A DNA stretch of 63,663 bases, filler included. It is 13 parts of 13 records of this genome, joined end to end, with 100 filler letters (N's around TTAATTAATTAA, not from the genome) between each part and the next. Parts side by side here need not be neighbours in the genome. Positions count along the whole stretch, not along the records: positions 44,004 to 50,159 come from SRR15195285_3825; 12 more parts are not named here. One strand, 5' to 3'. Shown piece by piece: positions 1 through 63,663 of this stretch. Under the pieces are notes generated by a model. That model had not been told where the DNA came from. It made no database searches and worked only from the letters and a program-made list of their open reading frames with translations. A program made the translations under genes and the position numbers. Every line of letters starts with the position of its first letter. Positions within the stretch are counted from its first letter, which is position 1.

Positions 1-260
1 GATTCTTGTGGAGTATATAGAACTCACTGATAAGTGCAGCACACTCCGCAGACCGCCCCAAGACACTGGTTTTCTTCACACACCAGTACTGATATTAGCG
101 TAGTTATGACCCAGCCTGTGAGTGACCCAGCAGTGTGCCACACACAGGGGCTGCTCATCGGAGAGTCGATATAGGGCAGGCTGAGGCTCCCTCCGGCTGT
201 CGGTGAACTGCTGGCGCTGCCCGAGCCCCCACCCGCCGGGGGTAAGACCGACAGCTTGGG

Positions 261-497
261 ATGAGCGAAGCAGCAGCAGCCAGCCAGCCCGAGCCTGCGT
301 CGCAGTCCCTGCACGAGGAGATCGTGGCGGTGCAGAAGGACCTGGGCGCGCAGGTGCACCAGGTGAAGAGCGAGGTTGGGCAGATGCGCGCGGAGATGCG
401 GCAGGAGATGGCTGAGCTGCGTAAGGAGATGCGGGAGGTGATGGCCTGCATAGGGCAGCTCATGGAGAAGGGATCGGTACGCCCACGGCGCCCGTAG
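261..497 (+). CDS. Short coiled-coil ORF, possibly a gene remnant or terminal exon
   Basis: Heptad-like MRAEMRQEMAELRKEMREVM with GC3-rich codons. No recognisable family. Confidence 0.3.
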   Translation: MSEAAAASQPEPASQSLHEEIVAVQKDLGAQVHQVKSEVGQMRAEMRQEMAELRKEMREVMACIGQLMEKGSVRPRRP

Positions 498-1005
498 TCC
501 TGGCCGCTGCCACCACGACAGCTCTTGCTGTTCGATGATTCCCCATGTGGTGCTTGACTGGCTATACACATCACATGCTGCCGATAGCAATCATCTAGTG
601 CCCCAGCAACTGCGGCGGCGCGGATACGCGTTTTGGATGTGCCATGCTGACAGCACTACGGCTCTAAAACTCACCTCACTGTGTCCGTATGGTGCGCGTG
701 GCTGTTGGTGGTCGTACGGTACTGTAGTAGGGCTAGCGAAGCACACCATCATTTGGTTGTCCGCGCTCCAGCGGTCGCGAAGTTGCGACATTCGTCTGGA
801 GAGGGTCTCGAGAGATCGTACGGGTCAGCTGGCACAGAGCTGGAGTGAATCGGAATGTACGTGTGAGCTTCAATCTCGAGACACCCGCCCTCGCACGCTC
901 CTGCGGCATTCTGCGACCAGCTGCTCTGCTCGCTTTTTGTGTGTCCCTGTGCTTGTGTGGGTTTCTGTGCGTCAAGGGCGCACAGTACAGACAAAGCAGT
1001 TGATT

Positions 1006-2903
1006 TTATCGTGTCATCTTGCATATTGCGCGAAACTCGTCGCTGAGGTCGACTGGGAGTCCCGTCTCGCTCTCGTCTATGATCTTGAGTCTGGATCCCT
1101 GTCTGCGCTCGTGACGAACCGCTGCTTCCGCTGAGGCCTCCATCTGCATCACTAGATTAACGAGCGCCTTCTTCCTTTCCTTGGCAAGCTGTGCCACTGC
1201 GTCGGCTACCTCCGCCAACTCACATCCTCTTAAGCCTGCGAATCGCTGGAACTCAACGGTCGAAGGCTTGCTCTCCCCTGGCGCAGTCCAGCTCAGGGTC
1301 ATCGACTTGTCGTCCGGAGCCACCTCGATTACCGGAGAGTCACTCAACCACCGCAAAGTGAGCAAATCCTCTCCATCGTTGGTACCTGCGTCCGTATTCC
1401 CCTGGTCCCTTACCGCGAGCAAAGCTCCACTGATGACAAGCTCCACTGTTTTCGATGACTTTTTCCACTTCTTCTGGCCGACTGTGAAAGCTCGTGCAGC
1501 GCATCCCAACCAAGCATCCATCGTTTGCTCGACAGTGTCAGCCGTACATCCGTGCTGCTTCTGCAGCTGCTGCGATAGAGTTGCCGTCGGCTTGAGAAGG
1601 AGGTTTCCCATGTCTGCCGTCGCTGCCTCCGTTTCCGAGTTCCATCCAAGCGCCTCCGCAAGAAGGGCGGCCACCTTTTCTTGATATGCCAGCCGTTGTG
1701 GGCCGGACATCCGTCGATCCCATAAATCACCAGCCGAGGGCAGCAAGCAGCCGAGGTGGTTTCCGCCGTCCAACAGTTCCAGGGGCTTGACGTTCGGGAA
1801 CCATGGACGCACCGCGGCCTCGACATACCAGGTCGGCACAAGCTTGTCGTTGCTTCCACACAGAAGAGTGCAAGGGACTGACGACAACACCCGCGGCTCA
1901 GTGCCCTCGCTGAGCCATGGGTGTGACGCCACAGGCGATATTAGAACCACACGCTGCAGTTTCCGCATCAACGCAGGCTTACTCTCCTGCAGAGACGCGA
2001 GCACCTTGTACAGCAGCCACGCACCGAGCGAGTGCGCAACCACAGTCACCTTCTTGAATTTGCGCACTTGCTTCGACACTGCCTCCGCCATAGCCTTCCC
2101 AAGCAAGCCGAGAGCGAGACTCTTCGGTTCACTGGCAATGTTCGGCCAGAACTCGTGGCACTCCAGCAGCAGCGCGGTCGAAGGCATCTTCGGCGGCGAC
2201 AGTGCCATCAGCTGCGATAGTAGCGGAGCGTACTGCATCGCCGGACGCTGGACGTCCCGGCCGACTAGACGACCATGAATCACTAGTATACAATCCTGAT
2301 TGTAAGTGACGGCCCGCTTCTTAGCTTCCAGCGCAACGCTGCGCAGCTTGCTTTTGTGCGGAGATCCTCCGCTCTCTGGCTCCGGGTGAGTCTGCGAAAA
2401 TCGGATGACGCGCACCTTGGGCGCTGTCTTCACGATCTGTCGCAGCAACAGCAGCACGCGCACACGCGAACCCATCGTCAGATGCTAGCGCTGCTGTCTA
2501 CCGTCTGACGTGCTGGAGTACTGCAACGACGAAAACGCACACTTGCCTGAGAGCGTCGCAACACGGAGGCTGACTCTGGACGCGGCACCGGCACTGGTGG
2601 CCGACGCCGGACCTTCGGTGGGGCAGTGATCCACTGCCGCGACCAGTCGATCGGCGTGCCGGGGCGTGAGTGCGTGCGGTGCTGCCGGATCCGCGTGTTC
2701 CCGGCATGGACCTGCAACGGCCTCGCTGCCGCCTGCGACGGCGCCACCAGCATGCTACTCGATGCAGACCGTCCGATCGCGCTCCCTGGCCGCTGCTTGC
2801 CCGAGCGCTGCGACCCGCTGGACTCAAACTGCACCGACTTGGACGTGCTCAGTCCCGGCTGTCGGGCACCCGGCGGCGCAGAGCTCGGCCGCCCGACCGC
2901 CAT
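1006..2903 (-). CDS. Alpha/beta-hydrolase-fold protein with disordered N-terminus and possible C-terminal PH-like region (at least 2 exons)
   Basis: Nucleophile elbow VVAHSLGA, Asp in GSNDKLVP, His in GGNHLG. Exon 1 from ATG 2903 splices in frame (GTGCGT donor at 2540, or GCAAGT donor at 2546) to acceptor AG at 2437. The 3' end is uncertain. Confidence 0.75.
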
Positions 2904-3113
2904 CCAGGGGGCCGTATAGTGTGTAATATACACGCGGCGGCAGCAGCAGACCGCCACCACTGCTCTCACGTCTCAGTGCGGCAGCAGCAAGAGAACGACG
3001 GACCACCTCTGTGCAGTAAAGGCCGAAGACCGTTGCCAACGCAGTCAGCATGTTAGTGGTCCTTCGATTGTCATGAAGAGTGTGGAATGCACTCCAAAAT
3101 CATATTGTAATGC

Positions 3114-3496
3114 GTGGATCGATCGCGCGACGATTTGCCATGCACACCGGATTTTTACTATAGAAGTTTTGACGCTAGGAAGGTGCAGCATATGTATCCT
3201 GCGACCGTTCTCCCCATGGCGAACGCTCGAGTGACCTTGACACACGGCGGTATCGCCTTGTTCGGCAATATTGTGACCATATTCGTCGAATACGGTATCG
3301 GTCTGCTGCATGATTTTGTAGGCTCGTGGTCGCCTTCCTCCGGATCCGGACCGCGGAAGTACAGCGCCGACATCGACGAGCTGCTGTGGCTAGCGGAGGA
3401 ACACCCTGAAAGCCTCGTGCCCAAGGACAAAGTTGTGACACTGATGGGCCGGTTGGCGAGCGCCGCAGGACCAATCCCCACCATCTGGCGGTACTT
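3114..3496 (+). mobile_element. Degenerate reverse-transcriptase fragment, DIRS/Ngaro-like; truncated by contig end
   Basis: VLPMA resembles LPMG, IFVEYGIG is a decayed YxDD-like motif, and KVVTLMGRLASAAGPIP resembles the DIRS RT thumb (LxSLxGxLxxAxxxxP). Motif spacing is compressed. Confidence 0.35.
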
Positions 3497-3596
3497 NNNN
3501 NNNNNNNNNNNNNNNNNNNNNNNNNNNNNNNNNNNNNNNNTTAATTAATTAANNNNNNNNNNNNNNNNNNNNNNNNNNNNNNNNNNNNNNNNNNNN
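3497..3596. other. Artificial contig-joining spacer (N44-TTAATTAATTAA-N44); same spacer at 6970-7069, 16668-16767, 20150-20249, 23361-23460, 31632-31731, 36083-36182, 39415-39514, 43904-44003, 50160-50259, 56228-56327, 60399-60498
   Basis: Twelve identical 100-nt blocks with stop codons in all six frames. ORFs are cut at them, so adjacency across spacers has no biological meaning. Confidence 0.99.
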
Positions 3597-3746
3597 CGTC
3601 CTCCTCCTTGTCGCCGCAGTGTCCTGCCATCTCCCGTCCAGCACGCGATCCGCGCCCTGCCTGGCTCTGCAGTGCAGCACCGCTAGCAGCGCGCGCCTTA
3701 ACCAAGCTGACACCGCTGCGATCGCGGTGTCTACCTGCAATCTCAG

Positions 3747-5841
3747 TATGATGCAAGCGCTGGGGCTGTACAACACCCAAAAGTCGTTAGACATGATTTG
3801 TAAGTATGTTCTGAAAGACGACGACATGACTGCGAAGATCGACTGGGCTTCGTTCCTTACCGGGATGGAGCAGGTGATAAAGGATCATTTTGACCCAACG
3901 AATCTTGACGTCCATCTGCCAGATGTGCCCGTAAAGAAGCTGCAGGAGGAGCAAATGAAGGTGGGCTTCGGTGGGACATCGTGGCGCCCTGCGGCGAACG
4001 CAAGTTGGATCCTGACCAACTGCGGGGTGCGTCTCTTGTCAATCACCCACCTCTGCCGTTGAGCATGCTGGCGCTTGCCATCGCTGGTCACCAGTTGCGT
4101 TCGCTGCGTGCGCTTCGCCGCCGCCCATCCGCGGCAGCGGCTCCCGTCCCCAGTTGCCGGACAGCTGCTGCTGCGCGTGGGTGTGACTCCACCACTCATC
4201 CGTTCTACGGTTGCCTGTGACTGTACGTCTACCGCAGGTCATTGCGGTTAGCGGGCTTACTATGTCCGGAATCATCTACTTTCGGTTCATGCTTGTGCCG
4301 ATGACGATGGCGTACTTCCTGACGTTCGTGTTAGGACCCATGATAGACTTCCTTTCGCAGCGACCGTTAGTGTGTTTCGGGCGTGTTTACTGCAAGATCA
4401 AGAAGCTTCCGAAGGACGAGGCCCTCGCGGAGTGGCGGAAGGAGCACCCAACGCGACCCTTGCCTGAACCCAGCGATGTCGAGTATCCGTACGACGGCTC
4501 TGTAGGGCGCATGTGCCATTCCTTGCCCCCATCAAAGGTTCAGGGGCCTGTTCAAGAGCTGGTAGCCGTCGGCCAGATGCCGTTCCCGCTAGCTCTAACG
4601 GTGATGTTCAGCATCGTGTGCGGGGTTCTCTACGTGGTCTTTGCGTTCGTCCAGCGTGACTTGAATCTGGTGCTGTCCGACCCTATCTTTGTCGCGAGCC
4701 TCAAAGATATTTTGAATGGGTTGCTGCGGTACCTTCAAAATGACATCGGCGTGATTCTCGACGTGAATACCGAGGAGCTTCTCCCGCCCCCGTGCTATCC
4801 CACCGATCCAGATTGGGTGGAAGCCTACCCAAATCACTTGGACTGTGAGCGGATGTCCAACATCTCGGCCGTCCGCTTCGAGGGCACCACCGACGAATTC
4901 CTTGTGTTCCTTGCACCGTATATCGCGCTGGGACAAGACTGGGTCCTCACCATCATGCTTTGTCTCTACTTGCTGGCCGCTCGCTCTGGTCGCACGGAAT
5001 ACGACCACCACCGCGCCAAGCACGCTGTTGGCGAGCTTACGATCGTGGAGAAGATCGAAGTGATGAACAAAAACTACGTGCTGCTCAAGTCAAAGCTGTC
5101 TGCGCTGACCGGGGGATTGGTTGGCTTGATCCTGGGACTTTTGGCGGTCAAGCTCTGGTTCATCTGGGCCTTGCTGACCTTCATGCTTAACTTTATCCCG
5201 AATGTGGGCTCGATGATAGCGATGCTGCTGCCCATTCCAATCATCATTGTCGACGATGAGTTGAGCATCACGACGAAGTTGCTTGCATTCGCCTTGCCGG
5301 CATTCGTACAACTTTACGTCGGAAACGTACTAGAGCCGATGGTGTTCGGCAAATCGCTGAATCTAACAGCTCTCTCGGTGCTGGTCGCGCTCGTGCTTTG
5401 GTCTTCTATTTGGGGTGCGCCAGTCTTCGTTTGGATGCTGCTGCCCATCGCATTGCGTCACGACACCCCCGCACCCACGCGTGTCTCGAATGCTGCCTCT
5501 GGCCCATCGTTGCCTTGTATGATCTCGTCTCGGTACTGGCTTTCACAGGAATGCCTGGTGCCATCTTGTCGGTTCCACTGCTCGGAGTGATGAAGATTTT
5601 GCTGGATGCTGCGGACTTCCCGCTCGCCAAGATGCTGCTCGTCGCAATCCGTGAAGATAGCGACATCAATGAGCACGCCCAGATGGCCGACATGGTGAAG
5701 CAGCTGCCTTCCTACCAGATGGAAAACACGTACTCGATGGAAAGTGCAAAAGACGACAGTCAGGACAATATGGATAACCCGCTTCGGAACGCGGCTCCGG
5801 CGACTTTCGATGTCGACAGTGGCTCCGTCTCCGATACGTAG
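3747..5841 (+). CDS. AI-2E (PerM/TqsA) family transporter with N-terminal calmodulin-like EF-hand segment; 5'-partial
   Basis: AI-2E motifs LTFMLNFIPNVGS, QLYVGNVLEPMVFGKSLNL and W-G-MPGAILSVPL after splicing. Introns 4027-4237 and 5415-5548. Confidence 0.85.
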
Positions 5842-6941
5842 GTTGCAGACGAGTCCTACTAGTTGTGGTTGGATTGAACATTTCGGTGTTGGTGTCGCCA
5901 CGTTTGGGCCGGCGTTTGAGTTCGCCCGCCATCCTACGAGCGAGCGCGCGTGCAAAGCACACAACAATCATATTCGAATAGCTTGCAGTCGCAGGGCCTA
6001 TGCAACGCAAAGTTTCTCTACTCTATTGAGCGTGCGCTAAAAGCATGCACGCACCAATATCGATCCAATCAAGGGCTGGAGGCTCGTGGCCACCACCCAC
6101 CATCACTGGTCAGATAGAATCGCTAGACAAAGTCGCGACTCTGGTGCGATGCGTGACACCGGTTCACAAGGGCCGTTATGCCTAGTGTCAGCGTACCACG
6201 TAGCAGCAGCAGCAGCAGCAGCCAGGGAGGGAGGGAGAGAAAGAGAGAGGGAGATCTCTTGACTGTAGCAGAGCCGTGCTCCATCACTTCAAGAATCTTG
6301 CGAGCTTTCTCTCTCTCCCTGTCTCTTCAATTTCTTCACAATTGTGTCTCAGTGTTCGGCCAGGCAACAGCGGCGCAGCTGCTAGTAGCGCGATGATCGG
6401 GGACGCGTATGACGGTGACAGCGAGTGCTGCGAAGGAACCCGTGCGACACGGTTTAAAAGGACATTGCCTGGGTGGCCCAGAGTGGCACGGCCTAGTACC
6501 CAGGATGGATAGCCGATATGTTATAGGCGACATTCGGCAGCTCCAAACGCTGTCGATATTAGAACAAGCATTCATTTCGACTACTACTCGTTCGGGCAAC
6601 CAGTATTGTGAAGGAAGCCGTGCGTGTACCAAAACGAGTGCAAGAACAGCGGCATCCATGGACCAAGCACCACTGCGCACAGTACGATCTTCGTGGATGC
6701 GACAACCACGCAGATCCCCGCACGGTTGCCAACTTGCTCCAGTAGGTTCCTGCTGGTCGTGCCGAGCTCACAGCAATTGCTCCATCGAAACTGCAGATGG
6801 CGTCGATAGAAACTAACGGCGTGGACCGCGGCGGAGCCAGGGCGGGCTGAGTGCTCCGCCCGAAAGAATCTCGAAGCTGTGAGCTTGTACACCACGTCAT
6901 CGACCTCCAGCAGTACCTGCTCCGGGAAATGGTAGTGTAAA

Positions 6942-6969
6942 CGAGAGAGAGAGAGAGAGAGAGAGAGAG
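6942..6969. repeat. (GA)n microsatellite at contig end; (AGC)n at about 6202-6221
   Basis: Read directly from the sequence. Confidence 0.9.
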
Positions 6970-7248
6970 NNNNNNNNNNNNNNNNNNNNNNNNNNNNNNN
7001 NNNNNNNNNNNNNTTAATTAATTAANNNNNNNNNNNNNNNNNNNNNNNNNNNNNNNNNNNNNNNNNNNNCATCCCTGCATCTCAAGCAAATGTACGGTAG
7101 ACCTTAGAATCAAGACTTCCCGTGTTCTCGAGTTCAAGTTGCTGTCGTGCTCTGCGGCCTGATTGCTTTTGCTACTCTGATGCTCACTCGATTCGCGCGC
7201 TCCTCGACGAGTCGTGAGCAGGCTGGCACGGCGCGGTGCTTAGGTGCT

Positions 7249-7755
7249 ATGTCCTACCGATTGCCGGGCCACGACGCACAGTTTGGCAACTGGTGTCCCC
7301 CAGAGCCCCGCGCTAGTGAGCAGGCGGACACTGAAGGCAGTGCGAACAGCGCCAGGCAAGATGAGGTCGACGAGCACACCGAACAGGCTGGGAAGCGCCG
7401 CGCCGACCAGGGCGATGATATGGAACAGCGAAAGAGGCGTAGGAAGGACAAAAAAGTTAAGAAGAAGCACAAGAAGAAGCACAAGAAGAAGCATAAGAAG
7501 AAGCACAAAAAGCACAGTAGCTCGTCCTCAGACAGCGACTCGGACGACAGCGAAGGCGGAGGTGGCGCGTCGACAGCGCACAGCTCGCTCATGCCGGATG
7601 ATTGGTTCGCCGCGAGGCTCGCAAAGGGGTACGCAAAAGCAGAGCGTGCAGCGGAGCGCAAGAAGAAAGCGAAAGCCGCGGCTATGCGGCAAGGGCAGGA
7701 TATCAGCGCCCTCCGGGCCGAGTGGAGTGGAGCCGATGTCAAACCGCCTGAGTAA
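7249..7755 (+). CDS. Small Lys/His/Ser-rich low-complexity protein, probably nuclear
   Basis: ATG at 7249. KKKH repeats followed by SSSSSDSDSDDSE. Confidence 0.6.
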   Translation: MSYRLPGHDAQFGNWCPPEPRASEQADTEGSANSARQDEVDEHTEQAGKRRADQGDDMEQRKRRRKDKKVKKKHKKKHKKKHKKKHKKHSSSSSDSDSDDSEGGGGASTAHSSLMPDDWFAARLAKGYAKAERAAERKKKAKAAAMRQGQDISALRAEWSGADVKPPE

Positions 7756-8016
7756 GCACCGTGTTCAGAACATCAGCTTGCTCTTCATTGGTTCTTTCTG
7801 CAAGCACCATACGGATTGGCAGTCCCGCTTGACCCTCATTTCTAACCACACTTGCACAATTTTTGCGCCGTGCCGTGTCAGGAACATGTGCAGATCGGGA
7901 TTGGAAGGGTGACAGATCGTTCCGCTCCGGAAGCGCTTGGATGCATAAAATTAACATAATCATTACAGAGATTTAACAACCCAATAACTCGTCCGATCGG
8001 TGCCACCCGCATCTTG

Positions 8017-11000
8017 TCAGTGTGACAGCTGCCGAGTGTCATAGATGGAGCTGCCGAACGAGGCTGTGTTGATCCGCTGGCGTCGTGACCGTGCGTTTGC
8101 TGTTTTGCGTGTGCATAGCAGCGTCAACCACAGGATTGCTAGCGCCACTAGGACCACGCACCCGCCCCAGAACATCTCATTCGAGACGGAGCACGTGGTT
8201 CCTGTGCACGCCACATGCGGGCCTGTATTAGACGCCCCGTGGTGGCCAGCCGGTCTAGGCCGCGGCGGCATTGGCCGTGGTGGAGGTGGTGCCGGATTCG
8301 CCTTGCACCAAGGATCCTGCCGATTATGGCGTGTGCACCAGTCCTGTGCCTGGTTGCGGATTGTGGCGATATTTCCTCCACAGTCCTGCACAGCATTCGC
8401 AGCCGACGAGGTCAGTACGGGTCAAAGGAGCGACCCCTTCAGTTCACGACTGATGTGTGTGTGAAAACAGCAGAGCGTCACGGTTGCACAGGGCTGGACG
8501 TTGCCAGTGGATTAGGAGGCAACTGGCATACTTACGACATACAGCCCTTGAAGCCTTGTATCGTTGAGCAAATGCAAGGGGCACACTTCTTCGGCCTCCT
8601 GGACTGCTTCCTGACACAATGATCCCCCGAAGTGCCGCAGACCGCTGCTGTACGAGCAGATGGTTGGGTATCCATCCGACGCACAATCGACTCCCGCGCA
8701 GCACGCATCACGCACTGACCCGATGACGCTGTCACAACTCGTGGCCGCTTCTCGGCACAGCACCAGGTTCTTGGCCGCAAGACTAAGGAAAGATGCAAAT
8801 TCGATTTCCGTGTTACACGCACGACAGTCTGAGGCAAAATCACGGAACCGCTGCTCGCATTCATCTGAGGCACAGGTGTCTTGGTTCCAAACTGGCACAG
8901 GTGTCTTGGTACTGCCCGAGTGGTGTGGTGCGTTCTGGTCGAAACATTTCCGCAGATCGACCCATCTTTGATCAGTCCCATTCGCAAGGTTTTCCATTGA
9001 GCAAGTAGGATTGCAGCGGGTGTCTGCAGACAGGAGCGAGTAGTCGCAGTTGGTCGGGCCCATAATCTGTAGCGCTAGAACCGCCCGCGCATTGAAACCA
9101 CGGATCATGGTGTATTTCGAGTAGTATTCCACGATCGCTTCGTATGTGTCATTCGCACATGTGCGCAGCATGTGTGTTATGCTATCTTGGCAGACTTCGG
9201 TGCAAATGTTTTGGCCAGACTGTCGCCAACAGTCTCCCTGCGCCGTGGAGTCGAAGGCTTGTCCGTACGCCCTGAAGCACATCTGACTAGTCTGATCTAC
9301 GTATGTCGGAAATGCACCGCGGGGGCAAGATGTCGTGCCCCGTGAGGCTGCCGTCATATGTGAAAGCTCTTCCAATGCCGCACTCAACATCGCGTCTGGC
9401 TGCCCTATCAGGAGTGAGCTCGGATCCGTGTCAAACTTGATATCGGGAGTGACACCGTGGCCTGAATACGTTGCACCACCAGATGTTGGCATGAACGCAG
9501 CTGTTGCCGCTAATCGCACCCTGATCTTCGAGTTTGGCAGCGTGTACTCCTCAGATGAGCTGAAAGGCTGTCCGGTGGTGATGTTGAACATACCGGTAGT
9601 AGTCACACCACCGCCACTCGTCTGACCCATCAACTTGATGTTAGGCACGATGGCTGCCAGTGCTTTGAACGCAGCCAGCAGTATTTCTACAGCTCCTTGT
9701 GAATCCTCGTCTTGCAGCACAATGACAGGGTTGGCGTAGTGGTACCAATCGTGAACGTTTACCTGGGCCGCCTCTGTTTGCACGAAGTCCACAGATGGTA
9801 TAGGCATATATTCCAACTCGTCGAACTGGTCCCTTAGAGCTCGGCTCACGTCCTCACTGTCAGGGCCTGTCGGAGTGAATGAATCGTTGAACCGCCTGAT
9901 CGCAGCGGCAGTGTCAGATCCAGGCGTTCCACGGACTTCTGCAGATAGCGTTTCTAGGTAACCACTGGCGCCCCACTGAGGAGGCAGGTCGCGCGACTTG
10001 AGAGCTGCGGAAGCACTACCAATGAGCGGGCAGTTCCTTCGATCCACGTTTGACATGAAATAAGGAATCAATGCCTGCACGATCTTCCTACTCCCGTCTC
10101 CGAAACTGCCACGAACATCTATCACCAGACCATCCGTTGCGAAAACGCCAGGCGGGCTCCATGTCTCATCTGCATGCATTGCTTGCAGCACCGCGCGTAA
10201 TCCCAGAGACTCCGACGGATTTGCCAACACCAGGTCTGTCTCAGGCACGTCTTGCACGGTTGGGATCCGAAGATAGCCCACATTCGTCCCCGGCAAGATC
10301 TGCGCCCCGATTGTACTGTTTCCGAGAACGCCATCGCTCCGAGGCATCTCTTTGCGTGGCCACGCGTCCAGTCCATCGCCGTAACTCGGGCGCGCCGGAA
10401 CTCCCGGCATGACTACCGGCTCTGGTGCAGCCACGCCGTGCAGGGTCGCCAGCTCCAACGAAACTTTGTTTGCATCCACAACGTGCAGAGGAGCGCTCTG
10501 CAGCTCTCGCAACTGGCGCAGGCGCCACACGTCGTTGAGGAGGCGCACGGCGCGACGGCGCTGCCCCACGAGAGCTTCCGCAGCGCCTACCCACACGGCT
10601 ATCGCTACGCCGTCGATTTTCTGCAGCACTGGGTGGTCAGCATCGATCCACCCAGTCCTATCGGGACGCAAGGCAACGAATACGCCAGGAGATGTTTCAT
10701 ACACGAGGAACGGTGCGAACAGTGGCTCATGACCCAGTCCGGACACGTTGGCTGCAGCCCAATGTGTATGGTAGTAGCACCCGTGCGACTGGACCGGGGT
10801 CAGGTGAGGTTGCTGAGTTGCCAGTGCCGGCGTGATCTCGACCACAAACGAATGCGTACACAAGCCCGGTTGTTCGGATGTGTAAGAGATCGTCAAGCCG
10901 GCGTCTGTCTTGGTGCTTGACATGGCACCCCCAGCGTGCCCACCACTTGCAGATGAGACCACGACTTTGCAGTCCTTCGGTGCATTGTTTGACCCCCATC

Positions 11001-11499
11001 TTGGGGAAATATCCCACTGCACGACTGTCGCATGGGGAGGCAAGGTCCACCCGCAGCTTGACGGGATTGCCGAAAGTGGGACCTCGCCGCAGATGGCGAA
11101 GGCGTACTCGTAAAGCCTCCCGCCGCTACTTCCGCGCGCCGTGTGAACCTGACCCTTCAGCGCCGCCAACGAGACTCCGGAGCAGGTGCACGCATCGAGG
11201 TTGCACGCCTCTTCCGGCAGAGACACCCGGGCGTCGGCGTCCTTGAAATTAGCCTGGATGCGCCAGATGGTCTCGTGCAGCTCGTCCAGATCTACATTTT
11301 CCGGCAAGCCAGCGACCGCCTCGTCCACGAGCGCGCTGACGTCGACCGACTGATCCAATGCCCCCCACGCATATTCGTGCTTGAGCAGATCGCCGTACCT
11401 GCGAAGATCGTCTGCAGCCTGCCCCCGCGGCATGGCCATCCCGAGGCACGCCGTCCCGCCCAGCAGGCACAGCAAGACCATCTGCGAGCCGTGGCCCAT
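8017..11499 (-). CDS. Type I membrane protein: signal peptide, S41 peptidase-like domain with MRH-like insert, Cys-rich ectodomain, Pro-rich linker, TM helix
   Basis: VGYLRI, GLVIDVRG, LMGQTSGGG and GHGVTPDI are S41/IRBP-type motifs. Intron 8535-8386 joins GLYV to DCGGN. TM segment FWGGCVVLVALAILWLTLLC. Confidence 0.75.
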
Positions 11500-12043
11500 C
11501 CTCGACCAGCGTCGTTGTACTACTAGTAGCTGGTGTGTACACTTGACACTCTCGACTCTGAGTATATATACTCACACGTCACAGGGCCAGAACCACTCTA
11601 ATATCGGTACTGAGATGCGAAAAAAAACAGTGTCTCGGCGCGGTCTGCGGAGTCTGCTGCATTTACCAGTGAGTTCGCTATTTCCTCTACAGCTATACAA
11701 GACTCCTACCCAGCCGGGTGATCCGTTTGCATCGTTCCAATTTCCACCACCGCTCCTCGACGGACATCTCGGGATTTCGACGTGCTACATTTCAAACTAT
11801 CCCGGCGCTTGTTTTGTTGGTCAGAATTCGATCGGACTCCAGAAATCTGGGCACTCCAGTCACCAGTGAGCAGTGTCCATCGCCAGTCTGTCCAGAATCT
11901 GAACCCCCGGTCGGGAGCACGCGCTCAGCACGGACGGAGCAGCCGCACGGCGCGCGCGCTGGCCGATGCGCGCTGGGCAGCACGCGAGCGCCGGCACCGG
12001 AGCGGGCGATAGAGAGGGCAGGGCGGGGCAGAGCGCTCTCGCC

Positions 12044-14142
12044 ATGGCGCCCAGCCTCTTGCGCGTCATCGGCGCGGGGCTTGGCTGCTGCTTCTGCCTG
12101 ACGCTCTTGCCCTGGTTGCTCAGTCATGATAATGCACCCGCGCCGCCCGACGAGGTTCGGGAGATCGAGGGCTCTCCTGGGTGGCCAGGCCGCGCTACAG
12201 TTGCAGGTACAGGTGCAGCGGGCGCGCCATTGCGGCGGCAGCGGGTGCCACGCATCTTGCACCAGACCTGGAAGACGAGCGACATCCCAGAGGAGCTCAC
12301 CAAGTACACCGCCTCGTGGAGACGGTACAACCCAGACTGGGAGTTTCGCTTCTGGAACGACACGCAGGGCCTGGAGCTGATTGAGCAGCACTACCCGTGG
12401 TTCTATAAGCACATCGGCAAGTTCAAGTCGGGCGTCGAGAAGGCGGACATCATGCGCTACTTCATCCTCTACCACCACGGAGGGGTGTACGCAGACCTGG
12501 ATATGGAATGTCTACGCCCATGGGAGCCGCTGCTGCGCCGGCATGACCAGAGTTTTCAATGCGTGCTTGGCGCCGAGCCACACCAACACGCGCAGAAGCA
12601 AGGATCACGCAACATGCTAGTCTGCAACGCAATGATGTTCTCTGCACCTGGGCACCCATTCTGGGAAGAGGTCTTCAACAAGCTGCTGGATCGCGTGCCA
12701 GAGCTGGGAAACGCAGCTGGCGGGGAGTGGGTCTCGCCGGTAGACACCACTGGGCCGGTGATGCTCACTGAGCTTTACGAGTCACAGCCCACTTCCTACC
12801 GCGACGTGGCGGTTTACCCTTCTGTAGCGTTCTATCCACTCAAAGACAACCACGATAAGTACAAAGCCATCTCAATGGACGAACCCAAGTACCAGCAGTC
12901 CTGGGCAGTGCATCGCTGGCATCACCTTTGGCTGCACGGGAAGCACCACCACCACCACCATGAGAACAGTGGCACAGCTGCAGCTGAAGCGGCTACTTGG
13001 CAGACAGACACTAGTGGAACGAACGGGGATGGTCAGTACCATTCCGTGACAAAGCAGATGTCTCCGACACCCGCTGCCGGCTCAGTGTCAATGTCAAGCT
13101 CGCAACCGCCATTGTTGTTCTGTCAACCAAGGATAGCCCCATCCAGCCTCCATGATATGAACAGCATTGCATATGGGACGTCGACCGTGTCAACAGAGTC
13201 AGACGCAATCGTAAACGTTGGACAGGCATCTACACATAGCGGCGGTACAAACGTAGGCGGTGCAGCATGGTCAGAAGTACTCAAGGTAGATATTTTGGCT
13301 GTTTCACGCAAGAAGCGACACAAGAGTGATAAAAATGGTGAACTTGGTGGGCTTCCCATTGCTCGGCGCGGTAAGGCCGATCTCGGCTCATCCACAACAG
13401 GCAGTGCGACCTTCGCCGTGAATTTCGAGGGCGATGAACTGCTCGCATCAGAGCCGATTGTCTTGGTTCACCCACGCATGCAAAAGGTCTGTCGCTTCTG
13501 TCCCGCAGCATGCACATCGGCAGGCCCGACCATAAGCCATCTTGCCTGATCAGTTTCAGGCTGAATTAACATGGAGCGTGCTCGCAGGGGGGCGATCCGA
13601 GCTGGCAGGACGTCTATGTAGCTGAGGTACAGACTGTTAGTACGAGCGGGTTTACCGTCAATATTGCTCGCCTGGACAAACTAGTAAGTGAACTACACCT
13701 GCCTGCAAATTTCTGCATCAAAGCCGCTGTACCGTGGATGAGGTCTTGCACCGTGAGAGGCGATGCGTGTGTGAATGTGGACTCTCAGGACAATTCGGGA
13801 TGGGGCCAGCAACTTCGACTGGACTACATTGCATTTCCTGAAGGTGCAGGGGGCGGCGAGCATGATCGGTATAGATCAGGGCAGGTGAACGTCGGCAAAT
13901 CACATGACAAAGATGCAGTGCGGATCACCGTGGCATTTGCGAGCCCGTTCACTGATTTGGGGGCGAAGCCGCGGGTTCTATGCTCACCAAACAGCGAATC
14001 CCAACACGATTACACAGATGTGCACGCTGTCGCGGTGCACGAGACCTGGAACGCAGGATTCAATGCAACGGTCAAGCGGGTCGACCGTCTCGGTGAAGGA
14101 TGGGGAAGCAAGCTCATGCTCAATTATGCGGCAGTTCTCTGA
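12044..14142 (+). CDS. GT32 (DXD, OCH1/SUR1-like) glycosyltransferase fused to two H-type-lectin-like domains
   Basis: N-terminal TM anchor, VPRILHQTWK, KADIMRYFILYHHGGVYADLD, NAMMFSAPGHPFW, TGP. Introns 13487-13587 and 13684-13788 give two repeats ending GFTVNIARLD..GWGQQLRLDYIA and GFNATVKRVD..GWGSKLMLNYAA. Confidence 0.85.
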
Positions 14143-14178
14143 AGAGAGAAAATTCCGCAAAATTGCAGATTCGAGCGT

Positions 14179-16189
14179 CTATTGGGAGGCTTCTACTGCT
14201 GCCACCATATTCCTGACAACCATCGCGACAATTAAATCCGGATCCTCAGCTCGTGCTGACGCTGGCGAAGCCGACTGTGCTCCCACCACATCAGACTTGC
14301 TGGGTCTGAGAACAGACTGCGACTGGGTAGCGGCCTCGAGTTCCGCTCCGCTGCCTGCTGCGTCGGTTTCTTTCCCGATGCTTGAGCTGGAAGCTTCCAT
14401 CTCGATAAACTCCGACATGCGCAACAGGCTCATTTCCATGCTAAGGTCCTCATCCTCTATGGTTGATGTCTCCAATAAATTGGAAATGAGGCTCCCTGCA
14501 GCATCCCATCGTCCTGTGCCACCCGCTCTACCCGCCAGCACAGCGGCGAGTTTCGTTTCGCACTCTTTCAACAATTTTTGGAAGAACTTGCGCCCACGCG
14601 TCTCCGCAACCAGCCGTAGCTCTTGGTCCTCAGTCTGGGCCGCTGCGCATCTCGAGCAAATATCCAGCCAGCAGAAACGATGACGTGAGCAAATCGAGAG
14701 GTCTGGTTGTCTTGTGCCTGCAACTGGCGTACATACTCCACACGTGGGTGACGCACCAAATGAGGAAAGCTCGTCATCAAGCACCTTCTCTTTCGCTTGC
14801 TGACGGGCGAGATCTCGGGTCAGGCCTTGTATCTGTCGTTGCAGGGCGTGTCGAGCCTTGGACTCTGTCGCCAAATTACGCTTGGTATCTGCCAGCTAAA
14901 AATTGGAGCACAGCAACATCACCGTCGAATACAGTGTCAGTCTGTGTCAATACAAATATCCAACACAAGGTGGCTCCTCTCTGCCCGTCTGTGTTTCTGG
15001 GCGTTACCTGGTCTTCGAGTTCCTGCCGCTGTTGTGCATGCCTGGCTATTTTCCCTTCCATGTCAAGACATTTGAGCTGGTTTGTTTGCACATCGTCACG
15101 CATGCGTAGGCCGCTTTTGTGACTGAGGTTCTTCATTCCTCGCTCTTGTTTCCACCTGCGGAGGCAGCGATTTCAGCAGCAAGCAACCATGGCACGAATT
15201 GCTGCAACATGCTTCACACGCACTGCGAGGAGCTGAGCGACGCACTTTTGTCTAACACTTTCCAGCTCATCACGGCTCTTCTTTGCTTGCTCACGGCAGT
15301 TCTGCGCCTCCGCCTCTGCTCGATCCTTCGCAGCTTTCAGGAACTTAGCGAGGTCCTCGTGCTGCATTTGCTCTGCCAGCGCCTGCCGTCGGACGTCTTT
15401 GAGCTCCCGTTCCATCGCGGCAAAGCTCTCAGCCATCCGGGCTTTGCTCTGTTCACACTGGGCAACCGCGTGCTCCGCACGCTGCACGTGCTGCTGCGCT
15501 GTATCTAGTTCAGCGAGTAACTGATCGCGCTGCTGGCCCTTAGACTGCTCCTCCATCTCGGCCATTCGCTTCATCGTGCTTACTGTATCGGCCGCATGCT
15601 TTGCACGCCCATCCCACGCTAGACGGTGCCGACGCAGCTTATCCTGCAGTTGCCTCTGTACTGCCTCGGCCGCCTCGGCACGCTCCGCCTCCATCTGTAC
15701 GGACATGTTCGCTTGCTCCAGCTCCTGCATCGTCTGGGCGAGCTTACCCTCGACCTCGTGCAGCCGGTTGGTCTCAGAGCTGAGCGCAGCGCGCAGAATG
15801 TCGGCTACCTGCTCTCCCTCACGCTTCACCTCCGCTATAGCTTCCCGCTCCGCCTCTTCCTCCGGTCCTCGCGGCCCAGTGCGCGTACCCTCCGCGACGC
15901 GGTCGAGCTGCTTGTCGAGGCTGGCCGCGTGTGGGTCGTGTGGATTGACCACCAGTGCTCGCACGAACATTCGCCGTTCCTCTTTACGTAGACCCAGCTG
16001 CCGCAGCTCACGGTCGAGCTTATGGCAAAAGTCCAACGCCGATGCAACGACCACCTCCGACGTCGGCCGGTGGCGTGTGCCGGAACCAATTGTCGCCGGC
16101 AGCAGCAGCGGGGCTGGCGTCGTGCGCACATCGATGTGCTGCAGCGGGCGGCGCGAGTCGACACGCGGCACAGCGATCTTGCTGGCCAT
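14179..16189 (-). CDS. Long coiled-coil protein of unknown function (at least 3 exons)
   Basis: E/Q/A/R-rich heptads. Canonical introns join RQK|WKQERGM and EDQ|LADTKRNL in frame. Confidence 0.7.
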
Positions 16190-17671
16190 ACCTACTGCCC
16201 TCAACGCTCTCGAGTGGGGGTGGCTCTCCCTCAGCGGGGCCTCGGCCGTGCCCCCACAGCCATCGTCGCTCTGTACGCCGTGAGCCCCAGCCGTCTCCGA
16301 TGCGCCGGGCAGCAGTAGCCAGGAGCGCTCTGTGATAGCTTGGTGATCAGGCTCGACTGCGGGTACGGTATCACGGACACGGCGACCAACGGTAGGAACT
16401 GCCTACTCCGCCAGTACATCTAGAGTACTGTTCATAGTTCAATCCCCGTGTAGATCTACAGGACAACATGATATTGAAGAATGCAGTAACCAGTAGGATC
16501 CTACTGGTATGCGCTTGTCGAAGCCCTTTTCGCCAGAAACACAGTGAATCTCGAGCTATTATAGCTGATATACTGTGACTCTGCCTTATCTCTCATCGAA
16601 ATCATTCATTCATGAATGAAAAATGACCGGCCAGAATTTTTTTCTGAGATCAGAACTGATTCGATTTNNNNNNNNNNNNNNNNNNNNNNNNNNNNNNNNN
16701 NNNNNNNNNNNTTAATTAATTAANNNNNNNNNNNNNNNNNNNNNNNNNNNNNNNNNNNNNNNNNNNNGGACGGAGAGTTGGGACAGGCATTGGAATTGCA
16801 TTATGATTTAGTGATACATGTTCAAATGCAATCGAGTGTACATGTACTTGTCCGGACAGTAGTTGTCCGTCCGGACAGCGCGAGTTGCAGATTTACGTAC
16901 AGTGTATAGTACTATTATTCGAATGAGGGCGGGGCTTGCCCCCGCTCGACCCTAGCGGTGTCTGGGCTTCTGTGGCCCCTTCGGGGGTATCCAGCGCGGT
17001 GCACAGTGTAGTGTGCAGTGCTCGGGGTGGGGAGCTGTCCCCCAGGATGTGGTCACTGTCGATCACTCCTGGCGGGGATGGCTCTCCCGCCTCACTCTCT
17101 GTGGTGCCGGTCTCAGCTCCGGCTACATCATCCCCTCGGGGCTGTGGCGTCCGCGCCCAGTCTCGGCCCACGCGTGATAGTTCGCGCAGCTGCGCGGCTT
17201 GCCGTGCGGCTTGCTGTTGTGCTGCAGCAGCTTGCTGTGCCATTTGCTATGTATATCATCAACTTCCATCAACACCCTGGTATACATACATTTATATAGG
17301 CGGTACGCCGTCCTCATTTCGCAGATTGACTTGCAAGTACTATGTACTGGACCGCTCGAAAACCTCGTTTTCGCAAGTTCTGTCCATTCTGCACAAATTG
17401 CTGTCGCTCATTTTTCCCAGAGATCAGACTCGGCGGCGGCGACAGCCTGATCTTCGGATTCCTCGGCGATGGGCAAACTGGGGCTGGCGAGACGGAGGCT
17501 GGTGGCTCGCCGCGATGCTTGTGCTTAGGTGCGTGGTCGAATGTCGCTCGCGCGATAGGGCTTAGGGGTCTCATAGACATACAATGATTGTATACAATGC
17601 TACCGAGGTACATGTACTACTCTTGAGCAAGCAGCGTAGCAGCCGAGGACTAGAATGGTAAAGCAAACAAG

Positions 17672-20149
17672 TTAGGCTTCATCATCACGCTGGAGTTCTA
17701 GAGCCATTGCGCGGTCTCGGATGCTTTGTTCGTCGAGTTGGTGCAGCCTCAGCGCAAGTTCAAAATCGCTCTCGACATGAACAGTCCGGATTCCTTCGCC
17801 ATAGGTGCGTGTAGGACGGCTTGGCCCTGTAGTCTGCCGTGGCGCTGCCACTGTTAGCTCCCTCATTCCTGTACCTGCCTGTACGGGAGGCGTCTGCCGA
17901 TGTCTTCTGCGATGGGACGGCCGTAATTGTGGCTGTCTTGCAAGACCATTTGGCCTACCGTGTAAAGCCAGCGATGATCTCTTTGCTAGCTCAGCTCTGC
18001 TGTCTCTCTGAGAACCTATCGACCTGCTCGGCACAAAGGTGGCCCCTGGTGGAACTATTACTCGCCGCACTTTACGTGTTGTGCCTGTCGCCGCTGTGTT
18101 TGTTTGCTCCATCTCCGCGAAAGTCACGCGCCACCCATGGCGGCCAGGAAGGTTTGCCTGAGCGCGGTTCGCCAAGAACTCGGCCTCGAGGATTGTGTTC
18201 AACGACGGGTCAAACCTACGCCATGAGCCATCATCGTGCTGCCACTCCCAACTGCCAGGCTGTGCGCCACCGCCAACACCCCGGGAACTTTCTGGCGATA
18301 CCGATCTGGCGATCGCAGCAGCGTCTAGGTTCCGTGGCACGTTGCGTGGAACACGCGTCGCAACTGGGGGTTGCATGCTAACCTGCCTCGTGCTGTGCTG
18401 CCAATGTGCAACTGCTGAAAAATGACCAGACTGCAATGCCGACCCGTGTGGCGTAGCTGATGGTCTAGAACAAGGCCCAAGCGGCGTGGATGGTCCGTCG
18501 TCCAGCGATGTGCCGTACCCGGCTTCTGTAGAACTTTCTGAATCTGAAGCGATCTCTCTCCATTTCCAGTCTTCCAGCTTCTCCAGAACACTTGGGCGGC
18601 CACTCTCTCTAGAAGTGGGCCTGCATGGTGGCGGCGTTGCTGGTCTTGCAATTTGCCGCGGCGGAGTTCTTCTACCGTGACTGACTGACGGTGCAGTTTG
18701 CCGCAGCAGAGTTGGAGCGCGACCGGGCGAGTGCGCTTGCTCGAGTCGCAGCGGCAGCCTTGGCCGCGGCCGCGGTGCATCAGCTCTAGGACGCGATGAT
18801 ATAGTTCCACCAATCCTCGGTGGATTACGAGAGGCCGACGCGCAACCAGAGCCACCATCGATACGAAAAACATGGTTGATATCATGGTCCTGCTGAGCTT
18901 CGCAGTCAAGGCACAGCCGGAACTCCACGCAGTGGACGCACTCAAACATCAGTCCTTCTATGGCACTGTTGCATTGTGAACACGTCTTAGGGTCACCTGG
19001 TCCCCACATGTGCGGATGCCCTTGTATCTTCTCTGGCTCGGACAGAGCCGGGGGAAGCCTAACGTTTCCGGCATCTACAATGTATGGTTTCGCGTGGATC
19101 AACGGCATCGAGCACGGTTTCGTACACCTATCAGTGCACAGATTGAAGTCGAACTGACGGCCACAACCATCCTGTCGGTTGCCACCGCCCTTGTCCTGCG
19201 CATCCCGACCACAGGTAATTGTTGAACAACCCTCCAACTTTTGGATAACTTTATCACAGTGTGGACATCGACGACAGTGCGCTGCTTTGTACTGCTCGTC
19301 TTGCAGGTGTTCACGGTGACGCTGTTGCAGTCGAGTGATTTCAGCCTGTCTGTCCTGGAAGCGCTGCTGCGACATCTGAAACTTTTGTTTCTCAATTCCG
19401 ACCTTTTTAAGGTACTGGTCGCGCTGTCTCTGACACCACTCATGCCATGTCGATGTGAGTGAGTCAAGATCCTCGCACTTGCATCCGTGATGGTATGGGT
19501 AGCTTGCACACAGCACACAACTGTTCGTGTGACAGACATCACATTGCATCCGCGGGTCCGCATCATTAGGATCGTTTAGAATACACCCTTTGCACTGATC
19601 TGCACCATGTACGACTGGGCAGCGGTGCTTGTCGTCGTAGAAGCGTTCCTGTGTGACTTCATGGAACTTATCGACCAGAGACATCTTCTTCGTTGGCTCC
19701 TCGCTGTCAAGGATGGCATAGATGTCTCGCTCGTTCAAAATGTAGCCACAGCCAGGATTTGCACACGTAGGACGTTCTCGACCTCTGAGGGCAGTTTCCA
19801 GTCCGTGCAGGCAACCTTCACGGCTAATCCAAACGCACCCTGCATGCTGCCAGCATAGCTCCAATGGAAAGTCCACCCGTGTGATTGGACACTCCGCTAC
19901 CTCACAAACAAGGCTAGCAGCTTCAGATATGGCAAGCCACCGGTGCAAGGTAGGTTCTGCGTTGGTCAAATAGCATTCGTCCGCCCTGGCATCGACATCG
20001 TGTACTGTTGCTTCGCTGGGTTGTCCCGACCCATGTAGTTTGAACCACAAGCGTGCTCCAACTTTCAGACCACTTGCTGCGGCCAGGTTCTCACGCAGTT
20101 GTACACTTGCTTCCTCACGAGCAAAGGCAAGCTTTTCCACAAGCCCACG
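17672..20149 (-). CDS. RBR-type E3 ubiquitin ligase with ZZ finger, WWE domain and C-terminal ubiquitin-binding-like helices; 5'-partial
   Basis: RING1/IBR cysteine clusters. RING2 CPHCDKVIQKLEGCSTITC. ZZ CSQC..FECVHCVEFRLCLDC..DH. WWE WEWQHDDGSWRRFD..TRKVRR. C-terminal SDFELALRL and DRAMALELQ. Confidence 0.85.
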   Translation of the reverse strand, partial: RGLVEKLAFAREEASVQLRENLAAASGLKVGARLWFKLHGSGQPSEATVHDVDARADECYLTNAEPTLHRWLAISEAASLVCEVAECPITRVDFPLELCWQHAGCVWISREGCLHGLETALRGRERPTCANPGCGYILNERDIYAILDSEEPTKKMSLVDKFHEVTQERFYDDKHRCPVVHGADQCKGCILNDPNDADPRMQCDVCHTNSCVLCASYPYHHGCKCEDLDSLTSTWHEWCQRQRDQYLKKVGIEKQKFQMSQQRFQDRQAEITRLQQRHREHLQDEQYKAAHCRRCPHCDKVIQKLEGCSTITCGRDAQDKGGGNRQDGCGRQFDFNLCTDRCTKPCSMPLIHAKPYIVDAGNVRLPPALSEPEKIQGHPHMWGPGDPKTCSQCNSAIEGLMFECVHCVEFRLCLDCEAQQDHDINHVFRIDGGSGCASASRNPPRIGGTISSRPRADAPRPRPRLPLRLEQAHSPGRAPTLLRQTAPSVSHGRRTPPRQIARPATPPPCRPTSRESGRPSVLEKLEDWKWREIASDSESSTEAGYGTSLDDGPSTPLGPCSRPSATPHGSALQSGHFSAVAHWQHSTRQVSMQPPVATRVPRNVPRNLDAAAIARSVSPESSRGVGGGAQPGSWEWQHDDGSWRRFDPSLNTILEAEFLANRAQANLPGRHGWRVTFAEMEQTNTAATGTTRKVRRVIVPPGATFVPSRSIGSQRDSRAELAKRSSLALHGRPNGLARQPQLRPSHRRRHRQTPPVQAGTGMRELTVAAPRQTTGPSRPTRTYGEGIRTVHVESDFELALRLHQLDEQSIRDRAMALELQRDDEA

Positions 20150-20249
20150 NNNNNNNNNNNNNNNNNNNNNNNNNNNNNNNNNNNNNNNNNNNNTTAATTA
20201 ATTAANNNNNNNNNNNNNNNNNNNNNNNNNNNNNNNNNNNNNNNNNNNN

Positions 20250-23200
20250 AGCCGAGTGTCGGGCGGCCATTGAGGCGGACACGAAAACTGTCCCTGAGCT
20301 GGAGCCGGAGCCCGAGCGGGAACCTTGGCCGGATCTTTGGCGTTACCAGGACTCAGGTGACGCCCATGCCGCTGCGACGCGCATCCAGTCTGTGGCTCGA
20401 GGTGCAAGATCGCGCCATCAGCTGATCATGGACATGTTTGATGACCAGCGGTATAACAAGTTGGAGGTGATGATATCTGAAGCTGACATACAGCGTGCAG
20501 TCGCTGTGCTCGGCGAGATTGGAATTTTTGCGGGTATGTCGGAAGCTGAACGCCACGATATTGCCAAAGCTCTTACGCTGGTGCGCTTTAGTGATGGCGA
20601 CGAGATTATCCAGCTGGGGGAGCTCGGTGATGCAATGTATTTCATCAGCGAGGGAGCCGTCCAGCAGATGCAGGACGGTGAGCGTATCATGACCGCTGAG
20701 AGAGGTGATGAAGGGTTCTTCGCAGAGATGGATCTGCTTGGTGGTGGGCGTCACGTGCAAGCCACAGTCGCTGTGGGTGAGACTGAGTGTTTCCGACTGT
20801 CTAAGGATGCCTTAGAGTCAATCGAGCTCGGGGACGATCATGGCTTCAAGGAGAGTCTGGAGCGTCATGCCTCTGCAGTTGTGATTACTCAGCACAGCAC
20901 CCATCACGATCGACGTCATCTCATCAGGGACAAGCTCACCCACCTGGAGCAAGAGCACGCTCAGAGCAACGGGGCTGGTGGGGCTGGAACCGTGGGGCAT
21001 GATGAAGAGGTCGATGCGGCCGCACTCCAGGTGCAACAGATGATGCTAGAGGCCCTGGGCATGACGGGCGAGGCGCTTTCAGAGGACGATAGTGATGGTG
21101 ACGATGAACATGAGCAGACAATGGTGTCTCCACGTGCGTCTGATGCTCTGCAGGTAGAGCTGCGCCATAGCTTCTTGGCATGGGTGCCGCTCTTCAAAGC
21201 GATGACCCCGGCTGAGCTAGATGAGATCGCAGATGCGATGGCGGAGGAAGAGTACGAGTACGAAGACATTGTCGAACAAGGCGACGAAGGTGACTCGCTC
21301 TTCGTGATCCGCAAAGGCACGGCCGTGGTTGAGAAGGATGGCGTAGATGTCGCGACGTACGGTCCGGGCGATTTCTTTGGCGAGCGCGCACTCATTAGTG
21401 GCGAGCCGCGTGGCGCCACTGTGCGCGCAGAGGGTGTTGTCCAGTGCATGCGACTCGGCCGGGAGCCGTTCAAGGAGCTGATGGGCGAGTGTGCTCATGT
21501 GGCGGCGCTGTTCGAGGAGAGCAAGCGCAGCTACGCTGTGGTTCAGATTCAGGCGATCGCGCGCGGATGGCTCGTTCGAGAACGGATTATGGCAGCGCAG
21601 TTTGACTCGGACGATGATAACGACGCGGGCCAGGTCGAGTTGGAAGCGGCTGGACTTGATGGCGACGCGTCAGCACAACCGAGCTCACAAACACGCGGTC
21701 GATGGGGACGAGTCCGCTTCCTGGAAAAAGTACCGCTCATGCAAGCGCTGACAAACACGGAGCTGCGCAAGGTGGCAGATGCGATGGCGACGGAGGAGTA
21801 CGAAGAGGAGGAAATAGTGGTGCAAGGGGAAGACGGCGACTCGCTCTACATCATCGAGAAGGGTCAGGCGGTGGTGGAGAAGGACGGTGTCGTCGTCGCC
21901 ACGTACGGCCCGGGCGAATATTTTGGCGAGATCTCACTCATGACAGGCGAGCCGCGCGGAGCCACAGTGCGCGCGACAGGCGCAGTCGCGTCTCTGCGGC
22001 TTGGCCAGAGTGCGTTCAAGGATTTGATGGGGCAGTGTGACCATGTGGCTGCGCTGTTCAATGAGCAGCAGAAGAAATACCGCCGAATCCAGTCGCGGTG
22101 GAGCAACATCAATGGGCAGACTGGTATATCAGCAAAGCCTACAATGGCGCCACACGCATATCGCGGTCGCCACCGGAGGGCTGTCGCCTCAGATGGGGAG
22201 ACGACAGCAGCAGGCAGTAGCATTCCCGAGAGCGTTCCTCCGGCTGGGCTGTCGATAGATTCAGCGGCGTCAAGCACCGGCTCACTTGATCACGTCCACA
22301 CTGGCGCTGGGAGTTCAGAACAGGAGCAGGAGCAGGAGCAAGGGCTCGAACTGTTCTCCGATGACGTTGTGTACTATCACGACGGCGGCATCGCAAAGAA
22401 GAAGGAGATTGCCGTGCTGTGGGACCATGTCGATGCTGACGGTAGCGGCAGCCTCGATCGTAGTGAGGTTCACACTGTTCTGGTGGAACTTGATCTCGAC
22501 GCCGAGGAGCAGGATGTCGAAGAGGCCATCGCTCAGCTTGACAGCGATGGCAATGGCGAGATCAGCTTCGAGGAGTTTGCAAGCTGGTATCTTACCTATG
22601 CGGACGAGAGTGCATCGCAGGCGACGACGACTGTAGCCAGCTTGACGCGACTAGCGGAAAGCGGCGATATTGACGACGAGACATATATGTGGACAGAGGC
22701 GCTCGGCGACGATTGGATGACCTACGCTGAAGCTAAGGCCCTACTGGGCGACCGCACATTTGACGGGCTCTCGACAAGGCCGAAGGGTGTCGGAGACGAC
22801 GATCAGCACAGCACCACTGAAGAAGCTGTATCAGAAGAAGGTGAACCTGCAGCAAGTGCACCAGCAACATCCATGGACGCTGCCAGCTCGTCTCGACTTG
22901 CCAGCACGGTAGAGCACACGGCGATTGTGCATTACCAAGATGGGGGTGCTTCGAGGATACAGGAGATCCAGGCCCTCTGGAACGAGGTGGATGTTGACCA
23001 AAGTGGCAACCTCGACCGAGATGAGGTACAGGCCGTGCTGACTAAACTTGATATTGCAGATACCGAGGTGGGTGTCGACGCAGCGATCGACACGTTGGAC
23101 AAGAACAAGGACGGCGAGATTGACTTCAACGAGTTTGTGAGCTGGTACCTCCAGTGGGAGAGTGACAGCGGCGGCACCGAACAACACACTGCACAGACCA

Positions 23201-23360
23201 CAGTCGGCGGTCTGCTGTGCGGTGGGCTGGTTGAGTCGGGCACCGTGTTGGACGAGACATACATTTGGGTGGACGGCCTCGGCGACGACTGGATGACGTA
23301 CGCTGACGCCAAGGAGCTGCTGCCGTCGGAAGCCGAGTGTCGGGCGGCCATTGAGGCGGA
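20250..23360. repeat. 30-nt terminal direct repeat AGCCGAGTGTCGGGCGGCCATTGAGGCGGA (20250-20279 and 23331-23360)
   Basis: Exact match between the contig's first and last 30 nt. Offset is 3081 nt. Confidence 0.95.
20251..23360 (+). CDS. Repeat unit of a cNMP/Ca2+ sensor protein: IQ-cNMP-cNMP-IQ-cNMP-(GYF_2 with EF pair)x2; open at both ends
   Basis: cNMP motifs GDAMYFI, GDSLFVI..FFGERAL..PRGATV and YFGEISL..PRGATV. IQ motifs IQSVARG and IQAIARG. EF loops DADGSGSLDRSE, DSDGNGEISFEE, DVDQSGNLDRDE, DKNKDGEIDFNE. Confidence 0.9.
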
Positions 23361-23687
23361 NNNNNNNNNNNNNNNNNNNNNNNNNNNNNNNNNNNNNNNN
23401 NNNNTTAATTAATTAANNNNNNNNNNNNNNNNNNNNNNNNNNNNNNNNNNNNNNNNNNNNGCCCTCTAACGGCCCCAACAGGGGCAGATCTAATCAGTTC
23501 TAACCCAGGTAGGGGCAGTTTGAGGGGTGGGGATCTAAAGGGTAGAAGTAGGAAAGGGATGGATCTGGCTGCGCCGGAACCACCCTTTTCCCTACTACTG
23601 ACGACGTGTACGCACGAACTCGTGCCTTAATAATTATAGCCGTTCAATTGGACACACCAGCTTAATGTAGCACTATCTCAACAAATG

Positions 23688-26600
23688 TCACATATCTTGG
23701 CAACATGCCACGCACAAGTCAAAATCACACCGGCGACATTCACGGCTTTGCTCGCCAGCACCAATTTTCGATCGGCAAACATCGCACGATATCGATGAGT
23801 GCTTTTTCACAGTCACCAGTCTCAGCCCATGGCCTCCAGGGCAGTTGATTGCGCCCTCGCCACTGTCGGCTGAAGACTCATCGCTCTCGTTGTCGCTGTC
23901 ATCGTATCCCTCTTCGCTGCAATGATCCTCTCCAAGCTCGTCAAGAAAGTCTGTGGGAATCGGTACCTCGTCGTCGCGCATTTGTGCAACCATGTCGAGC
24001 ACCGAGACGTCGTACGCGTTGCTGAGGGATGGGTCTGCACCACGCGCCAGCAACCGCTTGGCTGCATGGAAACTCTTTGAGCGCACTGCGATGTGAAGCG
24101 GCGTATCGCCCAGCACGCCCATGTTTAGTATCGGATGTACATCCAACACTCTTTCGACGCCGTCCATTCGGCGGTCAAAAACTTTGACGCCATGCGTGAC
24201 GCCACTTACATGGTCCCATTCATCCTTGCACACACTGAGCGTTTCCGTGTCGCCTTCCAAGCCGGAGATGATCCGTCGACTTGCTGCAAATGATGAGCTG
24301 TCTAAGCACACACGCAAGAGCGCAATAACTCTTTCACCGTCCAACTGCTTGTCGAGATCGTGCGCACATTCACTCGCCAACAAACGCTCGAGCATCGACA
24401 GGCCAACATCACAATTCATCGTGTTGCACGCAGACAGGAACAGAGCATGATTAGCGCCCGCGGAAAAGCAAGCGTTATCTGTGATCAGGAGTGACAAGCC
24501 TGGATGGAAGTGATTCACGCGCTCAACCAAAGCTGGAATCGACGGATCGGGCTCAAACTCAAACTGTAGATTGTCTGGTTTCCAACGTTGCAATCCGCAG
24601 ATGCAGTTGTTGCGTAAGTCCAATCTTGTTAGCTTGCTCGCTGAGGATGGTGTTATGGTCTCAGACGACACTGGCTCGGGATCAATTGGATGCGCATCAC
24701 GTGCGTCAATCACAAGTTTCGCCAAAGCAACGCCAGCTTCTGTGGCAGTACCAGTCTTGGAGAGTAGCTTTTGCAATCTTTCGGGGGTCAACTCCATCAA
24801 ATCTTCCCCATCTGTGCAGTTGTCTTGAAACGCAGCTCGCACGGAAGCCACGGAATTGGGAGGGAGCAGAATTGAGTCGACCCACTCCAAAATTTGCTGT
24901 GCAGTCCAATCTGTCATGCTTTGCGCAACTTCAGGCTCTGGCGTTGTGTTTGGCTCTTGAAAGTCACAGAGTGGTACAATTGACGGGTTGACAAATACCG
25001 TGTGACCGCCCCAATTGACGTCACAACATCCAGTGACGAGCGTTAGGTGTGTCACGCTACTGATGTCAACCTCGCATTGTTCTAATGAATACACGTCGTC
25101 GATTTTTTTCGACGTCCACAGCACATTCCCATCGCCAATAACTTCAAACATGAACCCACGAAGTACGTCCCTGACATCACCATTGACTGCCACGGACATT
25201 CGCAGCAATGAGTCGCGAAATCTTGAAGTGTCAAATGTAACAGACCCAGGTGCATGCAGTGAAATACTGCGATTGTACTGGGCCACATCGAGACGTTTGA
25301 TTTTGACCTTCTGATTTTCATAGCCTAGGTCTAGGTTGCGGCCAAGTGCTCCAAAAGTTGTGTCCACTGCCAACTCTGCTTCGTCAGCTAAATGCACAGG
25401 ACCCTTCGGTTGCACAGCTGGTGCGAAACCGTTCAAAAGGGCCTTAGCACCCGTTGGCCCAATGTCACAGTCCTGTAGAGAGAGCTCAGACAGCAGCTCA
25501 CAACACGGTAGGCCAGCAGCAATCACCACAGCTCCACGATTACCTAGAGGATTGAAGTCTAGATTAATGCTGGTCAAATGAGACCAGGTCCGTGCAACTA
25601 CACATGCGGTGGCAATCATGGTGTGATCATCGTCCAGTCTGCGTAGCTGCAGCGTCTGCGTTGTTGGTCTGATATATTGAAACCCATTGAACGTGAAGTT
25701 CGGCGCATCATGATTTTCAAGCAAATGAGCAAGAGAACCAAATTCCAGCAGATTTCCTCTCAAATCAAGACTTTCCAGGAGCTTGCACTGTTTTGCAGCC
25801 ATGCAAATCGCAACTGCAACACGCTGCGACATACGTGATTCACGCAGATCCACGAACTCTACATGAGCAGCGCTGGGCAGTGCGCGAGCAAAGTTCAAGC
25901 CTACAATGTCCGAGAATTCACCGTCGTCAGACTCTTTCATGAACTCTGTCCGTTTTAGATCGATCACGCGCAGCGTTTCGCAGAAATACCGGTGGCAACA
26001 CAGTGACGTAGCAAAAACAGCCGCAGAGATGGACGCTTCCCGCGCGTGTAGCTCAGCACGTTCGGTTTCTACCAAGTGTTTGACTTGCATGGTCGTCGAG
26101 TTAATATCTCCCCGTCCAGAAAATGTGACTGATGCCAACGAACAACTAAACTCGATGCAGTGTACGAGCGCATGGGCTTCGACCGTGGTGAGCATAAACC
26201 CAGCCAAATTGACGTCCACGATCTTATCTTGAAGCAATGCTACGACAGGTATCACACCGAGTTTACCGGGGGCCTCATGAAAGATAACGCTTGCTGTCAC
26301 TGCATCCATGCAGACCTGGTAGTCTTTACTAAACTTGTTCATTGCTCTCGGGTTGATTTCTTTTGTGGAAGCATCAGTGCTATCCATCAGAGTGAAAAGA
26401 GCTCGAGCACCGAAGAAATCGCAAAACTTGGCCAGTTGAGCGAAAGTCTCTTCATGCAACGCGCCATCTTTCATAGGAAGTCGGGACACAAGGGCAGTGA
26501 GGCCTGCATCAAGTTTGGAAGCATCTGAACTGTATCCCAGCCGCCGGAAGGCACGGACGAAAAATACCACTCCAGTGCGACCAACAATGTCGAGACCTAC

Positions 26601-29600
26601 AGAATCTACAATGCACTCAGCCTGACTGCGGCGATCTTTATCGCGTAGCAACTGTTGGTATGCTTGTTCCTTTCGAAACCAGACTGTATCTACTACATGT
26701 GAGCTGTCAAAGTCATCCATCTGTGCAACCATTTCAACAGTTCTCGCACAACCAACGTGCAAGCCATACCGATTGGTAGCTTGGTCACGCAGTGACGTAT
26801 GAGCAAATCGAAGAATGTGGTTGTCATCCCGCGACACGTACATTTCAAGGTGCGAGTACACTTCAGCGGGGAGCTGCTTCGACAAGAACCTGTGAAGCGT
26901 TTCGTCCACTCCATCATGGCATAGAAGCAAAGGCAGAAAGAATACTTCGGCATTATTATGTCCACATGTTGACTCCAGCGCACCGAGCAGACCAGCTGAG
27001 CCCACATCAACGTCATCCAAGCACTCGGCAATCAAATCAGCCACACGACCAGCTGCCGCGTCTCCCGGTACTTGATCCACAGCTTTTGATAATTTGTCTA
27101 GCGTTTTATCTGCTCTTGCAAAGTCGCGAGAATGCACAGAGTAGAAGAACTCGTCCCAGCAGCCTCTACGACTTCTTATCGTAGAGAAGTAATCAGCCAT
27201 CTCTACGTATAGCAGCTTTGCTCGAGCAGAATTTCGCAGCCGGTATCGTGCCTTACATTCGGCTGCCAGCTGATCGTGGAAGAACTGCAGCAGGCCGAAG
27301 CCGCCACCAGCCGTCAAAAACACACCAAGTGCTTCACGGATCCGGCTGAAGCTGCTGATCTGATCCTGTTTCCACGCGTGAGCCTCGCAAAGATCGTGCA
27401 TCGCTGCTGAAGATAGTCCACTCCTAGACAGAACAATTGCGGACAGACAAAATTCCACTAGCTCTGCACCATGGTCTTGCTCCAGTGTCGACAAGAGGTG
27501 ACGGAACAGGGTTCGAGCTGTGCCCGGGAGTGTGTGCGTCATGAAAGTCGTTAGGTTTTCGTAGATGCCGTATCGTCGAAGCTGTTCGCACGCAGCCACC
27601 AAAAATAAAGGGGATGAAGCCTGTTCCATGTCCAATAGTATGCCCATCTGATCACCTAAGAGAGCGTCCTCTGGGTCTTCACACAGCTCTTTGTGGTATA
27701 CACCAAGGCATTTCTTGACAAGTTGTCTACAATGCTCATAGTCTAGAGGTGTGACTTCCAACTCTTGACGATTCAGTCGTGAGAGCCTTCTGCGTAAACT
27801 TTGAAGGCAATTGCGCTCATACTCTAGCATACTAACCACAACTTTCACTCCTCGTGGCAGCCGTTTTGGTAACCAACGCATACTCCATGCATCTCCCACC
27901 CTTCGCAGCTGGTTGACTGCATCAATCACAATGATAACAGGTTTGCCACTGTGCTCGAAAACTTGTCTGGCCAAGATTGCCCAGAGCGACGACAATTCAG
28001 CAGTAGTCAACGCCTCACTGAAGTGTTCACCGGCCGGAAGCAAAAATGCCAGCTCTGAGCAGAGCCGGAGAAGCATGAACCGCAGATTGACTGATGTAGG
28101 TGAGCTGCCCACAACGTGATAAATTACTTGCTGATGTTTGTCAACAAGCTGACGAATGAACGTTGCCATCAGTGCACTCTTTCCACAGCCAGGCTTGCCA
28201 TGAACAGCCAGCAACCCGCGTGGATTCTGTAGGCTGCAGAACGACTGCATCTTGTCGAGCAAGGAGTTTCGACCAAAGAGCATCCGGCTCCTATCTTCAA
28301 CTGCGAGTAAATGAGGCAGTTGTTCAGCTTTTCGGCCATCTGGCTGCGACAGGGGTTTGTATTCGCGTTGTATCATTTCCTTCAGCTTGTTCAGTACCAG
28401 GCTCTCGAATCGCTTTTTGCACGCATCCTGTTTCATGGTGCGACCATAACCTACCCTCGCGCCAGCTATTTGCTTGTCATAACCGGTTGCTCCATCTCCA
28501 GCGTAGTCTGCACAAATGACGTGGGAAGAAGCTCGCAACCCGTTGTCAATTTCGCCCTTATCGCGGATGATAGCAAGCACTGCGTCGTCGTTCTTGGCAA
28601 CCGTGTACAAGTGGCGTTGGCTGCTGAAAGCTGCCTCACTGATGGGCGATACGTGCTCACGCTCAAAGATCCAGCGCCACTCAGGGTCGACGTGTTTCTC
28701 AAATGCCGAGTCTCGGAAGAGACTGAGACAATGCGCAGGACCCGGAAAATCTGGTGGGTACTGCAGGCAGCCATGCAGAACTTCTATAGACGTAATAGGC
28801 AGCTGTAGGCCTTGGTCCTGTAGATGATTGATCCATTTGACACTTCCAGGCTCATCAAACCTGTCTGCTGAGTCTAGCTCGTCTTGAATTGATCCGATTC
28901 TAGAAGTCCGAAAACAGATCATCCAGGGTTTGCCCTCTCCGTTTGGTCGGCAATGGTTAATTAGGTTGACACAAGTCGCTTGAATTTTAACATCTTGCCC
29001 TCCTATACCCCATCGAAGATCTTCTACTTCAAACTTGATCCAATATGACTCACGCGCCAGCCACTCGTTGAGTTCCGGGATTACTTTCTTGATCACAATG
29101 TCTCGTTCCGAATGAGTATCAGTGAACGTGCTGCTCAAAAAAAGTCTAATGATCGTCCACCTCCCCGGCTCACGTATCGTTTTTGGGTCTGCAAGACTTC
29201 CACCAGCCTCAACATGCTGTGTGCCCATGGAGTCCCAGAGACGAGACACCCACCCAATCTTCCTGTCAACTATTGCAGACGCAATCGTGTGATCTGCTGC
29301 GTCTGGTTTCGTCAGTTTGTACTGAAACCACTGAGACTCGCGATGCGAGGATAAAGCAACACCCGTCCAACTTGATTCTTCCTCACCCAGTCCTGTAAGC
29401 TGGTTGCTGCTCACGGACGATGCTGATGACAAAGATGTCTGGAGCCCGTGACTCATTGCATTCCCATGGTCCTGATCTTCTGGTACTTTTATTGTGTGGA
29501 TCACTGGGGACGGTGCGCGAAGCTTTGCAATGATGGCTTGACAGTCGGCCAGCTGTTGCTGTACTGCAGCACATTCCTGGCATTCTTCTCCAAAGTCTTT

Positions 29601-31385
29601 CCTTTCAATTGGCGGTGTTGATGATGTCTTGTCCTGCGTTGCACTAGCCAACGCAACGTGGTGCTGCTTCAGCTGCCGTTCTTGGGAGACCCATGAGCCT
29701 CTGTTGATAGCGCGCAAGTCGTTCATACATCGTGCAAATGCCTCTTCATGTTTTGCAAGTTCGCGTGTATCCACCGGATCTACGCTGCTGAGTTGAAACC
29801 CAAGAGCTTTCGGAGGATACTCGCCACCGCACCACAGAGCCGTAATTGGCTTGCCTTTGTTATTGGCGTGATCAAATTCGCGTTTTGTCCACAAGCTGCC
29901 GAGCTTTTCGTCCGTCGTTGCATACGTGGGAGAGATAAGCGCGACAAAAAGCTTGCAGCCGTCGATGGCGGCGTTCAGCTCAGCAGTCCAGTCTCCACCC
30001 CCCTGCAGTTCGCTCTCGCCCACATATGCCACGACTCCTTCGTCTGCGAACTTCCGACGCAGCCACTGGACAAATGTCGCTGTCTCGGTGATTCGATAAG
30101 ACAAAAACACTTCTGCAACGCCAGATACTTGCTTTTCCATCAGGAAGAAGTTCAACCGCTCAACAAGCTCAGCCAACCAATCGTCCCTGCTGCGAGGGAT
30201 CCACCCTTCCCACCCACAACTCTCGCGTGCGTCGATGAACTGAGTGGTCGAGAGGACAATTGAAACGCCGCCACGCGGCGGATAACTGTCTCCAGCCAAA
30301 AATAGTGGGACAACGCACGGTGGGCTGCGAGTGCCTCTGCCCTTGCCTGCGACCGCGAAGCTGAATTGTTTGCTAGTGCTGCTACCCTGCCGTCCATACG
30401 CTGTGGCTGCATCTCCTGTTGAAACAACTGGTACTAAAATCTTGCACTTGCCAGACGTCTCAGATCCAAGCTCGCAATATGGGAGAGGAAGACCATGCCG
30501 GACGAGGTCAAAGGCAAGATCCCGAACAAACGCTGACGCCACCTGCTCGTAGCTGATGCATACACCGTCGAGCGTGTCTGTGAGCTGATGCCACTCAGGT
30601 TCCTTTTCAACCAGCTCCCAGTAGAAGCGAAAGTACTCTCGATCGTTGGTCTTGCAAGTAGCTCTCATGCCATCGACGATCGACGTCACCGTGAGCTCGA
30701 GTAGTATCCACTCCCGTGCTCGTGCTGGCTCCTTCAGCATTGCTTTTTGGCACGCTTCCACTACGTCGCCGTGAGCCTCTGCCTTCAGCGCTTCTTTGGC
30801 GGCCTGGAGATGCGGTATTGTGGAGATGATCCCATCAAGCACACTCAGAGCTTCGGCGTGGCCTCGATCCTCGGCAATCTGCCTCGCAGTACGCCCGTTG
30901 TTGTCACGCCTATCTCCACCACAGCCGGCTCGAACAAGCTCGATGATGCAGCTGGTTGCGCCGTGGTGGCATGCGACGTGCAACGCCGTGAAGCCGGATG
31001 GGTCGCAAGAGTCCACAGATGCGCCATGCTTCAGCAGCAACTGCAGTGCACGCGCATCAGTCCGCGTGGCTGCTGCATGAATCGGGCGGACGAGCGCTGC
31101 TTCAACGTCAGCACAGCCATCCGCACTAACCGTCTCGAGGCGAGCGACCATTCCTCCGACGTCACCACTCCAACTAGCCCGCAGCAGGGGATAGTCCACG
31201 TCGCTCTTCACTCGCGCGCCGACGCTCTTGCGAGCCACTCTCGCAGCTATCCCTTCATCTTCCGTCCCACGCCCTGGCATAACTTGCATGCGTGCCAGAT
31301 GCACACAGTGTAAACGCAAATCAATCAATGTACAGTGGAGCCGTAGCCTCCTGTCCCTGCCCCGCGCCCACCTTCCCACACTCAA
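23688..31385 (-). CDS. NLR/STAND-like giant protein: Ank-TIR-DUF4062-NACHT-WHx2-LRR[NPCBM,SAM]-Ank-Zn finger (true start probably a Met near 31290)
   Basis: Ank GFTALHVAC. TIR VFLSYR..LISPTY..WTKREF. DUF4062 IRLFLSSTFTDTHSERD..DLRWGI. P-loop GKPGCGKS. Walker B IVIDAVNQ. LRR LSELSLQDCDIGPTGAKAL. C-terminal CDVC..CRRCDFDLC. Confidence 0.88.
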   Translation of the reverse strand: MSVGRWARGRDRRLRLHCTLIDLRLHCVHLARMQVMPGRGTEDEGIAARVARKSVGARVKSDVDYPLLRASWSGDVGGMVARLETVSADGCADVEAALVRPIHAAATRTDARALQLLLKHGASVDSCDPSGFTALHVACHHGATSCIIELVRAGCGGDRRDNNGRTARQIAEDRGHAEALSVLDGIISTIPHLQAAKEALKAEAHGDVVEACQKAMLKEPARAREWILLELTVTSIVDGMRATCKTNDREYFRFYWELVEKEPEWHQLTDTLDGVCISYEQVASAFVRDLAFDLVRHGLPLPYCELGSETSGKCKILVPVVSTGDAATAYGRQGSSTSKQFSFAVAGKGRGTRSPPCVVPLFLAGDSYPPRGGVSIVLSTTQFIDARESCGWEGWIPRSRDDWLAELVERLNFFLMEKQVSGVAEVFLSYRITETATFVQWLRRKFADEGVVAYVGESELQGGGDWTAELNAAIDGCKLFVALISPTYATTDEKLGSLWTKREFDHANNKGKPITALWCGGEYPPKALGFQLSSVDPVDTRELAKHEEAFARCMNDLRAINRGSWVSQERQLKQHHVALASATQDKTSSTPPIERKDFGEECQECAAVQQQLADCQAIIAKLRAPSPVIHTIKVPEDQDHGNAMSHGLQTSLSSASSVSSNQLTGLGEEESSWTGVALSSHRESQWFQYKLTKPDAADHTIASAIVDRKIGWVSRLWDSMGTQHVEAGGSLADPKTIREPGRWTIIRLFLSSTFTDTHSERDIVIKKVIPELNEWLARESYWIKFEVEDLRWGIGGQDVKIQATCVNLINHCRPNGEGKPWMICFRTSRIGSIQDELDSADRFDEPGSVKWINHLQDQGLQLPITSIEVLHGCLQYPPDFPGPAHCLSLFRDSAFEKHVDPEWRWIFEREHVSPISEAAFSSQRHLYTVAKNDDAVLAIIRDKGEIDNGLRASSHVICADYAGDGATGYDKQIAGARVGYGRTMKQDACKKRFESLVLNKLKEMIQREYKPLSQPDGRKAEQLPHLLAVEDRSRMLFGRNSLLDKMQSFCSLQNPRGLLAVHGKPGCGKSALMATFIRQLVDKHQQVIYHVVGSSPTSVNLRFMLLRLCSELAFLLPAGEHFSEALTTAELSSLWAILARQVFEHSGKPVIIVIDAVNQLRRVGDAWSMRWLPKRLPRGVKVVVSMLEYERNCLQSLRRRLSRLNRQELEVTPLDYEHCRQLVKKCLGVYHKELCEDPEDALLGDQMGILLDMEQASSPLFLVAACEQLRRYGIYENLTTFMTHTLPGTARTLFRHLLSTLEQDHGAELVEFCLSAIVLSRSGLSSAAMHDLCEAHAWKQDQISSFSRIREALGVFLTAGGGFGLLQFFHDQLAAECKARYRLRNSARAKLLYVEMADYFSTIRSRRGCWDEFFYSVHSRDFARADKTLDKLSKAVDQVPGDAAAGRVADLIAECLDDVDVGSAGLLGALESTCGHNNAEVFFLPLLLCHDGVDETLHRFLSKQLPAEVYSHLEMYVSRDDNHILRFAHTSLRDQATNRYGLHVGCARTVEMVAQMDDFDSSHVVDTVWFRKEQAYQQLLRDKDRRSQAECIVDSVGLDIVGRTGVVFFVRAFRRLGYSSDASKLDAGLTALVSRLPMKDGALHEETFAQLAKFCDFFGARALFTLMDSTDASTKEINPRAMNKFSKDYQVCMDAVTASVIFHEAPGKLGVIPVVALLQDKIVDVNLAGFMLTTVEAHALVHCIEFSCSLASVTFSGRGDINSTTMQVKHLVETERAELHAREASISAAVFATSLCCHRYFCETLRVIDLKRTEFMKESDDGEFSDIVGLNFARALPSAAHVEFVDLRESRMSQRVAVAICMAAKQCKLLESLDLRGNLLEFGSLAHLLENHDAPNFTFNGFQYIRPTTQTLQLRRLDDDHTMIATACVVARTWSHLTSINLDFNPLGNRGAVVIAAGLPCCELLSELSLQDCDIGPTGAKALLNGFAPAVQPKGPVHLADEAELAVDTTFGALGRNLDLGYENQKVKIKRLDVAQYNRSISLHAPGSVTFDTSRFRDSLLRMSVAVNGDVRDVLRGFMFEVIGDGNVLWTSKKIDDVYSLEQCEVDISSVTHLTLVTGCCDVNWGGHTVFVNPSIVPLCDFQEPNTTPEPEVAQSMTDWTAQQILEWVDSILLPPNSVASVRAAFQDNCTDGEDLMELTPERLQKLLSKTGTATEAGVALAKLVIDARDAHPIDPEPVSSETITPSSASKLTRLDLRNNCICGLQRWKPDNLQFEFEPDPSIPALVERVNHFHPGLSLLITDNACFSAGANHALFLSACNTMNCDVGLSMLERLLASECAHDLDKQLDGERVIALLRVCLDSSSFAASRRIISGLEGDTETLSVCKDEWDHVSGVTHGVKVFDRRMDGVERVLDVHPILNMGVLGDTPLHIAVRSKSFHAAKRLLARGADPSLSNAYDVSVLDMVAQMRDDEVPIPTDFLDELGEDHCSEEGYDDSDNESDESSADSGEGAINCPGGHGLRLVTVKKHSSISCDVCRSKIGAGEQSRECRRCDFDLCVACCQDM

Positions 31386-31733
31386 CTGTGCCCGCTGCGA
31401 TGCGCCGGCCTTGACCTATGATAAAGCGCTAGTGGCTAACGCAGACCCGGCGGAGTCGGCGGCGCAACGTTGAGGGGTCGGACCGTCTCCCCGCTTTAAC
31501 ACGTCCCCCCCGCACACCGACACGCACACGAAGTGCGTGCTCAGGACGACCGACGTCGACGCCAATCGCCGCGGCGCACCCTGAGTCAACGTCTGTCACA
31601 AGGACTCGTACAATCATATTGTACCGAATTCNNNNNNNNNNNNNNNNNNNNNNNNNNNNNNNNNNNNNNNNNNNNTTAATTAATTAANNNNNNNNNNNNN
31701 NNNNNNNNNNNNNNNNNNNNNNNNNNNNNNNGG

Positions 31734-33425
31734 ATGGACGTGGACGGGCTCATCGCGGAGTTTGATGATGGCAGCGGGAAGTTTGATGTGGTGGCTGTGA
31801 AGGCGATCGTGCAGAGAGCGCTGGCTGCGGATGCGGTGCTTGCGAAGCTGGATGCGCTGGGCTCGGCGTGCGAGAGGCTGGAAGGCATGGCGGTGCAGGC
31901 GGCGACAAACGCGGCGAAGCAGGTGAGGGTTCTTTGCTTTCTCGCGTGCATGGCCAGCCCGCCGGGTGTGTCTTTGCGGCGCAGTCCGCTCGCGTTAGTT
32001 GTGGTTCTGGAGTTGAGTACTGGAGTTGAGTACCGAGTGCGCGGTCATGGTTGCGTGTACACGCAGGCGAGCACGACTAACGAGACGGTCGAGCGGCTCG
32101 AGGGAATGACGATACAGAACTCCATGAATATGGCCAAGTTTGAGCAAAAGATTGACTCTCGAACGGAAGGCCTCGAAGGTATGATGATGGCAGCTGCGAT
32201 GACTGGCAGCAGGATGCAGAAAATGCTGGACGACCGCACGCAGTCCATGGAGTCGATGTTGATGGCGAGTGCACACGCGACGTCTAAGCAAGTGCAGCTT
32301 ATGCAGAGCATTGCACCCGCACCCGATGTTCCGCGGCTGACGTGGGGCGGTGATTTGGGCGGCTGGAGTGGATCAGATGGCGAGGAAGACGAAGATGAGG
32401 AGCCGCGAGAGCCAACGACCACGCTGGATGCCATCGTCACGAAAGTGGAGGACGCAGCAGCAACAGCTCGAGCCGGGGGAGATGACGGCAAACCGCTGAT
32501 CATCGGACTCGCTGGTATTCCGGGCGCAGGGAAATCGACCTTAGTAGCCGCGCTCGCTGAAGCTCTGAGAGGTAGCGCTGCATCGTTGGGCCCGGTCGCG
32601 GTAATGCCGATGGATGGCTTTCATCTTCCCCGGTCAGCGCTTGATCAGATGCCCGACCCAGCAACTGCACACGCACGCCGTGGTGCACCATTCACGTTCG
32701 ATCCAGCCGGATTTTGTTCTTGCCTCGGTAATGTCCGCGCAGCTCTTGCAGACGGAAAGGATGTTGCTGTGCCGACATTCGATCACGCAGTCGGGGACCC
32801 TGTTGAGGCAGGTTTGACAATAGCGGGGGCCACGCGGGTGGTTCTGGTGGAAGGCAATTACATGCTACTGGGGAGGCTGGGCCGAGCATTGGGCGATCCG
32901 GAATGGAAGGATTGGGAGCCCTTGGAGGATCTTCTTGATTTGAAGTGGTTCCTGTCATGCAGCGTAGACGTGGCAATGGAGCGCGTGGCAATGCGCAACA
33001 TGAGCAACCCAGGTTGGGAAGGCCTTAGCCTGGCGCAGGCGAGACAGCGCGTGGCAGACAATGATCGTATCAATGCCCTGCTTGTCGCACAGAGTGGCAA
33101 GCAAGCAGATTACATGTTTGAGATGCCGATTGAAGGAGGTGACAGTCCTTCAGCACAGGGCGACCAGGAGAAGCAGCGCCCTGCATCCAAGGCTGCACGG
33201 GACACTGGTCCCGCCCCTACTACCTCATCGCCAGAGGACGACGGCACTACCCAGATGCTGCAATTTCAGGCGCAAAAAATTGTGGCATTGACGCAAGAGA
33301 AGCATGCCTTGGAGGCAGAGGTACGGCGGCTGGGTAGCAAGCGGCCACGGCAGGTGACAACAGGAATCGTGCAGGCAACGTCTGGCGATCTCAGCGAAGG
33401 GACTCCGCCGCCCGACGACAAGTAA
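31734..33425 (+). CDS. P-loop kinase of the uridine/pantothenate kinase (YFH7/YggC-like) family with Met-rich coiled-coil N-terminus
   Basis: IGLAGIPGAGKST, MPMDGFH, RRGAPFTFD, PTFDHAVGDP, VLVEGNY. Probable in-frame intron 31923-32066. Confidence 0.85.
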   Translation: MDVDGLIAEFDDGSGKFDVVAVKAIVQRALAADAVLAKLDALGSACERLEGMAVQAATNAAKQVRVLCFLACMASPPGVSLRRSPLALVVVLELSTGVEYRVRGHGCVYTQASTTNETVERLEGMTIQNSMNMAKFEQKIDSRTEGLEGMMMAAAMTGSRMQKMLDDRTQSMESMLMASAHATSKQVQLMQSIAPAPDVPRLTWGGDLGGWSGSDGEEDEDEEPREPTTTLDAIVTKVEDAAATARAGGDDGKPLIIGLAGIPGAGKSTLVAALAEALRGSAASLGPVAVMPMDGFHLPRSALDQMPDPATAHARRGAPFTFDPAGFCSCLGNVRAALADGKDVAVPTFDHAVGDPVEAGLTIAGATRVVLVEGNYMLLGRLGRALGDPEWKDWEPLEDLLDLKWFLSCSVDVAMERVAMRNMSNPGWEGLSLAQARQRVADNDRINALLVAQSGKQADYMFEMPIEGGDSPSAQGDQEKQRPASKAARDTGPAPTTSSPEDDGTTQMLQFQAQKIVALTQEKHALEAEVRRLGSKRPRQVTTGIVQATSGDLSEGTPPPDDK

Positions 33426-33563
33426 GGTTGTTGGGAGTTCCTTGCTGCATGCCACGCAGCCGCTGATACATACATGAATACAGCTTAGCTGCAGGTGTGT
33501 GCTCAACCGGGTCTGGAGTAGCTGAATGAACTGGTTCATTGTCATCTGAGACCTGGAGGTGCT

Positions 33564-36082
33564 TCAAGGCCTACCAGCTCGTGGTGTGTTGCGCTGGTCC
33601 ACCGACATTTGCTTTTTAAGAACCGCCCGAGTCGCGACTGCTTCTGAAAAGTGGAAAAACTGCTGAACAGCCTCGTCAACGCGGGTGAGTTGGAACCGCC
33701 ATACAGGCTCCCAGTCAGTGTAGAATTGCGCGAAGGTTACCTCCCTTGCCTTCTCGACGTCGTAACTTCGGAAGCACTCAAGCGCCTCATGGTGTGGGAT
33801 GCCCCAGCTTAGCAATAGTGCAACCACTTCTTCCTGTTGCAGCACACCGTCGCCATCATCATCGAGAGCGTCAAAAATCATACGCGCGCGGTCCTTCTTG
33901 CTCTGACTGCCCGAGCCCGTGGTTCCAGAGCGCTGAACCGGCAGACCGGCTCCAGTAGTGTCACTGTCGACAACCGCTGCTGGGGTGAGTGTGGCAATGG
34001 CTTGCCCGGGCTCAACCTTGCTGCCAAGTTCAACATGCAGTGAAGTAACTGTCATGCTGCCATGCAGTGGAGCGTACAACGTCGTTTCTGTGCCCGTATG
34101 CAGGGTGACTTCTGAACTCTGTGCCAAGTTGTACAGGCCTTCTGTGTGCCCGCCCGCCAGGTCTTGCAATGCCGTCCGATAACGCTCGTTCAGTAGCATG
34201 TTCGAACGTTTCTCTACCAGCCATTCCTGCTGTTCCTCCAGCGGCTTGTACGGTAATCTAAGCAGTCCGACGATCGCCACCACAGTAATTACAGCGATGT
34301 TTGCCGCTGGCCCGAGGCAAATCGGCCCACAGATCAGCCCAGCAAACATGATCGACACCGAGTATCTGTGTTCAGTGAAAATTCCAAGCTGCTCGAAGAT
34401 GACGTGCATGGCTCGGCACCATACGTAGATGTGGTGCACGAAGAAAAGCTGCAGAAGCAGCCAGAGAGAAGTTGGACTGAGCGCCAGGCGTATGGCGCAA
34501 ACAGCCTTCCATAGCACTACAGCTGAATAAGCAGGGACCATTACTAGCTGCATGCCGAAGACCTGTGGTGTCTGGTACGCGGCCGTGACGATGTGCGCCA
34601 CCGAGCAGAAAACAAGGCCATAAACCAGCAGCAGAGAGCGTTGCTGCTCCTTCTCAGTGCATGTTGCGACCGGCAACGGCGAGCTTGTGTTGGCGTCTGT
34701 AGCCATCTCGCAGTATAGAATGAAGGCAAGCACAGAGAGACAAATCTCGGTCACACCTGCCCATATGTGGGTGTAGATCGATAGCCGCCGCATGAAGCGC
34801 ATCCTGAACTTAGGGTGCGGAGCTGAAGATAAGTGGTAGTATATCACGAAGACATCCCATATTACGGAGCAGAGCGCTAGTAAGAGGATTTGCGTCATGT
34901 CGTTCTCAAATAGTGCGTCGCGCTCCTTACGGAGCTGGCGGAAGTGCGGAGCAAGCTGCTCGTCTACATGTCGGACCCAGGCCACTGCCATGTCGAGACT
35001 TCTCACCGAGGTACCATTATTGTCGCCTTGGGCAGCGACGTAGCCTAACAGGTCTGCCAGCGAGGCCTCTTTGGACTCTGAGACTGTGGCTGAAATAACA
35101 ACACCGAGTCCCAGAAACAATCCCGCGCCCAGCAGGACGCCAACCCACGTGACCAGCATGCGAGGCGATGCCACCATGATCGGTTTGCCCTGCTCGTTCA
35201 CCTGTGGTCCTGGAACTTTAAAGAGCCCGCACCAACACGGAAGCCTGGCGATGGCCCGACAGCAGGAAGCAAGGCACCGAGCGGGTCGCGAGTACGCGCG
35301 CACAGAAGACAACCAGTGGCGGTCGTGTAGTTGCTCCGACATTCCTCTTTCAGCTGCTTCAAGCTGGCTTCCAATGTTCGCGCCGAGAGGGCCAAGCGTG
35401 CCTGCGCCCAGTAGCGTTGAAAGAAACATAGTGCCACCATCTCTGCTGTTGCTCGACAGCACTGCCAGTACAACTGACGCGCCGAAGATCGCTCCAACTA
35501 AAGCCCATACAAGACTACCCCAACCCGTAGCCCTTGCTTTCTGGTGCAGCATCTCTGTGGTCACTGAACGCCGCTTTTTAGCCGCGGCATCGTCGATACT
35601 GGATGCACGCAAAACCGCCTTGGAGACCCATGCTATCTCTGTCCCCCCGCCGTGGGCCCAGACGAAGAACACCGATGCAAACAGCACAGCGCCGGTTACT
35701 GTGTTGGCCGGGTTGTCTTCCAGGTGTGTCTTGGCCCGATCTAGAAAGGTGCCGTTGATTATCTCCGATTCCGACTGGCCGTCGGATGTAGCTGTCTCGT
35801 TCGCATCCGAGCCGAACGTCTTCGTGCCCCACACTATCGACGCGAGCCCGAATGGAATCAGCACCCCGACCAGGATGCCAGCAAGAAATGTCAGCACACG
35901 GCGTTTGGCCCAAGTTGTCACACAGCCTGTTGGCAACACCTCCTCGGGAACATTAGCCTGTGACTGCGCCGCCGATGGTGCCGATGGTGCAGATGCACCA
36001 TCGGCACCATGCCGATGCTGTGGTTGTTGCTGCCACTGTGCCGACGCCGGCTGCTGCTGCTGCGGCTGCTGCTGCGGCTGCT
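33564..36082 (-). CDS. Multi-pass membrane protein with His-containing TM core, partial biotinyl/lipoyl-like module and C-terminal EF-hand pair; 5'-partial
   Basis: More than 10 hydrophobic segments. HPKF..THIWAG..AHIV..HHIY. EF loop DDDGDGVLQQEE. The frame is open to the contig end through a QP repeat. Confidence 0.75.
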
Positions 36083-36182
36083 NNNNNNNNNNNNNNNNNN
36101 NNNNNNNNNNNNNNNNNNNNNNNNNNTTAATTAATTAANNNNNNNNNNNNNNNNNNNNNNNNNNNNNNNNNNNNNNNNNNNN

Positions 36183-38854
36183 GCGCCTCTCGCAAGTTGT
36201 CCGGCTTTGCACCCGCCGTTCCGATATCAACATACCCGTAGGTCCGCAGCAGATCCTGTATTACGAATAGCCCATACAAGCAGAACATACAGTAGCCGAG
36301 CGTCTTCGTCATTTTCCAGCCGCTGCAATGGATGCTTGTGATAACCACGAATATCATCATCAACAGGAGGAGGAGCGAGAAGAAGAGCGTTGGTGCCTCT
36401 ACTCCTACGTACCCCGGGGTGACGTCGTTGACAAGTGCATAGATGAGCCACGGCAACGGCAGCCCGACGAGAACATCGAAAATGTTGGACCCGATTGAGG
36501 ATGACACAGCCATGTCACCATGGCCTTGTCTCGCAACGACTACACTCGTGAGCAGGTCGGGCACGCTGGTGCCAGCTGCCAAAAATGTTAGTCCCATGAC
36601 TGCATCCGGAATCCCAGCAACGCAACCGATCTTCGTTGCCCAGTCTACCATGAAGGCACTGAAAATGCCCACCCAAGCAATCGCCAGCACGAACGAGGCC
36701 GGGTACCAATCTTCCCAGTTGATACCACCGGGGGGATGAAATAGTTGGTCCGGGCCCACGCCTTCAGGAACCACACACCTGACTGGAGTACCACGCAGAT
36801 GTTTTGGGCGCTCCACTTGTGCATCGACTGTATCGCCACCCTTTTTGTCGCTGGGGCAGCGCACTTGTGCGGGCAGTCGCCGCACATCAGGGATCGTGCA
36901 CATCATGGCCAAGTTTATCGGGGCCATACACACCCAGAGGACTGTGGCCAAAGGATATTTGCCTGGCTGGGCCGGGGGGCTGATGGAAAACGGCGGGTTG
37001 TCAACCACTTCTGCTTGTAGCTCAACCCACGCAGTGAAGTATTCAGAGCTGTTGTACCAGTCGAGGAACTCGTTCAGCGAGATTCTCCCGTCATGATTTC
37101 CTGAGTCGTCAATCGCTGCCATTTCCTGCCACAAATCATCAACGTCCGAGTCCGAGGGAACTTTTCCCTTTCCGGATTTAAGAAGCTGTGTGACCTCATT
37201 TTTGTCCAGGTACCCACTGAGATCAGCGTCAATTTCGTTGAACTTTTCAATCACCTGTTCTCGGATTCGCTCCGCACTTTCGCCGTACCATTCCCTAAAT
37301 TCAATCAGTGAAATCTTGTCCGGCAAATGGTTGTCCCAGTTCTTCACCTTTTTTTTAACCTCTATGAATACATCCTCGACTTCAGCAAGAGTTATTTCCC
37401 TTGAGTCACCAGCTTGCTGCCGTAGCTGAGAGATTACCTCTTTGATTTCCTCAGCGTCGAGGTAGCCGTTCGAGTCTTTGTCAACCTCCTGAAATGTTTG
37501 GTCCACGTTGCCCGGGACGTGCGAGACTAAATGCAACTCTGCTTGCTCGGCAACGGTACGATCTTCCATCAACATTGACCACAAACCTGCACGGTACGCC
37601 GAGGTGTGGTACAGGGAGTCATTGCCCGTGATATCGGCATTTCGGTGGAGAGTATGAGCTTTGACCTCTGTCTCCATCGCATCGGACTCCCGCGTCGGGT
37701 TGGCTGTCTCTTCTACCGTCGGTACTTTTTTCCTCATTGCTATCGCGTCCAGTTTCTCGGCTAGTGTTCGGTTGAACGCCATGATGAGAATATATCCGAA
37801 GTACCTGTTGCGTTGCGTCGGTACAGTACTGGGCTAAGAAGCTGGCTGCAACGCAGACAAAGGGAAAACGATGCGGGGCAACGCACATTAAAAAAAGTAT
37901 GGCTGCTTCCCAAGTATGTATGGCAGCGCAATCTTGTGGCTTGGCTCGGTCTTCATCGTCCTTCCAATAGCAAAAGTTACCAAACTTCACCCATGCGTCA
38001 CTTTCGCTTGTAGGTTTCATCTCGACTCTACCGAAGAAGAGTGCTAGCGCCAACAGGGATAAGCAATAGTACGAGCAATCTCGAGCCAGCGGCCACCACG
38101 TCAGGTGAAGATCTTCCTGCGGCGCGACACGCAAGAACGCTCGGATCACGCGCAAGGTGATCAGCAGGGTGATGCACACTCAAGCAAAAGGGGCTCACCT
38201 CCGACGCGACTGCGCAAGTGCCGATGACGAACAGCACGTTGAAAACGGCAGATCCTACAATGGTCCCGAAACCTACTGCGCTTTGCTCAAATGTTCCGAT
38301 GAAGGAGGTAAATAGCTCAGGTGCAGAGCCGCCTGCAGCCATCAGTGTCGCGCCGGCGATGTCTGGATCAATTTCCCACCGTTTTACGATGACCTCAAGG
38401 GCTGTGAGCAAGAACAACAACACGCCGCCAGCATTTCAGGACTGGGCGCAGTAGCTCAGAAGTACGTGAGTACCTTACCTGGGACGAAGAACTCATCGCA
38501 CACGACGGACAGCGACAGAAACATCATCAGCACGCCAAACACGTACAGGCCAATCACAGGGCCCTTCAGTGTGACCCAGGAGATCATGTTCTCGCCGTCG
38601 CAGTCTGCCGCTCTGTAGTCAATCTCACACTGCTCGAGACCGGACTCTTCCCGAATCGCTTGCAAGCACGCTGATACCGTCTCATTTGTCGTGTTTGTCC
38701 CGCCAGTTTGCAGCTGCCGATACGCTGGCTCGATAGCGGAAGCAGGGCTGCCCTCAGACGTCGTCACAGCTAATGCATCGCACGTGTGGTGTAGCTGGGG
38801 GAGGAGGAATAGTACGAAGACCCACGCGCGGGGTCCGCATTCGCTGGGCCTCAT
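36183..38854 (-). CDS. K+-dependent Na+/Ca2+ exchanger (NCKX/SLC24-like) with EF-hands in the cytosolic loop; 3'-partial
   Basis: Alpha-1 [17 protein letters not shown] and [10 protein letters not shown]. Alpha-2 [13 protein letters not shown] and [12 protein letters not shown]. Introns 38478-38402, 38198-38117 and about 37886-37805. Confidence 0.93.
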
Positions 38855-39039
38855 GTCCCCGTGGCAAGCAACAGTGACCTCACACAGCTCCGCCAGGCTG
38901 GCCGGGCTCGGGCCTGGGCCCCGCCCCGGCACCACCAAGGGCAGGCTTCTGGGTGAGCCGGTGCCCCAATGAGTGGAGAAGCGTGTCCGTGTCACAGCTC
39001 ACAGTCACACTTCACTCTCGTCCCCACGGGCACTGCCAC

Positions 39040-39375
39040 TGGTACGTACTCTTTGTACAGTACTACTATTACATACTATCATAGTAGTAGTACTAGAGTG
39101 TACTAGATAGTTCATAGTACTTGTGAACTATAGTAGGGATGTACCTTGTACGGACTGTGAACTATAGTAGGGATGAACTATAGTACAGTACGGATGTACG
39201 GCTCTAGCTAGTACTAGCTAGTGGTACTAGACTAGAGTAGTCTAGCTACTACTCTGCTACTGTACCTACCAATACCTGTAGTAGACTACCGTACCACTAC
39301 CAGTACTGTGCAGTACATTTACTAGATCTAGTACTAGTACAGTACAGCACGTAGCTATTGTAGGATCCTACTGTG
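39040..39375. promoter_or_regulatory. TA-rich palindrome-dense upstream region with direct repeat GTGAACTATAGTAGGGATG (x2)
   Basis: Dense TAGTA/GTAC/CTAG. TACTAGATCTAGTA at 39320-39333 and GTAGGATCCTAC at 39360-39371. Lies upstream of NCKX. A regulatory role is inferred only. Confidence 0.4.
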
Positions 39376-40523
39376 TGTTTCTTGTAATCTAAGACTTCTG
39401 GACGGGGCGAGCCGNNNNNNNNNNNNNNNNNNNNNNNNNNNNNNNNNNNNNNNNNNNNTTAATTAATTAANNNNNNNNNNNNNNNNNNNNNNNNNNNNNN
39501 NNNNNNNNNNNNNNAATGTGGCCGAGTGCGTAATTTGCGTCGTTGCTTGCAGGCAGACGCACGGCTGTGGCCACCGCTCGCTGTACGGTACGCTGTCGCA
39601 CACTCGCGAGCGGCACGGGCGGCGGCGGCCAGTTGCGTGAGAAATTCGGTGAGAATTCAGTGGTACAGATTGGTACATATTCATGATGATTGTTCGAAAT
39701 TTGGATTACTAGTGAGTACGAATATGCTCATGCTTGTGAATCCATCGAAATGTGCATTTCTCCATTTTCCAGGCTGTCAAATACAGCTGTCTATCTATTG
39801 CGAGCGGAAACTGCTGCAATCCCACTTTGAAAAAAAAGTTGCAACTTGCCATTCCCATCCTGGCCTGGTCGAAGGCAGACTCAACTTGGTCTCACTCTCA
39901 AATGTCTCGAAATGGCCACACATTCAAGCACGTTCGGAGAAAAAGTTTCCTTGTACCGGTACTGCATTGACGCGCCGGAGTGCATTAAAAACAGTAAAGC
40001 AAATCACACCATCGGGACAGCACGGTTGGCCGAACTACGAGCGCACACGTAGGCTGCTGCGCTAGGCATACTTAGGCCTAATGCCCGGGCATACAGGACT
40101 GAGCAGTTGCTGTTCTCGCATCACTTCTCTTGGATGCATCCGATGGCGTTCTCCAATGGACAACGGTACCAGTTGCTGACTACATTTCGGCAGTTGTGTC
40201 TCAGAGTGATTGCGTGCCTGGTTGTTACGGTATAATACCGGTAGTGGGAGGCTATTGCAACCTCCCACATGGCGATACAGACGTTTGGTGTGGTAGCGCG
40301 CACGCGCTCGAAGAAGCGCGTCAGATGGCGCTGGGCTGGGACACACTGGAGGGGATAGCGTCTGAGCCACACTTCTCGGCCGCGGTGGGACGCTTTGTGC
40401 AGCAAAGCGTGGACGCGGTGTCCTTTTCGACCGCCATTCGGCCGAAGCATCATTGGTACATCAAAACATTTCCACTCAATTACGACCACACTGCGCGTGA
40501 TTTTTCACAGACTGCGTCTCTGA

Positions 40524-42150
40524 CTACTCTTGTGCAATCGGCTGTACAAACGTGAACGTATGGTCGCCGCAAAAGTGATCTGCAGGGTTGGGGCAATGGT
40601 TGGAAGCAATGCAACCGTTGGCAGCTCCTGATCGGGAGATGCCGTTGATGAGATGGGTCGGATTGCCTGCCTTGTCGAGGATAAGCTTCGGTCTAGAACA
40701 CATTGGCAAGACGGGTAGCGTCACCGCGCAGATTTAGGTTCGGTGCACCTCGAGCAATGGTACGTGCGTGGCAGAAGGTACTGGACCATTACTGTCGGCG
40801 TGAATGGAAACGAAACGGTATGGGTGAATCGTTGAAACTTTCAACGATGGGAATGCAACCATGGGAGGAACAACACAGCACCCACCGCTCGCGCCGGTTG
40901 AGGGTCCATTGAGTGCCATCTTTCAGCTTCACGACGTTGCCGTATGCGTTCATCGCATGGAACTTCCAGGTCCTTCCGTCTGCAGAATAGCCATGACCTC
41001 CAGCAGCACCATGCGCCGTGCTTCCCTGTTGGCAGTCGGAGTGGAAGAGCGCGTGCCAGCCACGCTTGTTCTTATACCTGGCACGCGAACCGCATCAGGA
41101 TTCGAGGGGACTAGACTGGACAGGAGATGGCCGGAGCGCACAGGAAGCCGTCTTCGATGTGGCAAAAAGAAAAGTCGGGAAAGAGATTCTCAGTGTGCCA
41201 CGTGTAAGGCCCCGACCACTTTGGTGCGCTCGCGGCAGCATAGTACTGTGTCTCGGAACCATGCATTGCACTAGCACGTCAGCGGAAGCTGCAGCGAGAA
41301 TCGTTGTTTTGCAGTGACACGGTTCACAACACATGATTGTATCTGAACGCACCGATTGGCCGGAGCCTTTGGTATAGTTAATAGAGCGCCAAAGCATTGT
41401 AACCGACCCGTCAGCATTGATGAACGGCGCGGGATTCTGGTCATTACCATTGCCAGGATAAGCACCGTGTGGCTCGCATCCAGGGACATCTTTGCAAGCC
41501 CCAATCACTGCATCTGTCCAGGGACCGTCGGGAGAACTGGCTTTCAGCACGGAGGCTGGGCCGTAGAAGCCCAGGCCGGAAAGCCACGGGTGTTCGGGAC
41601 CAGTGCAGCCTCGCGAGCAGTTGGTGGTCCACCGGCAGGTGTTTGCAGCAGGATCGGGGCAGTGAGTTGTATTGTTGGTCCCAGCACCGACGTGATACAC
41701 AAGCCACTCACCGTCCACTCCGCGCACAATATCTGGAGAATGGGCAAAATGTGGGAGGATGATTTGCTGCAGCGTGTACGGGCCCGCCGGTGTGCTGCTT
41801 GTGGCATGCCCAATTTGGGAGTTTGGACGCCACGCGTTGAGCCCACACCCATGCGCCATGACAGCCACGTACATGTGCCATGTTCCCGCCGCATCGCTCT
41901 CCACGGAGCCTCCCCATGAGGAGAAGTTTCCCACGGCCTGCAGCCCCGCATGCGGATCGGCGGGGAGGAGCTTAAGCAGCTGGCAGTCGTCGCCTTCCCA
42001 CTGTGGATCACATCTGCACTTGCCGTCCACGAGCTCCCCGTTCAGCGAGCAGTGCAGCTGGGTGACGCCCTCAGCAGCATCTAGTTCCACACCTGTCACG
42101 CCGATCACGAGCAACTGAACCAGAAGTATCGGGAAGAGCGCCAAGCGCAT
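40524..42150 (-). CDS. Secreted five-bladed beta-propeller glycoside-hydrolase-like protein (GH43/32/68-type fold) with N-terminal EGF-like motif (4 exons)
   Basis: Signal peptide, CSLNG..CRCDPQWEGDDC, SSWGGSV, HATSSTPAGPY, HIEDGFL, GGHGYSADGRTW, and RRER|PKL after splicing. Confidence 0.75.
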
Positions 42151-42632
42151 GTGTACTCTTGCGGTCTTGACGTTCAGACAGTCGAATAAGAGCTACACGT
42201 GTACGGCGCGGCTAGTATACGTATGTCGTGCGCCACGATCCGCATGCCCGCGCGGGCCTCAGCGCACGCGCAGTACCGTCCGTAGCTAAGCTGCTCAGAT
42301 CGCCGAGATCTGCGTACTAGTATGAGACGCGCGCGATCGACGCACGCATTCCTAAAGTCCGTGAGTGGTGAACCCCCGTAATCAAGTTGTAATTCTGCAT
42401 TCTGGGCAGTTCAGGAGCGATCGATCGCTCCTCACACGCTCACATGTAGTCGATCGCGCTCCTCACGTCCGTAACACATTTTAAAACAAACATGCACAAT
42501 TTTGCACATGCGCATTCTGCGACGAGTGAGAGCGAGGCCGCCGCGGGGCTTGTAGCGGCGGCCGGCGCCGGATCGGGCGGCCGCCCGGTGGCGGTGCAGA
42601 GCTAGAGATCTATATCGACCGCGCACGCGGCG

Positions 42633-43621
42633 ATGATCTTGTTGGCCGCAGCGCTCGTGACGACAGTGGTAGCTGTGGCTGCGCCGGCTGCGCCTATCCA
42701 GCTGCCGCCCGTCACAGTCGCACCGGGTGTTGCGATGCCTGCGGTGAGCTGTGGGCATCCTGATGTTACGACAGGGGTGAACTGCACGCATGGAAAAGGT
42801 CCGGGCTGCGCGACGGTCGCTGGCGAAATGGCCTCGATGTGGCTGAAGCTAGGAGGCCGAGGGCTTGATACAGCAGCTAGCTACGAGTGAGTCCTCTTCT
42901 GTGGACCTGCATGTGCATTTGGTGATCAAGATGCTGCCAAGCGCGCAACTCACGGTTCGACCTGTCTGCGCTGTGTGCAGCAATCAACCGCAGGTTGGCA
43001 ACGCGGTCAGAAATGCGGTCGCCGCCGGGATGAACAGGAGCGATATCTTTGTTACGACCAAGATAGCACCGGCAGGGCGCGATGGCACAGGTAGTTGCAC
43101 AGCCACGGCGACAGTAGCTGCCATAAAGGCGGATGTGACGGCGCTCGACGTTGGCCCGCTGGACCTGGTGTTGCTCCACTTCCCGTGCAGCACGAACGCT
43201 GGGAACCAGGCTGTGTGGCAAGGTCTCGTCGATGCGAAGAAGCTGGGGCTCACCCGTTCGATCGGTGTAAGCCACTTTACACAGGCACAGCTGGACAGCA
43301 TCATATCGCTAGGCAAGGGTGTGCCGTCAGTCAATCAGTGTGCACTTTCAATCGGAAATCATGACGACGCGACGATAAAGTATTGCAAAGCAAAAGGAAT
43401 CACGTACGAAGGCTTTTCCGTGCTGAAAAACGTTGACCTCAAAGACAAGCGGCTTGCGGTACGCGCCAAGATTCGCACAAGAGTGTATGTTTTGTTGAGA
43501 GCATGATTCTTTTTGCTGCCTTGTATGAGCCAACTTCAGCTCATTGATGCTTTCGCATGGATGCCGACACATAGACGATTGCGGCTTCTCACCGAGTGTC
43601 AGCAGCACAGGTCGCGCTGCG
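42633..43621 (+). CDS. Aldo-keto reductase with N-terminal signal-peptide-like sequence; 3'-partial
   Basis: Catalytic tetrad DTAASY (D,Y), DIFVTTKI (K), LDLVLLHFP (H). RSIGVSHF and PSVNQ. Third exon TIAASHRVSAAQVALR, then an intron running into the contig end. Confidence 0.85.
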
Positions 43622-43832
43622 GTTTGCGACTCAACTTGGTGGCGGCTCTGTAGCTGTTAGCCCGGGCTTGGACGAGGGGTATGCAGTCGAAGACCTTGGG
43701 CTCGGTGGATTTATACTCACCTCGACAGAGATGGCGACACTCGCAGCGATTTAGACATGCTAGTACGGCGAGCGATTCAGGGCGTGCACAGTTCCACGAA
43801 CACACGATGATCATTTTCTACACATTGTTTAT

Positions 43833-43903
43833 CCATGAGCCATGAGCCATGAGCCATGAGCCATGGTCCATGGTCCATGATCCATGATCCATGATCCATG
43901 ATC
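43833..43903. repeat. 7-mer minisatellite (CCATGAG)4(CCATGGT)2(CCATGAT)4
   Basis: Read directly. It terminates the contig and probably lies inside the AKR intron. Confidence 0.95.
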
Positions 43904-44098
43904 NNNNNNNNNNNNNNNNNNNNNNNNNNNNNNNNNNNNNNNNNNNNTTAATTAATTAANNNNNNNNNNNNNNNNNNNNNNNNNNNNNNNNNNNNNNNNN
44001 NNNCCCCCCCCCCCCCCCCCCCCCCCCCGCGCGAGAGTTTGCGTACGTGTTGTATCGCCTAACATCGTGGATACGTGGCCACTGAAGGAACGCCGCCT

Positions 44099-47000
44099 AT
44101 GGCTAGATCACCTGGTGCGCTGGGAGTCGGCAGTCCGAGCGCTTCCAGACGCTCTGGCACCCCACCCGTGGCACGGCCGAGCCCTCGTGCATCAGCAGAC
44201 ATAACGTGGGCCGCAGAGGGGTCGGCAGACCAAGTCACAGCAGCCACGCAAGCTGCGACGACGGTGGGCCCGTCGTCGGAGCTCGCATGCCAGGAGCAGG
44301 ATGCTCTGCTATCAGAAGGCACACACCGGCCCGACGGTCGGGCAAGCGGCACAACACCTACAGGGCTGTTGCGACAAACAAGCTGGACTGGCGACCGCAA
44401 GGCAAAGCTCATTACACTCGCCACAATAGCGCGTACACGGGAAGCCGAGGCGACGGAGCGGGACCACATGGGACGGGCTGTACAGATGTTCGAAGAGCTG
44501 GACGAGGACCACAATGGCACACTCGATAAGGCCGAACTCGCGCGTCTCGCCCACAAGCTCAACCACCGTTGGTCTGCACTAGAGCTCGCCCAGCACTTTG
44601 ACCGCCTCGCGGCAATGGAACGCGAGTATCGACGGTCGGTTCACGATAGCGCTGGGCTTGCCGGTGGGTTTGTACCGGAAATATCTGCTCCGTTGAGCCG
44701 AGAGCAAGTGCGTATTGCTCATGGACGTGGGACAGCATCGTCACACCACAAAGCGCCTTGGTACGTCTTTGTTCCAAGGTTGCACAGACTTGGAGCGAGT
44801 CCAGCAAAGCAGCACCGCGAGCAGCTGCGCAGAGATTACGCGGATATGGATCTCAAAGACATTAAAGAGCAGGCCAAGGTTTGGGGTGTCGATGCTGGGA
44901 AACTCGTGGAACTAGAGAAACTCGAGGGCGATCTGAGCGATGCAAACGCCAAGGACACCGTTATCGCTCTGATTTCCGAGGTCCACGTAACCAAACAACT
45001 TTTCGACATTTCCTTTCTAAAGCCTTTTCAAAAGGAACGATGTCCGATGGATCGAACGGACCAGGGTGGTGGCATATCATTGACACGACGGGAGGTCGAA
45101 CTCATTTGGGAGGGGTACCAAAGCAGGGTCGACCCTGACGAGAGGCGCATCACGGAGATCCAGCAGCCCGTGTTTCTCAGCTGGTGGAAAGGCTATAGGC
45201 GGCGAATGCAGCGCGAAGTGCTCGGGTATGCAAAGAAGATGTTTGTTAAACATAGCCACATAGAAGCAGAACAAAGGCCTTTTCAAAGTGGGACGCTTGT
45301 TGGACGCGTTCAGAAATCTAGTATGAAGTTGATGGACACCATTCGTGTGATGTCGGCGAACGAGATGAAGAGCGTTGGCAAACGCATCAATAAGACCTTC
45401 GATTGGTTTGAGCGCGACACGGGCTGCAAATTCGAGGATAAGGATTTCCAGGAGGCAAGAGAATTGACAGGATCTGAGAATTGCAGGGTTGACAAGGCGT
45501 TGTCATTCGACGAATTTGCACACTATATCAGAAAGAAATTGGGCAGTGACGAGGTCGGCAATGCGCTTTTGCCGGAATTCATGGTGCAACAGATCGATGA
45601 CAACGTGCCAACTACTGACAAATTCGGTCTTGCCGCTACCAAAGCCCACCGGTCGGTCAAATCGATATTGCAGCGTCAAAAGTCCTACCGAAACATGATG
45701 TCAGCAAGAGGAACACTGCAAGCAGCCCGTGCCAAATACAAGCAATACAGCACCGATGAAAATCGCAGGGCGATCGCGACAGCACTGTGGGCTTTCCTCA
45801 AGCCAAGACTCGAAATGCTGGTGCGTTTCGAAGCAGTGTGGGGCAGCGTGCACGACTTGTATCCACACAACTTTGAGTCAGATTATACAGATGTGGATAT
45901 TGTGCCTCGCCATATCAGGCACCCAGATTCCCGAGTTTCGATCGGATGGGATTTGCTTCAGGTCATAGCACTGATGTACGTAGCTGCCTTGGTGCCTTTG
46001 CGCATTGGCTTCAATTACGAGCCGCAGCCTCCCTCTGCAGATGGACTCAAACCGCTGGGAGAGTTGGGATGGTGGTCCGACTTGGTGATCGACCTGTATT
46101 TCATCACCGATATCTTTGTTCAGTTTCACACCGCGTTCGTTGACACGGCCACAGGACTCCTGATTACGGACCGAAAGATCATCTCGCAAGGGTACATACG
46201 TTCTTGGTTCATCCTTGACATCGTGAGCGTGATGCCGTTTTCATATCTCCAGCTGCTTTCAGATGCGCAACCAGCCACAGGGCAACCGCCCCTCGTGTCT
46301 AGTTACTTGGCACAAGGGCTCGACACTGATGAAGGCACAGGCGGTAAACTTGAAGATAATACCAAGATTCTCAAGTTGTTACGGTTTCTTCGCATTGCGA
46401 AGCTCCTGCGGCTAACGAAGTTCAAGGGTATGATGGCGCGGTATGACGACAAGTTTGACGTGAGCCAATACGTTAGCAGCACGGCAACCTTGGTCATGAT
46501 CGGGTGGGCGGCACACTTTCTCAGCTGCTTGTGGTACGCAGTAGGGACAGGAAGGAGCCATATCGACGGCTGGGTTACTAACTCTGAGACAGGACTGCTG
46601 TGGGAGATAGAGGACCAGGTCACACTCGGGACTCGCTACATAGCATCCATGCACAGCATCTTAAATGCACAGTGGGCTTTCACAAACTCTGAGAAGATCT
46701 TTTCGGTTTTCGGCGAGCTCGTCATGGGCTTAATCTACGGTGCTCTCGCTGGATTGATGTCCTCAATTATGATGAGCACCAAGCTTGCGGAACAAGAGAA
46801 AACGCTGAAGTTCCAATCTATCAAAGCCTGGATGAAATCAAGAGAACTATCCCGAACAATGCAGGCTAAAATCATGAGCCACTATCATAACAAGTACAAG
46901 ACTCGCGCAGTGTTCGACGAGGACCAGGTGAGATGCTGTGCGATGCAAAGTTTGCGATACCAGCGGACACGATCATTCAATTCTAACCAGTATTCTACAG

Positions 47001-48228
47001 GGCGTCTACCAGGCGTGGTTCTGTTTGGTCTGCATCAACCGTGTGTATCGAGCAACGCTTAGAGCAGTGTCTACCACTGATGCTATTGGCTGTTGGGTTG
47101 TGATTGACAGATAATGGCTGAACTCCCAACTATACTGTCCGATCGGTATTCCTTTCAAAGCAGAACGCAATCAAGTGGAAACCATTGATTAATCAGGACC
47201 GAGTTGACCTTCACAGTGCCTTTAATACTGACCAAAGCCTGGTGTTCAAACAGGGTGTCGTTGTCATTGTTCAACCACTGTATCGTCAAGATTCCATTCT
47301 TTCGTGGATTGGGCGAACAAACCCGAATGATGCTCTGCCGACTGGTCAGCACCGTAAACGTGCCGAAGAACGGCGAGGTACGACCATTTCTGGTTAGGCA
47401 CTCATCTAGTGTACCTCGTGTTGTTTATCCATCAGCATTTTCACTTCTTCTGTGGATGCCCTGAACAGATTTTCAACGAAGGTGACAATAGTACCGAAAT
47501 GTACTTCATCATCCAAGGTGAGGTGGAGGTCGAAACTTTTGCCGGTTCATCGCTTGGGTTCTTGACCGAGGGTGCGTTCTTTGGAGAAACTGCGCTGATC
47601 CAGGCCGTCACCGGAAAGGTAGACGAAACTTGGCAGCGGACACGCTCAGTCAGGTATGTTATAGCCTCACCGTCACCACCACTGTCGGTAGGCACATGGT
47701 TGATTGGAAACAACGCGTCTTCTAGGCAGCTGTACACTGAGCGTGGAGCCATTGCGTGCAAATGATGCATCGAGCAGAGCTACCGTCGACACAATGCTGG
47801 GCGAGCTACGTACGGAAGATATGGACGAGATCTTGGAGAAATGCCCAGGTCTGAAACTCAAGATGATGCAGTTTCTGAAGATTGGAAAGAAAACAGGTGT
47901 GCCAACAGCTGATATGGTAGTGCCAGTAGCGTGTCTGGAATGCAACCACAATAGGCTGGCAATAGGCAATCTCTGATCTTGTGTTTGGCTGGTGCTGTTT
48001 CGGCTGCCAGCTGGCAAGAAGCTGCACACAAACTCTGCAGCTATGAAAGCAGCTCATGCGTTTAAAGTGCAAGCTTCCCACAAAAGCCAATCAGTGAATG
48101 TGGAGGCAACGCTCCAAGAGCAAGCGGAACAATTGCAGAATCTGCAGAAGTCGATGAGGGAGATGAAGAATGATCAGGAAGAGCTGCTCAGCATGCTGCG
48201 TGGTTTCATGAGCCAGTCTTCTTCTTAG
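44099..48228 (+). CDS. Six-TM cyclic-nucleotide-binding-domain channel (HCN/KCNH-like) with N-terminal EF-hand
   Basis: IRHPDSRVSIGWD (S1), S4 KILKLLRFLRIAKLLRL, C-linker, CNBD EMYFIIQGEVEV..GAFFGETAL..RTRSVRA, EF loop DEDHNGTLDKAE. Five GT-AG introns after 46927. Confidence 0.88.
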
Positions 48229-48384
48229 TCTGGCTTTGAGCGCTAGTAGTAGTCGCTCCCACGGGTGTACATTGTTCATTGTACATGTGCGCAGTAGACT
48301 GCACTGTTTCCGTGGAGCAATTAGGATCGGGTGTGCGTGACGGATCCCAGAGGCTCCGTAGTGGCAGATCCTGGAATACATGCA

Positions 48385-50051
48385 TTACAACGAGCCAGCA
48401 AGTTCCCACGCCAGAGACTCTAACTTGTCGCCCGTCTCTTGCATTGCTTTCAGCGTCGCGTTGGTCGTGCCCTTGCCAGGAGTTCCATTTGTGAAGATTA
48501 TGACGCCTGCTTTGAGGGCTGGCGAGTCTGCAGACGTCGTACAAAGCGCGTGACATGCGCACATGTAGTCCAAGGAAAGTAAGCACATCCCCAAAGCTGT
48601 CAATCTTCAGCGCACCCCAGAGACACTGGGACATAAGTACGAATGAAAATAACTGCAGCGCGAGGGTTCCCGAGCTACTGGCAGAAAGGCTCACATTTCA
48701 TGGTTGTGGACACGCCTGGGTCGCCACCACCATGACCAAATCGAACGTCTGTGGCTGGGTCATTTGATGATGCAGCATTGGCTCCAGTCTCGGTTTCCCC
48801 TGCAGCAACCGAGGCAGCACACATCAGACGGCTCTCGAGAGTGAGGGTGACAGGGGAGGTCTCTCGGTGTAGCTTACAGAAAAGCCCGTACTGGCTGCTG
48901 GCATGTGGGTAGTGCTGCTTGCGCATCATCTGCACACTCTCAGGCGACAGCAACCGCACTCCACTCACTGGGTGTGTGCCGTCATTCATGAACGTTAGCA
49001 AATGCTGGGCAAGGTCTTGTACGGTCGTCCGCAGGAAACCGTCTGAAACGGTCGGACATCCGTAGAAGCCGTGTGGTTTGTAATAGCCGCCAGTACCAGC
49101 ACTGCCTGAAAATGTTGTCCAACTGTACGGCATCGCGACGCGGTTGCTGCGCACAATCCGGAAACAAAAGTGCGCGACGTTAAGTAACTACGCCTGGGAG
49201 ATTGGAACCCAGTCACACAGAAGCGGGGGTTTGGCTCTAGTGCGCAGTGTTGCTGAGCGTAAGTGATGGACTCACAGATCGACACCTTTGGATTGCAGTC
49301 CAGCCCACAAGAAGGAAGAGGACTGCATTCCAAGTGGTTGCAGCACATTTTGCTCAGCAAAATCAGCAAACAGCATACCAGAAGCAGCCTCGACAAGATA
49401 GCCAACTAGCCCCGCGCCAACGTTCGAGTAATCGAAGGCAGCACCTGGTGCATGCTCTGTGTAGATATCGTCTGAGCGTAGGCTACCACTGAAGTACTCG
49501 CGGCAGAAATCTGCGAGCGACCACTGTGAATCCCCAGCAGTGTAGCTGTCCTCGTATACGGAGCTATCGTGCACGGACGACGTGTGGGACATCAGCATGC
49601 GAAGCGTGACTGGCGTGTCAGGAAATCGCGGATTGTGGACCCCGAAGCCACCATGCGTGGCAGTAAGACCCGAGACGTCGTCGTCCAGCTGCAGCAGACC
49701 GCGCTCGACGCACATCATGGCACACACGCCCGTCACCGTCTTGCTTATGCTAGCAATCTGGAAAATGCTGTCGCCTTGCACGGGCCAGCCGCGCTCCACA
49801 CGACGCGTACCGTACTCAGCCTGGCACAGGATCGTGCCATCAGCTTTCACTACTCCAACCGCCACCGCTGGAACATGCTCAGTGTGGGCACGGATCGCAG
49901 CGTCGAGCTGAGCCTTCACCGCAGCGGCCGTGTGCGCGCCGGGGGTACGCCGGTCGCACGCAGCAGCCTGCTGATGCGGGGCGACGTGCCGCTCCAGTCG
50001 CGTCAACATCCTCTCGGGCCTTCGCCTCATCGGCATGGCGCGTGGAACCAT
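48385..50051 (-). CDS. Serine beta-lactamase-like (class C/esterase) hydrolase (4 exons)
   Basis: SxxK motif IASISKT, LMSHTSS, FDYSN, HGGGDPG, and terminal GVIIFTN after splicing. Confidence 0.88.
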
Positions 50052-50862
50052 GCTCTAGAGATCAATAGTAGCATATATGCATCGCGGCGCACCCCGCGCG
50101 CCCCTGTGAGTCGCGGGGGCCGGGGACCACAGCGATACAGCTGTACTGGCCGACGTGATNNNNNNNNNNNNNNNNNNNNNNNNNNNNNNNNNNNNNNNNN
50201 NNNTTAATTAATTAANNNNNNNNNNNNNNNNNNNNNNNNNNNNNNNNNNNNNNNNNNNNCAGCAGCGGCGGCGGCGGCGGCGGCGGCGGGCAGCGGGTGG
50301 TTCATAGTATCATGTAGTCCAATAATACCTCAGCCAGCTCATCCCCTCCTCCCCCCCAACCACCACAGCCAGCAGCCCCTGCCTGCTCCACCCGGCAGCG
50401 CCCCCAGCGCCCTCCGCCCGCCGGTTGTAGGTTAGGGTGCCACCACGGCTGTATCTCCGATGGTGTATGCCGAAGTGCGTGCCCAGCCCAGCCGCTCCGT
50501 CAGCGCCACGCCGCGCGCGTACCGCTGTGTACAGTACACAGTGTATAATCTAATACACACTGTGATACACGTGCCCGGCACCGATGTACCCGCGTACAGT
50601 ATATTATACTGTGAATACGGTAGTCCCCAGTACCGAATTCGACGACGTACTGATCAGTATACCGGTGTACGCTTCATTCTCCAGTCCTGCATTGAATACA
50701 CCGCGGATACTGTACAGTCGGTTCCTGCCACCTGCCTGCAGGTGCCTCGAGCCTGGTTCGACTGGTACTCAGGTACTGTGGTACTCTGGTACTGAGGGTG
50801 GCTGCACCGCGCCTCAGGCTGTGGACTGGCGTTGGGGTGGATGCCTGCGTTGGCCAAGGCCG

Positions 50863-51894
50863 ATGGCGATGAGGCTGGCCTGGGAGCGCACTGAAGAGAA
50901 AGGGGGGGTGGGGCAGCGCGAAGCGGGGGCTCTGGTGTGGGGGCGTGCTGAAGAGCCCGCTGTGGGGGGGATGGAGGCGGCGGTGGCCTGGAGTGGCGAC
51001 GGCAGCGCTATGGAGGATGAGATGGGCCTACTGGTGGTGCGCAGCAGGGCGGAGCAGCGGTTGCTGAGCGGGTTCTACCGACTGCGGAAGAAGCGGATCG
51101 CGCGGAAGCAGGCGGAGTTCGGATCGGAGAGGCTCGCGTCGCTGCGGAAGGGCGAGATCGTCCAGGTGGTGCAGAGCTGCGTGCAGCCCGACGGTGCGGT
51201 GCGCGCGCGAGTGACTGACGTCTCCGGAGAGGACGCCGGGTGGGTGACCTTCGACGAGAACTGCATGGCGCCCGAGCCGGAGCCGATGCCAGAGTCCGAG
51301 CCCGAGCCCGAGCCCAAGGAGTTGCCACCGCCAACACGGCGGCGCGCCTCCTGCCCGGACGTCGCCGCGAACGCCACCCCCGCGCCGTTGCGGCCGCGCA
51401 CGAGGGGCGGCGAGGGCAGCGAGCCGTCGCGGGCGGAGCGGCCCGGCGAGAGCGCGAGCGCGACGTACGTGGACGTGACTTACGGAGAGCCGATCCGCTC
51501 TGAGGTGTCACTCAGCGAGCGCTTGCGGAAGAAACGGGAGCGGCGGCGAGGCGGTCGCGCAGCTGGGGGCACGAAGCAGACAAGATGGCAGGCGCGGCAG
51601 GCGCGCGAGCTTCAGATGCAGGAGGCGTACGTCGCCGGGAGTGGCAGCGGCGGCGGCGGAACGACGTTTGGCGGCACGCCGCTTGACAGCGAATGTGCTG
51701 TCTGCCTCGACCAGATGCGCGACCCCGTAATGCTCGCGTGTGGGCACAGATTCTGTCGCGCGTGCGCCACGCTCGTGAGGACGACTGATTCACGACAGCG
51801 TTGTCCAGTCTGCCGGCGCCCGTCAATGCGGCGATTTTTCCGCCACGCGTCCCCCCAGGCGAGCGCGGAGAGCACGGTCGAAGATAGTTGGTAG
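50863..51894 (+). CDS. C3HC4 RING finger protein with SH3b-like domain (start uncertain)
   Basis: CAVCLDQMRDPVMLACGHRFCRAC..CPVC. SERLASLRKGEIVQV..RARV..GWVT. EP repeat. Confidence 0.75.
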   Translation: MAMRLAWERTEEKGGVGQREAGALVWGRAEEPAVGGMEAAVAWSGDGSAMEDEMGLLVVRSRAEQRLLSGFYRLRKKRIARKQAEFGSERLASLRKGEIVQVVQSCVQPDGAVRARVTDVSGEDAGWVTFDENCMAPEPEPMPESEPEPEPKELPPPTRRRASCPDVAANATPAPLRPRTRGGEGSEPSRAERPGESASATYVDVTYGEPIRSEVSLSERLRKKRERRRGGRAAGGTKQTRWQARQARELQMQEAYVAGSGSGGGGTTFGGTPLDSECAVCLDQMRDPVMLACGHRFCRACATLVRTTDSRQRCPVCRRPSMRRFFRHASPQASAESTVEDSW

Positions 51895-51968
51895 TTCGCG
51901 GTGTGTGTGTGTGTCGAGTGGCAGGCTGCAAACTCATGTGCATTCCCCGCTGTCTGGCTCTACTACCA

Positions 51969-54900
51969 TTACGAGAGCTCGTACCGATATGCCTGGAGCT
52001 TCTTGCTAAGCATCGACACGTAATGTCCACGGCTCTCCTGCCCATTGCGGACGCTATCGCCGATCTTCTCTGCAGCCGATTCATCGACGACGCCAAACTT
52101 CACTGCACGCGTCAGCAGTCTCTCAAAGCGCTTGCTTTCGTGCGCGGCGGCAGTCTCATGCTTTGCCATCGCGCTCTCTCGACGTAGCGTTTCCAATGCT
52201 GCCATAGTAGACTTCTTCTTCTTCTCAGACTCACCCTCGCATAGCATCGACACAATCGACTCTGGAGCCATCCAGAGCAGAGCATACCCATCCACATCTC
52301 TTGCGGCAAGCACGTACGCACGCTTACCCACACCCAGCGCTTTGGCCCACTTGAGGACTTGCGCTGTATCCCAAGTCTCCACATCAGAGGGGAGGCCCTC
52401 AGCCGCGAGGGCGTAGTTCGGCTTCCCAAACCGTTTCAATCGTTCAACCATCGCCTTCTGCTCTACCTCTTGCTGCATCTGCGACTGCTTCTGCCCCTCT
52501 TTCGCCAACTCCCGCGCTAGCACCTCGTCGAACCGGTCGTCTCCGTACGATCGCGCAACAACGATAGCTCGCTCAAGCAACTTGTGCATCGCAGCCTCCT
52601 CCAGATCGGCTTCATCGACGATTCCTCCACCTTTCGCTCGGCGCAATACACGTGCAGCGCCTGCTGCTGCACCCATCCCCATCAAGCTCAGCCCAGCCCC
52701 TGCCGAGCTGGCTCTTGCCGCCGACGACGGCGAGGGCATCGCGATCGCCAGTGGGGACATGGCCACCCGCCGCCTATCCCGAAGCGCGCCTGGTGGTGGC
52801 CCATCGCCACCGTCCGAGGTGACCAGGGAAGGCAGCATGCCAGCAGCGCTGACACCACCAGCTGGTGGGACACCTGTGCGGCGCCGGAGCATCATATGAT
52901 TGCCAGGTCCACTCGGACCGCCGTGAACACTAGGGAGCCTTTTCGCAGCTTCGGCAGCCTCCCGCTCTGCCTGCTCTTTCTGCCTTCGCTCCTCTTCTTC
53001 CTTCGCGGCCGCCTCAGCCGCCTCTCTTGCTGCAGCCGCAGCTCGTTCTTCTTCCATTTTAGTCTGGACCAGCCGCAGCAGCCTTAGTCGGTCTTGCTTG
53101 TCTTCCATGACCATCTCGATCTCTTCCAATCGTCGAGAATCTTTGGGATCTCGAATACGCTGGGCCTCTGCGATGGCCCGGGCCTTCTGCTCCAGATGTG
53201 TAGCTTCGCGTTCCAGCTTCTTCTTCCGCCACGGTTGCCAGGTCTGCTCTAGCTGATCATCGAGTTCTTCAAGCTGATCTGCCACGCTGTTGAGTGCCTG
53301 CGCGCGGTGCGCCGCTACTTGCGCACGCTTCTTCAGCACGGGCTGCAGCGCCAGCCGACGTTGATGCAATCCAACCAGGTCATCCTCTAGCGAGTCAATC
53401 TCAAGCTGCTCTTCTTTGCTCAAGCCACGCACATGCACAAGATTCTCCATCTTAGGCGTCTTCATCGTGCACCAGCCGTTGAACTCAATTCCCGCGATGT
53501 ACGCCCTCCAGTGCTGACGGCTCCCGACCATCGCATTGCCGGCTTCGATGAGCCGCGCGATACCGGGCTCAGGCTCGACCACGGTGACCTCCACAAGGAT
53601 ACCAGCAGGCACTTCGGCAACAATCTCGGATACTACCTCGACCGTTTCATGCAGTGAGACTTCACACAGCACGCGGTAGACTCCTGTCGGAGGATGTTCG
53701 CTCCATTTATTCTTCGTACCTCCAGTGACGCCAGTCTGCTTCGCCTGTTTCGCTTTCTTCTCCTTGAGTTTTTGCTTTAGGGACTTGTGCTCTGTCCTTT
53801 CAACCCTACGCTCCTCCTTGGAGGTGGGACGTTCGCCACCCCATTTCCACAGCTGATCCTCTCGCTCCTCCGCAAGCTTCCGCTGACGCTTTTTCTCAGC
53901 GTCCTCTTTACGAACGCGCGCAATCATTTCGTCTCGTGTTTCCTTTGCTTCCTGCACCGCAAAGACAAGACGCTTCTCGCCAAACTCCGTCACAGCCACT
54001 GCCTTGCGTGAAGCGATGCCCTCTGCCGCGAGCGCCCGTGGTCCAAGCTTCTTCTTGTACTCGACCGATCGCTCGTAAGCAATCCGCTCCTCCTCCGCCG
54101 TCTGTCGCAGTACGGACAGTGCAAAATCAGAGTCCTCAGCTAGTTCCTTCTGCCTCATCCCAATGAAATTTTGCTCCCAACCATCTGGCTTGAACGCACT
54201 GGGCGTTTTCGGCCGGCCAGGATCGGCGGTCGGCGTGAGACGGTAGCTGTCCTCCACCGAGCCACTAATTAGTTTGCCTAATGGCTTCTGGCGACGGGGC
54301 TGTACTGGTTGTACATCACCGCTTCCACCCTCTTCGGCAGTAGCCCCGACACTACCTACCTCCTCTGCATCCTCTAGGTTGACGACTGTGAGAAGCGCGC
54401 ACGGAAATGCCAAGGAAACGTTGGAGGAATCGAGCTGCACCACCGCGAGTGTGCCACTCCGTTGGAACACCTGCCCTCGTGTGCCTGCACATCGGTTGTA
54501 GTCAACGTCGTAGGAGGGAATGAATCCGCGTGCCACAAGATCGCGGATGGTCTTCTCAACGCAGTCAGCGTCATTCAAGATGTCGACCCGTTTTCCGATC
54601 AACTGTCGCGCTGCCTCCGACGCCAGCCTGCGCTCTCGTTTCAAGCGCGTGTTTTTCAGCACCCCTGCCTTCTCAAGTTGATCCTCCCACATCTCGACGC
54701 TGCGCTCTGCGGACATGTAGCCATCGGCAACATTTTGTTCCAGCTCATCGACCTGCGCTTCCGTCGCTAGACCCGATTTCACCGCCAGGCGCAGCAGTCG
54801 CGGAAGATGCTTGCGTGAATAGGCAGCAGCAGCTTCCGCTCGTGATCTAGCTGCGGCCTCGCGCTGTGCAATTTCCTGCTCCAGCTGTTTCTTCGAGGCG

Positions 54901-56227
54901 TTCTCGATTATCTGCGCTTTCTCAGCTCGCTTCATCCGTTGCCTCGTTTCTTCGATTCGAGCCTCGTTGCCAACCCGCGCTCGTCTCCGTTCTTGCATCT
55001 GCAGAAACTTTCGCGCCTTTTTGAATTGCGTCAACCGTGCTTGGCTAGTCGCACAGGGCTCTGCTTGCGTTGCTCCTCCCACCGTGGTGTCTGAATTAGT
55101 CACGTCATGAGCACCAGCAGTGTCCGAGTTGGACGACTGAGATGACACGGATATTGAGGACTGGCTTCCAGGGGACGCGGAACCATGGCTAGTGCCGTCG
55201 ATTGCAGACCTCGGAGTTGAAGTCGAAGTTTTGCTATCGGCGACGGAACCAGGAGAGGCGGGGGCTGAGGAGGAAGCGACCGAAAATGCGCTGCTCGAGC
55301 CAGATGCAGCCACCTGCGCGCGGCAGCGTTCCGATTCGTGCCTGGCCTCGCGCTCGAGCATTGATGCCCCGACGACCCGAGCTCGCCTTACCGTGTCGTC
55401 ATGTGATCGCTTCCCAATCGTCTCGCTAAACTCGAGCTTCAGCCGTGGGCGCAGCCACTCCACCAGCTCTCGCTCTGGCCAGGACGAGCAGAAGTTCGGT
55501 GCCGACGTGTCTACGACCTCCCACAGCCGCGTGAGGTATCCCTCGCCACCTTCCAGCTCGAGCGACCCACGTATCAGCTCTTGGCAGGCACTGTCCGCCC
55601 CACCGCCACCGCTCCGTGCTTTGGCCCGCATCCCAAGCAAGAGGCCGCGCGCAGCGTGCGTGGCAGGCACATGCGCTCCAGCGGCCGCGAGCATGTCGGC
55701 CAACGCGGCGTCGTTCCTGTCGATGGCGGCGGTCATCGGCGATCTGGAGCCGGACGCGCCGTGGTCATTGGGGTATGCCCCGGCACGCAGCAGCTCCGCA
55801 GCCACCTGCCGATGGCCGTGACGGCAGGCCAGCAGCAGCGGCGTCCTGCCGGGCTTGTCGTGCACGTTCGTGCTGGCGCCGTGCCCAAGCAAGCAGACCA
55901 CGGCCGGGACGAAGCCCACACCCGACGCCAGGTGCAGCGCAGTGGCGCGCATCTTGTTGCGTACGTTGGCGCCCAGAACCTGCAGCGCGCCCTCGATGTT
56001 CTCGACGTCGCGCCTCGTGCTACCCTCCTGCGCCATCTGGAACAGCATCGATCTCGCTGCGCCGCGCCGACTGCGGTCGCTCCTGGAGAGCCCCGCCTCC
56101 TCGGCCTCGTCTTCGTCGTCCGACTCCGGCGGGGCGGGCAGCTGGCGCGCGCGCTCCGCGTCTCGCTGCATGCGCCGCCGCTCGTCCGCTCGCCGCCGCT
56201 CCCTGTCGGCCCGGAGCGCCGCGGCCA
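51969..56227 (-). CDS. Large ankyrin-repeat scaffold with Mind-bomb-type SH3 repeat, SH3b-like domain, coiled coils and SAM domain; possibly 5'-partial
   Basis: TALHLAS, GRTPLLLAC, SPMTAA. GKRVDILND..AGTRGQV..FPCALL. SAM VETWDTAQVLKWA..DVDGYALL. Confidence 0.75.
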
Positions 56228-56329
56228 NNNNNNNNNNNNNNNNNNNNNNNNNNNNNNNNNNNNNNNNNNNNTTAATTAATTAANNNNNNNNNNNNNNNNN
56301 NNNNNNNNNNNNNNNNNNNNNNNNNNNTG

Positions 56330-57316
56330 ATGGTACGGGGGTGGCTAGGGCGCATCGGCGGAGCGCGCTGCATTGAGCTAGGAGAGTTTTGGGTGTGGTT
56401 TTGGTACGTGGGGTGGTGCGGTGGGTGGGCGAGCGCTGTCGCAAGGTTTCGGACAAGTCCCGACGCTGGGATGCTGGCTATGCCGGGTGCTGCCTCAGCT
56501 GATGCCGCTGCTGGCTGGGGTGCTGCTCCCCCTGCGGGCATGCGTTGAGCAGCAGGAGTACTGTCGCTGCAGCAGCACCGCAGGCGTTCGATCGGGGGCG
56601 CACTCGCGCGCTGTGGCTGCGCCTCTTGTCGCTCTCACGGTGCCCCAGCAGCAGCTTGCTGGGCCACCTGTCGCGAAATCTGCTAGCATCTGACGCATGT
56701 GGCTACTGACGTTTCTACCCTGCGCCTCCATGTAGGCTGCCATCACCCGTTTCAGACCGCTGCTCAACCGTGTTCTGATCGGCCGCGCAAAGTAAGTCTC
56801 GCGCTAGCTGTGCACGCACCACCACTTGCACACGGGGCTGACGATTGTGACCGTGCGCGCGCAGCGCGGCGACGGAGACTGCCGGTGGCATCATCATCCC
56901 GGACCAGTACCAGTCGAAAGTCAACGAGGGCGAAGTCCTTGCTGTTGGTCCTGGCGCGCGCGACAAAGACGTGCGTTAACCCTCCATCCGCGCTAGTTGC
57001 TGTGATTTTTTGCAGCAGAGCGACTGTCGCTCAACGTGCGGGTGCTCTGATGCGATGCGGCAGGGCGGGCTCATCCCGATGGGGGTCGCGGTCGGAGACA
57101 AGGTCCTGCTGCCAGAGTACGGCGGCCAGGCCATTACGCTGGACGGAGATGATTTCCACCTTTTCCGGGAAGACGACATCCTGGTCAGCGCAATCAGCTG
57201 CCGCGCTTTGTGACGCGTCCCGCAGCGCCTGCGTGATTGTTCGACCTGGCGACCGTGCGATCTTACGTGTGCTTGCGCGTTGCTGTGTGTCTGGGCAGGG
57301 TGTGCTGGAGAACTAA
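56330..57316 (+). CDS. HSP10: Mitochondrial 10-kDa chaperonin (Cpn10/GroES family), 5 exons
   Basis: Exons 56330-56332, 56736-56791, 56865-56970, 57064-57183 and 57299-57316 splice to [57 protein letters not shown]. Confidence 0.93.
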
Positions 57317-57424
57317 GCAGCAACGCTGCTGCTTGGCGCACTAATGCGGGTGTGCTTGTAAAGAAGATAACGACGGTTCCTTTGCCACTCTTTTTCATGG
57401 GCCTGCCTCGTGCGCCATCAACAC

Positions 57425-60398
57425 TCAGAGTCCTGCCGAAGCCTTCTTCTTCTTCTGCTCCTCTTCCATTTCTTCAGAGATAGGCTCCCGCATCTCCTGC
57501 TCGATACGCGCCGCAGCGTCCGCTGCGTCCGCTGCGTCCGCTACCGCAGCTAGCCCCGGCTCGTCCGCAGCTGGGGAAGACTCGACAGCCGCAGCAGCTG
57601 CTGCCTTCTCGACGGCGGCAGCTTCTTCCATCTCCTCAGCCTTCGCGTTGCAAACCCAACATACAGGCAGACCATTGCGTCAGAGTCTAAAACACTGACG
57701 GAAGGACAGCTGGTCGCGTGCGGCATCGGCCTGCCTGCCTCACCATTTTGTCTTCAATCTTTGCTTGCTCTGTCATGTGCGTGTCGATCACACGCTCGAT
57801 GTCCTGCTTCGAGAAGTAGCCATCATTGTCGGTGTCGAGCGCTGGAAACCAAACGACAGGCGCATGGTGAGCGAGTGTTAAGCTTGAGACGCGTCAAATA
57901 TGCAGCGCGCAACCAGCAATGCCGATTGAGTGGGCGCACCTTTCAAGGTCTGTTCGAGCACTGACGGGTCGACTTTTTCACGCAGAGCGGTTAGGCCCTT
58001 CAGCAGTTCATTCGTCGACATCTTGCCCGTCGTCTGCTCAGCAATGCACGCATATAATGAATCAGCACTTCTCGCGATACTAAAATCAGAGCGGCCACGT
58101 CTCTGTACATACCAGGTTAAGATTTGGAACCATCCCTGTGATGTCCTTGTCCACAGCATCAATCTCCTTCTCGAGTGAAGAGATCCAGGAGTCCATTTTC
58201 AGCAGCCGCTGATGGTAAGAGCACATTCACACAAAGTCAGATACATCATTGGCCGACACAGTAGACGTAGGGGCTGATCGCCAAAGCGCAGAAAGCGTGA
58301 CTGTGACGGCGAGGTGGTGCCACCATCCGCCTACTTACGCTATCAGTCGGCTCCTCGCGGATCACCGTATCCTTCAGGGTGATGGTGGGCGTGCGGTGCG
58401 GGGAGAGGCGATTGACCATATCACGCAGCTCCTGCAGATGCTGCTTCTCCTCCGTCACGACAGACCCAGTGGACAGCAAGTCGAGCAGCTTGGTCATGTC
58501 CTCTGCCTGGCGGCGGCGCTCTTCATTTTCTTTGCGCAGAGCTGTGTCGGATGACCAATTTGCACGCACAGGAGGGGTGAGGGGCAATTGGCCGGAGGGA
58601 CACAGGCACGATCGCGCTGAGGAGTGGGATGGCGTGCAGGCAGCACAGCATAGCGTAGCAAAGGACTGCCCCGTAGGCACAACGGACCTTCCAGTTCTTC
58701 GAACACATGCTCTGCCTGGTCAAGGGTCAGGCTCTCTCGCCCGTCGAGCGAGATCTTTGCTTCCTCTTCGTCTTCCTCGTCAAGGTCCTGCTCACCTGAA
58801 GCCGCAGCCAGATCGTCCGCGGACGCTTTGTCTTGTGTGGTTTCCTCCGGCGTGGTGGCCTTCGCGGTCTCTGTCGCTTCGGCCTGGACGGACGCCGGAA
58901 TCTCCGTGGCCGGTACAGCTGCCTCCGCGGCCGCCGTAGCCGTAGCCGCCCCACCAACAGTCTCTGCGTCCTCAACAGTCGACGCGGCGGCACTTGCTTC
59001 CTCACCTTCAAGCGCTGTGTCTTGCTCCTCTTCTTTGGCCTGCTGTTTCTTCTTGTTCTTCTTCTTTTCCTCCTTCTTTTTGCGCTTGATCTCGTCCTTC
59101 TGTTCCTCGAGCTCGTCGTCTTCCATACGCAGCTCTTCCATCACCAGCTTCTCCTGCTCCTTCAGCAACTCCAGCTTGCGCTCGCGCGAGATCTTGTCGC
59201 CGACCTCCTCCTCGATCAATTCGTCGACGACAGACTCAGGGAGTGTCGTCACGGCCAGCTCGATCTGCTGGGCCTGCTGCGTGGCCGACCGACGATCGTA
59301 GCTGGCCACTTCCGCCGCACGAGAGAACAGCAATAATGACGTCGGGAGGTCCTTCCGCGTCGACAACTCCAGCCACTCGCCCAGCATTCTCCGCGCTTCG
59401 AACACAGATTTGTCCGTCCGAATTCCACGCAGCCCGCAGGCCTCGGACACCTCTTCCTCAGAGAGGCTGTCTATCCCTTCCCAGAAGATTTCTTTGTCGT
59501 CGTTCTGGATCTGCCGCATGCGTCGGCGCAGCAGGAAGCGTACGTGCACGTCCGGCCCGAACGGACCATCGATGTGCAGGAACGAACACATCGCAATGAG
59601 CTGGGGGCGCGGCAGGTTGTCCAGCAGAAACTCATCCTTGAAATGCTTGGCGATGCTGAAGATGAGCTCGTTCGGGACGGGCTGGCCAGCGCGGAGGCGC
59701 GCGATGAAGTCCGAGAGGTCCATCTTGTCCTTGTTGCGCTCCTGCAGATGCTTGGCGTCGCGCTCCAGGCAGTCAGCCAGGAACTTGGCAGAGTCTACCA
59801 GCGCACCGAGGCGGCGCTTCTTCTGATCGGACCGCTGTCCCTCGGACTTGAACGTCGATGGCATCATGTTGGGGAACAGCCAGAGGGCAGCGGGCAGAAA
59901 GATCTCCATGGCAGGGATGATGATGAAGAACGAGAACGGGATGAGCCGCAGGAGGTCCGTGATCACGCGCTGCAGCAGCGAGCGCTCGCGCCGGCTGATC
60001 GAGCGGCCCTGCAGCATCCGGCCGATGATGCGGCTGGCAATGCGCGTCTCCGCCGCAAGCAGCTTGCAGCCAGTCCAGGTGTGGTTGGCCACGCCCTTCA
60101 CCGCCTTCCATACTCTCTTGGGGAACGCGGCGACGGCCCGCGGATTGTCCCGAACCTCTAGGGCCACGTTCTTGCCCCAGGCTGCGATCCGTGCCGGAAG
60201 TTTCCGCACCGTCGCCGCCTGCTTCTTTTCCTCTCGGACGGCGACCGCAAGCTTGCTGACGCTGCTCAGCTCCTTCACAGCAGGCACCTTGGCGCTCTCC
60301 TTCTCTTTACTGTCGTCGTCCCAGGCCGCAGGCGTCGCATGCAAGCCGCGCCGAGGAACGACCGGCCAGCCACCGCTGCCGCCGCCGCCGCCGCCGCC
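57425..60398 (-). CDS. LETM1: LETM1/Mdm38-family mitochondrial inner-membrane protein with C-terminal EF-hand; 5'-partial, multi-exon
   Basis: DLLRLIPFSFFIIIP..LFPNMMPSTF, LDNLPRPQL, DDKEIFWEGIDSLS..ACGLRG, WLELS. EF loop DTDNDGYFSKQD after splicing. Confidence 0.92.
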
Positions 60399-60874
60399 NN
60401 NNNNNNNNNNNNNNNNNNNNNNNNNNNNNNNNNNNNNNNNNNTTAATTAATTAANNNNNNNNNNNNNNNNNNNNNNNNNNNNNNNNNNNNNNNNNNNNAA
60501 AGCTTTCCCATACCAAGTTTCAGCTTCTAAATCCTACTGGTCGAGTCAGGAGACTTCCACCACAACTTTCCTGGCGCTAGCAAGTGACCGACCCTGTACA
60601 TGTATACTGTATGCGTTTCACTGAGGCAGGTTCTATCGCCGGAGTATATTGAAAGCGCTAATCCTACGGTACCGCCCATCCGCCCCCGTGGTACGTGTAC
60701 ACTAGATCTAGTAGCTGTACACCACATGTTTGGAAGCGCCGGGTTCCCGCGGCGAGCCGGCGCCCGCCGAGCGGCGCGCGCGCGGACCCCTGCCGGTGCG
60801 CTAACGGTCCGCGGTGCCGTGGGCTGAGGCTCCAGCCGCCGCGGCGGGGTTTAGCATAGGTATACGCGTGAGTT

Positions 60875-62068
60875 ATGCCGGACTTCTGCGTGCAAGTGGG
60901 CACTTCGCTGCCGCGGGGCAAAGTCAAGGCCAACCGGGCTGCCCGTCGTTCGCGGGGCCCTGGCAGCAGCAGCGAGAAGGCTGCAGGCGCAGGAGGTCCC
61001 TCACCGTCACCGGCGGCGGCTGAAGCTTTGAAGGCGGCTGCGTACCACGGGTCGTCGCAGGCAACGGGCGATCTATCGGCGCCCAAGAGCCTGCAGCCAA
61101 TCGCTGGGTCGCGCGAGCAACGCAAGAAGGCCCGAGCTGCGAGATTCCCTCGCGTGGTCGTCGCTGACACTGTGACTGACTACCGCCGAGTCATACCACT
61201 GCTCGTCGACCCGGCTGACATCGTGCTGGAAGTCGGCTGCTGCAGCGGCGCGACAACGAACGTCTTGTTTGATCACTGCGCGTGCGCTGTCGGTGCGTTG
61301 CGACAACACTGTTCCGCTGTAGCGCACTTACCGTCGGGTGCACAGCCATTACGTAAACGACGTCCATCTACGGTTGTGCGTGTGTTGACATATGCGCAGG
61401 TGTTGACCTCAGCGACACCGAGCTGACAAAGGCTCGGGCGCGCTTTCCGCAGATTGAATTTCATCTTATAGGTACGCACAGCCATTGCATACATACCCGC
61501 CACCACGGAGTTTTATCACCACCAGGGACCAGACTGTTCACGGCGGTCCACGGTGGTGTTGCGCTGTGGGCGGCTCGTAGATGCCTTTGACATTGCAGCG
61601 CTCAAAGCACTGCGCGCTAAGCACCGCTTCAACAAGATTTTCTTGGATATCAACGGCAGCCGTGATGTTTCTGCAATTACAAAACTCATTTCGATCTACG
61701 CTGATGGCTGGGAGGACTCAAACGCGACGGGTGCAATTGACACGATAGTTGTTAAGAACTGGCGCATGGCAAACCTGCTGCGTAGTACACAGATGACGGC
61801 CGAGCTGCTCGGTAGTGCTCAGTGTCGCAGCTGTGGGCACTGTGCTACCGTAGAGACGACGGACTCCACAGAGTCTGCAGAGCTTCAGGTCGAAGCGGCA
61901 GCGATAGAACAGCTGGAATCAGGACAGACCTCAAAGGATGCGGACATGGGCGCCATGCTTGATGCGGCAAGCAGTGGAGGAGATGCGACGCCAGCACCGC
62001 TGATCGCAGTGGCGGGACTGCTGCTTGGGTTAGCTCTGGGGTGCGTAGCCGGGCGAAAATTCAGATAA
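60875..62068 (+). CDS. Class I SAM-dependent methyltransferase-like protein with C-terminal TM anchor (3 exons, start uncertain)
   Basis: Motif I VLEVGCCSG. Spliced G|VDLSDTEL and D|AFD. C-terminal LIAVAGLLLGLALGCVAGRKFR. Confidence 0.7.
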
Positions 62069-62196
62069 TGTGAGCCACGCAGGCTAGGATTCAGCACATA
62101 CAATTCATACAACCGGTTCTGGTATATTGTAAATCATGCGCTACCAGCACCTCTGATACCGCAACCCAACTAGCGAGCGCGGACAAGAAGGGTCAC

Positions 62197-63414
62197 TCAG
62201 CTCGCGAGCTCGCTGGTAAACATATCCACCCACCGCTGCAGCGCTCGTTGATCTGAAATACTTGTGTTTGGATCTCTGACCCAGTCCATAAACTCTTGCT
62301 TGCTCAGCCTTCCGTCCTTGTTGCGATCGCCTTCCATGATGGCTGCAGTGAAGTCGGATATTGTCTCCGCACAATCTGCCTCTTGTGCCGCGGATAAAGA
62401 AGGCACGCCCCCAGAAGGAAGTAGACTCAAGACATCCGCCCAATCGTCGTCATTTTCGTTGACATCGTAGTCTTTAGCAGGTCCTCATCCTCCAGCTCAT
62501 TGCAGGCTTCAGCAGCAAGATTTCCGTTCCAATGATATAGGATAACAACATCGCCTGCAGATCTTCTGGTACCAAGTAACCATCGCCGTTCACGTCGTGA
62601 ACGTCAAACGCGGGGGACAGTCTTTGTTCCTTCGTCCCCGTGCTGTTTCGGACCAGCCGTTGACGACGTCGCCGCGGGGTTGACAAGGTCCTGTTGGCGG
62701 ACAAACCCATATGCGTCGCCCTGCGCAGCACCCTGTGAATCCCTCAGCAGCCTGTCAGTCCGTGTGACAGCTGCCATTCCCTCCTTGTTATGCACGTCCC
62801 AGCGCACCGATCGAGCACGCATCTTCTTCTTTCGCCGAACTTTTGCGTCCAGTTCCGACTGTTTGTTCGCAGATAACTCAGCCTGCTGTTTGGCTTCCAG
62901 CTCATCCAGACGCTGCATCATTGCTCGAGCTCGCGCAACCACCGCAGGCTCTACACTGGACACATAGCTACCACCGCGGCCCGCAACCTGATACTCGACA
63001 CCTCCCGCAAGCTGAAGAACGTGCGCGAAGGAGCTGCGGGCGTCTGTGTACCGTTTCAGACCATATTCGGTGACACCACGCTGCAGCCATCCGAGATCAC
63101 AGCCTGGGTCTGCTGCCACAGCGTCCCGGTCAGCACACAGCGCTGCGTTCAGGTCGCCGAGCTTGTGAAGCCGCGTAGAAAGCAAGACTCGCCGCTGACA
63201 GATCACACCGTGGCAGTGATGCAGCGGAGGCCTCGTTGCTGGCCGTGCTGGACGCGAGCGCAGCTTCTTTGTGTTCGCTGCGATCACGTCGAGGTATGTT
63301 TTGCGCTGCCGAGCCGACTCCGGGCTCACAAGATCGTCCAGCAACTCCAGCAGCTCTGCGTCTTCATCAGCGATCTCGTCATCGAGCTTCAGGCGGTTCA
63401 GGTTCCAGTCCATC
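62197..63414 (-). pseudogene. TPR plus recoverin/calcineurin-B-like EF-hand gene broken by frameshifts
   Basis: TPR GWLQRG..KRYTDARSSFAHVL. GTKEQRL..AFDVHDVNGDGYL and DRNKDGRLSKQEF require about three frame changes with no usable GT-AG introns. Confidence 0.55.
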
Positions 63415-63663
63415 GCATTAGGACCGTCGGACCGCTCGGCCACCCTGGTTGGTCGGTGAGCAGAACCTTGACGCGGCTCCGATGCTTCCAGCTGATCCGT
63501 CGTCCCGTACTCCCGGCTGCACCGTCACCAGAGGGAATCACATTGACTGCAGCGATGAGACGCGACACGCAAAGAGCTGACGCAGTGCACTCACAGATCG
63601 ACTGGGAGAGGGACAGCATCAGCATCGCCAAGCATCGTATGCGCGTCACAGGATCAATCACAC

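Follow-up and report, generated by a model that had tools for sequence, protein, structure and literature searches.

Do the identical ends of a contig that is open in one reading frame throughout mark a circular element, a giant protein whose repeating units were collapsed during assembly, or a point at which the assembler came to a halt? The question is raised by positions 20250–23360 of the window, by which we mean the whole 63,663-nt stretch of DNA that was analyzed. The original prediction had read the contig as the collapsed remnant of two or more near-identical tandem units. Our analysis indicates that the matching ends prove neither a circle nor a giant repeating protein, and that they most likely record an assembler stop at a repeated word.

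The contig and its terminal repeat

The window is made up of 13 contigs of 3.1–9.6 kb each, joined by artificial spacers of 100 nt (runs of N around TTAATTAATTAA). Positions 20250–23360 correspond to exactly one of these contigs, 3111 nt in length, which is bordered by artificial spacers at 20150–20249 and 23361–23460. The other contigs carry long intron-free open reading frames (ORFs) on both strands with intergenic DNA between them, and the eukaryotic domains that they encode include a TIR-NACHT-LRR-ankyrin combination, LETM1 (on the contig at 56328–60398), RING, WWE, and a Na/Ca exchanger with EF-hands. The source is a short-read genomic assembly of an intron-poor protist. Exact microsatellite or homopolymer runs of 21–30 nt occupy 4 of the 26 contig ends, and none of these runs exceeds 30 nt; elsewhere in the window, one contig end consists of exactly 30 nt of pure microsatellite and another of a 25-nt homopolymer.

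The 30-nt word shared by the two ends, here called X, is located at 20250–20279 (5′ copy) and 23331–23360 (3′ copy), both on the forward strand. The copies are identical and lie 3081 nt, or 1027 codons, apart, exactly as originally described. The 5′ copy is translated as AECRAAIEA, its last two bases opening the next codon, and is followed by the start of the unit, which reads CACGAAAACTG...; the 3′ copy is preceded by the end of the unit, which reads ...CTGCCGTCGGA. The peptides quoted in the original prediction for these junctions are correct. A scan of the whole window that allowed up to three mismatches returned these two matches only, against a chance expectation of 0.00, and two or more matches were obtained in none of 100 shuffled sequences. 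Terminal self-overlap is a feature of this contig alone among the 13, and a comparison of all 13 contigs detected no end-to-end overlap between different contigs. Because the next-longest exact direct repeats within the contig measure only 15, 14, and 13 nt, X is not a product of ordinary similarity between modules. An exact scan of the genome contig collection for the 30-mer produced no match, and the window holds no further contig that carries either X with its upstream sequence (A-X) or X with its continuation (X-C).

The ORF occupies 20251–23358 on the forward strand and comprises 1036 codons and runs off both ends of the contig, bounded by neither a start nor a stop codon, in agreement with the stop-free frame reported at the outset; the two remaining forward frames contain many stops. 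A codon-usage model built from 13 other ORFs in the window gave log-likelihood ratios of 0.20 for codons 1–40 and 0.27 for the whole ORF in the open frame, and negative values in the other two frames. Codon usage is therefore like that of the other contigs, which places the gene in the same genome, and as the coding signal is positive from codon 1, the gene must reach upstream of the contig (or wrap around). Scanning the contig for Rfam families and tRNAs gave no matches.

Domain organization of the encoded protein

All domains described below are encoded on the forward strand, and residues are numbered along the open frame. Pfam families and cut-offs were PF00027 (27.5 bits) for cNMP-binding domains, PF13499/PF00036 (30 bits) for EF-hands, PF00612 (20.3 bits) for IQ motifs, and PF14237 (25.8 bits) for GYF_2. 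Three separate matches to PF00027, all above the cut-off, define cNMP-binding domain 1 (20581–20820, residues 111–190, 53.5 bits), domain 2 (21265–21486, residues 339–412, 66.8 bits), and domain 3 (21805–22035, residues 519–595, 65.1 bits). Domains 2 and 3 are 70% identical at the nucleotide level over 300 nt, with a spacing of 546 nt, and domain 1 is the most divergent of the three. The phosphate-binding cassette of cNMP domains is marked by a Gly-Glu pair and an Arg. Inspection of the translation by eye against this consensus indicates that domains 2 and 3 keep both the Gly-Glu and the Arg; in domain 1, which appears degenerate, Ala replaces the cassette Gly and the stretch around the Arg is altered.

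Two EF-hand pairs, at 22402–22590 (residues 718–780) and 22960–23148 (residues 904–966), score 49.8 and 48.3 bits in Pfam, above the cut-off, and all four of their loops appear canonical when compared by eye with the consensus. The two IQ-like motifs fall below the cut-off of 20.3 bits: motif 1 (20365–20421, residues 39–57) scores 16.1 bits and motif 2 (21535–21582, residues 429–444) 16.8 bits. Motif 1 aligns with an IQ motif of the protist protein P0045, a protein in which Pfam scores IQ at 24.6 bits. GYF_2-like module 1 (22606–22719, residues 786–823) likewise scores below the cut-off, at 18.6–21.3 bits. GYF_2-like module 2 (23188–23325, approximate limits) is defined by internal repetition only, positions 23251–23322 being 79% identical at the nucleotide level to 22675–22746, and yields no Pfam match at E ≤ 0.1. 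Thus, of the domains listed in the original prediction, the three cNMP domains and the two EF-hand pairs stand above their cut-offs, both IQ motifs and one GYF_2 module lie below them, and the other GYF_2-like module is recognized from the internal repeat. The domain order predicted from these assignments is IQ, cNMP, cNMP, IQ, cNMP, and then two modules that each combine an EF-hand pair with a GYF_2-like stretch.

Relatives continue past the 3′ copy of X

A search for relatives among 5.8 billion proteins returned 25 matches, 23 of which are at most 38% identical to the window protein. The two close ones are P0003 (1224 aa, 83% identity), encoded on a single 4993-nt metagenome contig, and P0002 (1004 aa, 77% identity), encoded on a single 3215-nt metagenome contig. 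A third, P0028 (1934 aa), was found among longer proteins and is ∼44% identical to the window protein and 50% identical to P0003. All three come from JGI metagenome data. P0002 shares the domain order of the window protein from cNMP domain 2 onward, and P0003 and P0028 match from the linker ahead of the first EF-hand pair onward; P0028 differs in carrying a PH domain upstream and no cNMP domain there. The first 264 residues of the window protein are covered by none of the three.

At the unit end, all three relatives run straight through the position of the 3′ copy of X, and none wraps back to the IQ/cNMP start or takes up again the acidic-proline linker and the IQ motif that open the contig. 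Each carries a homologous EAEC..A motif at this position, after GYF_2-like module 2, with Glu1029, Cys1030, and Ala1033 invariant in all three; since the relatives keep the X-encoded motif there, the 3′ copy stands in its native context. Homology to the relatives then stops, to within a codon, where X does: its final two bases are GA, and the base that follows the 5′ copy gives Asp where the relatives have Glu. Beyond the motif, the relatives share an Ala-rich linker, a third GYF_2 module, and a coiled coil, and the sequence past the end of contig homology amounts to 820 residues in P0003 and 244 in P0002, which bears out the expectation that the full protein is much larger than the contig. 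Because this C-terminal part is different and non-repeating, endless repetition of one unit does not describe the protein, and the contig holds less than the whole gene. Judged by homology, it covers an internal portion of a larger, non-periodic protein that is predicted to have at least ∼1,850 aa plus a further N-terminal part. The contigs that encode P0002 and P0003 cross the point equivalent to X unbroken, so the genomes from which they derive have no fork there.

GYF_2 scores reach 42–45 bits in P0002, P0003, and P0028, and the best-scoring stretch in P0003 and P0028 is the third module, absent from the contig. The C-terminal part of P0003 gives a weak LBP/BPI/CETP-like match (PF01273, 27.0 bits against a cut-off of 28.8). 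A sequence search of the PDB with P0003 returned EF-hand matches only, and an Atlas search with its residues 560–1224 gave no usable match. The best matches of P0003 among solved structures all contain EF-hands, with calmodulin, troponin C, and centrin in the majority. RIB57 and RIB35, two ciliary microtubule inner proteins in which the match spans the EF-hand part, rank highest. A tblastn search of the window with P0002 and P0003 showed that the missing C-terminal part is absent from it; the match at 37054–37275 is an unrelated EF-hand.

The search for longer proteins also bears on the predicted repetition of the unit. Among the 10 longer proteins returned, which are at most 44% identical to the window protein, none has a two-unit arrangement; P0027 and P0028 were scanned with Pfam, and the other eight were judged from their listed Pfam domains.

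The N-terminal side of the protein is less well covered. Residues 1–70 have no relative in either protein database. The N-terminal 264–271 residues gave 4406 matches at E ≤ 0.001 in a representative library; among the 150 matches listed, all but P0049 are 24–35% identical, with the best stretch over the first cNMP domain. P0049 is a 164-aa fragment that covers residues 71–194 only (45% identity by BLASTP, 54% in the match list). The same N-terminal query yielded no scoring match among 4968 candidates in a search of shorter proteins. In the genome contig collection, a search with P0001 matched 14 stretches to a pattern, of which one passed tblastn; this one, in a gammaproteobacterial MAG, extends over 20 residues at 64% identity and does not represent a relative. 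P0045 and P0037 were considered as full-length templates and rejected, as both have paralogous cNMP arrays combined with other partners.

Origin of the matching ends

The reading that we favor, with a probability of roughly one half, is that the contig represents one unit with a 30-nt repeat on either side. The contig would then be the inside of one long, intron-free nuclear gene for a multi-sensor protein, a second in-frame copy of X would lie just upstream of the IQ/cNMP block, and beyond the 3′ copy the gene would, by homology, go on to encode a third GYF_2 module, then a coiled coil and a weakly LBP/BPI/CETP-like region. A de Bruijn assembler run at k = 31, in which the nodes are 30-mers, would halt at X as a 30-mer with more than one continuation, and the contig X-B-X would be a self-loop of the graph on that branching node. 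We infer the fork at X, the value of k, and the single copy from several observations. The three relatives go on across the 3′ copy into different sequence, two of them on unbroken contigs, and homology breaks off at the final base of X, as expected of an exit fork there. Other contigs of the assembly stop in repeats of at most 30 nt, one of exactly 30, which fits k−1 = 30 and upholds the de Bruijn signature proposed in the original prediction. The match in codon usage to the other contigs from codon 1 and the lack of a doubled unit among the 10 longer proteins point the same way. Against this reading, an exact in-frame repeat of 30 nt with unrelated flanks, 3 kb apart, needs an origin of its own, and a repeat length of exactly k−1 is a coincidence at the level of a few percent. 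The lack of any relative for residues 1–70, and of an A-X or X-C contig in the window, also counts against it. The comparison species, at 77–83% identity, are moreover different ones and silent on a recent duplication in the present genome.

It is on the origin of the repeat that a tandem array has its strength, as no single event would place X directly ahead of the IQ/cNMP start more simply than a tandem duplication of the whole 3081-nt segment. According to this explanation, the gene contains the 3081-nt cassette in at least two near-identical, in-frame copies that are followed by a non-repeated C-terminal part, and the assembler folded the copies into a loop. The whole-codon spacing and the stop-free read-through would follow, the right end of the contig would coincide with the fork at which the graph path naturally leaves an array, and the gene is in any case made of duplicated modules, as seen in the nucleotide identity of cNMP domains 2 and 3 (70%) and of the GYF_2-like stretches (79%). 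Tandem repeats do form cycles in assembly graphs, termed ‘whirls’ in the plasmidSPAdes preprint (10.1101/048942). Yet a doubled unit is seen in none of the three relatives that cover the unit end, and graph reasoning indicates that a plain duplication at k = 31 should give a 3081-nt contig without overlap, together with a 60-nt piece for the junction; to arrive at the 3111-nt self-loop that is observed, a pre-existing 30-nt flanking repeat or the loss of the 5′ entry edge is needed as well. The lack of a longer two-unit protein is a weaker objection, since short-read assemblies would collapse such a gene too. In a k = 31 graph, A-X-B-X-C and A-X-(B-X)n-C give the identical graph and contig, and the copy number is for this reason not countable from the sequence. 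On balance we consider an array doubtful, and the corresponding evolutionary scenario, a lineage-specific in-frame amplification of the cassette in a gene that carries one copy in sister lineages, is put forward only tentatively. If it were correct, the gene would encode a periodic giant protein with at least six cyclic-nucleotide and at least eight Ca2+ sites ahead of a lipid-binding-like tail, and would offer a clean example of a very recent in-frame cassette amplification that is still uncorrupted.

The two other explanations are less probable. The join between X and the unit start could be absent from the genome altogether, having arisen from chimeric reads, template switching during amplification, or contigs wrongly merged as they were extended. 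In favor of this, the assembly is fragmented, some of its contigs end in homopolymer or microsatellite runs (one a 25-nt homopolymer), and the 5′ context has no independent sequence support, there being no relative for residues 1–70; but the join is in frame, as only one random chimera in three would be, and the first 40 codons carry a normal coding signal. Assemblers also normally prune low-coverage chimeric k-mers, and we regard an artefactual join as quite unlikely. A real extrachromosomal circle of 3081 nt with an endless ORF would account for the k−1 terminal overlap and the stop-free frame. Such a circle is, in our estimation, highly improbable, and the original prediction was right to rank it low: the contig holds no replication or mobilization gene, RNA element, or tRNA, its sole gene being the cNMP/EF-hand ORF; its codon usage is that of the other nuclear contigs; the homologous gene is linear and continues past X in all three relatives; and an arbitrary cut of a circle would, by our estimate, land on the point at which homology stops only ∼0.5% of the time.

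Proposed function and significance

The domain families suggest how the protein might work. Its inputs would be cyclic nucleotides at the three cNMP-binding (CNB) domains, Ca2+ at the four EF-hand loops, and calmodulin at the IQ-like helices, and these inputs would act on the GYF_2-like modules and the C-terminal part by altering their conformation or their partners; in the relatives, the C-terminal part consists of a coiled coil and a lipid-binding-like region. The protein is, from its sequence, a candidate second-messenger-controlled scaffold or lipid-handling protein. Inputs from cyclic nucleotides, Ca2+, and probably calmodulin are joined in this gene to GYF_2-like modules and, in the relatives, to a possible lipid-binding tail. 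These searches located the gene in uncultured organisms only, its close relatives being metagenome proteins. It is a new gene built of known domain families, and the assembly signature that it displays is a known phenomenon.

The signature is of wider relevance in that matching contig ends are widely taken as a shortcut to ‘circular’ or ‘collapsed repeat’. Inside a gene, a single repeated word of length k−1 can yield matching ends as well, and relatives can reveal the linear continuation that is missing from the contig.

Comparison with known systems

The contig resembles the self-loop contigs or ‘whirls’ of de Bruijn graphs that the plasmidSPAdes preprint (10.1101/048942) describes in the setting of telling tandem repeats from plasmids. 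As in those described there, the contig opens and closes on one word of length k−1, and the graph alone would not exclude a circle. It departs from them in that the present loop lies inside a protein-coding gene and in that relatives show the linear continuation.

At the level of the protein, the closest parallels to the cNMP/IQ block are the multi-CNB protist proteins P0027, P0037, and P0045, which contain arrays of PF00027 domains as the window protein does. P0045 has cNMP domains and IQ motifs in matching order over 600 residues at 32% identity, and P0027, a protein of 3920 aa from Diplonema papillatum named ‘cAMP-dependent protein kinase regulatory subunit’, contains 25 cNMP stretches. Unlike the window protein, all three lack the EF-hand/GYF_2 modules and combine their arrays with PDZ domains or with cNMP domains only; they share paralogous cassettes with the window gene and are not its orthologues. 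The EF-hand pairs are comparable with those of the calmodulin/troponin-C type, the likeness residing in the two pairs of the window protein with their four canonical-looking loops. In contrast to calmodulin and troponin C, these pairs are embedded, together with a GYF_2-like stretch, in a larger repeated module of a protein that would exceed 1,800 aa.

Context of the sensor ORF in the window

The window consists of 13 independent contigs, linked through runs of N that flank TTAATTAATTAA. These artificial spacers lie at 20150-20249 and 23361-23460, on either side of the contig that bears the cNMP/EF-hand ORF (20251-23358, + strand), and at 10 other positions, and their core TTAATTAATTAA places stop codons in all six frames. 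As the contigs were joined artificially, neighbourhood across the spacers is therefore meaningless.

In one protist contig, ankyrin repeats occur together with a TIR domain, a NACHT/AAA ATPase, LRR and an NPCBM-like domain in a single ORF of 2575 codons (23691-31415, − strand); this architecture is that of an NLR-like immune receptor. Genes for a LETM1 ribosome-binding-domain protein (58497-60398, − strand; 213 bits) and a RING-finger protein (50566-51891, + strand) are ordinary eukaryotic genes that would serve well as single-copy references for read depth.

Elsewhere in the window, weak similarity to the cNMP/EF-hand protein is confined to the EF-hand of an ORF at 36184-37833 (− strand), in which EF-hands are fused with a Na/Ca-exchanger membrane domain and which is open at the contig end. 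A WWE-domain ORF of 825 codons (17675-20149, − strand) runs off the end of its contig, which in the window lies next to the contig with the cNMP/EF-hand ORF; within it, positions 19709-19729 match 21334-21354 in the cNMP region over 21 nt (90%) on the opposite coding strand, which looks like a chance match.

Contig ends and coding continuity

Several contigs end in repeats: (AG)n of 27 nt at 6969, a 7-nt repeat of exactly 30 nt at 43903, a 25-nt homopolymer at 44004, (GCC)n of 21 nt at 60398, and imperfect triplet repeats at 36082 and 50260. Ends so located are typical of breaks in short-read assembly graphs. No pure terminal run exceeds 30 nt, a length that hints at k = 31.

Among the relatives, P0002 and P0003 start with Met residues whose counterparts in the window ORF are internal (Met265 and Met632, respectively), P0002 diverges from P0003 over its final 10 residues, and cNMP domain 1 of the 164-residue fragment P0049 contains a gap-insertion of 26 columns. 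Introns or frameshifts in the relatives may lie behind these features. The window gene, in contrast, is uninterrupted.

Follow-up and report, generated by a model that had tools for sequence, protein, structure and literature searches.

A gene of an uncultured marine protist, in the 63,663-nucleotide stretch of DNA that we analyzed (hereafter the window, 13 parts joined end to end), encodes a CNBD channel in which the K+-type selectivity filter is missing and the pore helix is followed by a loop of only six residues before S6, and the same shortened loop recurs throughout a clade of related channels. The analysis establishes that the filter is deleted and the deletion conserved, which domains the protein combines, that the clade exists, and that the protein's fold is predicted with confidence. 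Judged from sequence comparisons, the deletion is real and old, the loop is under constraint, and the clade is large; its known members come to date from environmental and uncultured marine sources.

The coding region was modeled as six exons (Table 1). All five introns are bounded by GT..AG, and the exons join in frame with a single terminal stop. The frame of exon 1 is unbroken across 943 codons, inside a surrounding open frame of 999 codons (44063 to 47062), and the five downstream exons continue in frame. The spliced translation is colinear with single-ORF relatives (P0017, E = 1.7e-114; P0019, 1.6e-108; P0027, 1.1e-106), and its start Met coincides in the alignment with the N-terminus of P0002. 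We considered coding read-through past exon 1 and rejected it, given that the read-through stops at differing places among relatives, after four codons in the metagenome contig L001. Synteny with Ca2+ or cNMP genes elsewhere in the window was also set aside, since separate contigs are chained together in the window. A LETM1 gene carried by a different piece matches a EukProt record at 100%, and its best named relatives are from red algae (41 to 43%) and fungi (37 to 41%).

Table 1. Features of the channel gene in the window. Residues of S1 to S6 are given in model numbering, in which residue 1 corresponds to position 45899, and the coordinates of these parts follow by arithmetic from the residue numbers.
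Feature	Positions	Strand	Basis or remark
Channel gene, whole coding region	44099-48228	+	six inferred exons, 1169 aa
Exons 1-6	44099-46927, 47111-47145, 47254-47377, 47469-47653, 47778-47896, 48011-48228	+	inferred
EF-hand (putative)	44483-44557	+	residues 141-165 of P0001, Pfam match
S1-S3 of the voltage-sensor domain	45932-46264	+	AlphaFold2 helices 12-38, 56-75, 92-122
S4 voltage sensor	46358-46444	+	residues 154-182, K/R at every third position, seven times
S5	46463-46546	+	residues 189-216, AlphaFold2 helix
Pore helix	46625-46666	+	residues 243-256, AlphaFold2 helix
Six-residue loop in place of the filter	46667-46684	+	residues 257-262
S6	46685-46783	+	residues 263 to ~295; AlphaFold2 helix 263-314
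C-linker end and CNBD	47254-47896	+	exons 3-5, introns 47378-47468 and 47654-47777
C-terminal tail, exon 6	48011-48228	+	translation
Stop codon	48226-48228	+	

The protein is predicted to combine an EF-hand, six transmembrane segments whose S4 bears seven charges, a C-linker, and a CNBD. The Ion_trans profile of Pfam matched the channel with an E value of 3.7e-10, and the S6 helix continues in the AlphaFold2 model as the first C-linker helix up to residue 314. The CNBD had been described as intact in the initial annotation, and this was borne out: its core matched PF00027 (cNMP_binding) at 47469-47655 in exon 4 alone (E = 4.9e-10), the CNBD of the spliced product of the inferred exon model aligns with those of five single-ORF relatives (P0017, P0027, P0025, and P0024 among them), and the CNBD exons are conserved downstream in L001 as well. 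Read by eye, the phosphate-binding cassette carries what we take to be an insertion of about eight residues relative to HCN2. The C-terminal tail looks helical and coiled-coil-like by eye and may be an assembly domain. The N-terminal EF-hand that had also been proposed was recovered as a profile match but fell short of the Pfam thresholds: on residues 141-165 of P0001, EF-hand_1 gave an E value of 6e-5 and 22.7 bits, below the cut-off of 25.4, and EF-hand_7 at the same site gave 3.8e-5 and 24.4 bits, below its cut-off of 30. The 12-residue loop at this site, read by eye, has Asp, Asp, Asn, Asp, and Glu at the canonical ligand positions 1, 3, 5, 9, and 12. In the relative P0037, EF-hand_7 scored 65 bits, well over the cut-off, and other relatives did likewise.

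The central claim of the initial annotation, that the T-V-G-Y-G-D segment is absent between S5 and S6 within one exon, was confirmed. The 27-residue peptide quoted there is encoded on the plus strand at 46631-46711, within one long exon and within the interval 46600-46760 given for it, and alignment with hERG (phmmer against PDB chains) left the query with gaps of 7+1 residues precisely where the filter lies. The loop had been put at about 10 residues shorter than usual; we measured 8 relative to K+-selective relatives, because the stretch between the Tyr of the pore helix and the Glu of S6 spans 19 residues in the query (local phmmer alignment, all fetched proteins) versus 27 in 72 of the 116 GYG-bearing rows, with the remaining 44 only partly aligned there. 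The six-residue loop occupies the place of about 14 residues in relatives, T-V-G-Y-G-D included. The signature filter T-x-G-Y/F-G is present in 116 of 178 relative rows and absent from the query and 58 short-loop rows.

Several positions in and after the loop are strongly conserved. W259, A260, F261, T262, and E265 are invariant among the query and five relatives; across 69 family sequences E265 never varies, and conservation reaches at least 90% for T262 and for the S6 residues I279, G281, and A284. The commonest loop pattern in the family is N-A-L-E/D-x-G-x-T. At residue 258, where most family members have an E/D in the alignment, the subclade of the query varies among Q, E, R, S, and G, and the query itself carries Gln. 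Pairwise identity of the pore helix and loop among five orthologues was 0.59, below that of S4 and S6 and near the mean of 0.63 for the transmembrane region. S4 was the most conserved segment in the same comparison (0.87), with S6 at 0.76. The S4 charges were found to be intact, as had been claimed, and K/R is kept at each of the seven positions in at least 90% of the 58 short-loop rows and of 160 other rows. The break between S4 and S5 is about 5 residues (AlphaFold2 helices 151-183 and 189-216), which is of the non-swapped type by the criterion of an S4-S5 linker under ten residues given in the available text of a 2020 eukaryote-wide survey of CNBD channels (PMC7576140).

We examined relatives among the best 150 of 8563 hits. 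All six relatives at 53 to 99% identity (P0002 to P0006 and L001/P0048, from separate assemblies) share the deletion and none keeps the filter, so the condition under which the initial annotation would have been refuted, close homologues with the filter retained, does not hold. The same loop occurs in separately assembled relatives from NCBI, ENA, JGI, and EukProt and in L001, and this sharing excludes chance or assembly error. Among the matches listed, 130 representatives had the pore region covered and 55 of them have the short loop, and the diversity of the clade amounts to at least 55 clusters when grouped at 50% identity. We defined its members by a distance of 19 to 21 residues between the Tyr of the pore helix and the Glu of S6, by the absence of G-Y/F-G, and by placement within an all-short clade; the query has 19 residues and no G-Y/F-G and falls inside a clade of 23 rows, all short, with an SH-aLRT of 99 among the matches listed, in a tree built without the P-loop columns and with no animal HCN or HCNL sequence included. 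Its nearest rows in this tree are environmental protist-like sequences. A CNBD was detected in at least 19 of the 31 family members scanned and EF-hands above threshold in at least 13, counts that are lower bounds because many of the scanned members are truncated ORFs. Over 328 codons, the comparison of the window with L001 gave a dN of 0.36 and a saturated dS of 2.2, a ratio of about 0.16, which indicates purifying selection; the 29 codons of the pore helix, loop, and start of S6 gave a dN of 0.43 and a dS of 2.9. We did not find the short-loop clade, or a published name for it, in the literature searched, and the available portion of the 2020 survey does not report it (PMC7576140). A search of the ESM Atlas returned generic Ion_trans clusters only, one of which, commonest in Haptophyta, scored 0.91.

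The AlphaFold2 model of the transmembrane domain had a mean pLDDT of 85.4 and a pTM of 0.78. The pore helix, the six-residue loop, and S6 were modeled with high confidence, given pLDDT values of 92 to 95 for the loop blocks and of 94 and 92 for the pore-helix block. Foldseek returned 167 PDB matches at an E value of 0.001 or below, the best being HCN1, HCN4, Eag1, and AKT1 (HCN1, E = 8.2e-13; query-normalized TM-score, 0.65). When four copies of residues 180-343 were modeled together, the score was 0.54, compared to 0.00 for the best of 3 controls, with at least 59% contact agreement between runs and a partner pLDDT of at least 59. In calibration, 21 of 30 proteins known as one-chain pairs attained the score mark and none of 23 known as single chains did; for eukaryotes the figures were 17 of 29 and none of 30, but only 1 of 7 where no older solved relative existed; these calibrations used two copies, not four. 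In the tetramer model the pore helix contacts S6 of the neighboring copy and S6 contacts S6, as in K+ channel tetramers, and the four copies come together at residues 284 and 288. The pass may reflect memory of solved HCN/KCNH tetramers.

KCNH (EAG/ERG), HCN, and plant Shaker-type channels (AKT1, KAT1, and GORK) share with the query the six transmembrane segments, charged S4, short S4-S5 break, pore helix, S6, C-linker, and CNBD, and KCNH and HCN gave the best PDB sequence matches (phmmer; hERG, E = 3e-16; HCN1, E = 4e-14). The query differs from them in the 8 missing loop residues and the lack of G-Y/F-G, and identity is about 20%. Neither a PAS nor an HCN domain was detected by Pfam in its N-terminus, where the putative EF-hand lies instead. 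Animal CNG and plant CNGC channels are CNBD channels that gave up K+ selectivity, and their loops are probably longer than those of the short-loop clade. The key filter element of animal CNG channels is a ring of acidic side chains, and most short-loop members have E/D at the aligned place. The query itself lacks such a Glu ring, having Gln there and a shorter loop. The short-loop clade forms a branch separate from CNG and CNGC and has N-terminal EF-hands, and the plant CNGC matches of the query in the PDB span S2-S3 only. The animal CNG filter is of the T-I-G-E-T-P-P-P type according to the available text of the 2020 survey, which also describes the two-repeat (tandem) CNBD channels of protists (PMC7576140). 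Tandem channels of the P0007 and P0008 type are the nearest GYG-bearing relatives of the query (P0007, E = 6e-62, 29% identity). P0007 has EF-hands and the same S4 pattern, but tandem channels carry T-V-G-Y-G-D in both repeats, whereas the query is single-repeat and filter-less. In 10 tandem-channel rows, A, G, or S stands ahead of V/I-G-Y-G.

By likeness to solved relatives, the gene product is probably a subunit of a channel that is tetrameric and belongs to the CNBD superfamily (KCNH/HCN/CNG/plant Shaker). We hypothesize that its pore conducts cations without being selective for K+ and that voltage, cNMP, and Ca2+ gate it, a reading to which we give about an even chance; central conduction, ion preference, and ligands are what we infer here. 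The K+-type filter strand would be replaced in the short-loop clade by a minimal loop, with pore helix 243-256 joined to S6 (from residue 263) by six residues only. The narrowest point of the central pore would then be set by one or two side chains from each subunit, those of Gln258 and Trp259 in the query and that of the Glu or Asp of the N-A-L-E/D motif in most relatives. Such a side-chain ring, standing in place of the backbone-carbonyl stack of T-V-G-Y-G, would make classical K+ selection impossible. Cations could still be conducted; the acidic-ring majority would be non-selective or Ca2+-permeable, and the Gln variant would bind divalent ions more weakly. The seven-charge S4 would drive opening, which cyclic nucleotide acting on the C-terminal CNBD and Ca2+ acting on the N-terminal EF-hand would adjust. 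Six residues are perhaps too few for any filter, and Trp259 could plug the center. The variability of residue 258 within the subclade fits a relaxed or non-permeation role.

The initial annotation had listed a non-selective pore, a non-conducting pore, a regulatory subunit, and HCNL1-like conduction side by side, and membership in a large short-loop clade had gone unnoticed in it. Three other explanations were weighed against a conducting pore. The first is an assembly deletion, or a pseudogene decaying after loss of the filter. Four sequencing runs were placed on the window, one of them guessed to be DNA and three RNA, and no listed contig of any of the four (X1 among them) lies over 46592-46678, nor any of X12 over 46534-46795, a gap that speaks neither for nor against the deletion. 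No splice joints were seen among the contigs of the four runs, and contigs of the X12 RNA library cross intron 1 (46796-47016) and intron 2 (47135-47377) without a break, as they do two boundaries further on; because they are colinear through inferred introns, they may be DNA or unspliced RNA. Contigs of poly-A/oligo-dT libraries were placed on exon 1 at 45236-45386, 45469-45619, and 45742-45957, and an oligo-dT RNA-library contig was placed on the last exon at 48047-48260, although placement alone does not amount to transcription. The window is also a chain of short contigs. An artefact or decaying gene is nevertheless very improbable and is already contradicted by the same loop in separately assembled relatives and the metagenome contig, the open frame of exon 1 with five later exons in frame, the dN/dS ratio, and the number of clusters in the clade.

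The two remaining alternatives accept the deletion and differ over what the protein does. The central pore could be dead, with the protein passing a proton or omega current by way of its voltage-sensor domain or serving only as a sensor of voltage, cNMP, and Ca2+ coupled elsewhere, which we consider unlikely. The absence of the canonical filter, the conservation of S4 above all other parts, and the variable residue at the family's acidic position would suit it, and there is a precedent in the zebrafish proton channel HCNL1, also of the CNBD family without the canonical filter motif, in which, according to the available text, pore conduction is lost and H+ passes through the voltage-sensor domain (PMC7306766). 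The same source gives as features of HCNL1 a loop of retained length whose string is unconserved between species and an S4 Arg series that a Met breaks at the third position. These hallmarks are missing here: the loop is shortened but conserved, with W259 to T262 invariant in the query and five relatives, and S4 has K/R at all seven positions, as do at least 90% of the short-loop rows. The analogy to HCNL1-like conduction that had been drawn for this gene is therefore weakened, and a path through the voltage sensor is disfavored. The conservation of S6, including residues that meet at the axis of the model, also speaks for a central pore, but it could also serve assembly alone, and a dead pore survives this argument. 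Ranking next is the improbable case of a modulatory subunit, non-conducting as a homotetramer, that co-assembles with acidic-loop (N-A-L-E/D) paralogues or GYG channels and tunes selectivity or gating like animal CNG B subunits. CNG B subunits differ at the filter Glu, and the subclade of the query has lost the acidic residue and varies there. Two acidic-type short-loop paralogues, P0165 and P0033, share a source label with the record matching the LETM1 gene of the window, so one organism probably has three or more family members, although several cells may have been co-assembled under this label. A merely modulatory role sits less well with the invariant loop that the subclade retains, with the full S4, CNBD, and C-terminal tail, and with the homotetramer model, which passes its controls (calibrated on two copies, and with memory of solved relatives possible).

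CNBD channels are textbook models of ion selectivity set by a filter. The only clades with non-canonical filters named in the available portion of the 2020 survey are animal CNG and plant CNGC, other deviations being rare and limited to single channels (PMC7576140). The short loop common to dozens of related genes points to an unstudied kind of ion pore. We tentatively propose, as a possibility short of an even chance, that the short-loop clade represents a new pore architecture in the voltage-gated cation channel superfamily, in which a loop of six to eight residues comes after a re-entrant pore helix and a single side-chain ring in it (mostly E/D, and Q here beside an aromatic residue) would serve as the working filter with its own selectivity, for example for Ca2+ or H+; such channels would integrate voltage, cyclic nucleotide, and Ca2+ and be widespread in marine protists. 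A conserved and diversified clade without the filter strand would mean either that a far shorter loop can still make a pore or that the voltage-sensor and CNBD chassis has been reused, and either outcome would bear on the way in which signaling by voltage, cNMP, and Ca2+ is linked in marine protists that are abundant but uncultured.

The predicted CNBD-superfamily channel gene encodes a pore loop that is shortened and carries no K+ filter. When the 343-residue transmembrane part (45899 to 46927; residue numbers count from 45899) was compared with all PDB chains by phmmer, the nearest were hERG (E 3e-16) and HCN1 (4e-14), followed by EAG1, AKT1, and CNG channels, and the alignment with hERG left query gaps of 7 and 1 residues located exactly at the hERG filter. 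The peptide that the initial annotation placed between S5 and S6 was confirmed and is encoded at 46631 to 46711 on the plus strand, within a 999-codon open frame (44063 to 47062). In a local phmmer alignment of all fetched proteins, the pore-helix Tyr and the conserved S6 Glu lay 19 residues apart in the query versus 27 in 72 of the 116 GYG-bearing rows, the remaining 44 being only partly aligned there. The query loop thus falls 8 residues short of that of K+-type relatives and holds no G-Y/F-G; the initial annotation was right about the missing filter and overstated the shortfall, which it put at about 10 residues.

As the initial annotation had proposed looking for, there are homologues that share the deletion: six relatives at 53 to 99% identity have the same loop length, namely P0002 (99%), P0003 (85%), P0004 (71%), P0005 (61%), and P0006 (59%), all from assemblies of NCBI and ENA, their clusters also including JGI and EukProt sequences, and L001/P0048 (53 to 59%), from a JGI metagenome. 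W259, A260, F261, T262, and E265 are invariant in the query and five of the six. At the level of sequence, the deletion is real and is established by these relatives; contigs from the public sequencing runs X1 and X12 leave the loop uncovered and are not decisive, and the X12 RNA-library contigs run unspliced through the inferred introns. Over 328 codons, the window and L001 differed with a dN of 0.36 and a dS of 2.2, a ratio of about 0.16 that is rough because dS is saturated, and the 29 codons around the loop gave a dN of 0.43 and a dS of 2.9. Mean pairwise identity among five orthologues was 0.87 in S4, 0.78 in S2, 0.76 in both S1 and S6, 0.59 in the pore helix and loop, 0.30 in the S3-S4 loop, and 0.28 in the N-terminus.

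The window's 13 pieces are cut by twelve identical spacers (N...TTAATTAATTAA...N, an N run, a 12-base all-frame stop linker, and an N run), so it consists of separate contigs strung together; several listed ORFs terminate precisely at a spacer, and adjacency of genes across one is not synteny. The six inferred exons of the channel gene join in frame into a protein of 1,169 aa, colinear through the C-linker and CNBD with the single-ORF relatives P0017 (E 1.7e-114), P0027, P0019, P0025, and P0024. Pfam recognized Ion_trans (E 3.7e-10), cNMP_binding on exon 4 (E 4.9e-10), and an EF-hand just under threshold (22.7 bits; cutoff, 25.4). The independent metagenome contig L001 has C-linker and CNBD exons in the same order downstream of its own short-loop pore, with intron positions partly unlike those of the window: at L001:596-2204 there is an extra intron within S1 and no counterpart of the intron that separates exons 2 and 3 in the window. 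Within the query subclade, intron positions have therefore shifted while the coding parts were kept.

Coordinates of the channel gene and of the spacers in the window
Feature	Position	Strand	Remark
Spacers	3541, 7014, 16712, 20194, 23405, 31676, 36127, 39459, 43948, 50204, 56272, 60443		
Channel contig piece	about 44004 to about 50160		
Channel start codon (ATG)	44099	+	matches N-terminus of 99%-identical P0002
Exon 1 end	46927	+	
Exons 2-6	47111-47145, 47254-47377, 47469-47653, 47778-47896, 48011-48228	+	GT..AG borders

Past the exon 1 donor (46928 to 46990), relatives at 61% identity or more share similar codons over the first ~10 of the read-through, the stops that follow differ in place (C-termini of P0003, P0004, P0005, and P0048), and splicing from a second GT at 46990 to exon 3 would keep the frame and skip exon 2; an alternative donor and an intron element under conservation are both possible readings. 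At the spacer ahead of the channel piece, one contig end has an 8-base tandem repeat (43860 to 43903) and the other about 25 consecutive C (44004 to 44029). With the ATG just 95 bases into the contig, it is uncertain where the gene truly begins on its 5' side. The sole true neighbor of the channel gene is a convergent beta-lactamase-family (serine hydrolase) gene (48675 to 50054, minus strand; Pfam E 5.4e-39), with 3' ends about 450 bases apart. Other contig pieces hold a 1,068-aa ORF (20206 to 23412, plus strand) that combines three cyclic-nucleotide-binding domains (Pfam E 7e-50) with several EF-hand pairs but lacks a channel domain, by its domains a further integrator of cNMP and Ca2+ in these data; N-terminal EF-hands joined to a Na+/Ca2+ exchanger domain (E 2.4e-32; 36127 to 37833, minus strand); and a 2,575-aa ORF (23688 to 31415, minus strand) with ankyrin repeats, TIR, NACHT/AAA ATPase, LRR, and NPCBM domains, a STAND architecture that looks innate-immunity-like, in a protist.

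The short loop is a clade feature rather than a lone oddity, as judged from sequence comparison. An exhaustive representative search gave 8,563 matches at E <= 0.001; among the best 150 of these, 130 covered the pore region, with 55 short loops (19 to 21 residues, no GYG), 72 GYG loops, and 3 others, excluding window-protein duplicates and rows without the two anchor columns. In a maximum-likelihood tree of 83 rows and 312 columns, built with the loop's own columns removed, the query fell within a 23-row clade that was entirely short-loop (SH-aLRT, 99), and its six close relatives were grouped at a support of 100. Most loops in the family follow the pattern N-A-L-E/D-x-G-x-T; in the query subclade, the position aligned to the family E/D varies (Q, E, R, S, or G) and is followed by an invariant Trp-Ala-Phe-Thr. 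A further short-loop relative at L002:1380-1751 (37% identity) has yet another loop sequence, which shows that the loop varies between subclades. The CNBD was found in at least 19, and N-terminal EF-hands in at least 13, of 31 non-GYG relatives scanned (28 short-loop), lower bounds because many of the ORFs are truncated. Two acidic-loop paralogues (P0165 and P0033) have the source label of the record matching the window's LETM1 gene at 100%, which puts the probable number of family members in the source organism at three or more.

In the full-text literature searched, which lay outside subscription journals, no account of short-loop CNBD channels came up; PMC11085791, as far as a check by term reaches, has nothing on them. 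According to parts of PMC7576140, strong departures from T-V-G-Y/F-G are rare and limited to single channels, with animal CNG the only exceptional filter clade named and plant CNGC brought up in discussion.

AlphaFold2, given a 69-sequence family alignment, returned a model (mean pLDDT, 85.4; pTM, 0.78) with S1 to S4, a 5-residue S4-S5 break, S5, a pore helix (243 to 256), the loop (257 to 262), and S6 from 263, the blocks in the loop region reaching a pLDDT of 92 to 95; Foldseek matched it to HCN1, HCN4, Eag1, AKT1, GORK, hERG, and CNG. Residues 180 to 343 modeled as four copies scored 0.54 (best of 3 controls, 0.00), against a mark that was calibrated on two copies, not four, and that 21 of 30 proteins with a solved structure of two identical chains attained, compared with 0 of 23 solved single (eukaryotes, 17/29 versus 0/30, and just 1 of 7 without an older solved relative). 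Contact agreement between runs and partner pLDDT were at least 59% and 59, respectively. The modeled contacts run from the pore helix to the neighboring S6 and between S6 helices; all four copies bring residues 284 and 288 together at the axis, and within the loop, residues 257, 258, and 260 touch neighbors. Given that HCN and KCNH tetramers are already solved, the model shows likeness to them, not proof of assembly.

That the gene is an artefact or pseudogene is, in our view, scarcely credible. The voltage sensor, S6 gate region, C-linker, and CNBD are intact and under selection. Conduction by an HCNL1-like route is unlikely: in parts of PMC7306766, this zebrafish proton channel is marked by a Met that breaks S4 and by a loop that is not conserved, whereas the query has neither hallmark. 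We hold it slightly less probable still that the protein is a modulatory subunit, a role that would fit both the presence of acidic-loop paralogues and an acidic position that is lost and variable in the query subclade. We favor a working central pore that has lost K+ selection, for which we see an even chance, because the chassis is intact and selected, the loop is constrained, and the clade has widely diversified. The short but constrained loop would then leave the central pore conducting without selecting K+. The family's conserved acidic residue resembles, by analogy, the side-chain filter of CNG channels, and because Gln replaces it in the query, the affinity of this channel for divalent ions may be lower.
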